A stretch of DNA of 64,000 bases. Origin: Takakia lepidozioides. Taxonomy: Eukaryota > Plantae > Bryophyta. The first letter of the stretch is position 1, and every line of letters starts with the position of its first letter. Below, one piece after another: positions 1 to 64,000 of the stretch. A program made the position numbers and the translations under genes. The DNA lies in assembly GCA_030704615.1 (NCBI GenBank), contig CM060733.1:22258001-22322000 (forward strand), given 5' to 3'. A model generated the notes under the pieces. It searched no databases and was not told the DNA's origin. It was given only the letters and a program-made list of their open reading frames with translations.

Positions 1-279
1 GTATGAGCCCGAGCCGTGTCTTTGGCTAGTGGGGATGATTGTCGACTAGATGGAGCTGACTGCCCTGCCTTTGGCTGATAAGTAGACAATTTCTCAGGCA
101 TAGGAGATCCCCGTGAGGTTTACTATTTCATGAGCGCATGAGCCCATGAGCCTATGAGCCTATGAGCTCATGAGCGGGCATCCGCGGAATTGGAATTTTC
201 CTGCCTTTATTGACGGTGTTATGTCCTCTTACCTCGGTAATAGGGTCTGTTTCTCCTGGTCCAGGATGCGGAATGAGGA

Positions 280-560
280 ATTTCGGCGCCGTTATTCCCA
301 AGAGCAGTGTGCTAAAATGGTGTTTTGAAGACATCCACCGGGGTATTTCGGCACCGAAATTACCTCTTAAAATGTGATATAGTGCGGTATTTAAAGGCGC
401 AGAACGGGCTATTTCGGCGCCGAAATACCCAAGTGGAATGTGGTGAAGTGCCTTGTGTTGAAGGCTTCCATCGCGATATTTTGGTGCAGTAATTCATCCG
501 TGGAATTTTTGAGGCCCATATAACGAAGGCGGCAAACTGGGCTATTTCGGCGCGCCAAAT
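280..560. repeat. Left subterminal dispersed TTTCGGCGCCG(AAAT) motifs of element A
   Basis: Copies at ~280, ~345, ~411, ~480 (degenerate) and ~544. Confidence 0.8.
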
Positions 561-1569
561 TTCCCAATAGGAATGTTAGAAACGGCAGTGGTTTTCATGG
601 CTTCAAGTTCCGGCTCGATGGTTGCTGGCATAAATTACTTGTAGGGTTCTTCACTGAGTTTGCGTCTCTTCTGCTTTTATTATAGTTTTGGTTGGCGGAA
701 GAAAATGTAGGGAATGGACAGCAGTCTGAACACAATGATTTTTAAATCGTCAATATTTTCATTAAGTGTTGTCAGAACTGTACAACAAAAGGATCCAAAT
801 GAGACTTTGCTATGGTGAGGATCCGCTATCACTGTCCGATGCATCCCCGGCCTCATGCAGGATGGCTGCCTTCCACCTGCCTCCGAACCTGCACTGCCGC
901 TACCGCTGTTACTCTGAGAAGCCCTCCCCTCAAAAATACCATCCTCACCAGCGGAACTGTCCACCTGGGTGCGGAAGTGTCCTCAACATTCCCTCGCTCT
1001 CGGACGCGGATTCTATTACGAACTTCCCTACTCTGCCTTTCACAATTCTATGTTTGGCCTCACGCCTCATTATAATTCTCTGCTCATTCCCGTATGTCAA
1101 TTGCTCTAACCGAGTAGGCCTATCCTCCCTCCTGATGGCTTCTTGGCAGCCGTGTCTGCATAGGCTGGTAGAAAAAAGGGCTTCTGGGGACTCGCGAGAA
1201 ACGATTTTCTGGCAAAGAATGGCCGATGCATGCGACTGTCTCCTCCTCTGCAACAGGGTCCGATTCGGGCAAGTCTCCCAGCTTCTCCTCGTCGGACGAC
1301 TCTGCAAGGCTGAGTGTACGCACAAACATAGAATGAAGTACATAGAGAATTCAAACAGGGAATCATCGGCAGGTTGCATGGTCCCTACAACCGAAACCAA
1401 TACACTTACTATGGTGCAACTCACTCGAAGACAGGCATTGGGGGAAGCGGCTTCGGGCGCCCCTGCATCGAACGAATTTCCGGACTTCCTCCTCTCATCT
1501 TCCTCCTCTCTTCCACGTCCTCTTCTGCGTTTTTGGGATCCTCAGTCGGAGGCAGACGCTGAAGGCCCG

Positions 1570-2420
1570 CCAAATTGTAATCGTACAAGGCCGTATACCC
1601 CTCAAATGAGAACACAAATCGGTTCGACATCCTTCCCGCCCACATACAGGCACCTGCGAATTCATACGACACAACCACAGCCAAACTCAAGAATGAGTCG
1701 CTTCCTCGCACAAGCAAACATACAGAAACGGAAATGGTGTCAATTTCGGTGCCGCATTCAATTAACGTTCTCACCTGTATTTGCAGTGACGTCAAGGACC
1801 CTGCCTTCAACATCCGTACACGTTTCCATGAGCGTCTGGATGAATGCAGGACTCCTGGTCCTGCCATACCTCCATGGCTTGCCCGACAAATCACAAAGAA
1901 TGTCCTTCTCTCCCACATGGTTGAACAGGACGTTATACTCCAGTGGATCAACTGTGGAATCAACAAGTCTTCCTGCTTCACGTAATTTGAATTTCGAATG
2001 TTCCTTCACGAAGCAAAATGCCTGAAAGATAAGAGTCTGCAGAGAAGGAAATGAAAAACGTCAGAGGTGGCCTACGTACAAGGGCAATTTCGGCGCAGAA
2101 ATTGACATAGCAGAGGAGAACCACAGCATACCTTCTGGCCATCGTTGAGAAGACCCTGCGTGTTGATGCAAGTCCAGATCTTTTTCAGGATGGGTGCTGC
2201 ACTTCTCCCCGTCCATACTTTGATATCATTCTCAGTGACTTCTCCATCGGCTGCTAGCACAACAACACAGCCCACGTCGTCCAACATGTTGGCTGCGAAC
2301 CCGAATGTGTGGCTCCAGTATCTTTCGTCGTACTTGTCCACCAGGGAACTGAGCCCAGCCCCAGTATCTCCTGCCCATCCGGGATATCCACAAGGATCAT
2401 GTCGATGGAGGCTTTCACCG
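1570..2420 (-). other. Beta-class N4-cytosine/N6-adenine methyltransferase-like domain
   Basis: The sequence reads SIDMILVDIPDG (motif-IV position, DIPD at 2377-2388), then WDKYDERYWSHTFGFAANMLDDVGCVVVL, then PWRYGRTRSPAFIQTLMETCTDVEGRVLDVTANTG|ACMWAGRMSNRFVFSFE. This follows the pattern SVDLIxTDPPY ... LKPGG ... GDxVLDPFxGSGTTxxAAxxLGRxxIGxE, with motif IV before motif I. Confidence 0.75.
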
Positions 2421-4700
2421 CCCTGCCCCCGACTGTGCTCTTTTTGCCGTGGCTCATCGCCACAAAAACCACCACTCCATCTTTGTGTAGCCAGGAGTGT
2501 CCTCCATATCATTGCCAGTGGCCTTCCTCTTCCCCTTCCCCTGGTGGGCCTCGATCGCCTTCCTCAATCTCGTTATCTCCAGCCTTCTGGTCAGAGCAGT
2601 TAGGAAATTTTCATTAACACACTCCACAATTGTGGGTGTTTTGAGGACTTCCCTGCCCGCAATGTGCACCGCACGGTAGGGTCTGCCAGGTGCATCCTCG
2701 TATAGTGATCTTCTTCGCAGCCGACCCCCCGGAGCGCTGGCCCTTGTGAATTTTCGGACGAGGTGTGGCCCCCTGGGTGTTTTCCTGCTGGAAATCGTCG
2801 TCGGAATCCTCCTCATCTGGCTGACTGTGTTGCTGCTTCTTCTTATGGGTGTGGGGGTCTTCGTCTCTTGCCCCTGTTTGCGCGTTCTTTTCTTCCTGTC
2901 CTTGGGCTGCTCAGCTGCCTGCTTCTCCATCTGCTCCTTCGCCAACGCTGCCGCCTTGGCTGACTTTCTCAGTGCTTTCTGCTTGGCTGCCTCCTCTGCT
3001 TTCAGTCTTTCCGCGTCCTCTGGTTGGGGATCCGATTGCGCCTTCATAGCCCTGGCATTCGCTTCCTTCTTCAAGTTAACCTCCGAGAGGTCAACGGTCC
3101 CACTTGGGAGATCCACATACCAGGGGCAGTCTACCAAATGCTCGGCATGCCACTCCTTCGCCATTACTTCTGTGTGTACATCGTTCCACGACCTCCAGGT
3201 GTCCTCCACGCCAGGAAGAATGGTGGAACCCTTTGAATGGCTCCGGACGGAATGAGTGCAAAGTTTATGTACCTGCAATCACGAGGCAGTTCAACAAAAA
3301 TCATTCTACCGATGCATCATGCAAGTGGAAGTTGTCAATGCACAAGGTATTTCGGCACGAAATACGGAGTGGACCGTGCCCCAATTACCCAGAACTCACA
3401 TCTTGCAGAGGTATATTTCGGCGCCGCAATATCCATCGCTGCTTAACCAAATCATCTAAACTGCAAATAGGGGGATGCATTGTCAGCAGATTACCTGAAC
3501 AGGACACGCATTGCCGCTTTGTCGCACCCTCCTGCTCTTCGATAATACGCTGCGTCTTGCCTTTGCAATTTCTCTGAAAAAGAGGTTTGCGAAGCGCCCT
3601 CGCCAGGACTGCACGTAGTTCTCCATTGTCTCAGGCTTCGTCCAGTCGATCTGTAACTTGAAAGTGGTGGTGTTGCAGTCCAATTGCTCCTGGGCGTGGG
3701 TCAGTACCTGCATCATGGCAGGTTTCCAAAACATTCATGATTTTGAAATTGCGACGATGTCCAACACAGAATAGGAGAAAATTATACCTGATGCCACCAA
3801 GTCATGACATTGAGCCAGTCGTTCATTTTGTCGTCTGTTGGCTCGATGGGAAAGTGGTACAGCAGCTTCGTGTTTGTATGGCCGTTCCAGATTCGCAGCC
3901 ACCTCGTCTGCAGCCACCTCACATCGGTCAGACAAGAACTCCAACATAAGAATCGCGAGAAGTCACAAAAAAAAGAATAAACACATGCTTACCTTCTCCG
4001 CCGGCTCAACACAGGACACTGCGATGTGATGAAGTTTCTCCATGGACATTTCCGGTTTCATGGGTCTGGAGTAATGCAGTCCTATCTCCGCCAGGAACTC
4101 GGCACCAAGACCAGGGTCAGCGATTGCAACTTGCTTAACAAGTTTGGACCTGTACTTGGTCCGGGATTGCTTCCCTGCCTGCACAATATGACTCTCTATC
4201 GACGCGTCGCCTTGTTGGGGGCATCATTCTCAAAGAACTGCCTTTTGGCATAGGCCAAGTCATCCCTGATGTTCGTCTGCATTCCCATACCCAGCAGATA
4301 CAGTCAGGCCACGGATCCCTGCAACAAATAACATTAAATTGATACTGAAATTTGAGATGAACCTCACCGAATAGAGGATCTCCACCATGGCGTCCAGTGT
4401 TGGTCGGTACCAGGTGCGATCTGCTTTCGCTAGGGACTTCCTGTACAGCTCGGGATCGAGGGACTTTTGGAAGTCGTCAGCGGAGCTGTGTCCCACTTCT
4501 TGCACTCTGTAGAGCGTATGTGCCAGATGAGTTTCCACGAAGGCCCTCTCTGTTACCCTGCCATGGAGAAAAAAACAACATGAAAATATGATTTCGGCAC
4601 AGCAATCCAATTTCCAGTTCATAGAGTGCATGACAGTGGTGAACATTGCCTATTTCGGCGCCGCAATAGGCAGTACACAAGGATGTAATTGTATACTTAC

Positions 4701-5130
4701 AGATTTATATCCGCCATGGCACCCTTCAACAGTCCTCTGTCCCTGACGTCCACCTTCACGACAATGCAGTCCACCATGTAATGCCAACTGATATCTTGCG
4801 GATGCATTTCAGCAATGTACTCTGTCCAGGCAAGCATCCTGTGGTTCCCGTCCCAAACGAAGAAATCTTCCCTTCCATGTGTGCGAATGTGGGATTAGTC
4901 TTCAGATAGGCTTCAAACTCGGCATTAACAGTGTGCCAGTGGGGGCCCCCATTCTGAAGCTCCTCTGCAGTGGGGCCCCTTGTGACACCCTGGTCATTCT
5001 CAATGGAAACGTAGAATGCTGCCGACCCCCGTCTGTACCCTTCTCTGAAGTTGTGCTTCAGTCGATCGATATCCCCTGGCAGTGCTTGCCTTACAACTGG
5101 AAGGCTTACCATGCGACACAAAGGAACTTT
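4701..5130 (-). other. ParB/Sulfiredoxin-like domain
   Basis: VPLCRMVSLPVVRQALPGDIDRLKHNFREGY...FYVS..., then after a 1-bp frameshift near 4865 FFVWDGNHRMLAWTEYIAEMHPQDISWHYMVDCIVV. DGNHR is at 4838-4852 and fits the GxxRxxA signature. Confidence 0.72.
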
Positions 5131-6377
5131 GAGGTTCTCGGATACACCATGGAGCCCAAAACGCGGGCCTATGTTGCTATGAGTCTCTGCCAGCAACCTG
5201 TTTGCTGCTATGTTCATGTCTCGTGCGCTCATGAGCATACCCGCCACCAGTTTCTTACTTGTATCACCTCTGTCACTTCCTCACCCCTCTCACCAGCCTG
5301 TGTACTGTCCTGGAGGTTTTGCTCCTCCGCAAGCTCCAGCAGGTTCTGATCGTCGCCAAGTCGTACCACGTTATCGTCCTCTCCTTCTGTCAGCTGAATG
5401 GGCCGCCCTTCTGCAGATCCGACTCCCACATCTCCAGCGGCCTCCACCGCATCTGTGTTTTCTGAAATTGACTGCAAACCCAATATCTCCGCTTCCAGTC
5501 TCCCTAGGGGTTTTACTGGCGAAGCCATGGGCTCCTTCTGCTTTCTCGGCTTCCGAACTCTAGGTGGGCTTTTCGGAGGCGATATCTGAGGTGTTGAATG
5601 AGGACTCGTCTGCCTCGATGCACTTCCACCTTGTGAGCGCAGCACCCGGGCAGGAGTATCCAAAGTTGACTGTGTTGCCTCGCCCCCCTGCGATCCCTCC
5701 CCAGCTCCCATGTCAAACAAACAGGAAAACATGAGACACTGCACGCCAAAAAAAAGGTGTAAAAGGAATATTGCGTATGGAGTGCTTCACATCCGCGAAG
5801 CACGAATCTCTCACTGGTGGGCGATCCGAGTCTCCGGATAACGAGGTCTGCATTTCATGCATGAGACGGAGCTTAAGTCGTGTCGTCGGCGGCTTCCCAA
5901 AATCCCGCGTCCTCCTCTTTGCGGAGTCGCCTGACCTTCCACAAACTCTATGCTACCACTATGCCGCATAAGGAGAGGAAACGCAGGAGGAGAACGTCAC
6001 TGCAGAAGGGCAAGGAGCGCGAGAGCGAAGCGGCGGGAACATGCAACCACTATGCACGAGCAGATGCGTAAGCAGCCACGTCTCCCGAAGCGTTGCCACC
6101 GTCCAACACTTTTGCCGTATGGGTGATGAAGAGATTGTGACCCCTGACACGTTCGCACGGATGAAGTCGACTGGAACACGACGCGTGCCAGTTCCAGCCA
6201 CCAGTACAAGACGGTTTATCCGAATTGCGGCCACGAAATACCTTCCGTTCACCGGATGCTGTTCCCGGAGCAGCCGGCATTGAATGAAATATCCGCACAT
6301 CATGAAACCCAACCGCCATGAAAATCCCCTGCCTATGACATTCAACAGTCAGGTCGGTACGTTTCAACAGCGGACGG

Positions 6378-7985
6378 ATGAATTTCGGCGCCGAAATTCA
6401 TCTATTCAAGTGCTTTCATACACAAACTTACGAATTTCGGCGCCGCAATTCATCGCTTCCGAAGTCCTCATCCGTCATGAGCAAACCTGTCAGTGGGATA
6501 TCGGAGCCGGAATTAATTCGGGACAGTGGAAACGGTTGCACTTGGGCACATTTCATCCATATTTCGGCGCCGAAATTCATTACGAATATCTCCGTCCGCG
6601 CGTAGACGAGGTGAAATCATCATTATTTCGGCGCCGAAATTCATCCAGAGCGAAGACTAAATTGGCACCATGCTACGCTTTGCCGCCATCATTGCCCCTG
6701 ACGGAGGATGCTGTCCATGCCTGTTGGACTTGCCATTTTGTGGACATTTAACTATAATTTCGGCGCCGAAATTATACTTTATGTGCGGCAACGTCCCGTG
6801 CGAAAAAGACCACTTAATGGATACTGTCGGTTTCAAATGAAAAAAAACGGCTAAAAATGCAATTAATTTTGACAGAAGTGGTTTAATATGCCGATTTCTC
6901 CATTAAATGCAGAATATTCCTGTTATATTCGTCGGAACGGGTATTTCCAACGATTTACGGAATATATCATCCAAAAGCAAAAAGTAAGTGCCGGGTTTGG
7001 ACGAATTTCGGCGCCGAAATTCATCCGTCGCATAGAAAATGTAATATTAGAGTTACTCATGCGGACAGTAAGGATGAATTTCGGCGCCGAAATTGATCCA
7101 TTTCAAAGAAAAATAAATATTGGAGGAAGGCATTGGATGAATTTCGGCGCCGAAATCCGGCGCTCAAACCCTGAAAAGAATTTGAGGGATGAAGTCGGCT
7201 GAATTTCGGCGCCGAAATTCATGCTCGCGAAGGAAAAAAAAAATTCGGGAGGACTTTGGATGAATTTCGGCGCCGAAATTCATTGCTCGCGAAGGAAAAT
7301 AAAAAATTTCGGGAGGACTTGGAATGAATTTCGGCGCCGAAATTCAATGCTCGCGAAGAAGAAAAAATAAAATCGGGAGGATTTCGGTTGAATTCGGCGC
7401 CGAAATTCATCATTCATTGCTCGCGAAGAAAAAAGAAAAATTAAAAGGAGTACTTGGATGAGATTCGGCGCCAAAGTTCATCTGTCGGAAGAAAAATAAA
7501 AACAAAAAGGACTTCCGATGAATTCCGCACCGAAATCCATCCCAGGGCAGCAGGCAGCAGAATTAGGGTCGGAAAAGGAGATGAAGAATGAATTTCGGCG
7601 CCGAAATACATCCATTCTGCCGATTCAGGATTACTGTCATTCGGAAGTCGGGCACCGATATCCGGACACGTGGTGAATCACGACTGTAATCAGGAACACA
7701 TTCATCCGTATTTTGGCATCTAAATTCAACCCATATGTGCAGATACAATTTAATGAAGAAGAAGTTCATCCGAATTTCGGCACCGAAATCCATCCGTTGG
7801 GTGCTTGGTCAGTTTAATGAGGTAAACAAATTACGATTTCTGTTGCCAGAATTCATCCCTGGCTTCCAAAGCTGTTACATGACAGAGATGTTCATCCAGA
7901 TTTCGGTGCCGAAATTCATGGGAAGGCCTGATTTATTGTACCCCAAGTGGTTGTACATTACAATTCAGGCACCAAATATCCGATG
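6378..7985. repeat. Intergenic array of ATGAATTTCGGCGCCGAAATTCAT palindromes, including a ~62-bp-period tandem block at ~7195-7535
   Basis: At least a dozen near-perfect copies (for example ~6378, 6561, 6625, 6755, 7003, 7075, 7138, 7200, 7260, 7325, 7390, 7590) lie between the two divergently oriented genes. Confidence 0.92.
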
Positions 7986-8165
7986 TGAACTTGCTGTTCT
8001 CACCGTTTTTTTAACGTACGTTACACACCTTCATCTTTACGTGCACTGATCACCCATCCTGTTGGATACGGAATCCTCCAGAAAATCATTTGTGTTATTA
8101 GGTAGGACACACTCTTCTCATTGCAGGACTTCGCTGCGGAGCGTACCGAGAGGTCCGTCTTCAAA

Positions 8166-11100
8166 ATGGACTCCCGTGTTTGGGTCAACGTGTACTTCCA
8201 TCCTGATTCTCTGAAAGCTAAAATACCCTGCGACCAAGGATTTGCGATTGTCACTGAGCAGTACTTGTGTGTGAAGTTCGGGCTCCGCCCTGGAACGGTG
8301 TTTTTGGAAGAGGAGACGAAGGATGCTTATGGAAATTTTCTGGAAAGTGCCGTCATTCTGCATGCAGATTTCGGAAAAGGCAAAGAGTGGCGGCTCCCAG
8401 CTTCTGAATCCATCCGGTACAGTGCCATTGGTGAAATCGTGCCTAAAGAGTTCCCACGCTGGAACTTGGTTGATCCTCCTTCCACAAGAGGGTCTGGCGT
8501 GCAAGATGTGAAGGATGTGGGCACCTCTTCACAAGCAGAGAAGCCCAAACATGTGAAAAGGGAAATCCAGGAAAACAGGGAAACAGTCGTCCACGACTTA
8601 TCCAGTGACGATGAAGACTGTATGGTCCTTCCATCGTATGTTTCGAAGTCGTCCGTCACTAGGAGTGTTCAGCATACACCGTCCGACTCAACTTCCGTCC
8701 GCTCAGTAATCGACATATTGCGGAGGATGAAGACAACGGGTTCCCGCTCCAGTGACCTTCTTAGGCTTGATTACGACAAAACTCCAATCCATTCTGTGGA
8801 AACTTTGCCTGATGTTGTGGATGGGAATGCTATCTACGAGTTCCCTCCAGTGCCGGCAGGCGCAGGCCCAGACGGCATGCTCGCAGGAATGAACAGGAAA
8901 CATGACGGCCACCCTTGGTGTGTCACCAAAACTTCATCGTCCAACCTGGGTGATGGAGTTCGAGTGAGATATGTATTGTGTGCTGGGCATCTTAAATGTT
9001 TCTCGAGCACATGTTACCATTACACTAGCAAAGGCACCAGGAATGAGACTGACTGGATTGGCAATTCGTCGACCCCATTTTGGCCTCAAGGTAGAGTTCC
9101 TGCAGGGACGTTCAAGTGTGCCCATTGCAACGCAGCCCCTACGTGCATGGCAGTGTGCAACGCCAAGCAGTACTACGTCGGGACCGTCGGCCCAGCGTGC
9201 ACCAGAGCATGCATTCACATCGGAAAGCATGAGCACCCCCTCGCCAGAGGCAATTGCAGAGTCGCTTTTCAACAAGCCCAGGATATTATCAAGGAGGAGG
9301 TGAGGTTGAGGCCGGGTGCAAAACCAAAGCAGATACAGCTCGCATCGGCACATAGGATTGCAATTGGCAGAATAATGTCGGAGGACGGAAGCACAAGAGA
9401 GAAGCTGGGCGAGGGGGACATGAAGGACCTGCTGGAAGCTGTTCCCATGTGTGCAGCCCCAATGTCAGGAACCACATTGTCAGCTGCAAGAAACGAATCG
9501 GAAGAGGATCAGACATGCACTCCATCTTGGAAGTGAAGCGCACATGCGGCTACGACTTCATCCAAGGCAGCTTCTTTCCTGGTCAAGGCTCGGAGACGGA
9601 CAGGTGCTTCATATTTAAGATGTCAACGTGCGGACCGGGGAGCGGCGTCGATTTGGTGAAGCGGATGACCAGTGGAGACCTTTCAAATTGTTGGGTCATG
9701 TTCGACCACATCCGGCGAATTACCAACCACGATTGGGTGACAATGGGGGCACATGTATACGACCCACATTGCAGAAAGTTGATGACCATTGCTATCTGCG
9801 AAATGAAGGGAGAAGACACAGATTCGGAGTTGCATATGTGGCGCGGAATTAATGAGCAAATGGCGAGAGCCAAGTTGCCCCCTCCCGATTTTAGGGGCTT
9901 CATGGCTGACAATGCCCAGGCAAACTGGGCTGCAGTTAGAGGGTATATGGGGACGACCCAAAGACTCCAATGGAAGGAAAGGAGAGATCTTGCGGGTTCC
10001 ACTTCATGCAGAGTTTGACGCAAAACACGAAAAGGTTCGTGGCGTCACGCCACCGGCAGGATCATATCAGTATGTGCCTAGCGTGGAAAAATGCGAATTC
10101 CATCGACGAGGCGGAGACCGAGTTTGCAACCATACGCGCCTGGTGGGTGTCTTCAGGGGCAGTGGATGTGAAAGATCAGCCAAAACTGCAAACGTGGCTT
10201 GCGTGGTGGCATTATAGATTCCGCCAGTTTGGAGACTACATGAGACAGGTAACACATTTCTGTACTTGACAATTGTTCTGTTTTGTGCTTGGACATTCTC
10301 CACAATCAGTGACATATCTAATTTCCTTCAACAGGACATGAGCTTGGAGGATGACACGGATATGCCGACGACGAACATGGCCGAATCGGTGCACTCTTCC
10401 TGGCGTGCTTCCTCTGCAGCACATCTCGTTGACATGTTGACAGCAACAACAGAAGATATTGTGAGGGCCATCATGCAACAATCTCATTACTACCAGTTTC
10501 TGGGAGGAAAGCAATGGGGTATCGGACCAGACAGGCAGGAGATGCTGATGAGGGCGGCGCATCGTTCGACCGATCCAAAAAATGGACTGCTGCATTGCGG
10601 GAAACAATAAGGTCAACGCCGTTACACAGTCGGGGGAACTGTCTAGAGGGCGATGTCCGCAGCCGGCCGGTGAAGAGAAGAATTGAGGACATGCCCGGAG
10701 GGGATGGGGATTCATGGAGATCAGATATGAACATCCGCACTCAACCTCGGGGCGCAACGATGTTGCGTCCCACGCCTCCACGAAGCAGGACTCGTACCCC
10801 CTCTCCTGCAGCATCCATGGAATCGCTGCCAGACTCGGGACAACATGCCGAGGATGGGCATGTTGCTCCTGTTTTCGTTACCCAATACAGCATTCCAATC
10901 GTGGAGCGAGATGTGTCGGCCTCGCAGTGGAGAATTGCACGGACCCGTCCGACATTTCGTGGCAAATGTTGTGCTGTTCGTGTCGACACCAACCAGAGAT
11001 GCAATGAGATGATTCGGAGGAGCCCGCAGGGCGGTGTGCCTGCCCCTTGCTTCACAGGGAGATTTGTGTGCGCAAAGTTTGTGGAGGCCACCCTGAAGGA

Positions 11101-11761
11101 GTTTTGGTTCTGCAGGCACGACATCATGTCGTGTGTGTTCGGCAAGCCCAAGTATGGTGTACAAGGCATGCCTGAACCACCGGCAGTCTGGCCTGTGGCA
11201 AGTGGTACAGATCTTACCCTGGAGGAGGCAGACGCTCTAGGAAGTGCAGGGTTTCGACTGGTGGAGAGGACAGACGTTCCACGAAATCCAATTCCCAATC
11301 GTCATCCTCCTCCCACGAGAAGCTCTTCGCCCCGCATACCGGTGGGTGACCCCGCAGCTTGGCCCACCCATCGGTGGGGGAAACTGAAAAGACGGCAGCC
11401 ACCAACAAAGGCGAACGACACCAGGATGGCCAACGCTCTTGCAATGCCCTGCATAGTGCAAGGTTGCAGGGATGTTCCTCACCCCGGGATGGGGCGCATA
11501 TTTCAGTTGTCAACAGCCGGGTCTGCTGCGCGCAGTGTCGTGTATGCAATCACGGTTTCACAGTACCCAGCTTGCAACTGTGAGGACTTCCTTGTTATGG
11601 AATCGAAGAATGCAGCATACGTCCCCTGCAAACACCTTTATTACATATTTATGAAGCGCATGAGTTGCATATCCGCAGTGGACGTCTTCATCCATGCTCC
11701 AACACTGAGTTTCAACGAGCTGCACAAGGCCCTACGGCAGGATACTGGTCGGACTGCTTGA
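8166..11761 (+). pseudogene. MULE-type DDE transposase with an N-terminal Cys/His-rich (GCM-like) domain and a C-terminal SWIM zinc finger; one intron, about three frameshifts
   Basis: HDGHPW...CAGHLKCFSSTC...CAHC...C...HEH. Catalytic-type motifs VMFDH, FMADNA and TTNMAESVH. Mutator CxxH signature (SCGFH). SWIM CNCEDF...PCKH. GT-AG intron 10249-10334. Confidence 0.9.
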
Positions 11762-12442
11762 CATTCCACATTCGGGAAGGAGAAAGTGACAATTATATTA
11801 CATTCATCTTCTTGCACCCTATTTTTTTGTGAGGAATTATACACATGGTGGTGCCGCATCGCCATGGCTACAGGTGAATTTTGGTGCCGCAATACATGAG
11901 AATGTGGTTTTTGGCCATGAATGGCATGCGCATGCTTTTTTATTTTGGTTGTCTACAAATGGATCCGAGTAAAGCATACATTGTGTGGAGATTAACGGGC
12001 ATTGAGGCCTATTTCAGCGCCATTTATGGTCTGTGTACTGCATAGTGCTTCCTTGTTACTGCTCTTCATTCAATTTGTAGTGATTTCGCAGCCCATCCTG
12101 GCGTTTTCGTCCACCTTTATGAGAAGACTCCAATTTGCTACAAATACATTGTTACTGTTCTGCAAATGTGATGCCTTTACAAGATTGCTAGTTCTGTGCC
12201 CCAGTGGGAAGGGTCCTACTACACATTCCAGCATTTGCATACTGCACCTTGTGCAAACAGCAATCCATACGACAAAGGACACGTCCCAGCATACTGGCAG
12301 TGAATTGCAAAAAACCTTAACAGAAGATTATCGAAGCATGTATATTCCCCATATGGCACAGGGAAGCTGCTTGATTTCTGAATGAAAATGTATGTGCCAT
12401 GAGTGTCAGCGAGTTGAAACATGTCTACTCTAGCATGCAAGA

Positions 12443-12988
12443 CTATGGTCCCCTCGCCCAAGAAGAAGGAACTCGAACTGGCCTCTCAAGGACCTCCTCA
12501 GTGATCGGGTGCCTATATTTGAACAAAATGTCAGTGGTTTCCATCGCCCGGTTGAAACTAACGAGGATGTCGTGTTTATCGATAGCGCCCCCTTGGTAGA
12601 AGGACATTTTCACAGTGGGCCCTGTGTTCCCCTCCTCCTCATCCTCATAACTGAAGAGAATGTCCCCACTTTCCGAGCCAGTCCGTCCACGCGTAAAGTT
12701 TTCACCTATGCACTCATCATATGTCCACTCGCAACAATTCCAGCGATACAGCAACGCTGATCTGTTCGGCTCCCACACATGCGGAAAGTCCAGGTCCATG
12801 ATGCGTAGGAACCACCTGCTCCCCAGCCGGGGTCCAGGAGAATCGTGCAATCCTGGAAGAAACTCCATTGCTCTCAGCTGGACAAGTCGAGGATCGTCCC
12901 TGTAAACATCCAGGAAGACAATGATGTCGTTTGCTTTCGGGAAAATGACTCCCGTCTGGCGTCGATAGATGTGATTCGGGCACGACAC
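12443..12988 (-). CDS. Unknown 181-aa ORF inside element A, possibly continuing into 12070-12282
   Basis: Uninterrupted ORF of globular-looking composition, convergent with the transposase and inside the TIRs. No recognised motif. Confidence 0.4.
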   Translation of the reverse strand: MSCPNHIYRRQTGVIFPKANDIIVFLDVYRDDPRLVQLRAMEFLPGLHDSPGPRLGSRWFLRIMDLDFPHVWEPNRSALLYRWNCCEWTYDECIGENFTRGRTGSESGDILFSYEDEEEGNTGPTVKMSFYQGGAIDKHDILVSFNRAMETTDILFKYRHPITEEVLERPVRVPSSWARGP

Positions 12989-13094
12989 AGCACGAACTCA
13001 AAGCAGGGAGGAGATGGGCACAACAGAGAAGAGTGAAGAGCAAAATGAGAGCAAGGCCTCCCTCACCGTAAGGTGGGTATTTGCTCTCCGACGC

Positions 13095-13565
13095 CCAATT
13101 TCGGCGCCGTTATTACATGGAGTGCGGAAGCTTCAGCCGAGAATTTTGTTTCCGCAGATCAATTTCGGCGCCGTTATTGGTTGCAATCCCCAGCCTTCAG
13201 CCGGGTATTTGGTTTCCGGACCCAATTTCGGCGCCGTTATCGGCTGCACTCCGGTGGCTTGAGCCGAGTATTTGGTTTCCGGGCCCATTTCGGCGCCGTT
13301 ATCGCCTGCACTCCGAAGGATGCAGCCGGGTATTTGGTTGGCGGAGCCCAATTACTTTCACCGTTGTTGGCTTCACTCCCGAGCCTTCAGCCGGCTATTT
13401 CTTTTCCTGTGCCCAATTACGGCGTCGTTATACCCAACCATCCTGCACTTCTGCAATAGTACTATCCACGGTTATAGGTCGCCATTGCGTTTTCGGAGTC
13501 TGCAAACCCGGATCCTAATTCCGCTTGCGTCTCTGCCTCTGGGATAATTTCGGTGCCGTTATTGC
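13095..13565. repeat. Right subterminal AATTTCGGCGCCGTTAT repeats of element A (~62-bp period)
   Basis: Copies at ~13097, 13161, 13224, 13287, 13416 (degenerate) and 13546. Confidence 0.85.
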
Positions 13566-13806
13566 CCAGAATTCAGTTATTATGACCTGGCCTGGCGGTC
13601 CATGAGCCTGGGCTCCAAGTCATGAGCGTACACTGGTACTCATGAGCGGAGTGCTTCCAGCATGAGCGCGGAAATCTTCGATTTTTGATTATTTTATAGT
13701 TTTTGGCCCGAAAAAAATCTGCCGAAATTCGAAGTGTGTTACTTTGCGGCTCATGGGTTAGCCATGCCCGCTCATGAGCTCATGAGCTCATGGAATAGCA
13801 ACCCCC

Positions 13807-14282
13807 AGATCCCCGTCGTTTCTTCTCCGCCATTTGTAACTCATAATCCTCAGCCATGTCAAAATTTCCCTCCACAGAACCAGTGGTATTTGAATCATCT
13901 TCCCACCGTTGGCCGTGCTGTTTCCTGACCTTATGTGGCTTCTCAGGAAGCTTGACTGGCATACAATGTATGCCCACCATATCTGGAAGCTTATATTGTA
14001 AGACTTGTGTCAACCTCTTTCGAGCAAGATTAGTATATGCCCGCAGCTCTTCATCTGTATAGCTGAGTGGTGTGCCGATGACTTTGGAAAAGTGCAGCCA
14101 CTTTCTGGCCTCATGCCCTTTGGGAAAAATGTGGTCAAGGCTCAAGTTCTCCTTGGCCAAGTTCTCCAGAGCAAAAAAAAACCAAGAACAGAGTTTTGGA
14201 TCCTTTTGAAGCATGACCCTTACATCATACACATATGTGTGTGGTGGAACTGGAGGTAGCGTCCAATGTTCCCCACTTGAAA
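13807..14282 (-). pseudogene. C-terminal part of the 3' extra ORF of Gypsy element E (target of element A; continues at 1-114)
   Basis: QVLQYKLPDMVGIHCMP...MAEDYELQMAEKKRRGS matches the paralogue at 43018-43616 (QVLQFKLPDMVGPHCMP; MAEDYAIQMAEKKRRGS). Confidence 0.8.
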
Positions 14283-15014
14283 TGTCGCGCACCTCACTTC
14301 GGTAAGCTCCCCTTCAAGTCATAGTTACTCGCTCCGATGCGCGCGCCTGACTCCCAACCTGGCCGCCCGGGCCAACTTGGAGCTTCGGCTGCTCACCGGG
14401 ACATAACGGTCCCCCCTTCGCTTCCCACTAAACCCTCCACCTATTTGGGCCTAGGAGAATTCCCTTTGGTAGATGGCAGTCCGGAACAGCTCCCCACTCT
14501 TTGGTCGCTTTCCGGCTCGCTCGCTTACTCACTAGTTTTTGGTCACCAACGGGCTTGCACCGTTCTCGGGGTCACTACTCCCCTTATATATACTTCTGTA
14601 GCTGTCCGCGGGGGTTTCACAACCAGCCATGCCATTTTATGGCGAACCACCACAAAAACCCTCGACTCCCGGTGATGAGTCGCGGTGAGTCTTGGCCCAC
14701 TCACCACGGCCCCTCTGGACCGTGATGAGTCCCAAGACTCCCCACGACTCCCACCACGAGGTCTCCGCCCCCATGGTGAGTCCTATGCCACCCCCACTAA
14801 GTCCCGCTAAGCTACCACCACCCCTTGTGAAGCCACCCCCACCGCAACCCGGTGTGCGGGGCTCCACCTAGTGAGCGCCTCCGCCTCCTTGAGTGCCTTG
14901 GGCACTCAAGGGTGCTTCAGCCCCCCCCCATACCTATCGCTGCCGCTGCCCCCACCACAGGGGCAGCCCCTCGTGTGTCCCGACCCCCTGCCCTCAAGGC
15001 AAAGGGCCGCGACA
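14283..15014 (-). repeat. 3' LTR of chromovirus D
   Basis: Reverse complement of the solo LTR at 28266-28976. Preceded on the minus strand by the purine-rich GGTAGGGGTGTG. Confidence 0.92.
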
Positions 15015-15919
15015 CACACCCCTACCAACAGGGAGTCGATGTCCTCATCGACTTGTCCATTTTGTAGAAACGAACATCCAAGTTGTGGTGTCCCACATCA
15101 AGGAGTTTGTTTCCGTACCATGGCGTCCCATGGCAAAGAACCAAACCCCACACTTGACTCTACTCTCCACTAGCTAGTTCGGCCGACTTCCTCCAAGTCC
15201 CGGCCAAAGGTGGAGCCTCTCCAGCTCCTCCCAGTGCACTCTTCTTGGCCTACTTCAAGGCCAAGGAACGATCCTCCCCGAGGATCGAATCGCCTTACTG
15301 CAACAACATTGCTTGCGATCGCTTATGATGCCGCTTTTGGCGTCACCTTGAGCAAGGGTTCCCTGGAACCTTCTTTGACTAGGATGATAACCTTGAACCA
15401 ACCGTGCGCCCCAATCACTACAATTGGGTCCGCCTTGGAATGCTGGCCTGAGGTACGGGAACATGCCGAAGCCGCACTACGACTTCGTCCCGAGGCTACA
15501 CGATTATAGTACGTGAACGGAAGCACGTAGCTTCCGCGTTAGCCCACACTACAAGGCAACCCCCTCGGTAGCGCAGTTATAGTACGCGCACGCGCCAGGT
15601 GCGCACTAGCACGTGAACTCCCAAAGAAGTCGCAAGTTTCCTTGCCCCTTGGATGGGGGTCACCCGATTTCGGCACTACGCAAACACACGATTAACCCAA
15701 TTTACCTCTCCCACTTTTATAAGCTAGCATGCATTCTACACACTAGCCAACCATACCATGCATCACCATTCCAAACAAAATAGGACGCACAACATTTGGA
15801 ACCCATTTCCTTTATAACAAATTTTTGTACAATACAAGTTTTTGTAATCGGATTCCTAAGCTAGCTAAGCCGGGCTAAGCATGCATTTCCTCCCCCACGC
15901 TCCAAGGTTGATGTCCCCA

Positions 15920-18900
15920 TCAACGTTTCTTCCGCTTTTGAGGTCGCCCTTCGAAAGCTACAACCGCCTCGGATGCGTTTCTCATTTCTGAGGCACGCAC
16001 CCAAGATGCCTGCACATGATGATAGCCCTTCCATTTGACGAGATACTCCGTTTCTCGGTTCTTGAACCTCCTCGACTTAAGTATTGCCTCCACCTCGTAC
16101 TCAGGTTCATTTTCATGATCCAACAGCATAGGTGGCGGACGCAACACTTGATGCCGATTCGGACGCGCTTCATCTTTGAAGTAAGGCTTCAAAAGGGAGA
16201 CATGGAATACTGGGTGCACCTTGCTGTTTGCCGGCAGTCGTAGGTCGGAAGGCGGTGCTCATCTTCAGCCTCGTCCCCATCTTCTTCCAAGGTGCCCTCC
16301 AAAATTTACTCGTAAACTTTGGATCGCGGTCCGAGACAATATCCTTCGGGACTCCATGATGCTTTAAGACGTGGGCGAAGTAAAGTCGCCCTGTCTCCTG
16401 CGCCGTTGCCGTCTCCTTGGTGGGGATGAAATGGCCCATTTTACTGAACCTATCCCCCACCACCATGATTGCATCGAATCCCTTTTGACAGCGGCATAGC
16501 AGTCATGAAATCCATCGAGACGCTTTCCCAAGTCCCCTCTGGAATCGGCAAGGGTTGTAACAGCCCCGCTTGCTTTTTGTACTCGCTCCGGTTTTGTTGG
16601 CATGTGGTGCATGTCTTGACATACTCCTCTGCCTCCTCCCTCAGTTTGGGCCAGAAATACTCTTTCTTCAAGAGTGCCGCAGTGCGCTTGGCTCCGCCGT
16701 GGCCCGCAAGCGGGCTATCATGGCATTCTCTCAAGAGGCTATCTCTGATCCCTCCCTTCGGCACGTAGAGACACTTTTGCTTATACCGGAGCAGTCCATT
16801 TTGCAAGTGGAACTGCGATTTAACCCCCATCCTCAAGTCCTGCATCATGGACTTCGCCAGCTCATCCTTCCGGCAAGCCTTCCGGATCTTCCTTTGGAGC
16901 GTCGTCTCGCCCTTGTACACCAACAAGAGCTGCTGCTTTCTACTTAAAGCATCGGCCACCACGTTGTCTCGTCCCGATTTGTACTGGATATCCACGTCGA
17001 ACACCGCCAAAGTATCTTGCCACCTAAGTTGTTTTGGGGACAACTTGGGCTGCGTGGCAAAATACTTCACCGTGACATTGTCCGTGAACACCTTCACTGG
17101 GTTGGAACCAACATAGTGGCGCCAAAGCTCAAGACAGTGCACCATTGCCTTCATCTCATTCTCGTGCGTCGGCCACCGTCGCTCCACTTCATTCAGTTTC
17201 TTACTTTCGTAAGCCACTGGGCGTCCATCTTGCATTAGTACACCCCCAATCGCGAAGTCCGACGCATCTGTGTGTATCTCGAACGGACGATCGAACTCCG
17301 GGATTTTCAAGACTAGAGCTTCCGCCATCCGCTGCTTCAATTCAGCAAAAGCTTGGCCACAAAAGGTGTTCCATGCCCAGACTTTAGATTTACACAGAAG
17401 GTCTGACAGCGGCCCCGCAATCTTGGCGAAATTTCTAACATACTTCCGGTAATAGGAGGCGAGTCCTAGGAAGGATCGCACTCCCGGGACCGAAGTCGGA
17501 GGCTCCCAGTCCAAGATCGCCCTCACCTTTCTGTCATCCATTTTGACCCCATCATGTGTAATCACATGCCTCAGGAACTCCACTTTTGTGACCCCGAATT
17601 CGCACTTTGAAGCTTTGGCATACAGCTTCCCTTCCCGCAATTTTGGAACACCCTTTTCAGGTGCTCCAGGTGCTCCTCCTTTGTTTTCGAGTACACCAAG
17701 ATGTCGTCGATGTACACGATCACAAAGTCATCCAACCACTCCTGGAAAAGGTTGTTCATCAACGTGCTAAATGTCGCTGGTGCATTGGTGAGCCCAAAAG
17801 GCATCACCAAGAACTCATATGAACCATACCTTGTCCTGCACGCGGTCTTCTCCTCATCTCCTTCCGCCACCCGAATTTGGTGATAACCGGAGCGCAAGTC
17901 GATCCGGCTGAAATACTTCGCTCCTGCCAATCGATCAAAGAGGTCGTCGATCCTTGGCAAAGGGTACCGGTTTTTGATAGTCACCTTATTCAGAGCCCTG
18001 TAATCGACACACATCCGCAGCGTCCCATCCTTCTTGTCTGCAAATAGCACCAGGGCTCCGTAAGGTGACTTACTCGGCCGGATGTACCCCTTTGACATTA
18101 GATCCTTGAGCTGAGTCTTCAGCTCGACCAACTCTCTGTGGCTCAACCGGTAGGGCGCCTTGGCAGGCGGTTCCGATCCCGGTATCACCTCAATCTTGTG
18201 GTCAACTCCTCTTCGCGGTGGCAAGCCGCTTGGTAAATCCTCCGGCATCACATCCTGGTATTTCTCCAAAATCCTCTTGATCCAATCTGGGCTCGGCTCC
18301 CCATCGCCTTCTCCTTTCACTTCTCTAATGTAAAGCAAAAATTGGGGCTCGTGTGCCTCCTCCACGGCCCACTCCGTTGCTGACAGAAGGTTTATTCGCC
18401 CTCCACGGATTTGGGCGTTTCCGACACTTGTAAAACCTCGCCACCATTCCCACATGGCAGCGTGACTACTCTCTTGCGGCCATCTATGACCGCTCCGGAT
18501 TTGCTCAAAAAGGTCATCCCCAAAATGAGATCCACTCCATCGATCTCGCAGATGGTGAAGTTCTCACGTCCCTCCCAACTCCCCAGTTGAAGAGGAACAT
18601 CAAACGCCAACCTTGTCACCAACTGAGGTTCTCCTTTGGCAGAGCGCACCTCAATAGAGGCCCCCACGTCACTTGTCGGGAGTCCCAACTTTCGCACCGC
18701 CGCCGGCGTCATGAAGGAGTGCGACGCTCCTGTGTCCACCAACAACGACACGTTAGTTCCGGATATTATCCCATCCACGAACAATAACTGACTCCCTTTA
18801 CGCAGGGCGCCAGTTTCCTGATACAACTCACAAGAATAGTTGCCTACCTTGCAAGTCCTAGCGACCACCGCTTCCACCAAGCGACTGATGGTATCTTCCG

Positions 18901-20009
18901 ACAGCTCCGTGGTTGCCCGAGTCAGGTTCAATTGTCGAGGTTTTGTGCACTTCTTGGCCATGTGCCCGGGCTCCCCGCAATTGAAACACACTCCATCAAA
19001 GGTCGCCTTCTGTCCGCCATAAGCTGCTCCACCCGCTTTTCCTTTCGAAGCACCGGGTGCCGCCTTGACGTGTGAAGGCCCTCCCTTCGATTTCCACGTG
19101 CTATTGTCGCCGCGTGGCCTATCCCACTTCTTTTCCGGTCGGGAGGAGTCACCTTCCCGCCGGGTCTTCTTGTGGTTCAGCTCCGTACGGCCTTGTCTCT
19201 CACCCCTAGGGACATCCGAGAAACATTCAGCCCTCTCAATTGCCTCGTTCAAAGTCTTGGGTGGCTTTTCCTCCAACTTCCGCCTGGCCCATGGGGCCAG
19301 TCCCGCCACAAAGTTGAAGACCATTTCTGGTTCTGCCATGTCCGCGACTTCGAGCAACAGCACATTGAAAGCCTGGACGTACCCCCGAATGTCATCTGTT
19401 TGCTTCAAATTCCTCATCTTGTCCCGGGCAAGCCAGGACGCGTTGAGGGGCACAAACTGTCTCTTCATCAATTCCTTGAACCCACTCCAGTTCAAGGTTT
19501 CCGGGCTTGGGCCTCGGTCGTGAAGGCGTTTCTGCCACCATTGTTGAGCATAGCCCCTCAAATAGGTGGGAGCCACTTCCACCCGATCCTCGTCACTCAA
19601 CTTGGCCGCCCGGAAGTACTGCTCTAGCTCCAGGAGCCAGGTGTTGAGTGCCTTCCGATTTCGGACGCCCTCGAAGGTGTCGGGTTCCTTAGGCTTCACC
19701 TTAAACTTTGCCTTAGTGGAAGTGGCATTAGCCGCCTTCAACACGTCTTTCAACGTCCCCCAAACTGCGCCAACAACCCTTCCCAAAAGGCTGCCGACAT
19801 GGGAGGCATCTGTTGGTCGGTCGGAGCTCTCACGGATTCCTCGGGCTCAGACTCCTCGGATTCCTCCCGCTCTTGAGCGGCCTTGCTTTCAGAAACCTGC
19901 GTCGCTTCCTCAAACGGCCGCTTCGGTGATACATCGCCCCCATCGGGCTCACCAGGATCATCATCTTTTGGGCCGTTCCGCTTTCGCTTTGGCTTGCCCG
20001 ACCCCATGA
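15920..20009 (-). pseudogene. gag-pol of chromovirus D (frameshifted, integrase partly deleted)
   Basis: Gag KPKEPDTFEG and zinc knuckle CFNCGEPGHMAKKC. Protease [23 protein letters not shown]. RNase H TDASDFAIG. Integrase HH-CC and SMDF/SDRD. Chromodomain EYEVEAIL...YLVKWKGY. Confidence 0.93.
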
Positions 20010-20101
20010 TGAGGCCAATCCCAAGGACGATCGCGTACTGAACTCTAAGGCAGCCCCTTGTGTGTCCCGACCCCCTGCCCTCAAGGCAAAGGGCCGCGAC
20101 A

Positions 20102-22840
20102 TGAAACCTCATCTGCATCTTCTGCTGCTCAGTGTGGTAGCGTAAAACAAAATAAGCAGCATAATACATCCCACAGCCCATGACCAAACTAGGTATCTCC
20201 TTGGTCTTGGTGTAGATGAATCCATGAATGATCTGGAAGGCAATTAATTCCTTCAGCATGGTTCCTGCCTCAGACCAATACCGTGCAAAATGGTGATTTT
20301 TATTAGGTCTGTCAGTTGGAAGAACCTTAGTCCGAGTGGCAACCAAATGCGCATAATCTGGTAATAGTGTGTCAAAGACTCTGGAGGACTGAATTCTTTC
20401 CAAGCTACATCCATAACAATGGAAATTTGGTTGAAGGGCAGAATCATAGCCCGATTATATTCAAGTTCAGCAGGAGTAGTAGGTGGGTTAAAAGAAGCAT
20501 CACCCCAAATTTCAGACAGTGATTGATGTTGTGCCATGGTATCAACACTGTCTACCTGGTGTGGCTGTTGTGATGTCGTTCCCATAGTCCTTCCTGATGT
20601 TGGTAGGTCCTGCACTTCCTGTGCTGAAGATTGAAAAATCAAAGTCCTTGCCTGCAAGTAAGTAGCCATGAGCTATTCCTCAGGAACAAAGACCATTTTC
20701 TCTGCAATGTTGAAGCTCAACTCATCCACTTGAGTCTGAAGCCCTTCCACATCCTCCTGCAACTCGGCTATCCGACTATAGACATTGTCTATAGTGGTTG
20801 TGGGAATGTTCTGCACCCGTAGCCTGAGATCATTCATCTCATCTTGGGTCAAGACCCGCCCTAATTAAATTCTCATTCTCAAGTTGTAGGGCAGTTTAGT
20901 GTCCTCCAATTCTTGCTGCAACTTGAGGTTGGCCTCCACATCCACCTTGTTTGCACACTCATTGACAATTATTGCCTCAAACTCTTGTTTGAGCTCCTCC
21001 CGCAATGCTGCCAACTGAGTGGAAGGAACATGAGCCTGGAAATAGGTGCCCAACAGGTTGAGAGTCATGCTTATGGAACTCATAACCATGGCCTGCTGTG
21101 GGTCTTCATGGAAAACATGTTGCTGTTCTTCCTGATTATCAACACTTTGATGTTTCACAAACCAATTAGGTCAGGATTCCACAGGATCTTGTTCCTGAGC
21201 AACCTCATCTTCCACAGGTGCTGCAGTACCCTTGCCCTTTACCCCTTCAACCTCTAACACAGGTTTGGGCACAACCTGCACATCAGGGATTTTCTTGGGC
21301 TGACTCTGTATCTTTGGTATCATGGGGTCTCCGACCATACCAGAGTTTTCATAGAGAAGATCGCCCTTCTCAATTTTTGCCACTACTTGCTCTGTAATGG
21401 GATTGTCCAATCCCTCTCTCTCCACAATAAGAGGCTCCGGTGTAACAGCAAGTCCAGTCTGAGTTACCGCTGGGGCAACTTGGTCAGCTTGTTGTGCTGG
21501 CCGTGGTACTGAAGTGACTTCATCCTCCCTCTCTAACGGCCGTGCTTCCAGTAATAACAGCTCATTGTGCTGCTGCACCCCATCCTGTGCAGGAGCTATG
21601 GAAACATCATCGTGAGGGTTCTTTGTGGCAAGTGGAGCCGCCATTACGGTTTCGTTCCTCTTCTGTCTCTTGGATTGGTGCTGCCTCTCTAATCCGCCTT
21701 CACCTTGTGAAGAGCCTAGCTCTTCAACTGTGACTGCCTCAAACACCCCTATTACCTTGCGTTCTTGCGCATCAAGCAGGCAAGAATCAAAGATAATATG
21801 TGCAATAATTGGGCCAGACACAATGATTGGGGATTTGGCAGCAGTAGTCTGCAGTCATTTCATATCCTCCACTAGACCACTGTGCATCATCTCCGCCCAA
21901 GCTACATCCCTATTTTCAAAGCTTTCAAAACCTCTTCCGTAAAAGATCTGCTAAGATACTGTTGGTTATGTTTCATGGCAAACAAAATGTTTAGTATCTA
22001 GCCAATGTCCCTCAACCCTGGATACTCGGCTTTGGTGCAAGTGAATCCCTGGTTCTTGAAAAAACTCTTTTCTTGGAAAAGATCCCCTATTTGCAATCTT
22101 GCCCTGTGCTCATCCACGCTCACATTACCAGATGGTAAATCAAAAAGCTGTTGCAAGTACTGCGGAGTAACTTGTATATATACGCCTTTCACCTGGGTAA
22201 CTCCTGTCCTTGGCTCAAAGTTCTTGATGAACTGGATCATCAAATCCCAATAATGCAAAGACCACTCTTTGCGCAACAGCCCCTCCAACCGCAACTCCTT
22301 CAACAGCTGCACTGCCTGTGGTGTGGTGATTGTTTGCCTCTGTAAGATCGTCGTGCTCTTCACTCGTAGATCCTCCATTTCTCTAATTCGCTTCATCCCG
22401 GACAAACAAGAAGGCCTTGTTTGGAATAACTGCAAGAAGGTTTGCAATGCGTATAGCATGAAAGTGTGATTAGCACAGAATGGAACAGGTAAGTGTGTGT
22501 AAGTCTGCGGGGCTTGCAAACAGTGAGTGAGAGAGAAAGTACTTTCGTCCTGTCTTTCCTTGCGCCACTGCGTAAGAAGTAGAGCTAGTGTATAGTCCGT
22601 GATATCCGCCATAGCTACAAAGCTATAGCTTTGATTGCCCCTCCTGTTGAGACATTGGTTATCCGGGATAACACCTATTCTTCCGCTCATAATCTTCTTA
22701 ATTTCTTGTTCTTGTTTCTTGAATGGAGTCTCTTGCACAAAATTCACGTTTTTGATTGGTCGTTGCCTCATTAGGTAATTTTTCATTTTTACCCTATTCC
22801 GTTCACATTCCATCTTGGAATGACCACTAGGACTGTGCAC
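20102..22840 (-). pseudogene. Long extra ORF 3' of integrase in non-chromoviral Gypsy element E
   Basis: ORF pieces 21998-22840, 21171-21821, 20865-21158, 20253-20669 and 19750-20403. Paralogues at 41724-42063 and 59266-60960. Confidence 0.75.
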
Positions 22841-23228
22841 ATATGTGGCAAAGGTTCCCCTTTGCCGGACGTGTAAAGTGTTCCGTTACCTGTCCTCTTG
22901 ATGCATTATTGGGCTCATGATAAGTTTCGGCTGATGTACGGGGTAGATACTTTGACGGCCCTGTTTGTCTTCTTGTGTGATAGCGCTCATTATTGCAGTA
23001 CATGCAATGCGGAGTGCTTCGCCCCTTAGGCCACGTGTTTGAATTCAAACATTCTCTCGTCTCCTTCTGTCCCCATGGCACATTCTCCGTGTTTGACTCC
23101 CAAACTGTCTTTATACTTACCGGCCACTTTACTGTCGTTAACTCGTGTCCACCTGCCACTGCTATAATGGACTGTGCAACCTATGCGGGTTGTGTTGCCT
23201 GTGATGGGCTGTGACAAGCTGTGACAGA

Positions 23229-24206
23229 CTATGGTAGGCTGTGTTGGCTGTGTGAACACCTGTGTTCACTGCTATGGCCATACACATTCAACGTTATGAC
23301 AAGTGCTTCATGCTCCGCTGGTGCTACTGATGTAGTCTGTGACTGCATCTGTGTTTCAAGATGCAAATCATGCTGCAATGGTCTATCATGGATACCACTG
23401 TATCCCTTCAACTTGTTGGCATTGACTCTACCAAGCATCTCTTTGTTGATAGTTTGTAACATAGATGTGTTGTTATTATACATCTTCTGTATGTCATAAG
23501 GTCCTTTCCATGGTGATTTAAGCTTAGAAGCTTTAATCTTTTCCTTCTTCTGCAACCACGGTACCAAATCACCTGTCTTGCAGTTTGCCTTCATCAAACC
23601 GATCCTTTCTTTTCATCTGAATTCTGGCCATGTTATCTGCTGCATCGGCACGTACTTCTTCCACATGATATAGTTCATGTTTCCTTATTTTAATTGAATC
23701 CTCCAATTCCATTCTCCTTCCCCATTTAGTTCTCATGGTAGGTAATAAGAATTCCACTGGAAGTAAAGCTTCCATGCCATAGACCAATTGAAATGGTGTA
23801 TACCTCATGGTAACTTTGTATGAAGTCCTGTAAGACCACAAAGCTGTTAACAACTTTGTATCCCATTCTGTCATGTTCGCATTAACTATCTTAGCCAAGA
23901 TAGTGCATAGTATTTTGTTAGTGGCCTCTGCCTGCCCATTGCCCTGTGGGTAATAGGTTGCACTCTTCTTGTGCACAATCATGAACTCCTTAGTCAACAG
24001 TTCAATGGTCTCATTAATGAAATGACTTCCCTGGTCACTGATAAATCTAAGGGACAGCCATCTCTTGTGATAATATTCTCATATAGGATGGACTTAGCTG
24101 TGTTGTCTCTCAGAGCCTTAGCTTCCACCCATTTTGTGGTATAATCAGTGGCTGTGATTACATACTTGTTCTGTGTATTCCTAGCAAGTGGATTGATTGG
24201 CCCAAC
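23229..24206 (-). pseudogene. Integrase C-terminal part of Gypsy element E
   Basis: YYPQGNGQAEATNK, WSYRTSYK, TPFQLVYG and KLKSPWKGPY. Paralogous to 57900-58800. Interrupted at 24207 by an LTR. Confidence 0.9.
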
Positions 24207-25026
24207 TGTTAGAGGGCTGTCTGGGACTTAGACAGTTTTACGGGTTCTGTGGGGTACCCTTAATTTTTGCGCAGACTTACGGATGGTAGATTTAGACCAA
24301 CAGAGGCCTTAGGGGTGACAGGCACAGGCTTTAGGGGTGGAAGACAGGCTTACACACTCAGTTACAGCCTTACACAGTCGCACACAGCCTATCACAGTCT
24401 ATCAAAGCCTGACACAGCTTGTCACAGCCCGACACAGTCCGACACAGCCAGTCACAGCTCGGCACAGTCACAGCCCGACACAGCTTGGCACAACCCGTCA
24501 CAACGTACATAGGGAACGGTTATCATTGGCAGGGAATGACTGTGTGGGAACAACATCTGCAGAGGGAACGTGCCAGTTAGTTAGTTAGGCGGTAGAACAG
24601 CTTACAGATAAATTAGGCAGAGCAGCAACATGGGGGGGAGGAGGAGAGATGATCAGTAGATGCTTGATTCATGCGAGCTGTAGAGATATATTGTAGAGCA
24701 GACTAGGGACACCATGGCTTCGGCCTGATACTTGATAGAACTTAATCTGATATATATTCGATATACTCACACTGTGTAGAGAGACCGGAGTGAAGCTGTG
24801 GAATGAATGGATGAGTGATTGGAACCTGATAGATTGCTGAAGCAATCTGATGCTTAAATATAAACAGTAAGGTAATTTACAAACAGGAAGCACAACCATG
24901 ATACACTAGTTGTAGGTCATGACTGATTGTTCTGAGCGGGCTGAGTGCTTAGAGATATCCAACTCTTCTATCTTGGAGTTCCCACCTCGGATAGCGAAGG
25001 GATGGGTGAGTAAAAGCCGCTCGACA
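24207..25026 (+). repeat. 5' LTR of Gypsy element F (contains CACAGCC-type tandem repeats at ~24350-24510)
   Basis: TGTTAGAGGG...GCCGCTCGACA. Homologous to 42064-42978 (minus) and 43617-44336 (plus). Confidence 0.9.
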
Positions 25027-25614
25027 TTTGGCGACCATACTAGGGAACTGGGTCAAGAACAACTAGATGTGACATGCATCTGGTGGGATCATGGTGGTTG
25101 GAGAATTAAGGAATTTGATGTGAATCAAATTCCTTGTGGAACTGAGAAAGAAAGATTATCCAAGCAATTCTTTCAGAGATTCCTGGAATTGCCAAACGGT
25201 TGCAAAGAAAACATTCTTAAGAGAGTGCATGATGCTGATCCTGAGTGGGGTCTGGAGAAAGGAGTGATAAAGATTTATCAAGTGGCCTGTAGAGGGAGAG
25301 CAAGTTGGTTACCAACACTGGTTTATGTGATAGCGTTGCTATCCATTAAACGAGTGGAGTTTGAAGGCTGGGAGGAACGGAAAGTGAATGTTTATACTCA
25401 TATGCATGAAGAATTGATACTGGTAAAGAATTGGATTCCTAAGGATATCTTGTGGATCAAACTTACACCAAGAACAGCTTTTCAGACGTGTTTGCCATAT
25501 GGTTATATGGTAACGGAGACTTCTAGTATAGCCAAGGGTGCATTGAAGCTTGAAAGAAACCCATGCATATACGAGAGATACTACAGAAGAGAGTTTTGGT
25601 TATTGCCTCATTAA
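24919..25614 (+). CDS. Unknown extra ORF 5' of gag in element F
   Basis: 231-codon open frame that overlaps the LTR end and PBS and ends just before the gag region. The true start is probably downstream of the PBS. Confidence 0.45.
   Translation: MTDCSERAECLEISNSSILEFPPRIAKGWVSKSRSTFGDHTRELGQEQLDVTCIWWDHGGWRIKEFDVNQIPCGTEKERLSKQFFQRFLELPNGCKENILKRVHDADPEWGLEKGVIKIYQVACRGRASWLPTLVYVIALLSIKRVEFEGWEERKVNVYTHMHEELILVKNWIPKDILWIKLTPRTAFQTCLPYGYMVTETSSIAKGALKLERNPCIYERYYRREFWLLPH
25029..25046 (+). promoter_or_regulatory. Primer-binding site, probably tRNA-Arg
   Basis: TGGCGACCATACTAGGGA starts 2 nt after the LTR end. The tRNA assignment is from recalled similarity only. Confidence 0.7.
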
Positions 25615-25634
25615 AGATATGAAAAACATGGGAC

Positions 25635-28600
25635 ATGAGTGATGAAAGAGAAACTAAACTCCACAGATATTCAGCGAAGAGAGAAAGTTATTTGAAAGCT
25701 AACTATCCCTATCTTTGGGAGAGAGGAATAGACATAGGGGAATCATCTGGACCTCTCACACCATTAAGACCGGAGAGTACATCACCCATACAGGAAGAAC
25801 CAGAGTTGGATGCCACTCCTTCTTATTCTTTACAAGAAAGATTAAGGGATTTGGTATAGGAAGAAGATCAGCCACAAGGGGAGAGATCTGAGGTACATCC
25901 CTGGATTAAAGATTTGACAGAAATCTTTGATCAGAGTTGGCATGGGACACCAAAAGCAGGAGCTCCAGTTTCTGAATCACAAGACAAAGAAGGAGAGGAA
26001 GATGTGGCAGAGCCAACAGAGAGTTCAGACTCTCCAATGTACCACTCCAGTTGAGTTATATGAGTGAGGAAGAGGAAAACCAAGAAAAGAACTTGGAAGA
26101 TGAAAACAGAAAGAAGAATTTGGAAGATGAAGAGTATGAAGAAGTAGACCCAACAGTTGAGGTTGAGACTACAACCAGGACATCCCAACCTATTGAACCT
26201 GGATCAAGTGGAGCACTTGGATCACAGGCCAACGAAGGTGTCGGCTCAGGAGGATCTGGCAAGCAGCTTGGATCTGGCTCTGGGGGGACAGGGAGTGTCG
26301 GAAGTAGTGCAACTGGAGCTGGGGATACTGAGAATACAGTGGGGCCAATAGCAGGGAGTGCTCAGGGGCCAACACTTGGTGGGAGATCCACCACTACAAC
26401 AGCAGGTCCTCAAGGACCAGCACCTGTCAGTGGGCAGGGTGTAGTGCCACAGATGGCGGTACCTCCAACACGGGCAAAACCACCTTTTTCAATATATGCA
26501 GGGAAAGGGGATCATGATATACACATCAGCCAATTTGAGCACATGTATATTGTGAACAATGAGAATGGCGATGATGCCAAGATGAGATTGTTTCCTTGTT
26601 CACTTATCAAGAAAGCAAGTGAATGGTATGCAAAATTCCCTAATAATCATTTCCTAACCTGGAATGGCCTAGTACAGCGTTCCGAAACAGGTTTAGGACA
26701 AGCAAAACTGAGGATGAAGTGTATGGGAGTTTACAATAGTTAAAGCAAAAGAAGCATGAAACTGTTGAAGAGTACATGGAAAAGATGGAGTTGATGATGA
26801 AAAAGTTGGCTGCTGTGCCAGCACCAGGGTTACAGAAGACCTGGTTTGTGAGTGGATTAAGACCTGAATTACAAAAGAAAATGGATATGCTACCCCATAA
26901 TACAGTGGAAGAGGCATTTGAAACAGCCAACAAAATTGAGCAATTGGGAATGCTCAGGAGAGATAAAAGGGATGAAGAGGATTCTGAAGATGAGTCAGAT
27001 GAAGAAGAAGAGCAGGAGCTCAAGAGGAAAAGTAAGAAGAAGGAGAAGTTGTTGAGGGATAACTATGAAAAGAGGCTAGAGGAAATCTTGAAAAAGTATG
27101 TCACAGAGGCTGTAACACATTGGAGAAAGGGTGTATGGTGTGCAAAATGCCAGAATGAAGGCCATACCACAGCTGAATGCCACATGAAGGAGAAACACTA
27201 TACTATCTGTAAAATGGATAACCATTCTACTAAGAATTGTTATTACAGCAGAAGTAGCTGCAAGAGAACCTAGGCAAGTGAGGGTGCATCAAGTGCAGCC
27301 CCAGCCAAGAAGAAACAATTATCAGGACCACTATGGTAGGCATGGGGGCTGTAACAATGGTATGGCAGGAAGAGGTAATCCAAGAGGGAATTACCAAGGC
27401 AATCCCAAAGGCAACTATCAGGGTAATCCAAGGGGGAATTACCAGCCAGGGGATCAGGATTATAGAAATAATCCCAGAGCATACCAAGGGCGAGGACCCA
27501 ATGGTGAAGAACTGTGTTATTATTGTAATCAGGCGGGACATCGCAAGGCAGCCTATCCATTCTGGATCAGACACCAGAATGAGATGAGAGCTCCAGTGAA
27601 TGAAGGCCCAGTGGTGGTAGCTCACATGGTTAGGCCATGTTTTGTACCAGAAGTAAGTACAATGATAGTGACCAGAAGCAAAGCTAAACTAATACCTCCA
27701 GTGGATGAGGAAGAAGATGATAATGAAGATGGCAGTGATGTGCCTGAAGACGATGAGGCTTGGAGAGATGAGAAGGAACTGCACAAGGAAGTGGCTGATA
27801 CCATAAGGGAAATGCAGAAGAATACTGATATCCCTATGGCAGATTCCTCTGATTCTGAAAGGGAAGAAGAGGGTGAAGATGAAGTGAAGCAAGAAGCTGC
27901 TCAAGTGCAGGGTAATGAAGGGACTTTGGCTGGAATAATATGTCAGTCCAAAGCTGAGATTACCATTAGACAGCTATTGGCTGTGGCACCTCATTATAGG
28001 CACACGCTGTATCAAGCAATCAATCAGATTGCTCATGTGACAGAAAACACAGACCTGAACAGCAAGGTGACAAGTTATAATGTGAAGCCTGAAGGGCGAG
28101 AAACAGTCATGGACTTTGATGATTCTATGCGAGTAATCCAATTGAGAATTGGAAGCACAGACTTGACTGATGTACTGATAGATGGAGGCTCAAGAGTGAA
28201 TATTATGATAGACCAATTAAGGCAGAAGCTTGGTCTGAGTAACATGAAACCAGCCCCATTTACAGTGTCATGGCCCTTTGCCTTGAGGGCAGGGGGTCGG
28301 GACACAAGAGGAGCTGCCCCTGTGGTGGGGGCAGTGGCAACAATAGATGCGGGGGCTGAAGCACCCTTGAGTGCCTTGGGCACTCAAGGAGGCGGAGGCG
28401 CTCACTAGGTGGAGCCCGACACACTGGGTTGCGGTGGGGGTGGTTCCACGAGGGGTGGTGGTAGCTTAGTGGGTCTTAGTGGGGGTGGCATAAAACTCAC
28501 CATGGGGCGGCGACCTTGTGGTGGGTGTCGTGGGGAGTCTTGGGACTCATCACGGTCCAATGGGGCCGTGGGGGGTGGGCCAAGACTCACCGGGAATCGA

Positions 28601-30387
28601 GGGTCTTCGTGGTGGTTCGCCATAAAATGGCATGGTTGTTTGTGGAACCCCCGCGGACAGTCACAGAAGTATATATAGGGAGTAGTAACCCCGAGAACGG
28701 TGCAAGCCCGTTGGTGACCAAAAGCTAGTGAGTGAGTGAGCGAGCCGGAAAGCGACCAAGGAGTGGGGAGCTATTCCGGACTGCCATCTACCAAAGGGAA
28801 TTTCCACTAGGCCCAAATTGGTGGAGGGGCTTTTGGAGGAGCAAATGGGGACCGTTATGTCCCGGCGAGCAGCCGAAGCTCCGATTGGCCCGACGGCCAG
28901 TTTGGGAGTTAGGCGCGCTCATCAAAGCGAGTAATTATGACTTGAAGGGGAGCTTACCGAAGTGAGGTGCGCGACATACAGTAACAATGGCAGATCAAAG
29001 GAGTGTACAGCCTTTAGGCTTGATAAGAGGAGTAAAGATACAGATCCAAAAGATGATTTTTAAGATCACAGTGACTGTGTTGAAAATGGATAATGTTATG
29101 GAAGCTTACTCCTTATTACTAGGTCGACCATGGTTGAAACAGGCCAGGGTATTCCATGACTGGAATTCCCAGTTACTGACTGTACCTGATGGGAAGTACA
29201 AGATACAGGTCACCACTAAGAAATCTAGTAGGCTATCTGCTACCAGAAGACCTCGTGGAGTCAGAGAATATGACTGGAGGGGAGGACTTGATGAGGAACA
29301 AGAAGCTAGCCTGTTTGCTGCACACCCAGAGTGGGAGCAGGTTGCAGAAATGCAACTGGGAGGCCTGAGTTGTTTTAAAGGTATCTGATGTGGTGCAATA
29401 ACAACAACACCAATTGAGGGGGAAACAAGTAGTTACCCACCACATTTCTATGAGGAAAGAGAGGGAGAAATGGAAATCCTAGAAGAACCAGCCACTGTGC
29501 GTTTACAGGATGAAGTAGTGGCTAGATGAACAATCACAGCTGAAGAGCAGGTGAGAGACGTGAATGTGGGAACTGAGGAGGAACCAAGAATGGTGAAAGT
29601 AGGGGCTGACTTGGAGCCAAAATTCTTTGAGAAAGCTAAGAGCCTGTTTATCAAATACAAAGATGTATTTGCTTGGAGCTATGGGGATCTGAAAGGGATA
29701 CCACCTGAGATCTGTCAGCATAAGATTGAACTGGAACCAGGGTCGGTACCAATCAAATAGGCTAGGTACAGAATGAATCCTAACTATGCACAAAAGGTTG
29801 GGGAAGAGATCAAGAAGCTGGCTGAGGCTAAGTTCATATACCCGATAGAGTATACAATTTGGTTGTCACCCATTGTGATAGTTCCCAAGAAGAATGGTAA
29901 ACTGAGAGTTTGTTTGAACTATAATTAAGAAGCTGAATGCTTGTACAAAGAAAGATCTCTTTCCCTTGTCATTTACAGAAGCGGTACTGGACACTGTGGC
30001 AGGCCATGAGATGTACTCATTCATGGATGGCTTCAGTGGATATAACCAAGTGCAAGTGGCGGAAGAAGACCAGGGAAAGACAGCTTTCATCACAGACTGG
30101 GGTGTTTATGCATACAAAGTCATGTCTTTTGGACTTTGTAATGCACCAGCAATTTTCCAGAGGGTGATAAGTGAATCTTTCCATGAGTATCTGGATGATT
30201 TCATGTAAGTGTTCTTAGATGACTTTAGTGTGTATAGCTCTAAGAATGAGCACTTGCAGAAGTTGGAATTATGTTTGGCCAGATGCAGGATGAGAGGTCT
30301 TGGTCTGAATCTGGAAAAGTGTACTTTCTGTGTGAACTCAGTGGTACTACTGGGACACATTGTGTGTAAGAAGGAACTGCTTGTGGA
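25635..30387 (+). pseudogene. gag-protease-RT of Gypsy element F (degenerate)
   Basis: Gag RLFPCSL...ASEWY. Cys/His knuckles CAKCQNEGH and CYYCNQAGH. Protease LIDGGS. RT DGFSGYNQ, FGLCNAP and FLDD. Interrupted by a solo LTR and by element B. Confidence 0.9.
28266..28976 (+). mobile_element. Solo LTR of the chromovirus D family inserted in the protease region of F
   Basis: TGTCA...GCGACA, with 5-bp TSD TACAG (28261-28265, 28977-28981). Empty site CCATTTACAGTAACAATGGC at 55421-55440. Confidence 0.95.
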
Positions 30388-30629
30388 GATGTTAGCTATT
30401 TCATGAGCAAGAGTGGCATGAGCGGCATGAGCGGAGTAGTAAGACAATCGGTTTTCATGAGCAGAAGTACAAATTTCGAAAATAAAAAACAATAAAAAAC
30501 ATTAATTTAATGCAATGTGTCAGGAAAAACAAATATATTATTCGGCCCCTTGAAGGGAAAATTGTAGTTTTGACAGTTGTGCTCATGATATTTCGTCTTC
30601 CGCTCATGCCAATTCCCAGCGACATGTGC

Positions 30630-31075
30630 AAATATGGCGCCGAATTTCGCGGTAATAGGGTCCGTAGCTTGAAAAAACGGCGACGTATTTCGCGGTAATA
30701 GGTCTCTCTGGCAAAAAATGGTGCCGAATTCCGCGGCTATAGGTCCCCTCATGACAGGTAATTCGGCGCCATTTTTCTAGTGCATGTTCGGACTTGGCCA
30801 GTTTTCGGCGCAAAATAGGGAAATTCGGCGTCATTTTTCCAGACACTGTACCAGTGCATGTTGGGACTTAGCCAGTTTTCGGCCCAAAAAAGAGAAATTC
30901 GGCGTCATTTTTCCAGACACGGTACCAGTGCATGTTGGGACTTAGCCTGTTTTCGGCCCAAAAAAGAGAAATTCGGCGCCATTTTCCCAAACACAGGTAC
31001 CAGTGCATGTTGGGACTTAGCCAGTTTTTGGCCCCAAAAAGAGAAATTCGGCGTCATTTTTCCAGAAATGGCCCC
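30630..31075. repeat. Subterminal AAATTCGGCGCCATTTTTCC / GGGACTTAGCC repeats of B
   Basis: ~74-bp tandem units at 30820-31070. Mirrored at 53320-53715 in C. Confidence 0.85.
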
Positions 31076-31220
31076 ACAACTGCTTCTGTTGGATCTCAGT
31101 TTGAATGGAATATTGCCTCATTCCAGGAGTTTTGGGGTGCATTTCATTACACTGCAAAAAAAAGTCTGATACAACAAAATGCAATTGAAAATATCCATAT
31201 GGAGGATTCCCTTTGCCCCA

Positions 31221-34200
31221 TCAATGATTTCTGGAATCCCTAAGGAGGAGTTTCTGCAGCTCGTTCACGCTCAACGCCGGTGCATGAATAAAGTCATCAA
31301 TAGTCACGTTCATCCTCAACCTCTTCAGGTAAATGTAATACAGATGCTTGCACGGATAATACTTCGAACCCTTCTTTGCTTCCATCAACGAGATGTCTGT
31401 ACAATTGCAAGTCGGCTCCACTCCAATCGTAATTGTGTATACATCGTCGCGTACAGCCGAGCCGGCGGTTGCCATCCGATACACACGCCCAAGGCCGGGT
31501 GGGGGTACGTCCACGGAGCTCTGAATAGTGCAAGCCATCCCAAGAGCATTGGCAATCCGAGTCTTATTCAACTTGTTGGGAGGGTGTCGTCTCTTCACTC
31601 TTCCAAATCGCATTGTGGGATGTGCAGAATTGTCCAATCCGTCTCTACTGGACCGAGCAGTCTGCAATGGCTGGGTCTGAGGAACCGGAAATGCGTGGGC
31701 CGGGATGTCTGTGCGTTGCACCATTCGAAATCCTGCTGTAGATAGAGCATCCGCCTCATTCTGAGAGAGGCTGCAACCCGGTGCAACAGGCCAGACGCCC
31801 AGAGGCTCCGGCATTCCCTGAATCCCGTACTTGGGCTTGCCAAATACACAGGTCATTATGTCGTGCCTACAGAACCAAAATGTCTGCGTTGTGGCGTGAG
31901 CAAATGTGGGAGTCAAAAATCTGCCGCTGAAACAAGGTGCAGGTACAGCACCGTGTGGGTTCCTCTGAATCATCTCACCACAGCGTGCTCTCGTATCCAC
32001 CCGGATGGCGCAGCACTTCCCTCGAAATGCCGGCAATGTCCTCACAATTCTCCACTGTGACTCCGACACTCTTGTCTCCACAATGGGAATGTTGTACTGC
32101 TTTACTACAGATGGCTCGTTATGTTGCCGGGGCACGCGCCCTGTGCTCAAAGGAGATGGCGATCTTGAACGTGCAGGACTTGCGGTGCTCGACGAGACCT
32201 CCTCGGGCAACATCACCGGACCACGAGGGAGCGTGCGAATATTCTTGTCAGCTCGCCATGAATCCTCTTCTCCGCCAGGTGCCTCGTCAAGTCTTCGTCT
32301 CACTGGACGGGTATAAACATCTCCTTCCAAATGTTGGCCTCTTCGCAGCAATGGCGTGTCCCGAAGGCCCTCTCGCAAGGCCGCCGCCCACTTCCGAGGA
32401 TTCTTCGATCTAGAGGCAGTCTGCATCAGCATTTCCTGCCTGTCCGGCCCCAAGCCCCACTGTTTCCCTTTCAAGAACTCGTTGTACCTACATTGCTGCA
32501 TAATTGACCTAACAATGTCCTCCGTTGTGGCAGTGAGGATGTCCACCAGAGGCGCCGCAGAGGAGGCACGCCAGGAAGAGTGCACTGATTCGGCCATGTT
32601 TGTCGTGGGCATGTCGGTGTCGGAGTCGGAATCGAGACACATTTCCTGCACAAGCACATGTTGAGGTTACAAGCAAGTTACAAATATGGCCAAGAATAAT
32701 ATTCAACGGGACGCGAATTCGTGCAACTCACCTCCCGCATATAGTCGCCAAACTGGAGGAAACGATAATGCCACCATGCTAGCCAACTGACCATTGCTCC
32801 CTCGTCTGATTTCCTTATAGCACCTGACGATGTCCACCAAGCCCGTATACATGCAAACTGTGTCTCTGAATCATCCAAGGTGGGAGCGCGCTTCCACGCA
32901 ATGCACATGGAACGGTGCTCCTCTCTGAAATCTGGCGCCACGAGCCTGGTTGTGTACTGCGAAAGGCTCTGCAGAAAATAGAACCCACAAGATCTCTCCT
33001 TGCCTTCCATGGGAACATTGGGGTCTTGCCCGTACACCCTTCGGATGGCAGCCCAATTTGCTTGTGCGTTGTCCGCCATGAAACCACGGAAATTGGGAGG
33101 GGGCAATCCCGCCTTGGCCATCTGTTCGTTTATTCCCTGCCAAAGAAGCATCTCCGATTGTGTGTCCTCTCCTTTCATCTCACAAATAACAATTGTCATT
33201 AGCATCCTGCAGTGGGTGTCGTAGATATGTGCACCCATTGTCACCCACTGGTGATTTGTAATTCGCTTGATATGGTCGAACATGACCCAACTGTTTGACA
33301 AGTCCCCACTCGTCATCCTGTCGACCAGTTCGACGCCGCTGCCAGGTCCACACGTGGACATTTTGAATACGAAACAACGATCTGCCTCAGTCCCTTGTCC
33401 TGGAAACCTACTTCCATGAATGTAGTCATATCCACATCGTCGCTTCACCTCCAGAATGGAGTGCATATCCGAGCCATGCCCAATTTTCTGTTTGCATGAG
33501 ACAATGTGGTTTCGGACATTCGGTGAACATACGTGGGACACCGACTCCAGCAATGCCTCCATTTCCTTCTCATCGAGAGGAACTCTATCGGAGCCGTCTT
33601 CCGATATAATTTTGGCCAATGCCATCTTATGGGCGGCTTGGAGCTGTATCTGTTTGGGTTTGGCACCCGGTCTCAACTTAACCTCCTCCTGAACGAGCTG
33701 CTCTGCCTTGTGGGCAGCCTCCCGCGAGTTCCCCCTCGCCAATTTGTGACAATGGGAACCAACGTGTATGCAAGCTCGGGTGAGGTCAGGGAAACGGTGC
33801 AACACATAGAACTGCTTGGCATTACAAACAGACATGCAGTGTGGTGGTTCTTTGCAATGCGCACACTTAAATGTGGAGTTCGGAACCTTCTCCTGAGCTC
33901 GAAATGGTTGATGAGCTGTGCCTGTCCAATCGGTCTCGTTCCTGTGACCTCTGGATTTAAAGTGGAAGCAAGTTGGGGAGAAACACCGCAACGCACCCGC
34001 ACAAACAACGTAGCGCACCCGCACACTATCCGGACGCCCTCGAGTAGTCTGCCCGAGGAGGGAACTCAAAGAAGATATTACCGTCAACGTCGGCGGGAAG
34101 GCATATAACCGATTTAATTGCGAACTTGCTGTAGTCCAGCCCGGCCAGCTCCGACCGGTGTCCCTCCAGGTGAAGCCCTCGTAGAATTTCAAGAATAGAT

Positions 34201-34742
34201 CGAACTGCGGTGCTCGTGCTGGGAATATGACTCCCTCCTCCACTGACGTCCATTGAGGACTTGCCTGATCTCCAGGACGACCTCGGAACTTCCATGACCT
34301 CGTCTGAGTCGGACAGGTTGTGAACAACCCGGTTCTCGCTCGTCTTCATGGATGGGTTCGGCTCTGGATTTACTTCGTTGCGGACTTCTCTCTTTGAGGT
34401 AGCCACTCTCTGATTCGCGGATTGTTTCGTGGAAGGCGCCAGGATAGAAGGTGCATTTGACGGGCAAATGAAGTCCCCAACAGCCCTGTATATGACGCTG
34501 TCCGATGGTGGAACTCGCCATTCCCTGCCATCGCCGAAATCATCGTGGAGCACAACAATACTCTCGACAACAAGACCATTTGAGTCCTTCATTTCCTCCT
34601 CCAAAAAAACCGACCCCGGTTTCAGGTGGTATCGAACGCACAAATATTTCTTCATCACCCGGCAGATGTCCCTTCTTCACGGAAATGAAGCTCTATGCTC
34701 GTGAGGAGGGCAGTACACTGTAGCGCTCGGGTTTTCCGCCAT
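31221..34742 (-). pseudogene. MULE-type transposase of B (Cys/His-rich domain, DDE, SWIM)
   Basis: VMFDH, FMADNA, TTNMAESVH and CNCTD...PCKH. Intron at the same position as in A. Premature stop near the start, and a ~77-bp deletion at ~34028 relative to C. Confidence 0.9.
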
Positions 34743-35009
34743 GGGAGATGTGCACACAAGACTGCCAGGATGGCGTGCGGGGAAGCTCCCTGGTAGAAGG
34801 AGGATGCAGCGATGGGAAGGAATGCGGTGCTGATTTGTCCAAGCGACGAAGCCTCATCCAAATCCAGGGAGCCAACTATCTCAAAAATCCACAGTCAGAG
34901 TGTTAATGAACCTTGTCTCCGGAATGCGGCCCCTGGTCTTTGTGCAATAACTGCCAACGGTATGCAGTCAGAAAGTGGGGGGCCGTCCGGATGATGTCGG
35001 CTGAAGGGG

Positions 35010-36965
35010 AGAAGCCGGCGCCGTGCCGTCACATTACTACCCCCGAATGGAAATTCGGCACCCAATATCCAACAGGGGCCGCACGGATGAAGTCGTCTGG
35101 GGCAGAGATGCCGGCACTTGTCCGACAGAGAACATCCCCCGGATGGAGATTCAGCGCCGAATTTCCATTCGGATCCCCCCAAAGGAAGTCTTGTCGGGGG
35201 GTCAGGCCGAAAATTGGCCGACATAAAAACCTTCGCGGATGGAAAAACGGCGCCGAATTTCCATCCGAGGCCTTTCGGATGCAGTCGGCTCGGGGGAAAG
35301 GCCGCCATCTGGCCCTCACATTACAACCCCGGACGGAAATTCGGCACCGAATATACAACAGGGGAAGCCCGGATGAAGTCGCCTCGGGCGCAGAGGCCGG
35401 CGCGTGTGCGACAGACAATATCCCCTGGATGGAGATTCGGCGCCGAATTTCCATCCGGGCCCCCCCAAAGGAAGTCGTGTCGGGGGGTCAGGCCGAAAAC
35501 TGGCCGACATAAAAACCTCCCCAGATGGAAAAACGGCGCCGAATTTCCATCTGGGGCCGTTCCAATGCAGTCGGGGAGGGGGGAGAGGCCGGCACCTGGC
35601 CGTCACATTTCAACCCCCGGACGGAAATTCGGCACCGAATATCCAACAGGGGACGCCCGGATGAAGTCGCCTCGGGCGTAGAGGCTGGCACGTGTTCGAC
35701 AGAGAGCATCCCCTGGATGGAGATTCGGCGCCGAATTTCCATCCGGGCCACCCCAAAGGAAGTCGTGTCGGGGGGTCAGGCCGAAAACTGGCCGACATAA
35801 AAACCTCCCCAGATGGAAAAACTGCGCCGAATTTCCATCCGGGGCCGTTCCAATGCAGTCGGGGAGGGGGGAGAGGTCGGCACCTGGCCGTCATATTTCA
35901 ACCCCCGGATGAAAATTCGGCACCGAATATCCAACAGAGCGGCGGAGAGGCCGGCACCTCTCCGACAGAGACCATCCCCCGGATGGAAATTCGGCGCCGA
36001 ATTTCCATCAGGGCCCCCTCAAAGGAAGTCGTAAAAACCTCCCATAATGGAAAAACGGCGCCGAATTTCCGTCTGAGGCTGTTCTGATTTGCCTCTAGCA
36101 GTCAAGGATTCCAAGAAAAACGTGTCTACAAGTGCACTTCAGCCACAAAACAAACAGTTAGGTTTGTTTTTCTCCGAAAAATCAATCGGACACTCTCAGA
36201 ATTACCTGCAGGAAGGTAATTTAGCGCTTCAAAATACCTGGCGAATGGAAATTCGGCGCCGAATATCCATACGCCAGCGATCCGACTTACCTGCTGGATG
36301 GAAATTCGGCGCCAGATTTCCATCCATCCGGGATTCGAATTACCTGCAGGATGGAAATTCGGCGCCGGATTTCCATCCATCCAGGATTCCACTTACCTGC
36401 TGGATGGAAATTCGGCGCCGGATTTCCATCCATACGGGATTCGAATTACCTGCAGGATGGAATTTCGGCGCCAGATTTCCATCCATCCGGGATTCGAATT
36501 ACCTGCAGGATGGAAATTCGGCGCCGGATTTCTATCCATCCGCCTCCGAATTACCTGCTTGAGGGAAATTTCGCGCGCCGTCCTACCTGCGCGGATGGAA
36601 ATCCGGCGCCGGATTTCCATCCATCCGCTTCTGAATTACCTGCGTGAGGGAAATTTGGCGCGCCGCCCTACCTGCGCGGATGGAAATCCGGCGCCGGATT
36701 TCCATCCATCCGCCTTCGAATTACCTGCGTGAGGGAAATTTGGCGAGCCGCCGTACCTGCGCGGATGGAAATCCGGCGCCGGATTCCATCCATCCGCTTC
36801 GGAATTCCCTAGCGTGTGGGAAATTTCACACGCCGCCCTACCTTGCAGGATGGAAATTCGGCGCTGAATTTCCATCCTGCTGCGCTCCGAATTACCTGCA
36901 GGATGGAAATCCGGCGCCGGATTTCCATCCTGCTGTGCTCCGAATTACCTCTACGTTGGAAATTC
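35010..36965. repeat. Intergenic array of GGATGGAAATTCGGCGCCGAATTTCCATCC palindromes in B (~287-bp units x3, then ~55-75-bp units)
   Basis: Unit markers at 35205, 35491 and 35779. Dense copies at 36245-36930. Confidence 0.92.
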
Positions 36966-37739
36966 CGGGCCGAGTTCCGTCCATTTTCATCCGACATGGA
37001 GGGCTTCATCCGACATTTAATTGCGCAGTTGGGCAATAAATGTCCACCGCCATCCGTTTTCATTCGGGCTGGCGACACATGGCTTCCTGGATACGTACCC
37101 TAAATTTGATGCTAATCTTGGCTTAACATGCTATTCGAGGCATGTACCCCAAAAACGGAGATCTTTTTCCATTTTGGCTGGGACTTATGCCGCCTGAAGG
37201 GCGTGGCTCTCCTGAGAGAGACCTCACATCCAGACCGCGGCGGAAGTTGAAAGCTCTGTACTACGGACGACGACCAATCTCTCGCATGGCCAAACTGAAG
37301 CTCCAGCAGGAGATTCCAGTGTCTTGCTCACAACCCGCGCCAACTGAAGCCGAGTACTCTCAGGCAAGCCACTTCTGCTTTTGCTTTGTTCGATTTCGCT
37401 TTTGCTTTCGCTTTCGCTTTCGCTTTGTTGCCTCGCTTTGTTTTTGCATCTTCATCCTGGCTTCGCTGGATGAGTGAACCTTATATTGTTTGCAATGCGT
37501 GTGCAAATCCGGCAGCTCTGGAGAAGGCTGCTTGTGCATGTCATTCTCAGGCAATGGTTGCATTTGTTTTCATTGTTGTTGCATGGCTCTCTATACTTCC
37601 TAAACTTGTTATGTTTTCATTTTTGTTACACGATTGTTGCTATGGTGGTTGCGCTGCTCGTTGCGATGCTGGTTTTGGCACCGATGTTGGTTCTCACGAT
37701 TTTTGGGAATGACAGAGTGACGACGAGCCCGACACGCTG

Positions 37740-40446
37740 GTGGTATCATCGACAGCTCCAACTCATCGCATGTTTGAATCGCCCAACTTGGGGCGAGAGG
37801 GCAAACTTAAACCTTTTGTTGGTGGACGGGAGGACTTGCAACGAGAGTACGACAGAATAGGCATTGGGGAGGTTGGTGCAGGCGGCATGGCAGGTAAAGG
37901 GCGTGAGGACATGAGGACAGCAGATCCGGCAATGGAGGTTGTTGATGCACATGCAGTAGGGCCCGCCCACGCAAAGAAAAAGAAGAAAGCTAAGCACATG
38001 CAATCCCCGGCGAGAGAGCCGTCACGGGCTGCGGAGGGGGGAGTGAGCAGTGCGCGCGAGGGTGTCAGTTTGCCTCAATCAAAGGTGGTCATCCTGGAGG
38101 GCTTCCCTACTGCTAGCCCTAGTAAGAAACAGAAAGCCCGTGAGAGGGCAAAAGAGAGGGCAAAAGAACAGATGAGACAAAATGCTAGCCAGGAGGAAAG
38201 AGAAAAGGCCACTGAAGAGGCTAGGGGTGCCCAAATGACAGATGCCAATGTAAGCGAGGGACGCACAGAGACGATGGATCCCTCCAAGACACCACAAAGA
38301 GGCAGTAACACACCGGTTAGACCATCGTGGGCAAGAGCAGCCCCTGCAATTACCCAAAACCTGGTATAGGCTGAGCGTCGACGCCATGGTGGACTACATA
38401 TTTAGGGTAAAGCTCCTGACAGTTTTGTTGAGCTAATCTGTCTATCCTCCCCCAATAGAAGAAATTGTGTTGAGCAGGATCTCTAATCTTATGTGCGCAT
38501 TCTTGACAGACGAAAATACAGCAGGATTTGGCACATGCGTGGAGGTTCTACATGGAGTCAGAGGAGAAGAATCCAACCCTCCTGGCACTCGAATCGTATG
38601 TCAAAGCTGCGGAGGTGAGGGCCCGCATAAAGTACAAGTCGCGGATGGTAAAATACGTGGCCATAGCTGATCCCGCCCTTGGTGCCGACTTTCTGGTGGA
38701 GGTGGGGAAGCACTACTCTCGCGCTCTGAAGCCCACGATGACATTGGAGAAGCTCCATCGTCTAGCCACATCCTGTGTGGATGCAACAGAAAAGGTGATA
38801 CATTCTTAACCAAATTGTGGTGGCAACAACTCCTTTTTGTGGTGTTTGACGCTTACGAATATGCTGGGTGGTTGGACAGACCCAGTGGCTCCAAATCTGG
38901 AATGGTTCCCAAAGTACCAGGGACATGTAGAGCTTCCCCAAACCGGACAAACTCTCTGACCCCACATTCGACATGTGGATGAACCGCATGACATGGTGGT
39001 TTCAGGTACTTCCCCACGCTTCGTTTGGGGCTTCTACTCTAGTAGGGGGTGGATTCATTGTATTTTTTCAGGAAAGCGATCTGATAGAGAATCTCCACAG
39101 GTGACGACGAATGCGCAAGAGCAGCTGGACACACAAGCACATCAGTTCAAGATGGAGATATCTCCTGCAGCAGAGAGCCTACGTGACTATGTGACGAGGT
39201 ACTTTCTGCTATACAAAACCAACCTATTCTTTCGGGAGATAGCAGATGCTCGCCGGAGCCACGAGTTCACCGACCACCCGAACGCGGACAAAGCAGCAAT
39301 GCGCCTTCTGTACAGGTACATACGCGCTGCATTTCTTTCAAGTCCTTGCATTTCACGATGTTAGAGGCCTCATGTGGTGTTAGGGAAAATGGCGCCAGAT
39401 TTCAAGTCAGGGCTCCAAAAATGGCTAAGTCCCTAGACTGGCTGGCCCTGAAGTGGAAATTCGGCGCCATTTTCTTGTTCTAGGCCCTATTGCCGTTCAG
39501 GGACTTGGCCATTTTCGGGCTAAGTCCCTAGACTGGCTGGCCCTGAACTGGAAATTCGGCGCCATTTTCCAGTTCCAGGCCGTATTGCCGTTCAGGGACT
39601 TAGCCATTTTCGGGCTAAGTCCCTAGGGTGGCTGGCCCTGAAGTGGAAATTCGGCGCCATTTTCCAGTTCTAGGCCCTATTGCCGTTCAGGGACTTAGCC
39701 ATTTTCGGGCTAAGTCCCTAGGGTGGGTGGCCCTGAAGTGCAAATTCGGCGCCATTTTCCAGTTCTAGGCGGAGGCATCCTCGGAGGATGAGGAAAAATC
39801 CGAGAAGGAGCAGGGGGAGGAAGTTGGGATCGAGGCCGAGGAGCCCCCGGTTTACGAGTGAGTGGTGGCATTGTAAGTTGCCTCCAGATTTCGTGAGGCA
39901 CCTCCCTCCGCTCTCTTATATCATTGAAAACCCTTTCTGGTTGTGCTGGTATTGACATTCTTGAAGTGGATTTGTTCTTACTGTAGGATGCCAAGTACTG
40001 CCGGAGGGACGTCTACACCGGAGTTCATGGGCAGGAGGAACGTGCCTTTTTTTGCCAGGGGGGATTTCATGCCTAGTCCAGAAAGGGAGTACATCCTTCT
40101 TACTTATGCTGCCCGGCTTGCTTCGGTGTCCATTAGGAGGTATTCCGAACCTAGTCGTGTACAACAGATTTTAGACGAGGCAAGCCTCAAGAAAATGAAG
40201 ATGAGGGAGGAGGCATCAGCTATTAGAGCCCGTCGGGCTCGTAGATTTGTCTTGGATTCTGCTGAGGAAAGTGGGGGAGAAGACGCAGAAGATTCCCAGG
40301 AGGTGAGGTGGACAGTCCCCCAAGGAGAGGACGGGATTTTTGAGAGGCATAGTGGAACTGATGCATCACAGAGCTCGGAGGATGAGGGGGATGAGGGGGA
40401 TGAGGAAGAAGGTGGGGCAAGTTCCTCAGAGGGTGTAGGAGAGTAG
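37740..40446 (+). pseudogene. Internally deleted remnant of the ParB-methyltransferase-like gene in B
   Basis: YRLSVDAMVDYIF, KYKSRMVKYVAIADPALGADFL...LEKLHRLATSCV, AQEQLD...NLFFREIADARRS, EEPPVYE and GEDGIFE match A-gene exons in the same order. No DGNHR or MTase motifs are found. Confidence 0.82.
39385..39770. repeat. 95-bp tandem repeat (~3.6 copies) carrying AAATTCGGCGCCATTTT
   Basis: CTAAGTCCCTAG recurs at 39425, 39520, 39615 and 39710. Confidence 0.92.
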
Positions 40447-40667
40447 TGCCCATTCCGGCTATGATAGTTAGAACACACTTGTATAGACGTGGCTTGCCAC
40501 AAAATTTGCAATAAAATGTTGCATTTCAAGTCCACTGGTGCCACATTCCAACTTCACATGACCCTATTTCCGTGCCTCCTAACCCTATTTCCGTGGACTC
40601 ACAATGGTCTGCTCATGCTTTTTTTTTTCCCGCTCATGCTCATGCCGCTCATGAAATAGCAGCCCCC

Positions 40668-41555
40668 CTTGTGGATCCTAGAAAGACAGAGGCTATTAAA
40701 GCTTCACCACCACCAAGTAACGTTGAGGGTCTAAGGAGGTTCCTTGGACAAACTACTTATTATAGAAGGTTTGTCAAACGGTATGCACAGATGGCAGCAC
40801 CATTGAGCAAGCTTTTAAAGAAGGATGCAGTGTTTACATGGACAGCTAAATGTCAGCAGACTTTTGAGGAACTTACATTGTCAATAACAACTACACCTGT
40901 GCTGATTAACCCTCACTGGCATGTAGTATTTCATGTACACTGTGATGCCTCAGGAGAAGCATTGGGAGTTGTGTTAGCCCAAAATATCAGATTCACCTGT
41001 GTACTATGCTAGCAGGTTGTTGAACAGTGCTGAAAGAAACTATAGCACCACTGAAAGAAAAGCACTGGCAATGATTTATGCAGTCAAGAAATTCAGACAT
41101 TACCTATTGGGAAGGAAGTTTATGTTTTATGTGGATCATCAGGCTTTGATTTATCTAGTGAACAAACCTTTGATAAGTGGCAGGATAGCAAGATGGTTAA
41201 TAATCTTGCACGAGTTTGAATTCAAAGTTGTTTACAAGCCTGGCCGTTTGCATCTTGTGGCAGATCACTTGTCACGCCTATCAACAAGAGAGCCCGCCAC
41301 GGGATTAGACGACCAACTACTTGATGCGAGTCTATTTGCAGTGGAGGTGCAAGGAAGTACAGATGATTGGTTAGATTGGTAGTGGCCAATCAGATACTAC
41401 CTTACTCATGGTTAGTGCCCACCCAGTTATGGGAAGGAACAAAGGAAGAGAATAGCTATCAAGGCTTTACCTTACACTATGATAGGTGGCAGATTGTATA
41501 AGCTAGGACCTGATGGAGTTCTTAAACGATGCTTGTACCACCATGAAGTAAATAG
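40668..41555 (+). pseudogene. RT connection/RNase H continuation of Gypsy element F, truncated
   Basis: LRRFLGQTTYYRRFV, HCDASG and YSTTERKALA. Colinear with 56800-57690. Confidence 0.9.
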
Positions 41556-41713
41556 TCGCAAATCGCGGTTTCGCATATTTGCAATCCCCATTGGTCGCAA
41601 ATTTGCGACGGGCTTGCAACGCCTGGGCGTCACAAATTTGAATTTTTTCCCCGCCCGAAAGGGCTATTTTACGACGCCGCGGCGTCGAAAACCCCCCCCA
41701 TTTTCCTGTAGTG
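41556..41713. mobile_element. CACTA (En/Spm) terminal fragment
   Basis: Ends in TTTTCCTGTAGTG (reverse complement CACTACAGGAAAA). Contains GTCGCAAA/TTTGCGAC subterminal-type inverted repeats. No partner end is visible. Confidence 0.7.
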
Positions 41714-41723
41714 AATTTATTAT

Positions 41724-42063
41724 TTACAATCTTGCCCTGTGTTCATCCACATTCACATGGCCAGATAGCAATTCAAACAGTTGTTGCAAGTATTGGGGAG
41801 TAATCTCTATATCTACTCCCCTCACATGTGTAACTCCTGTCTGAGGCTCAAAGTTATGAATAAATTGAATCATGAACTTCCAATGATGCAAAGACCATTC
41901 TTTGTGTAGCAGCCCTTCCAATCGCAAGTCCTTCAGCAGCTGCACCGCCTGTGGTGTAGCAATTGTTTGCTTCTGCAGAATTTTGGTGCTCTTCACCCTA
42001 ATATCCTCCATTCCCCTAATTCTCTTCATCCCAGACAAACAAGAAAGCCTTGTTTGGAATAGC
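41724..42063 (-). pseudogene. Fragment of the Gypsy 3' extra ORF
   Basis: MKRIRGMEDIRVKSTKILQKQ...ITPQYLQQLF is paralogous to 22095-22430. Confidence 0.8.
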
Positions 42064-42978
42064 TGTCAAGCGGCTTTTACTCACCCATCCCTTCGCTATC
42101 TGAGATGGAAACTCCAAGATAGAAGAGTTGGATATTTCTAAGCACTCAGCCCGCTCAGTACAATCAGTCATGACCTACAGCTAGTGAATCATGGTTGTGC
42201 TTCCCAATTGTATTCCTTCTTGCCTTCATGTTATCAATTCACCTTATCTGATACTGAAGCATCAGATTGCTTCAGTATCTACTTAATTCCAATTATTCAT
42301 GCATTCATTTCATAGCTTCACTCATGTCTCTCTACGCAGTGTGCTTGTATCGAATAAGTATCAGATTACGATTTATCAGGTACTAGGGCAATGTCAAAGT
42401 GACTCTAATCCGCCATAGAGTATCACTACAACTCTGCATGAAATAAAGCATCTACTGTTCATCTCTCCTCCTACTCCGTGCTCTCGTTCTTGCTTTCCCC
42501 TGATCTCCTCTCCTCCCTGACCAAGAAGCGCTCCCCGTGAAGTGTCCCCTCTTTCCGTTGCCGCTCCCCTTCTCTGCCCGCAAGCTGTTCTAACCACCTA
42601 ACTAATTAACCGTCATCCCTAAAGTAACACGTTCCTTCTGCAGATGTCATTCCCTCACAGTCGTTCCCTGCCAATGATAATTGTTCCCTATGTACTGTGA
42701 CAGGCTGTGTCAAGCCGTGCCGAGCTGTGACTGGCTGTGTAAGGCTGTGTCGGGCTGTGACTGTCTGTGCCGGGCTGTGTCGGCTGTGCGAAGCTATAGC
42801 GGGCTATGTCGGGCTGTGTTGGCTGTGACTGGCTGTGGCGGGCTGTGTCGGGCTGTGTCACCCCCCCCTAAGCCTGCTGCTGCCACCCCTAAGGCTCCTG
42901 TTGGTCTCAGTCTGCGCAAAATTAAGGGTACCCCACAGAACCCGTAAAAGCGTCTAAGTCCCAAGCAACCCTCTAACA
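42064..42978 (-). repeat. 3' LTR of Gypsy element G
   Basis: Reverse complement of the F-type LTR, with TG...CA ends. Adjacent to a PPT. Confidence 0.9.
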
Positions 42979-42996
42979 TTTACCCTTCCCCCTCTC
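42979..42996 (-). promoter_or_regulatory. Polypurine tract of element G
   Basis: GAGAGGGGGAAGGGTAAA lies immediately before TGTTAGAGG on the minus strand. Confidence 0.85.
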
Positions 42997-43017
42997 AAAA
43001 AGCCGTGTCCTCACGGT

Positions 43018-43616
43018 TTACTGTTTCGGATTAGCAAACCTTTGTGAGCGAGCACCTTTCTGATATTGAGAGTCTCGTGAAGGACTCCGTGTGCGAGCCC
43101 GAGTCCTGTCACTGGTTGACGGAGATGATTGAGCACTACCTGGAAATGTCAGTCCCTCCTTTGGCTGATATCGAGGTAGCCTCTCAGGCATATGAGATCC
43201 CCGTCGTTTCTTCTCTGCCATCTGAATTGCATAGTCCTCTGCCATGTCAAAAGAGTCCGCTGAAGAAACAGTAGTATCAGAATCCTCGTCCCCCCTGAGG
43301 TGTTTTAACGGTCGAACTCTAACTGGAATCCGTTAGGGCATACAATGTGGTCCCACCATGTCTGGAAGTTTAAACTGTAAAACTTGTTGTAAGCGCTGAA
43401 TGGCAAAATTGGTGAAGACCCTGAACTCCTTGTCTGTACAGGTGAGTGGTGTGCCAATGACTTGAGAACAGTGCAAGTATTTCCATGTCTCATGCCCCTT
43501 AAAGAAAATATCGTCAGGGCCGAATTTCTGTGTTGACAAATTGTTCCAGGCCGAATGAAACCATGAATGAAGTTGGGAATCCTTTTGCATCATAACTTTT
43601 GCTTCATATAGGTACA
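43018..43616 (-). pseudogene. C-terminus of the 3' extra ORF of element G
   Basis: Paralogous to 13807-14282 joined with 1-114. Confidence 0.75.
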
Positions 43617-44336
43617 TGTTAGAGGACTGTCTGGGACTTAGACACTTATACGGAATCTGTGGGGTACCCTTAATTTTTGCACAGACTGAGACCAACAGGA
43701 GCCTTAGGGGTGACAGCAGTGCACTTTGGGGGGGGTTACACAGCCCGTCACAGCCAACACAGCCAACACAGCCAGACACAGTCAACACAGCTCGTCACAG
43801 CCCGACACAGCCCATCACAGCCAACACAACCCGTCACAGCCGACACAGCCACACAGCCAGTCACAGCCCGACATAGCCAAACACAGTCGCACAGCCAGTC
43901 ACAGCCCGACACAGCCGGTCACAGGTCGTCAGAGTTTCACACAGCCAGTCACAGCTTGACACAGCTGTCACGACCATAGGGAACGGATAGCAGGACAGGG
44001 AACGATTGTGGGGAACAACACCTGCGAATGGAACATGTTAGTTCACGGACGACGGTTAGTGAGGAAAACGGTTAGAACAACGGGTAGGAAGATAAAGCTA
44101 GGAGCAAGGACTAAAAGGGGGATTATTATTTTTGGGAGCACTTCGGGGGGGGAATCACTGCTGGAAGGAGAGGAAGGAGCACTTCTGGGGGGACTTCGGA
44201 CATCACTGGGGGAAAGGAGGAGAGAGCGTATCTTTGAGCAGAAAGATGGAGAGCACGGAGTAGGAGGAGGATCTATTGATGCTTAATGAATGCAGGCAGT
44301 AGAATTGTAATGTAGAGCAGATTCGAGACTCCATGG
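43617..44336 (+). repeat. Truncated LTR of Gypsy element H
   Basis: Starts TGTTAGAGGACTGTCTGGGACTTAGAC and contains CACAGCC repeats. Cut by element C. Confidence 0.88.
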
Positions 44337-44504
44337 GGGGGCTGCTATTTCATGAGCGGCATGAGCATGAGCGGAAAAAAAAAAAGCATGAGCAGACCAT
44401 TGTAAGTCCACGGAAATAGGGTTAGGAGGCACGGAAATAGGGTCATGTGAAGTTGGAATGTGGCACCAGTGGACTTGAAATGCAACATTTTATTGATTTA
44501 CTTG

Positions 44505-45953
44505 CCGAAAATGGCTAAGTCCCAGATCTGACTAGGCCCGGAACTGGAAAAATGGCGCCGAATTTCCGATTTTGGTGCCAGTCAGATCTGGGACTTAGCC
44601 ATTTTAGGCCCCGAACTAGAACAATGGCATTTTTTTATTTTATTTTTTATTTTTTTTCGGTGCCATTTTACCAGTTCGGGGCCTTAAATGGCTAAGTCCC
44701 AGATCTGACTGGGCCCGGAACTGGAAAAAATGGCGCCGAATTTCGATTTTGGTGGCCAGCCACCCTAGGGACTTAGCCATTTTCGGCCCCGAACTGGAAA
44801 AATAGCGCCATTTTTCCGTTCCGGGGCCGAAAATGGACCCAGGGGAATGGAAAAAAAAAAAAAAAAAATGGCGCCGATTTCCGAACTGGAAAAATGCGAA
44901 TTTCCAGCCACCCTAGGGACTTAGCCATTTTCGGGGCCCGAACTGGAAAAATCGCGCCATTTTTCCAGTTCGGGGCCGAAAATGGCTAAGTCCCAGATAT
45001 GTTTAGGGGCCCGGAACTGGAAAAATGGTGTCGAATTTCCAGTTTTGCGTTCCAGCCATCGTAGGGACTTAGCCATTTTCGGGGCAGGAACGGAAATGGA
45101 AAAATGGGCGCCATTTTCCATTTGGGGCCGAAAATGGCTAAGTCCCAGATCATACTGGGCCCTGAACTGGAAAAATGGCGCCGAATTTCCGATTTTGGGT
45201 GCCAGCCAGATCTAGGACTTAGCCGTTTTCGGCCCCGAACTAGAAAAATGGCCGTTTTTTTTTTTTTTTTTTTCGGCGCCATTTTTTCTTGTTCGGGGCC
45301 TAAAATGGCTAAGTCCCAGATCTGACTGGGCCCCGAACTGGACAAATGGCGCCGAATTTCCGATTTTGGGTGCCAGTCAGATCTGGGACTTAGCGTTTTC
45401 GACCCCGAACTGGAAAAATGGCCGTTTTGTTTTTAATTTTTTTAATTTTTTTTTCGGCGCCATTTTTCCAGTTCGGGGCCTAAAATGGCTACAGTCCCAG
45501 AACTGGAAAAATGGCGCCGAATTTCCGATTTTGGGTGCCAGTCAGATCTGGGACTTAGCCGTTTCGGCCCCGAACTAGAAAAATGGCCGTTTTTTTTTTT
45601 TTTTTCGGCGCTATTTTTTCAGTTCAGGGCCTAAAATGGCTAAGTCCCAAATCTGACTGGGCCCAGAAATGACAAAAATGGCGCCGAGAACTGGACAAAT
45701 GGCGCCGAATTCCGATTTTGGGTGCCAGTCAGATCTGGGACTTAGCCGTTTTCGGCCCCAAACTGGAAAAATATCGTTTTTTTTTTTTGTTTTTTTTTTT
45801 TTCGGTGCTATTTTTTTCCAGTTCGGGGCCGAAAATGGCTAAGTCCCAGATCTGACTGGCCCCAGAAATGGAAAAATGGCGCCGAATTTCCGATTTTGGG
45901 TGCCAGTCAGATCTGGACTCAGCCGTTTTCGGCCCCGAACTGGAAAAAATTGC

Positions 45954-46005
<52 letters not shown>

Positions 46006-47439
46006 CGGTTCCATTTTTCCAGTTTGGGGGCCGAAAATGGCTAAGTCCCAGATCTGACTTGCACCAAAATCGGAAATTCGGCGCCATTTTTCCAGTCATG
46101 CAGGTAATTCAAATAGCGGATGGATGGAAATCCGGCGCCGGATTTCCATCCGCCAGGTAAGTCGGCGTGCAAAATTTCCGTCATGCAGGTAATTCGAAGA
46201 GCGGATGGATGAAAATCCGGCGCCGGATTTCCATCCATCCGCTCTTCGAATTATTACCTGCATGACTGGAAAAATGGCGCCGAATTTCCGATTTTGGGTG
46301 CGAGTCAGATCTGGGACTTAGCCGTTTTCGGCCCCCAAGTAGAAAAATGGTGTTTTTTTTTTTTTTTTTTTCGGCTCTTTTTTTCCATTTCGTTGCCGAA
46401 AATGGCTAAGTCCCAGATCTGACGCACCAAAATCGGAAATTCGGCGCCATTTTTCCAGTCATGCAGGTAATTCGAAAAGCGGATGGATGGAAATCCGGCG
46501 CCGGATTTCCATCCGCCAGGTAAGTCGGCGCGCAAAATTTCCGTCATGCAGGTAATTCGAAGAGCGGATGGATGAAAATCCGGCGCCGGATTTCCATCCA
46601 TCCGCTCTTCGAATTACCTGCATGACTGGAAAAATGGCGCCGAATTTCCGATTTGGGTGCCAGTCAGATCTGGGACTTAGCCGTTTTCGGCCCCGAACAA
46701 GAAAAATGGCGTTTTTTGTTTTTTTTTTTTTCGGCGCCATTTTTCCATTTCGGGGCCGAAAATGGCTAAGTCCCAGATCTGACGCACCAAAATCGGAAAT
46801 TCGGCGCCATTTTTCCAGTCATGCAGGTAATTCGAAAAGCGGATGGATGGAAATCCGGCGCCGGATTTCCATCCGCCAGGTAAGTCGGCGCGCAAAATTT
46901 CCGTCATGCAGGTAATTCGAAGAGCGGATGGATGAAAATCCGGCGCCGGATTTCCATCCATCCGCTCTTCGAATTACCTGCATGACTGGAAAAATGGCGC
47001 CGAATTTCCGGTTTTGGGTGCCAGTCACATCTGGGACTTAGCCGTTTTAGCCCCGAACTGGAAAAAATGGCGTTTTTTTTTTTTTTTTTTTTTTTTTCGG
47101 CGCCATTTTTCCATTTCGGGGCCGAAAATGGCTAAGTCCCAGATCTGACTTGCACCAAAATCGGAAATTCGGCGCCATTTTTCCAGTCATGCAGGTAATT
47201 CGAAGAGCGGATGGATGGAAATCCGGCGCCGGATTTCCATCCGCTAGCTAGGTCGGCGCGCGCAAATTTCCGTCATGCAGGTAATTCGAAGAGCGGATGG
47301 ATGAAAATCCGGCGCCGGATTTCCATCCATCCGCTCTGCGAATTACCTGCATGACTGGAAAAATGGCGCCGAATTTCCGATTTTGGGTGCCAGTCAGATC
47401 TGGGACTTAGCGTTTTCGGCCCCGAACTGGAAAAATGGC

Positions 47440-47484
<45 letters not shown>

Positions 47485-49320
47485 CGTCGCCATTTTTCCA
47501 TTCGGGGCCGAAAATGGCTAAGTCCCAGATCTGACGTGCACCAAAATCGGAAATTCGGCGCCATTTTTCCAGTCATGCAGGTAATTCGAAGAGCGGATGG
47601 ATGGAAATCCGGCGCCGGATTTCCATCCGCTAGCTAGGTCGGCGCGCAAAATTTCCGTCATGCAGGTAATCGAATAGCGGATGGATGGAAATCCGGTATC
47701 AGATTTCCATCCGCAAGGTTGGTCGGAGAGTGGATGGATGGAGATCCGGCACCGGATTTCCAGTCATGCAGGTAATTCGAAGAGCGGATGGATGGAAATC
47801 CGGCGCCGATTTCCATCCGCAGCTAGGTCGGCGCGCGTCATGCAGGTAATTCGAGCGGATGGATGGAAATCGGAGATTTCCATCCGCAAGGTTGGTCGGA
47901 GAGTGGATGGATGGAGATCCGGCACCTTTCCATCCTGCAGGTAAGTGGAATCCCGGATGGATGGAAATTCGGCGCCGGATTTCCATCCTGGTAATTCGAA
48001 TCCCCGGCGGATCCTGCAGGGAATGGATGGAAATTCGGCGCCGGATTTCCATCCAGCAGGTAAGTGGAATCCCGGATGATGGAAATCCGGCGCCGGATTT
48101 CCATCCCCCGGATGGATGGAAATCCGGCGCCGAATTTTCCAGCAGGTAATTCGAATCCCGGATGGATGGAAATTCCTCCGGCGGCCGAAATTTTTCCATC
48201 CAGCATCCCGGATGGATGGAAATTCGGCGCCGCATTTCCATCCAGCAGGTGGAATCCCGGATGGATCGAAATCCGGCGCCGAATTTCCATCCTGCAGGTA
48301 TTTCATCGCTGGAATTACCTTCCTGCAGGTAATTCTGAGCGAGGAATTACCTTCCTACCTTCATCCCTGCAGGAAGGTTTCATTGATCAGAATTACCTGC
48401 AGGAAGGTAATTCTCAGCGATGAAATACCTGGCGAATGGAAATTCGGCGCCGAATATCCATAATCCGACTTACCGAAATTCGGCGCCGGATTTCCATCCA
48501 TCCGGGATTCGAATTACCTGCAGGATGGATGCGGCGCCGGATTTCGATCGATCCGGGATTTCACTTACCTGCTGGATGGAAATTCGGCGCCGGATTTCCA
48601 TCCATCCGGGATTGCACTTACCTGCTGGGTGGAAATTCGGCGCCGAATTTCCATCCGGGGGATGGTCTCTGTCGGAGAGGTGCCGGCCTCTCTCCCGCTC
48701 TGTTGGATATTCGGTGCCGAATTTCCGTCCGGGGTTGAAATATGACGGCCAGGTGCCGACCTCTCCCCCCTCCCGACCGCATTGGAACGGCCCCGGATTG
48801 AAATTCGGCGCCGTTTTCCCATCTGGGGAGGTTTTTATGTCGGCCAGTTTTCGGTCTGACACCCCGACAAGACTTCCTTGGGGGGCCCGGATGGAAATTC
48901 GGCGCCGAATCTCCATCCAGGGGATGCTCTCTGTCGAACACGTGCCGACCTCTACGCCCGAGGCGACTTCATCCGGGCCCCCTGTTCGATATTCGGTGCC
49001 GAATTTCCGTCGGGGGTTGAAATGTGACGGCCAAGTGCGGGCACTCCCCCCTCCCGACTGCATCCGAACCGCCCGGATGGAAATTCGGCGCCGTTTTTCC
49101 ATCTGGGGATGTTTTTATGCCGCCAGTTTTCGGCCTGACCCCCCGACACGACTCCCTTTGGGGGGCCGGATGGAAATTCGGCGCCGAATCTCCATCCAGG
49201 GGATTCTCTGTCGCACACACCGGCCTCTGCGCCCGAGGCGACTTCATCCGGGCTTCCCTGTTGGATATTTGGGTGCCGAATTTCCATTCGGGGGTAGTAA
49301 TGTGACGGCACGGTGCCGGC
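44505..49320. repeat. Expanded palindromic tandem array in C (~360-385-bp units with poly-T at 46030-47700)
   Basis: Unit marker GCACCAAAATCGGAAATTCGGCGCC at ~46061, 46423, 46783, 47152 and 47538. Many GGCGCC-centred palindromes. Confidence 0.93.
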
Positions 49321-49587
49321 TTCTCCCTTCAGCCGTCATCATCCGGACGGCCCCCACTTTCTGACTGCATACCGTTGGCAGTTATTGCGCAAAGACCAGG
49401 GGCCGCATTCCGGAGACAAGGTTCATTAACACTCTGACTGTGGATTTTTGAGATAGTTGGCTCCCTGGATTTGGATCAGGCTTCGTCGCTCGGACAAATC
49501 GGCATCGCATTCATTCCCATCGCTGCACCCCTTCTACCAGGGAGCTTCCCCGCACGCCATCCTGGCAGTCTTGTGTGCACATCTCCC

Positions 49588-52500
49588 ATGGCGGAAAACC
49601 GAGCGCTACAGTGTACTGCCCTCCTCACGAGCATAGAGCTTCATTTCCGTGCAGAGGGGACACCTGCCGGGTGATGGAGAAATATCTGTGCGTTCGATAC
49701 CACCTGAAACCGGGGTCGGTTTTTTTGGAGGAGGAAAGGAAGGACTCTAACGGCCTTGTTGTCGAGAGTATTGTTGTGCTCCACGATGATTTCGGCGATG
49801 GCAGGGAATGGCGAGTTCCACCATCGGACAGCGTCATATACAGGGCTGTTGGGGACTTCATTTGCCCGCCAAATGCACCTTCTATCCTGGCGCCTTCCAC
49901 GAAACAATCCGCGAATCAGAGAGTGGCTACCTCAAAGAGAGAAGTCCGCAACGAAGTAAATCCAGAGCCGAACCCATCCATGAAGACGAGCGAGAACCGG
50001 GTTGTTCAAACCTGTCCGACTCAGACGAGGTCATGGAAGTTCCGAGGTCGTCCTGGAGATCAGGCAAGTCCTCAATGGACGTCAGTGGAGGAGGGAGTCA
50101 TATTCCCAGCACGAGCACCGCAGTTCGATCTATTCTTGAAATTCTGCGAGGGCTTCACCTGGAGGGACACCGGTCGGAGCTGGCCGGGCTGGACTACAGC
50201 AAGTTCGCAATTAAATCGGTTACATGCCTTCCCGCCGACGTCGACGGTAATATCTTCTTTGAGTTCCCTCCTCGGGCGGACTACTCGAGGGCGTCCGGAA
50301 TGTTGACAGATATGGATAGAAAACATGACGGTCATCCTTGGTGCGTTACCAAAACCACCAGCATGAAGATGCTCGATGGTGTGCGGGTGCGCTACGTTGT
50401 TTGTGCGGGCGCGTTGCGGTGTTTCTCCCCAACTTGCTTCCACTTTAAATCCAGGTCACAGGAACGAGACCGATTGGACAGGCACAGCTCACCAACCATT
50501 TCGAGCTCAGGAGAAGGTTCCGAACTCCACATTTAAGTGTGCGCATTGCAAAGAACCACCACACTGCATGTCTGTTTGTAATGCCAAGCAGTTCTATGTG
50601 TTGCACCGTTTCCCTGACCTCACCCGAGCTTGCATACACGTTGGTTCCCATTGTCACAAATTGGCGAGGGGGAACTCGCGGGAGGCTGCCCACGAAGCAG
50701 AGCAGCTCGTTCAGGAGGAGGTTAAGTTGAGACCGGGTGCCAAACCCAAACAGATACAGCTCCAAGCCGCCCATAAGATGGCATTGGCCAGAATTATGTC
50801 GGAAGACGGCTCCGATAGAGTTCCTCTCGACGAGAAGGAAATGGAGGCATTGCTGGAGTCGGTGTCCCACGTATGTTCACCGAATGTCCGAAACCACATT
50901 GTCTCATGCAAACAGAAAATTGGGCGTGGCTCGGATATGCACTCCATTCTGGAGGTGAAGCGACGATGTGGATATGACTACATTCATGGAAGTAGGTTTC
51001 CAGGACAAGGGACTGAGGCAGATCGTTGTTTCGTATTCAAAATGTCCACGTGTGGACCTGGCAGCGGCGTCGAACTGGTCGACAGGATGACGAGTGGGAA
51101 CTTGTCAAACAGTTGGGTCATGTTCGACCATATCAAGCGAATTACAAATCACCAGTGGGTGACAATGGGTGCACATGTCTACGACACCCACTGCAGGATG
51201 CTAATGACAATTGCTATTTGTGAGATGAAAGGAGAGGACACACAATCGGAGATGCTTCTTTGGCAGGGAATAAACGAACAGATGGCCAAGGCGGGATTGC
51301 CCCCTCCCAATTTCCGTGGTTTCATGGCGGACAACGCACAAGCAAATTGGGCTGCCATCCGAAGGGTGTACGGGCAAGACCCCAATGTTCCCATGGAAGG
51401 CAAGGAGAGATCTTGTGGGTTCCATTTTCTGCAGAGCCTTTCGCAGTACACAACCAGGCTCGTGGCGCCAGATTTCAGAGAGGAGCACCGTTCCATGTGC
51501 CTTGCGTGGAAGCGCGCTCCCACCTTGGATGATGCAGAGACACAGTTTGCATGCATACGGGCTTGGTGGACATCGTCAGGTGCTGTAAGGAAATCAGACG
51601 AAGGAGCAATGGTCAGTTGGCTAGCATGGTGGCATTATCGTTTCCTCCAGTTCGGCGACTATATGCGGGAGGTGAGTTGCACGAATTCGCGTCCCGTTGG
51701 ATATTATTCTTGGCCATATTTGTAACTTGCTTGTAACCTGAACATGTGCTTGTGCAGGAAATGTGTCTCGACTCCGACACCGACATGCCCACGACAAACA
51801 TGGCCGAATCAGTGCACTCTTCCTGGCGTGCCTCCTCTGCGGCGCATCTGGTGGACATCCTCACTGCCACAACGGAGGACATTTGAGGTCAATTATGCAG
51901 CAATGCAGGTACAACGAGTTCTTGAAAGGGAAACAGTGGGGCTTGGGGCCGGACAGGCAGGAAATGCTGATGCGGACTGCCTCCAGATCGAAGAATCCTC
52001 GGAAGTGGGCGGCGGCCTTGCGAGAGGGCCTTCGGGACACGCCATTGCTGCGAAGAGGCCAACATTTGGAAGGAGATGTTCATACCCGTCCAGTGAGACG
52101 AAGACTTGACGAGGCACCTGGCGGAGAAGAGGATTCATGGCGAGCTGACAAGAATATTCGCACGCTCCCTCGTGGTCCGGTGATGTTGCCCGAGGAGGTC
52201 TCGTCGAGCACCGCAAGTCCTGCACGTTCAAGATCGCCATCTCCTTTGCACAGGGCGCGTGCCCCGGCAACATAACGAGCCATCTGTAGTAAAGCAATAC
52301 AACATTCCCATTGTGGAGACAAGAGTGTCGGAGTCACAGTGGAGAATTGCGAGGACATTGCCGGCATTTCGAGGGAAGTGTTGCGCCATCCGGGTGGATA
52401 CGAGAGCACGCTGTGGTGAGATGATTCGGAGGAACCCACACGGTGCTGTACCTGCACCTTGTTTCAGCGGCAGATTTTTGACTCCCACATTTGCTCACGC

Positions 52501-53164
52501 CACAACGCAGACATTTTGGTTCTGTAGGCACGACATAATGACCTGTGTATTTGGCAAGCCCAAGTACGGGATTCAGGGAATGCCGGAGCCTCCGGGAGTT
52601 GCACCGGGTTGCAGCCTCTCTCAGAATGAGGCGGATGCTCTATCTGCAGCAGGATTTCGAATGGTGCAACGCACAGACATCCCGGCCCACGCATTTCCGG
52701 TTCCTCAGACCCAGCCATTGCAGACTGCTCGGTCCAGTAGAGACGGATTGGACAATTCTGCACATCCCACAATGCGATTCGGAAGAGTGAAGAGACGACA
52801 CCCTCCCAACAAGTTGAATGAGACTCGGATTGCCAATGCTCTTGGGATGGCTTGCACTATTCAGAGCTCCGTGGACGTACCCCCACCCGGCCTTGGGCGT
52901 GTGTATCGGATGGCAACGGCCGGCTCGGCTGTACGCGACGATGTATACACAATTACGATTGGAGTGGAGCCGACTTGCAACTGTACGGACTTCTCGTTGA
53001 TGGAAGCAAAGAAGGGTTCGAAGTATTATCCGTGCAAGCATCTGTATTACATTTACCTGAAGAGGTTGAGGATGAACGTGACTATTGATGACTTTATTCA
53101 TGCACCGGCGTTGAGCGTGAACGAGCTGCACAAACTCCTCCTTAGGGATTCCAGAAATCATTGA
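49588..53164 (+). pseudogene. MULE-type transposase of C (frameshifted)
   Basis: KHDGHPWCVTK, VMFDH, FMADNA, SCGFH, TTNMAESVH and CNCTDF...PCKH. Confidence 0.9.
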
Positions 53165-53949
53165 TGGGGCAAACGGAATCCTCCATATGGATATTTTCAA
53201 ATGCATTTTGCTGTATCAGACTTTTTTTTTGCAGTGTAATGAAAATGCACCCCAAAACTCCTGGAATGAGGCAATATTCCATTCAAACTGAGATCCAACA
53301 GAAGCAGTTGTGGGGCCATTTCTGGAAAAATGGCGCCGAATTTCTTTGGGGCCGAAAACTCGCTAAGTCCCAAATGCACTGGTACCTGTGTTTGGGAAAA
53401 TGGCGCCGAATTTCTCTTTTTGGGGCCGAAAACTGGCTAAGTCCCAACATGCACTGGTACCGTGTCTGGAAAAATGGCGCCGAATTTCTCTTTTTGGGCC
53501 GAAACTGGCTAAGTTGCACTGGTTGTCTGGAAAAATGGCGAAAACTGGCTAAGTCCGAACATGCACTGGAAAAATGGCGCCGAATTACCTGTCATGAGGG
53601 GACCTATAGCCGCGGAATTCGGCACCATTTTTCGCCAGAGAGACCTATTGCCGCGAAATACGTCGCCGTTTTTTTCAGGTTACGGACCCTATTACCGCGA
53701 AATTCGGCGCCATATTTGCACATGTCGCTGGGAATTGGCATGAGCGGAAGACGAATATCATGAGCACAACTGTCAAAGTGCAATTTTCCCTTATAATAAT
53801 ATATTTGTTTTTCCTGACACATTGCATTAAATTATTGTTTTTTATTGTTTTTTATTTTCGAAATTTGTACTTCTGCTCATGAAAACCGATTGTGTTACTA
53901 CTCTGCTCATGCCGCTCATGCCGCTCATGCTCATGAAATAGCAAACCTC

Positions 53950-56900
53950 ATGTTGAGGAGTATATGGAAAAGATGGAATTGATGATGAAAAAGCTGGCTG
54001 CAGTACCAGCACCAGGTTACAGAAGACTTGGTTTGTGAGTGGACTAAGACCAGAGTTGCAAAAGAAAGTGGATATGTTACCCATAATACAGTGGAGGAGG
54101 CATTTGAAACTGCAAACAGAATTGAGCAATTGGGAATGCTCAGGAGAGAGAAAAGGATGATGAGGACTCTGAGGATGAGTCAGATGAAGAAGAAGAGCAA
54201 GAACTAAAAAGGAAGAGTAAGAGAAAGGAGAAGTTGAAGAGGGATAACTATGAGAAAAGATTGGAAGAAATCTTGAAGAAGTATGCCACAGAGGCTGCAA
54301 CACATTGGAGGAAGGGTGTATGGTGTGCAAAGTGCCAGAATGAAGGCCATACCACCACAGAATGCCACATGAAGGAGAAACACTGTACTATCTGTAAAAT
54401 GGATAACCATTCTACTGAGAATTGTTACTACAACAGAAGGAGTTGCAAGAGAACCTAGGCAAGTAAGGGTGCATCAGTGCAGCCAAGAAGAAACAATGAT
54501 CAGGACCACTATGGTAGGTCTGGTGGTTATAACAATGGCATGGAAGGGAGAGGTAATTCAAGAGGGAATTACCAAGGAAATTCCAGAGGCAACTATCAGG
54601 GTAATCCAAGGGGGAATTACCAGCCCGGGAATCAGGATTACAGAAATAATCCAAGAACAGACCAAGGGCGAGGACCCAATGGTGAAGAACTATGTTACTA
54701 TTGTAATCAGCCAAGACATCGCAAGGCAGCCTGTTCATTCTGGATTAGACACCAGAATGAGATGAGAGCTCCTGTGAATGAGGGCCCAGTGGTGGCAGCT
54801 CACATGGTTAGGCCATGTGTTGTACCAGAAGTAAGTACAATGATAGTAACAAGAAGTAAAGCCAAACTAATACCTCCAGTAGTAGAGGAAGAAGATGATA
54901 ATGAAGTGGCCCTGAAGATGATGAGGCTTGGAGAGATGAGAAGGAACTGCACAAGGAAGTGGCAGATACCATAAGGGAAATGCAGAAGAGTACTGATATT
55001 CTGTGGCAGATTCCTCTGATTCAGATGGAGAAGAAGAAGTGAGTGAGGATGAAAGGAAGAAAGAAGATGCAGACATGCAAAGTAATGAAGAGACTTTGGC
55101 TGAAGTAATATGCCAGACCAAAGCAGAGATTACCATTGGACAGCTATTGCTGTGGCACCTTATTGTAGGCACAGGCTGTATCAAGCATCAATCAATTGCC
55201 CAGGAGACAGGAACACAGACCTGAACAGCAAGGTGACCAGTTATAATGTGAAGCCGGAAGGGCGAGAAACAGTCATGGACTTTGATGATTCTATGCCAGT
55301 AATCCAATTGAGAATTGGAAGCACAGAACTAACTGATGTACTGATAGATGGAGGTTCTGGAGTAAAATCATGACAGACCAATTAAGGAAGAAGCTTGGTC
55401 TAAGTAACATGAAACCAGCCCCATTTACAGTAACAATGGCAGTGTAGCCATTGGGATTAATAAGAGGAGTTAAGATACAGATACAGAAGATGATCTTTAT
55501 GATCACAGTAACTGTGTTGAAGATGGATGAAGTCATGGAGGCTTACTCCTTATTATTGGGACGTCCGTGGCTGAAACAGGCCAGGGTATTCCATGACTGG
55601 AATTCTCAGTTACTAACCGTGCATAATGGGATACACGAGATACAAATTACCACAAAGAAATCTAGTAGATTACCTGCTACGAGAAGACCTCGAGGAGTCA
55701 GAGAGTATGACTGGAGAGGAGGACTGGATGAGGAGCAGGAAGCTACCCTGTTTGCTGCACACCCAGAGTGGGAGCAGGTTGCAGAGATGCGGCTGGAAGG
55801 CCTAAGTTGTTTAAGGGTATCTGCTGTGGTGTAGTGTCAACAACACCGATTGAAGAGGAAACCAGCACTTACCCATCACATTTCTATGAAGAAAAGAAGG
55901 AGAAATGGAAATCCTAGAGGAACCAGCCACTGTGAGTTTACAGGATGAAGTGGTGACTGGTTGGACAATCACAGCTGATGAGCAAGTGAGGGAAGTGAAT
56001 GTGGGAACTAAAGAGGAACCGAGGATGGTGAAGGTAGGAGCTGATTTGGAGCCAGAATTCTTTGAAGAAGCTAAGAGTTTGTTCATCAAATACAGAGATG
56101 TATTTGCTTGGAGCTATGAGGATTTAAAAGGGATACCACCTGAAATCTGTCAGCATAAGATTGAACTGGAACAGGGTCAGTACCAATCAAGCAGGCAAGG
56201 TACAGAATGAATCCCAACTACGCACAGAAGGTTGGAGAAGAGATCAAGAAGTTGGCTGAGGCTAAGTTTTATACCCAATAGAGTATACAACTTGGTTGTC
56301 CCATTGTGATAGTTCCCAAGAAGAATGGTAAACTAAGAGTTTGTGTGAACTACAAGAAGCTGAATGCTTGTACGAAGAAAGATCCTTTCCCTTTGCCATT
56401 CACAGAAGCAGTATTAGACACTGTGGCAGGCCATGAGATGTACATTCATGGATGGCTTCAGTGGTTATAATCAAGTGCAAGTGGCAGAAAGAGACCAAGG
56501 AAAAAACAGCTTTCATCACAGACTGGGGTGCTTATGCATACAAAGTCATGCCCTTTGGACTTTGTAATGCACCAGCGACCTTTCAGAGAGTGATAAGTGA
56601 ATCTTTTGAGTATCTGGATGATTTCATGCAGGTGTTCTTGGATGATTTCAGTGTGTACAGCTCTAAGAATGAGCACTTGCATAAATTGGAGTTATGTCTG
56701 GCCAGATGCAGGATGAGAGGTCTGGGCCTGAATCCAGAGAAGTGTACTTTCTGTGTGAACTCAGGGGTGCTTCTGGGACACATTGTGTGTAAGAGGGGAC
56801 TTCTTGTGGATCCCAGGAAAACAGAGGCCATTAAAGCCTCTCCACCACCAGTGAATGTTAAGAGTCTAAGGAGATTCCTTGGACAAACCAGCTATTACAG

Positions 56901-58800
56901 AAGATTTGTCAGACGGTATGCACAGATAGCACCATTGAGCAAACTTCTGAAGAAAGATGCAGTGTTTGCATGGACACCTGAATGTCAACAGGCTTTTGAG
57001 GAACTTACATTGTCAGTAACAACTACACCTGTGCTGATTAGTCCTCACTGGCAAGAAAATATTTCATGTTCACTGTGATGCTTCTGGAGAAGCACTAGGA
57101 GCGGTGTTAGCCCAAATGTAACAGGAAGGATAGATTCACCTGTGTACTATGCTAGCCGATTGATGAAATGCCGAAAGAAATTATAGCACAACGGAAAGAG
57201 AAGCATTGGCAATGATCTATGCAGTGAAGAAATTCAGGCATTACCTATTGGGCAAGAAGTTTATGTTCTATGTGGATCACCAGGCTCTGATATACCTGGT
57301 AAACAAACCTTTGATAAGCGGAAGAATAGCAAGATGGTTAATAATCTTGCACGAGTTTGAGTTCGAGGTTGTTTACAAGCCTGGGAGGCTGCATCTTGTG
57401 GCGGATCACTTGTCAAGGTTATCAACAGGAGAACCAGCCACGGGAGTAGATGATCAATTACCAGATGCGAGTCTATTTACAGTGGAGGTGCAGGGAAGTG
57501 CAGATGACTGGTTAGATTGGCAGTGGCCAATCAGATACTACCTTGCTCATGGTCAGTGCCCACCAAGTTATGGAAAGGAGCAGAGAAAGAGAATTGCTAT
57601 CAAGGCTCTACCTTACACTATGGTAGGGAGCAGAATGTATAAGCTAGGACCAGATGGAGTGCTGAAGCGATGCTTATACCACCATGAAGTTAATAAAGTT
57701 TTGGAGGAAGTTCATAAAGGAGTGGCAGGAGGTCATTTTGGAGAAGAGACTACCAGCAGGAAAATACTACATGCAGGTTACTGGTGGCCTACTTTGTTCA
57801 AAGATGTACACAAGTATTGTCAGAGTTGTGATGAATGTCAGAGGCTAGGACCTTTGCAGAGATCTGGGAAAAATGTCTTTGCATCCTACAATGCCTACGG
57901 AACCATTTCAGAAATGGGGACTAGACTTTGTTGGACCAATTAACCCACCAGCCAAGAATACACAGAACAGGTACATAATTACAGCCACTGATTATACTAC
58001 GAAGTGGGTGGAAGCTAAAGCTTTGAGGGACAACACAGCCAAGTCCACAGCAAGGTTTCTGTATGAGAACATACTTACACGATTTGGCTGTCCTTGGAAT
58101 TTATCAGTGATCAAGGAAGTCACTTCATTAATGAGACCATTGAATTGTTGACTAAAGAGTTCATGATTGTGCATAGGAGAGTACAACATATTACCCACAG
58201 GGTAATGGGCAGGCAGAGGCTACCAACAAAATACTATGTACTATCTTGGCTAAGATAGTCAATGCAAACAGAACGGATTGGGATACAAAGCTGCTGACAG
58301 CTTTGTGGTCATACAGGACTTCATATAAAGTCACCACTAAGTATACACCATTCCAATTAGTTTATGGTATGGAAACTTTACTTCCAGTGGAATTCCTGTT
58401 ACCTACCATGAGAACGGAATGGGGAAAGAGAATGGAATTGCAAGATTCCATTAAGGTCAGGAAACATGAATTATACCATGTGGAAGAAGTACGTGCTGAT
58501 GCAGCTGATAATATGACCAGAATTCAGATGAAGAGAAGGAACAGTTTGATGAAGGCAAGTTAAAGACTTTTAAGACGGGAGATTTGGTTCTATGGTTGCA
58601 GAAGAAGGGAAAGATTAAAGCTTCTAAGCTTAAATCACCATGGAAAGGACCTTATGTCATACAAAAGATGTATGATAACAACACCGCCATGTTACAAACC
58701 ATTAACAAAGAGATGCTGGGAAGAGTCAATGCTAACAAGTTGAAGGGGTACAGTGGTATCCATGACAAACCATTGCAGCATAATTTGCATGTTGAAACGC
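53950..58800 (+). pseudogene. gag(3' part)-PR-RT-RH-IN of Gypsy element H
   Basis: Colinear with F. LIDGGSG, MPFGLCNAP, FLDD, HH-CC (HKGVAGGH...CDEC), WGLDFVGP and WKGPY. Many small indels. Confidence 0.92.
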
Positions 58801-58889
58801 AAAAGCAGTCACGGGCTGCGCCAGTTTACCAACGGAGTATGGAGCACTTGTCGCTAGGCCGAGCATATATGACCAGGGCGGGCAGAACA

Positions 58890-59095
58890 AACAACACACA
58901 CAGCCATCACGGACACAGCCTATCACAGCCCATCACGGAGTGACACAGCATATCACAGCCCAGCGCGGCGCAACACAGCCTATCACGACCTACCACAGCG
59001 TGTCACAACCTATCACAACTTACCACAGTGTATCACAGCCTATCACGGCATACCACAGTATGACACAGCCTATCACAGCTTAACACAGCCTACTA
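58890..59095 (+). repeat. CACAGCCTAT-type tandem repeats downstream of integrase
   Basis: Repeated ATCACAGCCT/ACACAGC units resembling those in the LTRs. Confidence 0.75.
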
Positions 59096-59265
59096 GGGAT
59101 ACACAATCCATAGAATCAGTGACAGGTGGACGCAGGATAACTTCAGAGAAATGGCGGCGGAAGAAAGGACGGAAGCCAGTTTACAAAGGGACACGTGGAA
59201 GTCAAGGCGTAACACACAGCTGAGAAGGAAGTGCAAGAACAGATGTCATCAAGAAGGGGACAAGA

Positions 59266-60960
59266 ATGGCCGTCAAATACCTAATCAGTGCGTCAAATTG
59301 GATGAATGGCGGGCCCATTAATGAATACAGAAAAGGGGCAACAGAACAAACGGCAAGCAAGTACAGAAAGCGAAATTCTTGTCACATGTGTTATCCTAGT
59401 GGACAGTCCAGCAGGGAAAGTCCACTAAAGAAAATTAAATCTAAAATCCAGTCACAGCGGTTACAGCCAATAGAAAACCAGAGAAGGGATCAAGAAATTA
59501 GAGGGAAATTAAGCGCAAGAGTCGGCGTCGTTCTGAGTAACGGGCGTCTCGACGGGACAAACCATCAATGCTATAGCTTTGAAGCTATGGAGGAACTAAC
59601 AGACTATACGCTCGCAATATTACTTACGCAATGGCATAGGGACGCAAAACAGAGCGGATCTTTTCTCTTGAGCGATGCTTGCAAGCCCCGCAGACTTACA
59701 AGAAATTACCCATAGCTTTTGTGGCAACCATACGTTTATGCTTTGTGCACTACAGGCATTTCTTCAATTGTTACAGCCAAAACATTTCTGTGGGTCTAGA
59801 ATGAAGAGAGTGAGAGGAATGGAGGAAATCAGGGTGAAGAGCACCACAATCTGCAGCAGAAACAACGATTGCTACCCACAGGCGATATAGATACTGAAGG
59901 AGTTGAGATTGCAAGGATTGCAAAACAAAGATTGGACATTGCACCATAGACAGTACATGTTACAATTCTTGCAGAACTTTGAGCCAAGGACAGGAGCAAC
60001 AACGGTGAAGGAGTTGAATTAGTAATTACTCCCCTATACCTACAGCAATTGTTTCGATTGCCAGCAGGCCAGGTGCATGTGGATGAGCACAGGGCAAGAC
60101 TGCAAATAGGGGACTTATTCCAAGAAGGGAGTTTCTTTAAAACTCAGGGTTATGCTTGTACCAAGGCCATGTACCCAGGGCTAAGGAGGTAGGCCAGGTA
60201 TTGAACGTTCTGTTTGCCATGAAACAGAACCAACAGTATTTGAGCAGATCCTTCACAGAGGAAATACTCAAAGCCCTGAGAGGAGAAGAGGTGGAATGGG
60301 CGGACATAATGTACAATGCACTGGTAGAGGAGATAAAAAGATTACAGGGTACTGCCGCAAAGTCTCCTATCATAGTGTCTGGCCCAATCATTGCTCAAAT
60401 AATTCTTGATTCTGGCATACTTGATGCGCGAGAAAGAAAGGAGATGGGAGTGTTTGAGCCAGAAACCACTGCAATGGAAGACCAAGGCTCTTCACACAGT
60501 GAGGGTGGACTAGCAGGGCAACCCGAGAATAAGAGACAGAGGCGGGGAAAGACTGTAGTGGCGGATCCACTGGCTTCACGGAATCCGCATGATAATGTTT
60601 CCCAAGTTTTTGTGCAGGAAGGGGCACAGCAGCACAGAGAACTGCTATTACTGGAAGCAGGACCTTCAGAGAGGGAAGAGGAAGTTACTTCAATATCACA
60701 GCCATCACAGCTAGAGGATCGGCTTGTCACAAGGTTACCACAAGTTGTCCATGCAATTCAACCAGAAAAAATTGATTTAGAAAAGAAGGGTTAGATATTC
60801 CCACTACAGAATAGGTGGTGGCAGAAATTAAGAAGGGGGACCTTCTACACATCCTGGAGTTGCAACAAACGGTCATGGCCAATAGAAATGAAATCTCGGT
60901 CACTAACAAGGCTTGAAAGGAAGCCAATAATCTGCTTGCTGCTTATGCGAATTTGGTTGA
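59266..60960 (+). pseudogene. 3' extra ORF of Gypsy element H (truncated; end approximate)
   Basis: YTLAILLTQW, FCGNHTFML and AAKSPIIVSGPIIAQIILDS match the ORF of element E. Confidence 0.78.
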
Positions 60961-61650
60961 ACCTCTGTAGTGTGAAAAGAAGGGGCGTGAATCCCCTTCT
61001 GTATAATTCTAATTGTGCTTCCCTCCATTCTAAGCGGAGCAAAAGAAAGAAACGTTCTTCTAATCTGTCCAACTGTCGTCACTTGGCTGTGGGTTTCCCT
61101 CAGGTCCTTCGTGATCAGAGTTCAAGCAATCCTCATCCACGCCGCAGCGGAAGAGAAGACATGGATGGGGAGTCAAATTGTTGTTCACTCTTGGTTCTAC
61201 CTTTTACACAACATCCTCTACCTGCAGGTACAACACCAACTATGCTGCCACGATGTATTCAGTGATGCAATCAGCCCTATGTCAGTGATAAACACTGCCC
61301 TTGTGGGCAGTTCCCTTGGTTTGCAACACGTCGGAAGCCCCTTTTTGTAATGAGATCACGGTCTAGGTGGGTGGGCAGCTCAGATCTGCCATGAACTGCA
61401 GGCCCACTAGTTTGATCATTCAGGGTTCATGTCTTCTTGACCTCGCCTTTCCATTTGTCCATCCCTCATCAACCCTTTCTCCCTTTTCACTTTTTCTTTC
61501 TCTCACACTCTTTTTCCTTCGTGTGTGGATTCCTCACTTTTTCCACAACAGCATGGCTATGATGCAATGCAATGCACATCCAGCCAGGCATCCAGTGCAT
61601 CCATCATTGAAGTCAACCTTGGTCACACAAGACATGATCTGCCCCTCTGT

Positions 61651-61657
<7 letters not shown>

Positions 61658-61695
<38 letters not shown>
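61658..61695. repeat. (CT)n microsatellite
   Basis: About 19 CT units. Confidence 0.95.
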
Positions 61696-61697
<2 letters not shown>

Positions 61698-63213
61698 GTG
61701 ACTGGTCCTTGCACTATCTTTCCCCAAGTGGATCCTATTTGGCCAAGGTGCTTCACAACCCTTCTACAGATCTCAAATCACACACCCTGACAGCTCTCTT
61801 TTTCTCCTCAACTGCAAACATCAGTCATTCACATGTTGAGAACACTTCTAGAAATCAGATCCAAACCCCAAAACAGTATTGACTTTTCTTCCCCATCCAC
61901 GTCATCCCTTCTCAGCTCTTCAAATCCGTTTCTGACTGACCATCCCTGTTTTCCTCTATCCACCAAGCTAGTTTCTACACTGGCTCCACTGTTTTAAACA
62001 TCCAGGGCTGCCTTGTTTTGCTGGCTGAAGACACTGAAAAAAAAGAAAATGAACACAACAACAGCAACCATTCTGACCCTGAGGTGAGATATCCTTGTCC
62101 CCTCTCATTTTCCTAATGACAGTGTAACAACAGGTGCATCCATCTCCACCCTATCCTGGTTTGAATTCCAGTGTCTTCATTCCATTTTCAAAGGCCTTTT
62201 CTACTCCTCACATTTCTGTCCCCTTCAGCAGATACAAGAGACAGTTCCAAAAACTTCACAAAGTCATTCCTAAGTGCCCAAAAAGAGAAGCCCACACTCT
62301 TAGAACTTATCTGTCTTATACTCGTGTGAAGCGGGGTTCTGCCTGCCAAGCTGGCACCTCACCATCGCTGTCATCAGCCATATTCAACGCTTCTCCTCAT
62401 CTTGATTCCAGTTCTCATCATGTCATGACGGCTTGCTTCATCAGCTGGCAACATCCTTGTGCTTGCCAACCTCTACCCTATCCTTCTACATGTGTACTTC
62501 TGCCCTAAGGATGATGTGCTCCTACAGCTCTAAGACAGAAGGCAACTACAAGTCTTAATTACAGATAACTGAGTCGCATCCACACCAGCCTGCACTTCTC
62601 ATTCCCCAACAGCTGTTGCTGCGCTCCATCTCTCATAACTGTACTCTTCAAGACAATGGCGGCAGCGGTAGTGCACCGCTCTTAGCACCTGCTCAGCTTT
62701 CAAAATTGATTATTACCACGCAGAAAGAGGCACCGCTTCTCTTTGCACAAAATGCCAAGCAGATCCCTTAACGTCGCGCTTTAAGGCAAGCTGATTCACA
62801 TGGCGCAGGTGTAAGTTCCCAAGCCAGCCTGCCTGACAACACTACGGCAGCAGCTGTGAAGAGTTGCCCGTCGTCTTCCTCCTCGTTTTCCTCAGCTCGA
62901 GTTTCTAGGTTAAACATACGCGACGAAAATCATTCATTCCAAGGATGAAAAATGCTAAGTCATGGAAGTACCTGTAGGCCTGGGTAATTCCCTCCGACAT
63001 TAGTACCAGGCACTCCTTTTTCACCAATGCCGTAATTTGATGCCAACAAAATTTTCAATGTTACTCCCCTGCATTCACACTACATATGTAGTGTGTCTCC
63101 CCTTTTAAGTGTCAGGGTCCTCACTGACCACCTTCATGGCTGATCACCTATTGGTGGTATGAAGGGTTTTAAATCCCTCCTACTTCTTACCCATTCCTTG
63201 TCTGCTCCATCTC

Positions 63214-64000
63214 TCAACCTGCATCTTCGTGCAGCTTCTCCAGTCTTGTGGTGCTTCCTGCATCCTTGTACCCCAAAAAGTCATAGGGTCCCTCCCATGG
63301 AGATGTCATGGAAGACCGCTTTCCAGGTCTCAACATCATTACCTTGCTGTTCTCCATCAACTTGCAATAGGTATGCCCTGTTTGATGCCTTCTTTCATAA
63401 TCTCTTGCCTGTTGACGCTGCCCTTTCTTCACACTCTTTAGCAGCTTTGCCCTCATCTGGTGAGAAGCTGGATTTTCTGCTGCATCATAAGTGTGACCCC
63501 TGCTACAGATCCATCAAAATTTACTGGTGCTGTAAGAAAATGCAACCTGTTGTCAATTCCCAGCCTTGGAATTCTACCAGTAAGTACCTGAAAAGGTGAG
63601 AATCCAGTTGAAGCATGGACACCCATTCTGTAACCAAACAGGGCTTTATAGAGATTCTGATCCCACTCAGTGTCGTTTTCCAACTCCTAAGGTGGTGATG
63701 CTGTTTGAGAGACTTAATGACCTTTCCACCATACCGTTACACTGAGGCCAGTAGGGGCGCTATGCTCCCTCCTATACCGTATTCGCGGCATGCATCTTCA
63801 AACTCACCTCCCCACTCCGTGCCATTGTCAGTGAGCAACGTATGTGGGCAGCTATACCTGTCAATCACTTCTTCCACTAGAAAGCGGGCAGTAAGTGCTG
63901 CTGTATGATCTGCCACTGGTGCAGCCTCTATCCATTTTGAGAAGTGATATTGCCACTAGAAAGTATTGGTTTCCCCTGGTTATAGGCAATGGTCCTGCCG
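63214..64000 (-). pseudogene. Integrase fragment of another Gypsy-type element
   Basis: LLTDNGTEWGGEF, EWDQNLYKALFGYR...STGFSPFQVLTG and SPWEGPY. Confidence 0.85.

What the first reader, a model, noticed from the sequence alone, without database searches (positions are those of the whole stretch)
1570..2420. MTase-like domain has DIPD in place of the (D/S/N)PP(Y/F) catalytic motif and DVTANTG in place of DPFxGxG
Seen: motif order and spacing fit a beta-class amino-MTase, and motif I is completed only after in-frame splicing of intron 1654-1774. The aromatic residue that stacks on the flipped base is replaced by Asp. Inference: the domain is either a catalytically dead reader or binder, or an enzyme with changed chemistry or substrate. 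The interpretation of the whole system depends on which.
Basis: partly seen in the sequence, partly recalled or inferred. Interest (0 to 1): 0.8.

Follow-up and report, generated by a model that had tools for sequence, protein, structure and literature searches.

The report
Dead methylase cargo of plant transposon
A 13.7-kb plant jumping gene carries a helper gene whose tail is a bacterial-type DNA methylase domain that lacks the residue that normally holds the target base and several cofactor contacts, so it is likely a non-catalytic DNA-binding part of a transposon helper protein of a design already reported in algae.

Summary
DIPD (2388-2377, minus strand) and DVTANTG lie in a spliced gene inside a 13.7-kb Mutator-like transposon (115-13806, 10-bp target duplication, palindrome arrays). 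Short-read contigs from four runs carry the same DIPD codons; those covering the sites remove the window's frameshifts. Profile alignment to phage beta-class amino-methyltransferases supports the fold (probability 96-97%) and puts DIPDG on DLPYG. The Ile is ordinary (about 3700 viral D[LIM]PYG stretches); only Tyr-to-Asp is odd, and no beta-class enzyme turned up among the Asp or Glu variants examined. Diverged homologous exons show an eroded cofactor pocket: HxT in 0 of 9 (phage 56 of 58), Ala after GxG in 3 of 3 (phage Ser/Thr 57 of 58). The motif II Glu is kept. No diverged homologue covering motif IV was found, so family conservation of DIPD is untested. Best reading (0.6): a dead methylase domain in a transposon helper that binds its own palindromes. 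ParB-plus-methylase transposon cargo is published for Ectocarpus and red algae, and dead transposon-borne methylases for DIRS1. New variant of a known kind; changed chemistry is not excluded (0.12).

The parts
115..13806 (.). Mutator-like DNA transposon, 13.7 kb, short imperfect terminal inverted repeats with ATGAGC units
   Evidence: Identical 10-bp target duplication at 105-114 and 13807-13816; termini compared
1421..5711 (-). Multi-exon accessory gene, roughly 1,100 aa by a rough hand model: disordered N-terminus, ParB-like motif region, middle region, acidic linker, methylase-like C-terminal domain
   Evidence: Three-frame reading; frameshifts absent from short-read contigs where shown; no transcript seen
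2377..2388 (-). Motif IV variant D-I-P-D (then G); the fourth codon is GAT, one base from Tyr TAT
   Evidence: aligned on DLPYG of phage beta-class enzymes; unchanged in contigs of X1, X6, X7, X8
2336..2337 (.). One-base frameshift in the window between motif IV and the rest of the domain; most likely an assembly error (further errors at 2468-2477 and about 4864)
   Evidence: Extra T in X1, X7, X8 at full depth and in 184 of 399 depth in X5; loose ends at 4864-4865 in X5
2037..2131 (-). Predicted intron (GT..AG; in-frame alternative acceptor ending at 2022), holds a palindrome copy at 2087
   Evidence: P0037 reads through an intron at the same place, P0007 lacks it
1775..2036 (-). Exon with the target-recognition region, the RTRSP segment in place of HPTQKP, and motif I DVTANTG (1793-1775)
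   Evidence: 8 of 16 HMMER hits are homologues of this exon, 32-48% identity, E 2.5e-13 to 6e-4; Atlas top hits PF01555 at 0.87-0.88, a lead only
1654..1774 (-). Intron, 121 nt, phase 1, holds a palindrome copy at 1743
   Evidence: 17 of the 18 listed substitutions in 1625-1870 fall in it (21 rows of that table hidden)
1421..1653 (-). Last exon: helix after motif I, motif II strand ending in Glu (codon 1603-1601), acidic tail, stop
4703..5136 (-). ParB/Srx-like region with a DGNHR motif; call rests on motif likeness only
   Evidence: No Pfam, NCBIfam or Atlas hit; 1 of 4 tested phage proteins with the same heptapeptide has a weak ParB_N hit, E 0.0065
8106..11761 (+). Transposase gene, head-to-head with the accessory gene; Mutator-type D..CxxH..E and C-terminal SWIM finger recognised from recalled motifs
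   Evidence: ORFs; no Pfam or NCBIfam hit
6382..7915 (.). Main array of the 16-bp palindrome ATTTCGGCGCCGAAAT between the two genes; further copies at 280-559, 13098-13562 and in four introns of the accessory gene
   Evidence: 38 sites at up to 4 mismatches in the element against 0.65 expected (max 2) from 20 shuffles
12443..12997 (-). Third ORF of the element, 184 aa, unknown
   Evidence: no Pfam or NCBIfam hit

Best explanation
The domain descends from a phage/bacterial beta-class amino-methyltransferase and is likely catalytically dead, a non-enzymatic part of a transposon helper protein. Shown: the fold relationship, DIPD at motif IV, altered cofactor contacts in homologues, the head-to-head layout with a transposase, and palindrome arrays in the element's non-coding DNA. 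Inferred: without the aromatic residue the target base cannot be stacked for methyl transfer, and without the His and the Ser/Thr after GxG the cofactor binds weakly or not productively. Also inferred: the helper binds the 16-bp palindromes through its ParB-like or middle region, and the dead domain adds dimerisation and non-specific DNA contact. The helper would then work like VANC, occupying the element's own non-coding DNA to keep it expressed or mobile, by occupancy rather than by writing a methyl mark.
For: Mechanism: the fourth residue of [DNSH]PP[YFW] holds the target base by pi-stacking (PMC4738411 section 7). About 3700 viral stretches match the D[LIM]PYG pattern (estimate from 3 of 64 parts), against 4 for the Asp and 1 for the Glu variant; none of those 5 is a beta-class enzyme. 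Of 120 GTDB loci with the Asp variant, 80 were read in frame; none is beta-class and one (L245) is an unpermuted N6_Mtase-family protein. Cofactor contacts named for the rotifer beta-class enzyme (His253, Thr285, Asp88; PMC10406627 passages; mapping is mine): HxT in 56 of 58 phage enzymes and 0 of 9 plant-family rows; Ser/Thr after GxG in 57 of 58 and Ala in 3 of 3; first Gly of GxG in only 2 of 7 readable plant-family rows. A sister element at about 37.7-40.4 kb keeps the middle region and palindrome arrays but has no methylase-like or ParB-like part. A deletion form joining 2051 to 5306, which removes DIPD, is in X1, X6 and X8. Precedent: all DIRS1 methylase copies and METTL14 are described as likely inactive (PMC4738411 passages).
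Against: No diverged homologue covers motif IV, so DIPD may be limited to this element family. The motif I Asp, a hydroxyl residue within motif I and the motif II Glu are kept, and the exon is conserved across homologues at 32-48% identity, which fits continued cofactor binding. Several homologues look decayed (P0004, P0015, P0024-26, P0037), so their drift may be pseudogene noise. The sister element and the deletion form may simply be non-autonomous copies. Binding to the palindrome, the ParB call and any anti-silencing effect are untested. CpG retention in the element (observed/expected 0.83 against 0.31-0.34 in two LTR-type regions) is matched by the Gypsy region at 14.4-20.1 kb (0.83), so age explains it equally well.
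Confidence: 0.6

Rival explanations
1. Active enzyme with changed chemistry or substrate: the D-x-P-D loop positions a different acceptor (N1 of adenine, a protein or polyamine amine, or a methylated cytosine), and the helper modifies its own element or the chromatin on it.
For: First Asp of motif IV, Asp of motif I and Glu of motif II are kept. tRNA m1A58 methylases depend on one conserved Asp (PMC5372732 passages); that their loop reads D-x-P-[DE], and that spermidine synthases have D-x-x-D there, is recalled, not tested. One bacterial N6_Mtase-family protein has the same DLPDG (L245). Algal elements pair ParB-like domains with other DNA-modifying domains.
Against: His and Ser/Thr cofactor contacts are gone in all readable plant-family rows. 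Asp is one transversion from Tyr. No beta-class enzyme was among the Asp or Glu variants examined. No evidence that the Asp is under selection.
Confidence: 0.12
2. Lineage-specific decay: the domain was an active 6mA/4mC writer in the ancestor, took a single Tyr-to-Asp hit in this element family, and is now a functionless vestige carried along.
For: One base change suffices. The organism B copy that shares DIPD maps to a stop at 2352 and is only about 5% diverged, so its retention of DIPD shows shared ancestry, not selection. Deletion forms and a sister gene lack the domain.
Against: The frame is open once assembly errors are allowed for. Variation among copies is concentrated in the intron (with hidden rows). 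The altered cofactor pocket is shared with homologues at 32-48% identity, so the change is old.
Confidence: 0.16
3. Still a slow or partner-dependent amino-methyltransferase (6mA or 4mC) that marks its own palindromes, with another aromatic residue or an active partner subunit supplying the stacking function.
For: Fold, motif order, spacing and the first Asp and second Pro of motif IV are intact. A Trp pair lies about 12 residues after the motif, at the place of the WD found in 55 of 58 phage enzymes. The Ectocarpus counterpart is predicted to be a writer.
Against: That Trp is also present in enzymes that keep the Tyr, so it is not a replacement. No active partner gene is in the window.
Confidence: 0.12

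Closest known systems
ParB-like + N4/N6 DNA methyltransferase accessory protein of Ectocarpus Sola1-1_Ec32 (PMC12477816; passages read, 5 readable supplements searched with no hit, 2 FASTA supplements and one large table not readable)
   Same: Giant cut-and-paste element; accessory gene on the strand opposite the transposase; about 1,100 aa; ParB-like region plus amino-methylase domain; proposed to bind its own element
   Different: Here a Mutator-type element with a 10-bp duplication in a plant; motif IV lacks the aromatic residue. The passages read do not give the Ectocarpus motif, and sequence homology was not tested.
Plavaka accessory genes PAG2 (PF01555 methylase + SET) and PAG3 (ParB-like + 2OG oxygenase) of Bostrychia, with homologues in Chondrus Mutator elements (bioRxiv 10.1101/2025.02.11.637652; passages read, supplements closed)
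   Same: Transposon cargo with a PF01555-type methylase, a ParB-like domain and adjacent arrays of inverted repeats
   Different: There the two domains are in separate genes with other partners; here one gene, with a degenerate methylase
Phage beta-class amino-methyltransferases of the D[LIM]PYG type (PF01555; 58 fetched here) and the solved CcrM / N4CMT class
   Same: Permuted motif order, motif IV to I spacing, Trp after motif IV, motif I Asp, motif II Glu
   Different: Tyr to Asp in motif IV; HPTQKP replaced; GxG relaxed; Ser/Thr after it replaced by Ala; spliceosomal introns; fused to a long N-terminal part
Inactive amino-methylase domains: DIRS1 retrotransposon MT domain, METTL14 (PMC4738411; passages and section 7 read)
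   Same: Methylase fold kept with disrupted catalytic residues; DIRS1 is also transposon-borne
   Different: The DIRS1 domain is unpermuted and PCIF1-derived, in a retrotransposon polyprotein; METTL14 is a host gene with an active partner
VANC anti-silencing proteins of VANDAL Mutator elements (PMC5735166; abstract and section headings seen)
   Same: Mutator accessory gene; short motifs repeated in non-coding regions of the element
   Different: No homology shown; VANC has demonstrated binding and demethylation, none of which is shown here
Marchantia MpDN4MT1 (bioRxiv 10.1101/2021.02.12.428880; passages read)
   Same: Beta-class amino-methylase of prokaryotic type in a plant genome
   Different: Host gene with intact TSPPY and proven 4mC activity; no transposon or ParB context in the passages read

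Membership tests
Beta-class amino-methyltransferase fold (PF01555) | Motif IV before motif I, with typical spacing | tested here: met
   hhalign global 97.2%, 218 columns collinear; spacing 165 aa
Beta-class amino-methyltransferase fold (PF01555) | Score above the Pfam cut-off | tested here: not met
   Window pieces: no hit; 3 of 8 homologues hit weakly, E 0.13-0.19; only single exons could be scanned
Beta-class amino-methyltransferase fold (PF01555) | Three-dimensional Rossmann methylase fold | tested here: inconclusive
   Model of homologue P0037 had pLDDT 47, pTM 0.27 and lacks motif IV; the spliced window domain was not modelled
Active N6A/N4C methyltransferase | [DNSH]PP[YFW] with aromatic fourth residue | tested here: not met
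   D-I-P-D; definition
Active N6A/N4C methyltransferase | Intact cofactor pocket (motif X Asp, HxT His, GxG plus Ser/Thr, motif II acid) | tested here: not met
   Motif II Glu and motif I Asp kept; His, first Gly and Ser/Thr after GxG lost; motif X Asp aligns to Lys at low confidence
Active N6A/N4C methyltransferase | Methyl transfer from SAM | not testable with these tools
   Needs a biochemical assay
ParB + methylase transposon accessory proteins (Ectocarpus type) | Inside a giant DNA transposon, opposite strand to the transposase | tested here: met
ParB + methylase transposon accessory proteins (Ectocarpus type) | ParB-like domain | tested here: inconclusive
   Motif likeness only
ParB + methylase transposon accessory proteins (Ectocarpus type) | Sequence homology to the algal proteins | not testable with these tools
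   Algal sequences were in supplements that could not be read
Mutator-like element | 9-11 bp target duplication and terminal inverted repeats | tested here: met
   10-bp duplication, imperfect inverted termini
Mutator-like element | MULE transposase domain with SWIM finger | tested here: inconclusive
   Motifs recognised from recall; no Pfam or NCBIfam hit
VANC-type anti-silencing factor | Binds own motifs and causes loss of DNA methylation | not testable with these tools
   Only the layout matches; CpG content is confounded by age

The most novel reading that the evidence does not exclude
A plant Mutator element has rebuilt a phage DNA methylase into an enzyme with new chemistry: the Asp that replaced the stacking Tyr acts as a base or nucleophile on a different acceptor (N1 of adenine, 5-methylcytosine or a histone amine), and the ParB-like part delivers it to the element's own palindromes to undo host silencing.
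Probability: 0.12. Interest if true: 0.85.

Novelty: new variant of a known kind. Interest (0 to 1): 0.42.

Why it matters
Transposon accessory proteins that join a ParB-like domain to a DNA-modifying domain were proposed in 2025 for brown and red algae as self-targeting epigenetic writers, with no test reported in the passages I read. This case extends the design to a plant Mutator element and suggests that the methylase need not be active. The function may then be site occupancy rather than marking. That is directly testable (SAM binding, palindrome binding, Asp-to-Tyr comparison) and bears on how such elements escape silencing. If the Asp loop instead supports new chemistry, it would be a sequence-targeted base modifier of a new type.

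Tried and rejected
No whole genome is held for the window. Word-based homologue searches with single exons found none; the profile search found 4 exon-level proteins and no full-length one. Locus searches gave only short chance-level matches or nothing: metagenomes 5 loci, viral contigs, GTDB, phage and plasmid tblastn. PDB sequence searches gave only noise, E 0.044 or worse. AlphaFold on homologue P0037 with a 16-row alignment failed (pLDDT 47); no fold search was run on it. The Atlas gave no usable hit for the ParB-like piece. No RNA holder was listed; this is no evidence on expression. Rejected: sequencing error as the source of DIPD; pseudogene status inferred from the window's frameshifts (mostly assembly errors); Ile at position 2 as unusual; organism B's DIPD as evidence of selection; CpG retention as evidence of anti-silencing; GGCGCC as a substrate (no support). 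Literature: ten searches; those aimed at this element listed no paper on it in land plants or on a DIPD-type motif. Iyer 2011, cited for green algae, was not read, and unread supplements of the two algal papers may already show degenerate motifs.

Full report
Setting. The window is repeat-rich eukaryotic DNA; no genome is held for it. The best holder among sequencing runs is labelled plant metagenome. The finding lies in a minus-strand, multi-exon gene (about 5711 to 1421, roughly 1,100 aa by hand). The gene is inside a 13.7-kb element, 115-13806, bounded by an identical 10-bp duplication and imperfect inverted termini. Head-to-head with it is a transposase gene (8106-11761) with Mutator-type and SWIM motifs that I recognise from recall; Pfam and NCBIfam do not hit it. 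A 16-bp palindrome occurs 38 times at up to 4 mismatches (0.65 expected), in intergenic arrays and in four introns of the gene.

Observation. DIPD is at 2388-2377 and DVTANTG at 1793-1775; intron 1654-1774 is GT..AG, phase 1, and splices in frame. The last Gly of the motif is read with or without splicing; splicing supplies the following helix and the motif II strand. Short-read contigs show an extra base at 2336 in X1, X7 and X8 at full depth and in part of X5, and other differences at 2468-2477, so these are most likely assembly errors. Long contigs of X1, X6, X7 and X8 (three studies, two organism labels; X1 may be the source sample) span DIPD with all their substitutions listed and none in it. 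The organism B copy differs at 9 of about 180 bases and maps to a stop codon, so it shows that Asp is shared, not that it is selected.

Fold. The 82-aa motif I exon has 16 HMMER hits among 1.84 billion representatives. I kept 8 as homologues; the other 8 match over short stretches, and the two I read are zinc-finger proteins. The homologues are single exons called on metagenome contigs, 32-48% identical. The Atlas puts PF01555 clusters on top at 0.87-0.88, a lead only. I fetched 120 viral loci with a D[LIM]PYG pattern; 115 read in frame (110 DLPYG, 4 DIPYG, 1 DMPYG), and 58 distinct ones with a downstream D-x-x-x-G-x-G were kept. A read-through of the window domain scores 14.2 bits on their HMM, against at most 3.2 for 2000 shuffles. 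Profile-profile alignment gives 95.8% and E 7.8e-9 locally over motif I-II, and 97.2% globally with DIPDG on DLPYG. The motif IV match is partly circular, because the set was chosen with a pattern modelled on it. Spacing is 165 aa against 160-179 in 49 of 58. A structure model of homologue P0037 failed, and the spliced domain was not modelled.

What is unusual. Ile at position 2 is ordinary. Only the fourth residue is odd, and GAT is one base from TAT. In viral contigs about 3700 stretches match the Tyr pattern (estimate), 4 the Asp pattern and 1 the Glu pattern; none of those 5 is a beta-class methylase. In GTDB, 120 of an estimated 160 Asp matches were returned, and 80 passed my in-frame filter (40 not examined). 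None is beta-class; one, L245, is an unpermuted N6_Mtase-family protein with DLPDG at the motif IV position. The aromatic residue holds the target base by stacking (PMC4738411, section 7).

Cofactor pocket. Using the contacts named for rotifer N4CMT (PMC10406627 passages; mapping mine): the HxT His is in 56 of 58 phage enzymes and 0 of 9 plant-family rows. The residue after GxG is Ser/Thr in 57 of 58 and Ala in 3 of 3 plant-family sequences that include that exon. The first Gly of GxG is kept in 2 of 7 readable rows. The motif X Asp (52 of 58) aligns to Lys in the window at low confidence. The motif I Asp, a hydroxyl within motif I and the motif II Glu are kept. So the motif I change is a family trait, not a private mutation, although some homologues look decayed. 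No homologue covers motif IV: P0037 and P0007 begin just after it.

Dispensability. A sister element in the window has a related gene at about 37.7-40.4 kb that shares the middle region (41-56% identity) and has palindrome arrays, but no methylase-like or ParB-like part. A deletion form joining 2051 to 5306 is in X1, X6 and X8. Both may be non-autonomous copies, so this is weak support.

How it likely works. Most likely (0.6) the domain is a pseudo-enzyme. The helper protein would bind the palindromes through its ParB-like or middle region; the dead domain would add dimerisation and DNA contact; the effect would be VANC-like protection or mobilisation of the element by occupancy. Every functional step here is inferred. 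Rivals: a neutral vestige after a recent hit (0.16), changed chemistry (0.12), residual 6mA/4mC writing (0.12). CpG content does not discriminate. No RNA run was listed, so the splice model rests on sequence and homologues.

Known relatives. Ectocarpus Sola1-1_Ec32 carries a 1104-aa ParB-like plus N4/N6 methylase gene opposite its transposase (PMC12477816 passages). Bostrychia Plavaka and Chondrus Mutator elements carry PF01555 and ParB-like accessory genes beside inverted-repeat arrays (bioRxiv 2025.02.11.637652 passages). Inactive transposon-borne methylases are described for DIRS1. VANC gives the functional model (PMC5735166 abstract and headings). Marchantia MpDN4MT1 is an intact, active plant beta-class enzyme. 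Seven searches aimed at this element listed no paper on it in land plants; unread supplements may hold more. An unchecked note of this scan (e1-9727448) describes a Mutator-like element in another genome with a methylase-like gene that lost the catalytic motif; it is a lead, not evidence.

Verdict. Observation confirmed; interpretation partly supported; new variant of a known kind; interest 0.42.

Noticed in passing
window 2051 to 5306: A deletion form of the element that skips 3254 bases (ParB-like region through DIPD) is present in contigs of X1, X6 and X8, so in both organism labels.
   Followed up: partly
window about 30500-40650 and 43300-53800: Two copies of a second Mutator-like family with related transposases and GGCGCC-core palindrome arrays; the first has an accessory gene at about 37.7-40.4 kb that shares the middle region but has no ParB-like or methylase-like part.
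   Followed up: partly
window 280-13562: In the palindrome copies the central C changes to T more often (10 of 76 half-sites) than the outer CpG C (4 of 76), which may reflect past 5mC at the central CpG or tighter constraint on the outer bases.
   Followed up: partly
window 12443-12997 (-): Third ORF inside the element, 184 aa, with no family hit; it has its own small palindrome array upstream (13098-13562).
   Followed up: no
window, whole: The assembly has many one-base indel errors: 52 indel rows over 4.2 kb, 12 shown, most at full depth in X1. Frameshifts elsewhere in this window should not be read as pseudogenes without reads.
   Followed up: partly
L245:1-627 (+): Bacillota unpermuted N6_Mtase-family protein (Pfam E 8e-7) with DLPDG at the motif IV position; resembles the YtxK type (name recalled).
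   Followed up: partly
window 14400-20100, 21000-30000 and 54000-63000: Gypsy-type retrotransposon remains; CpG observed/expected 0.83 in the first and 0.31-0.34 in the other two.
   Followed up: no
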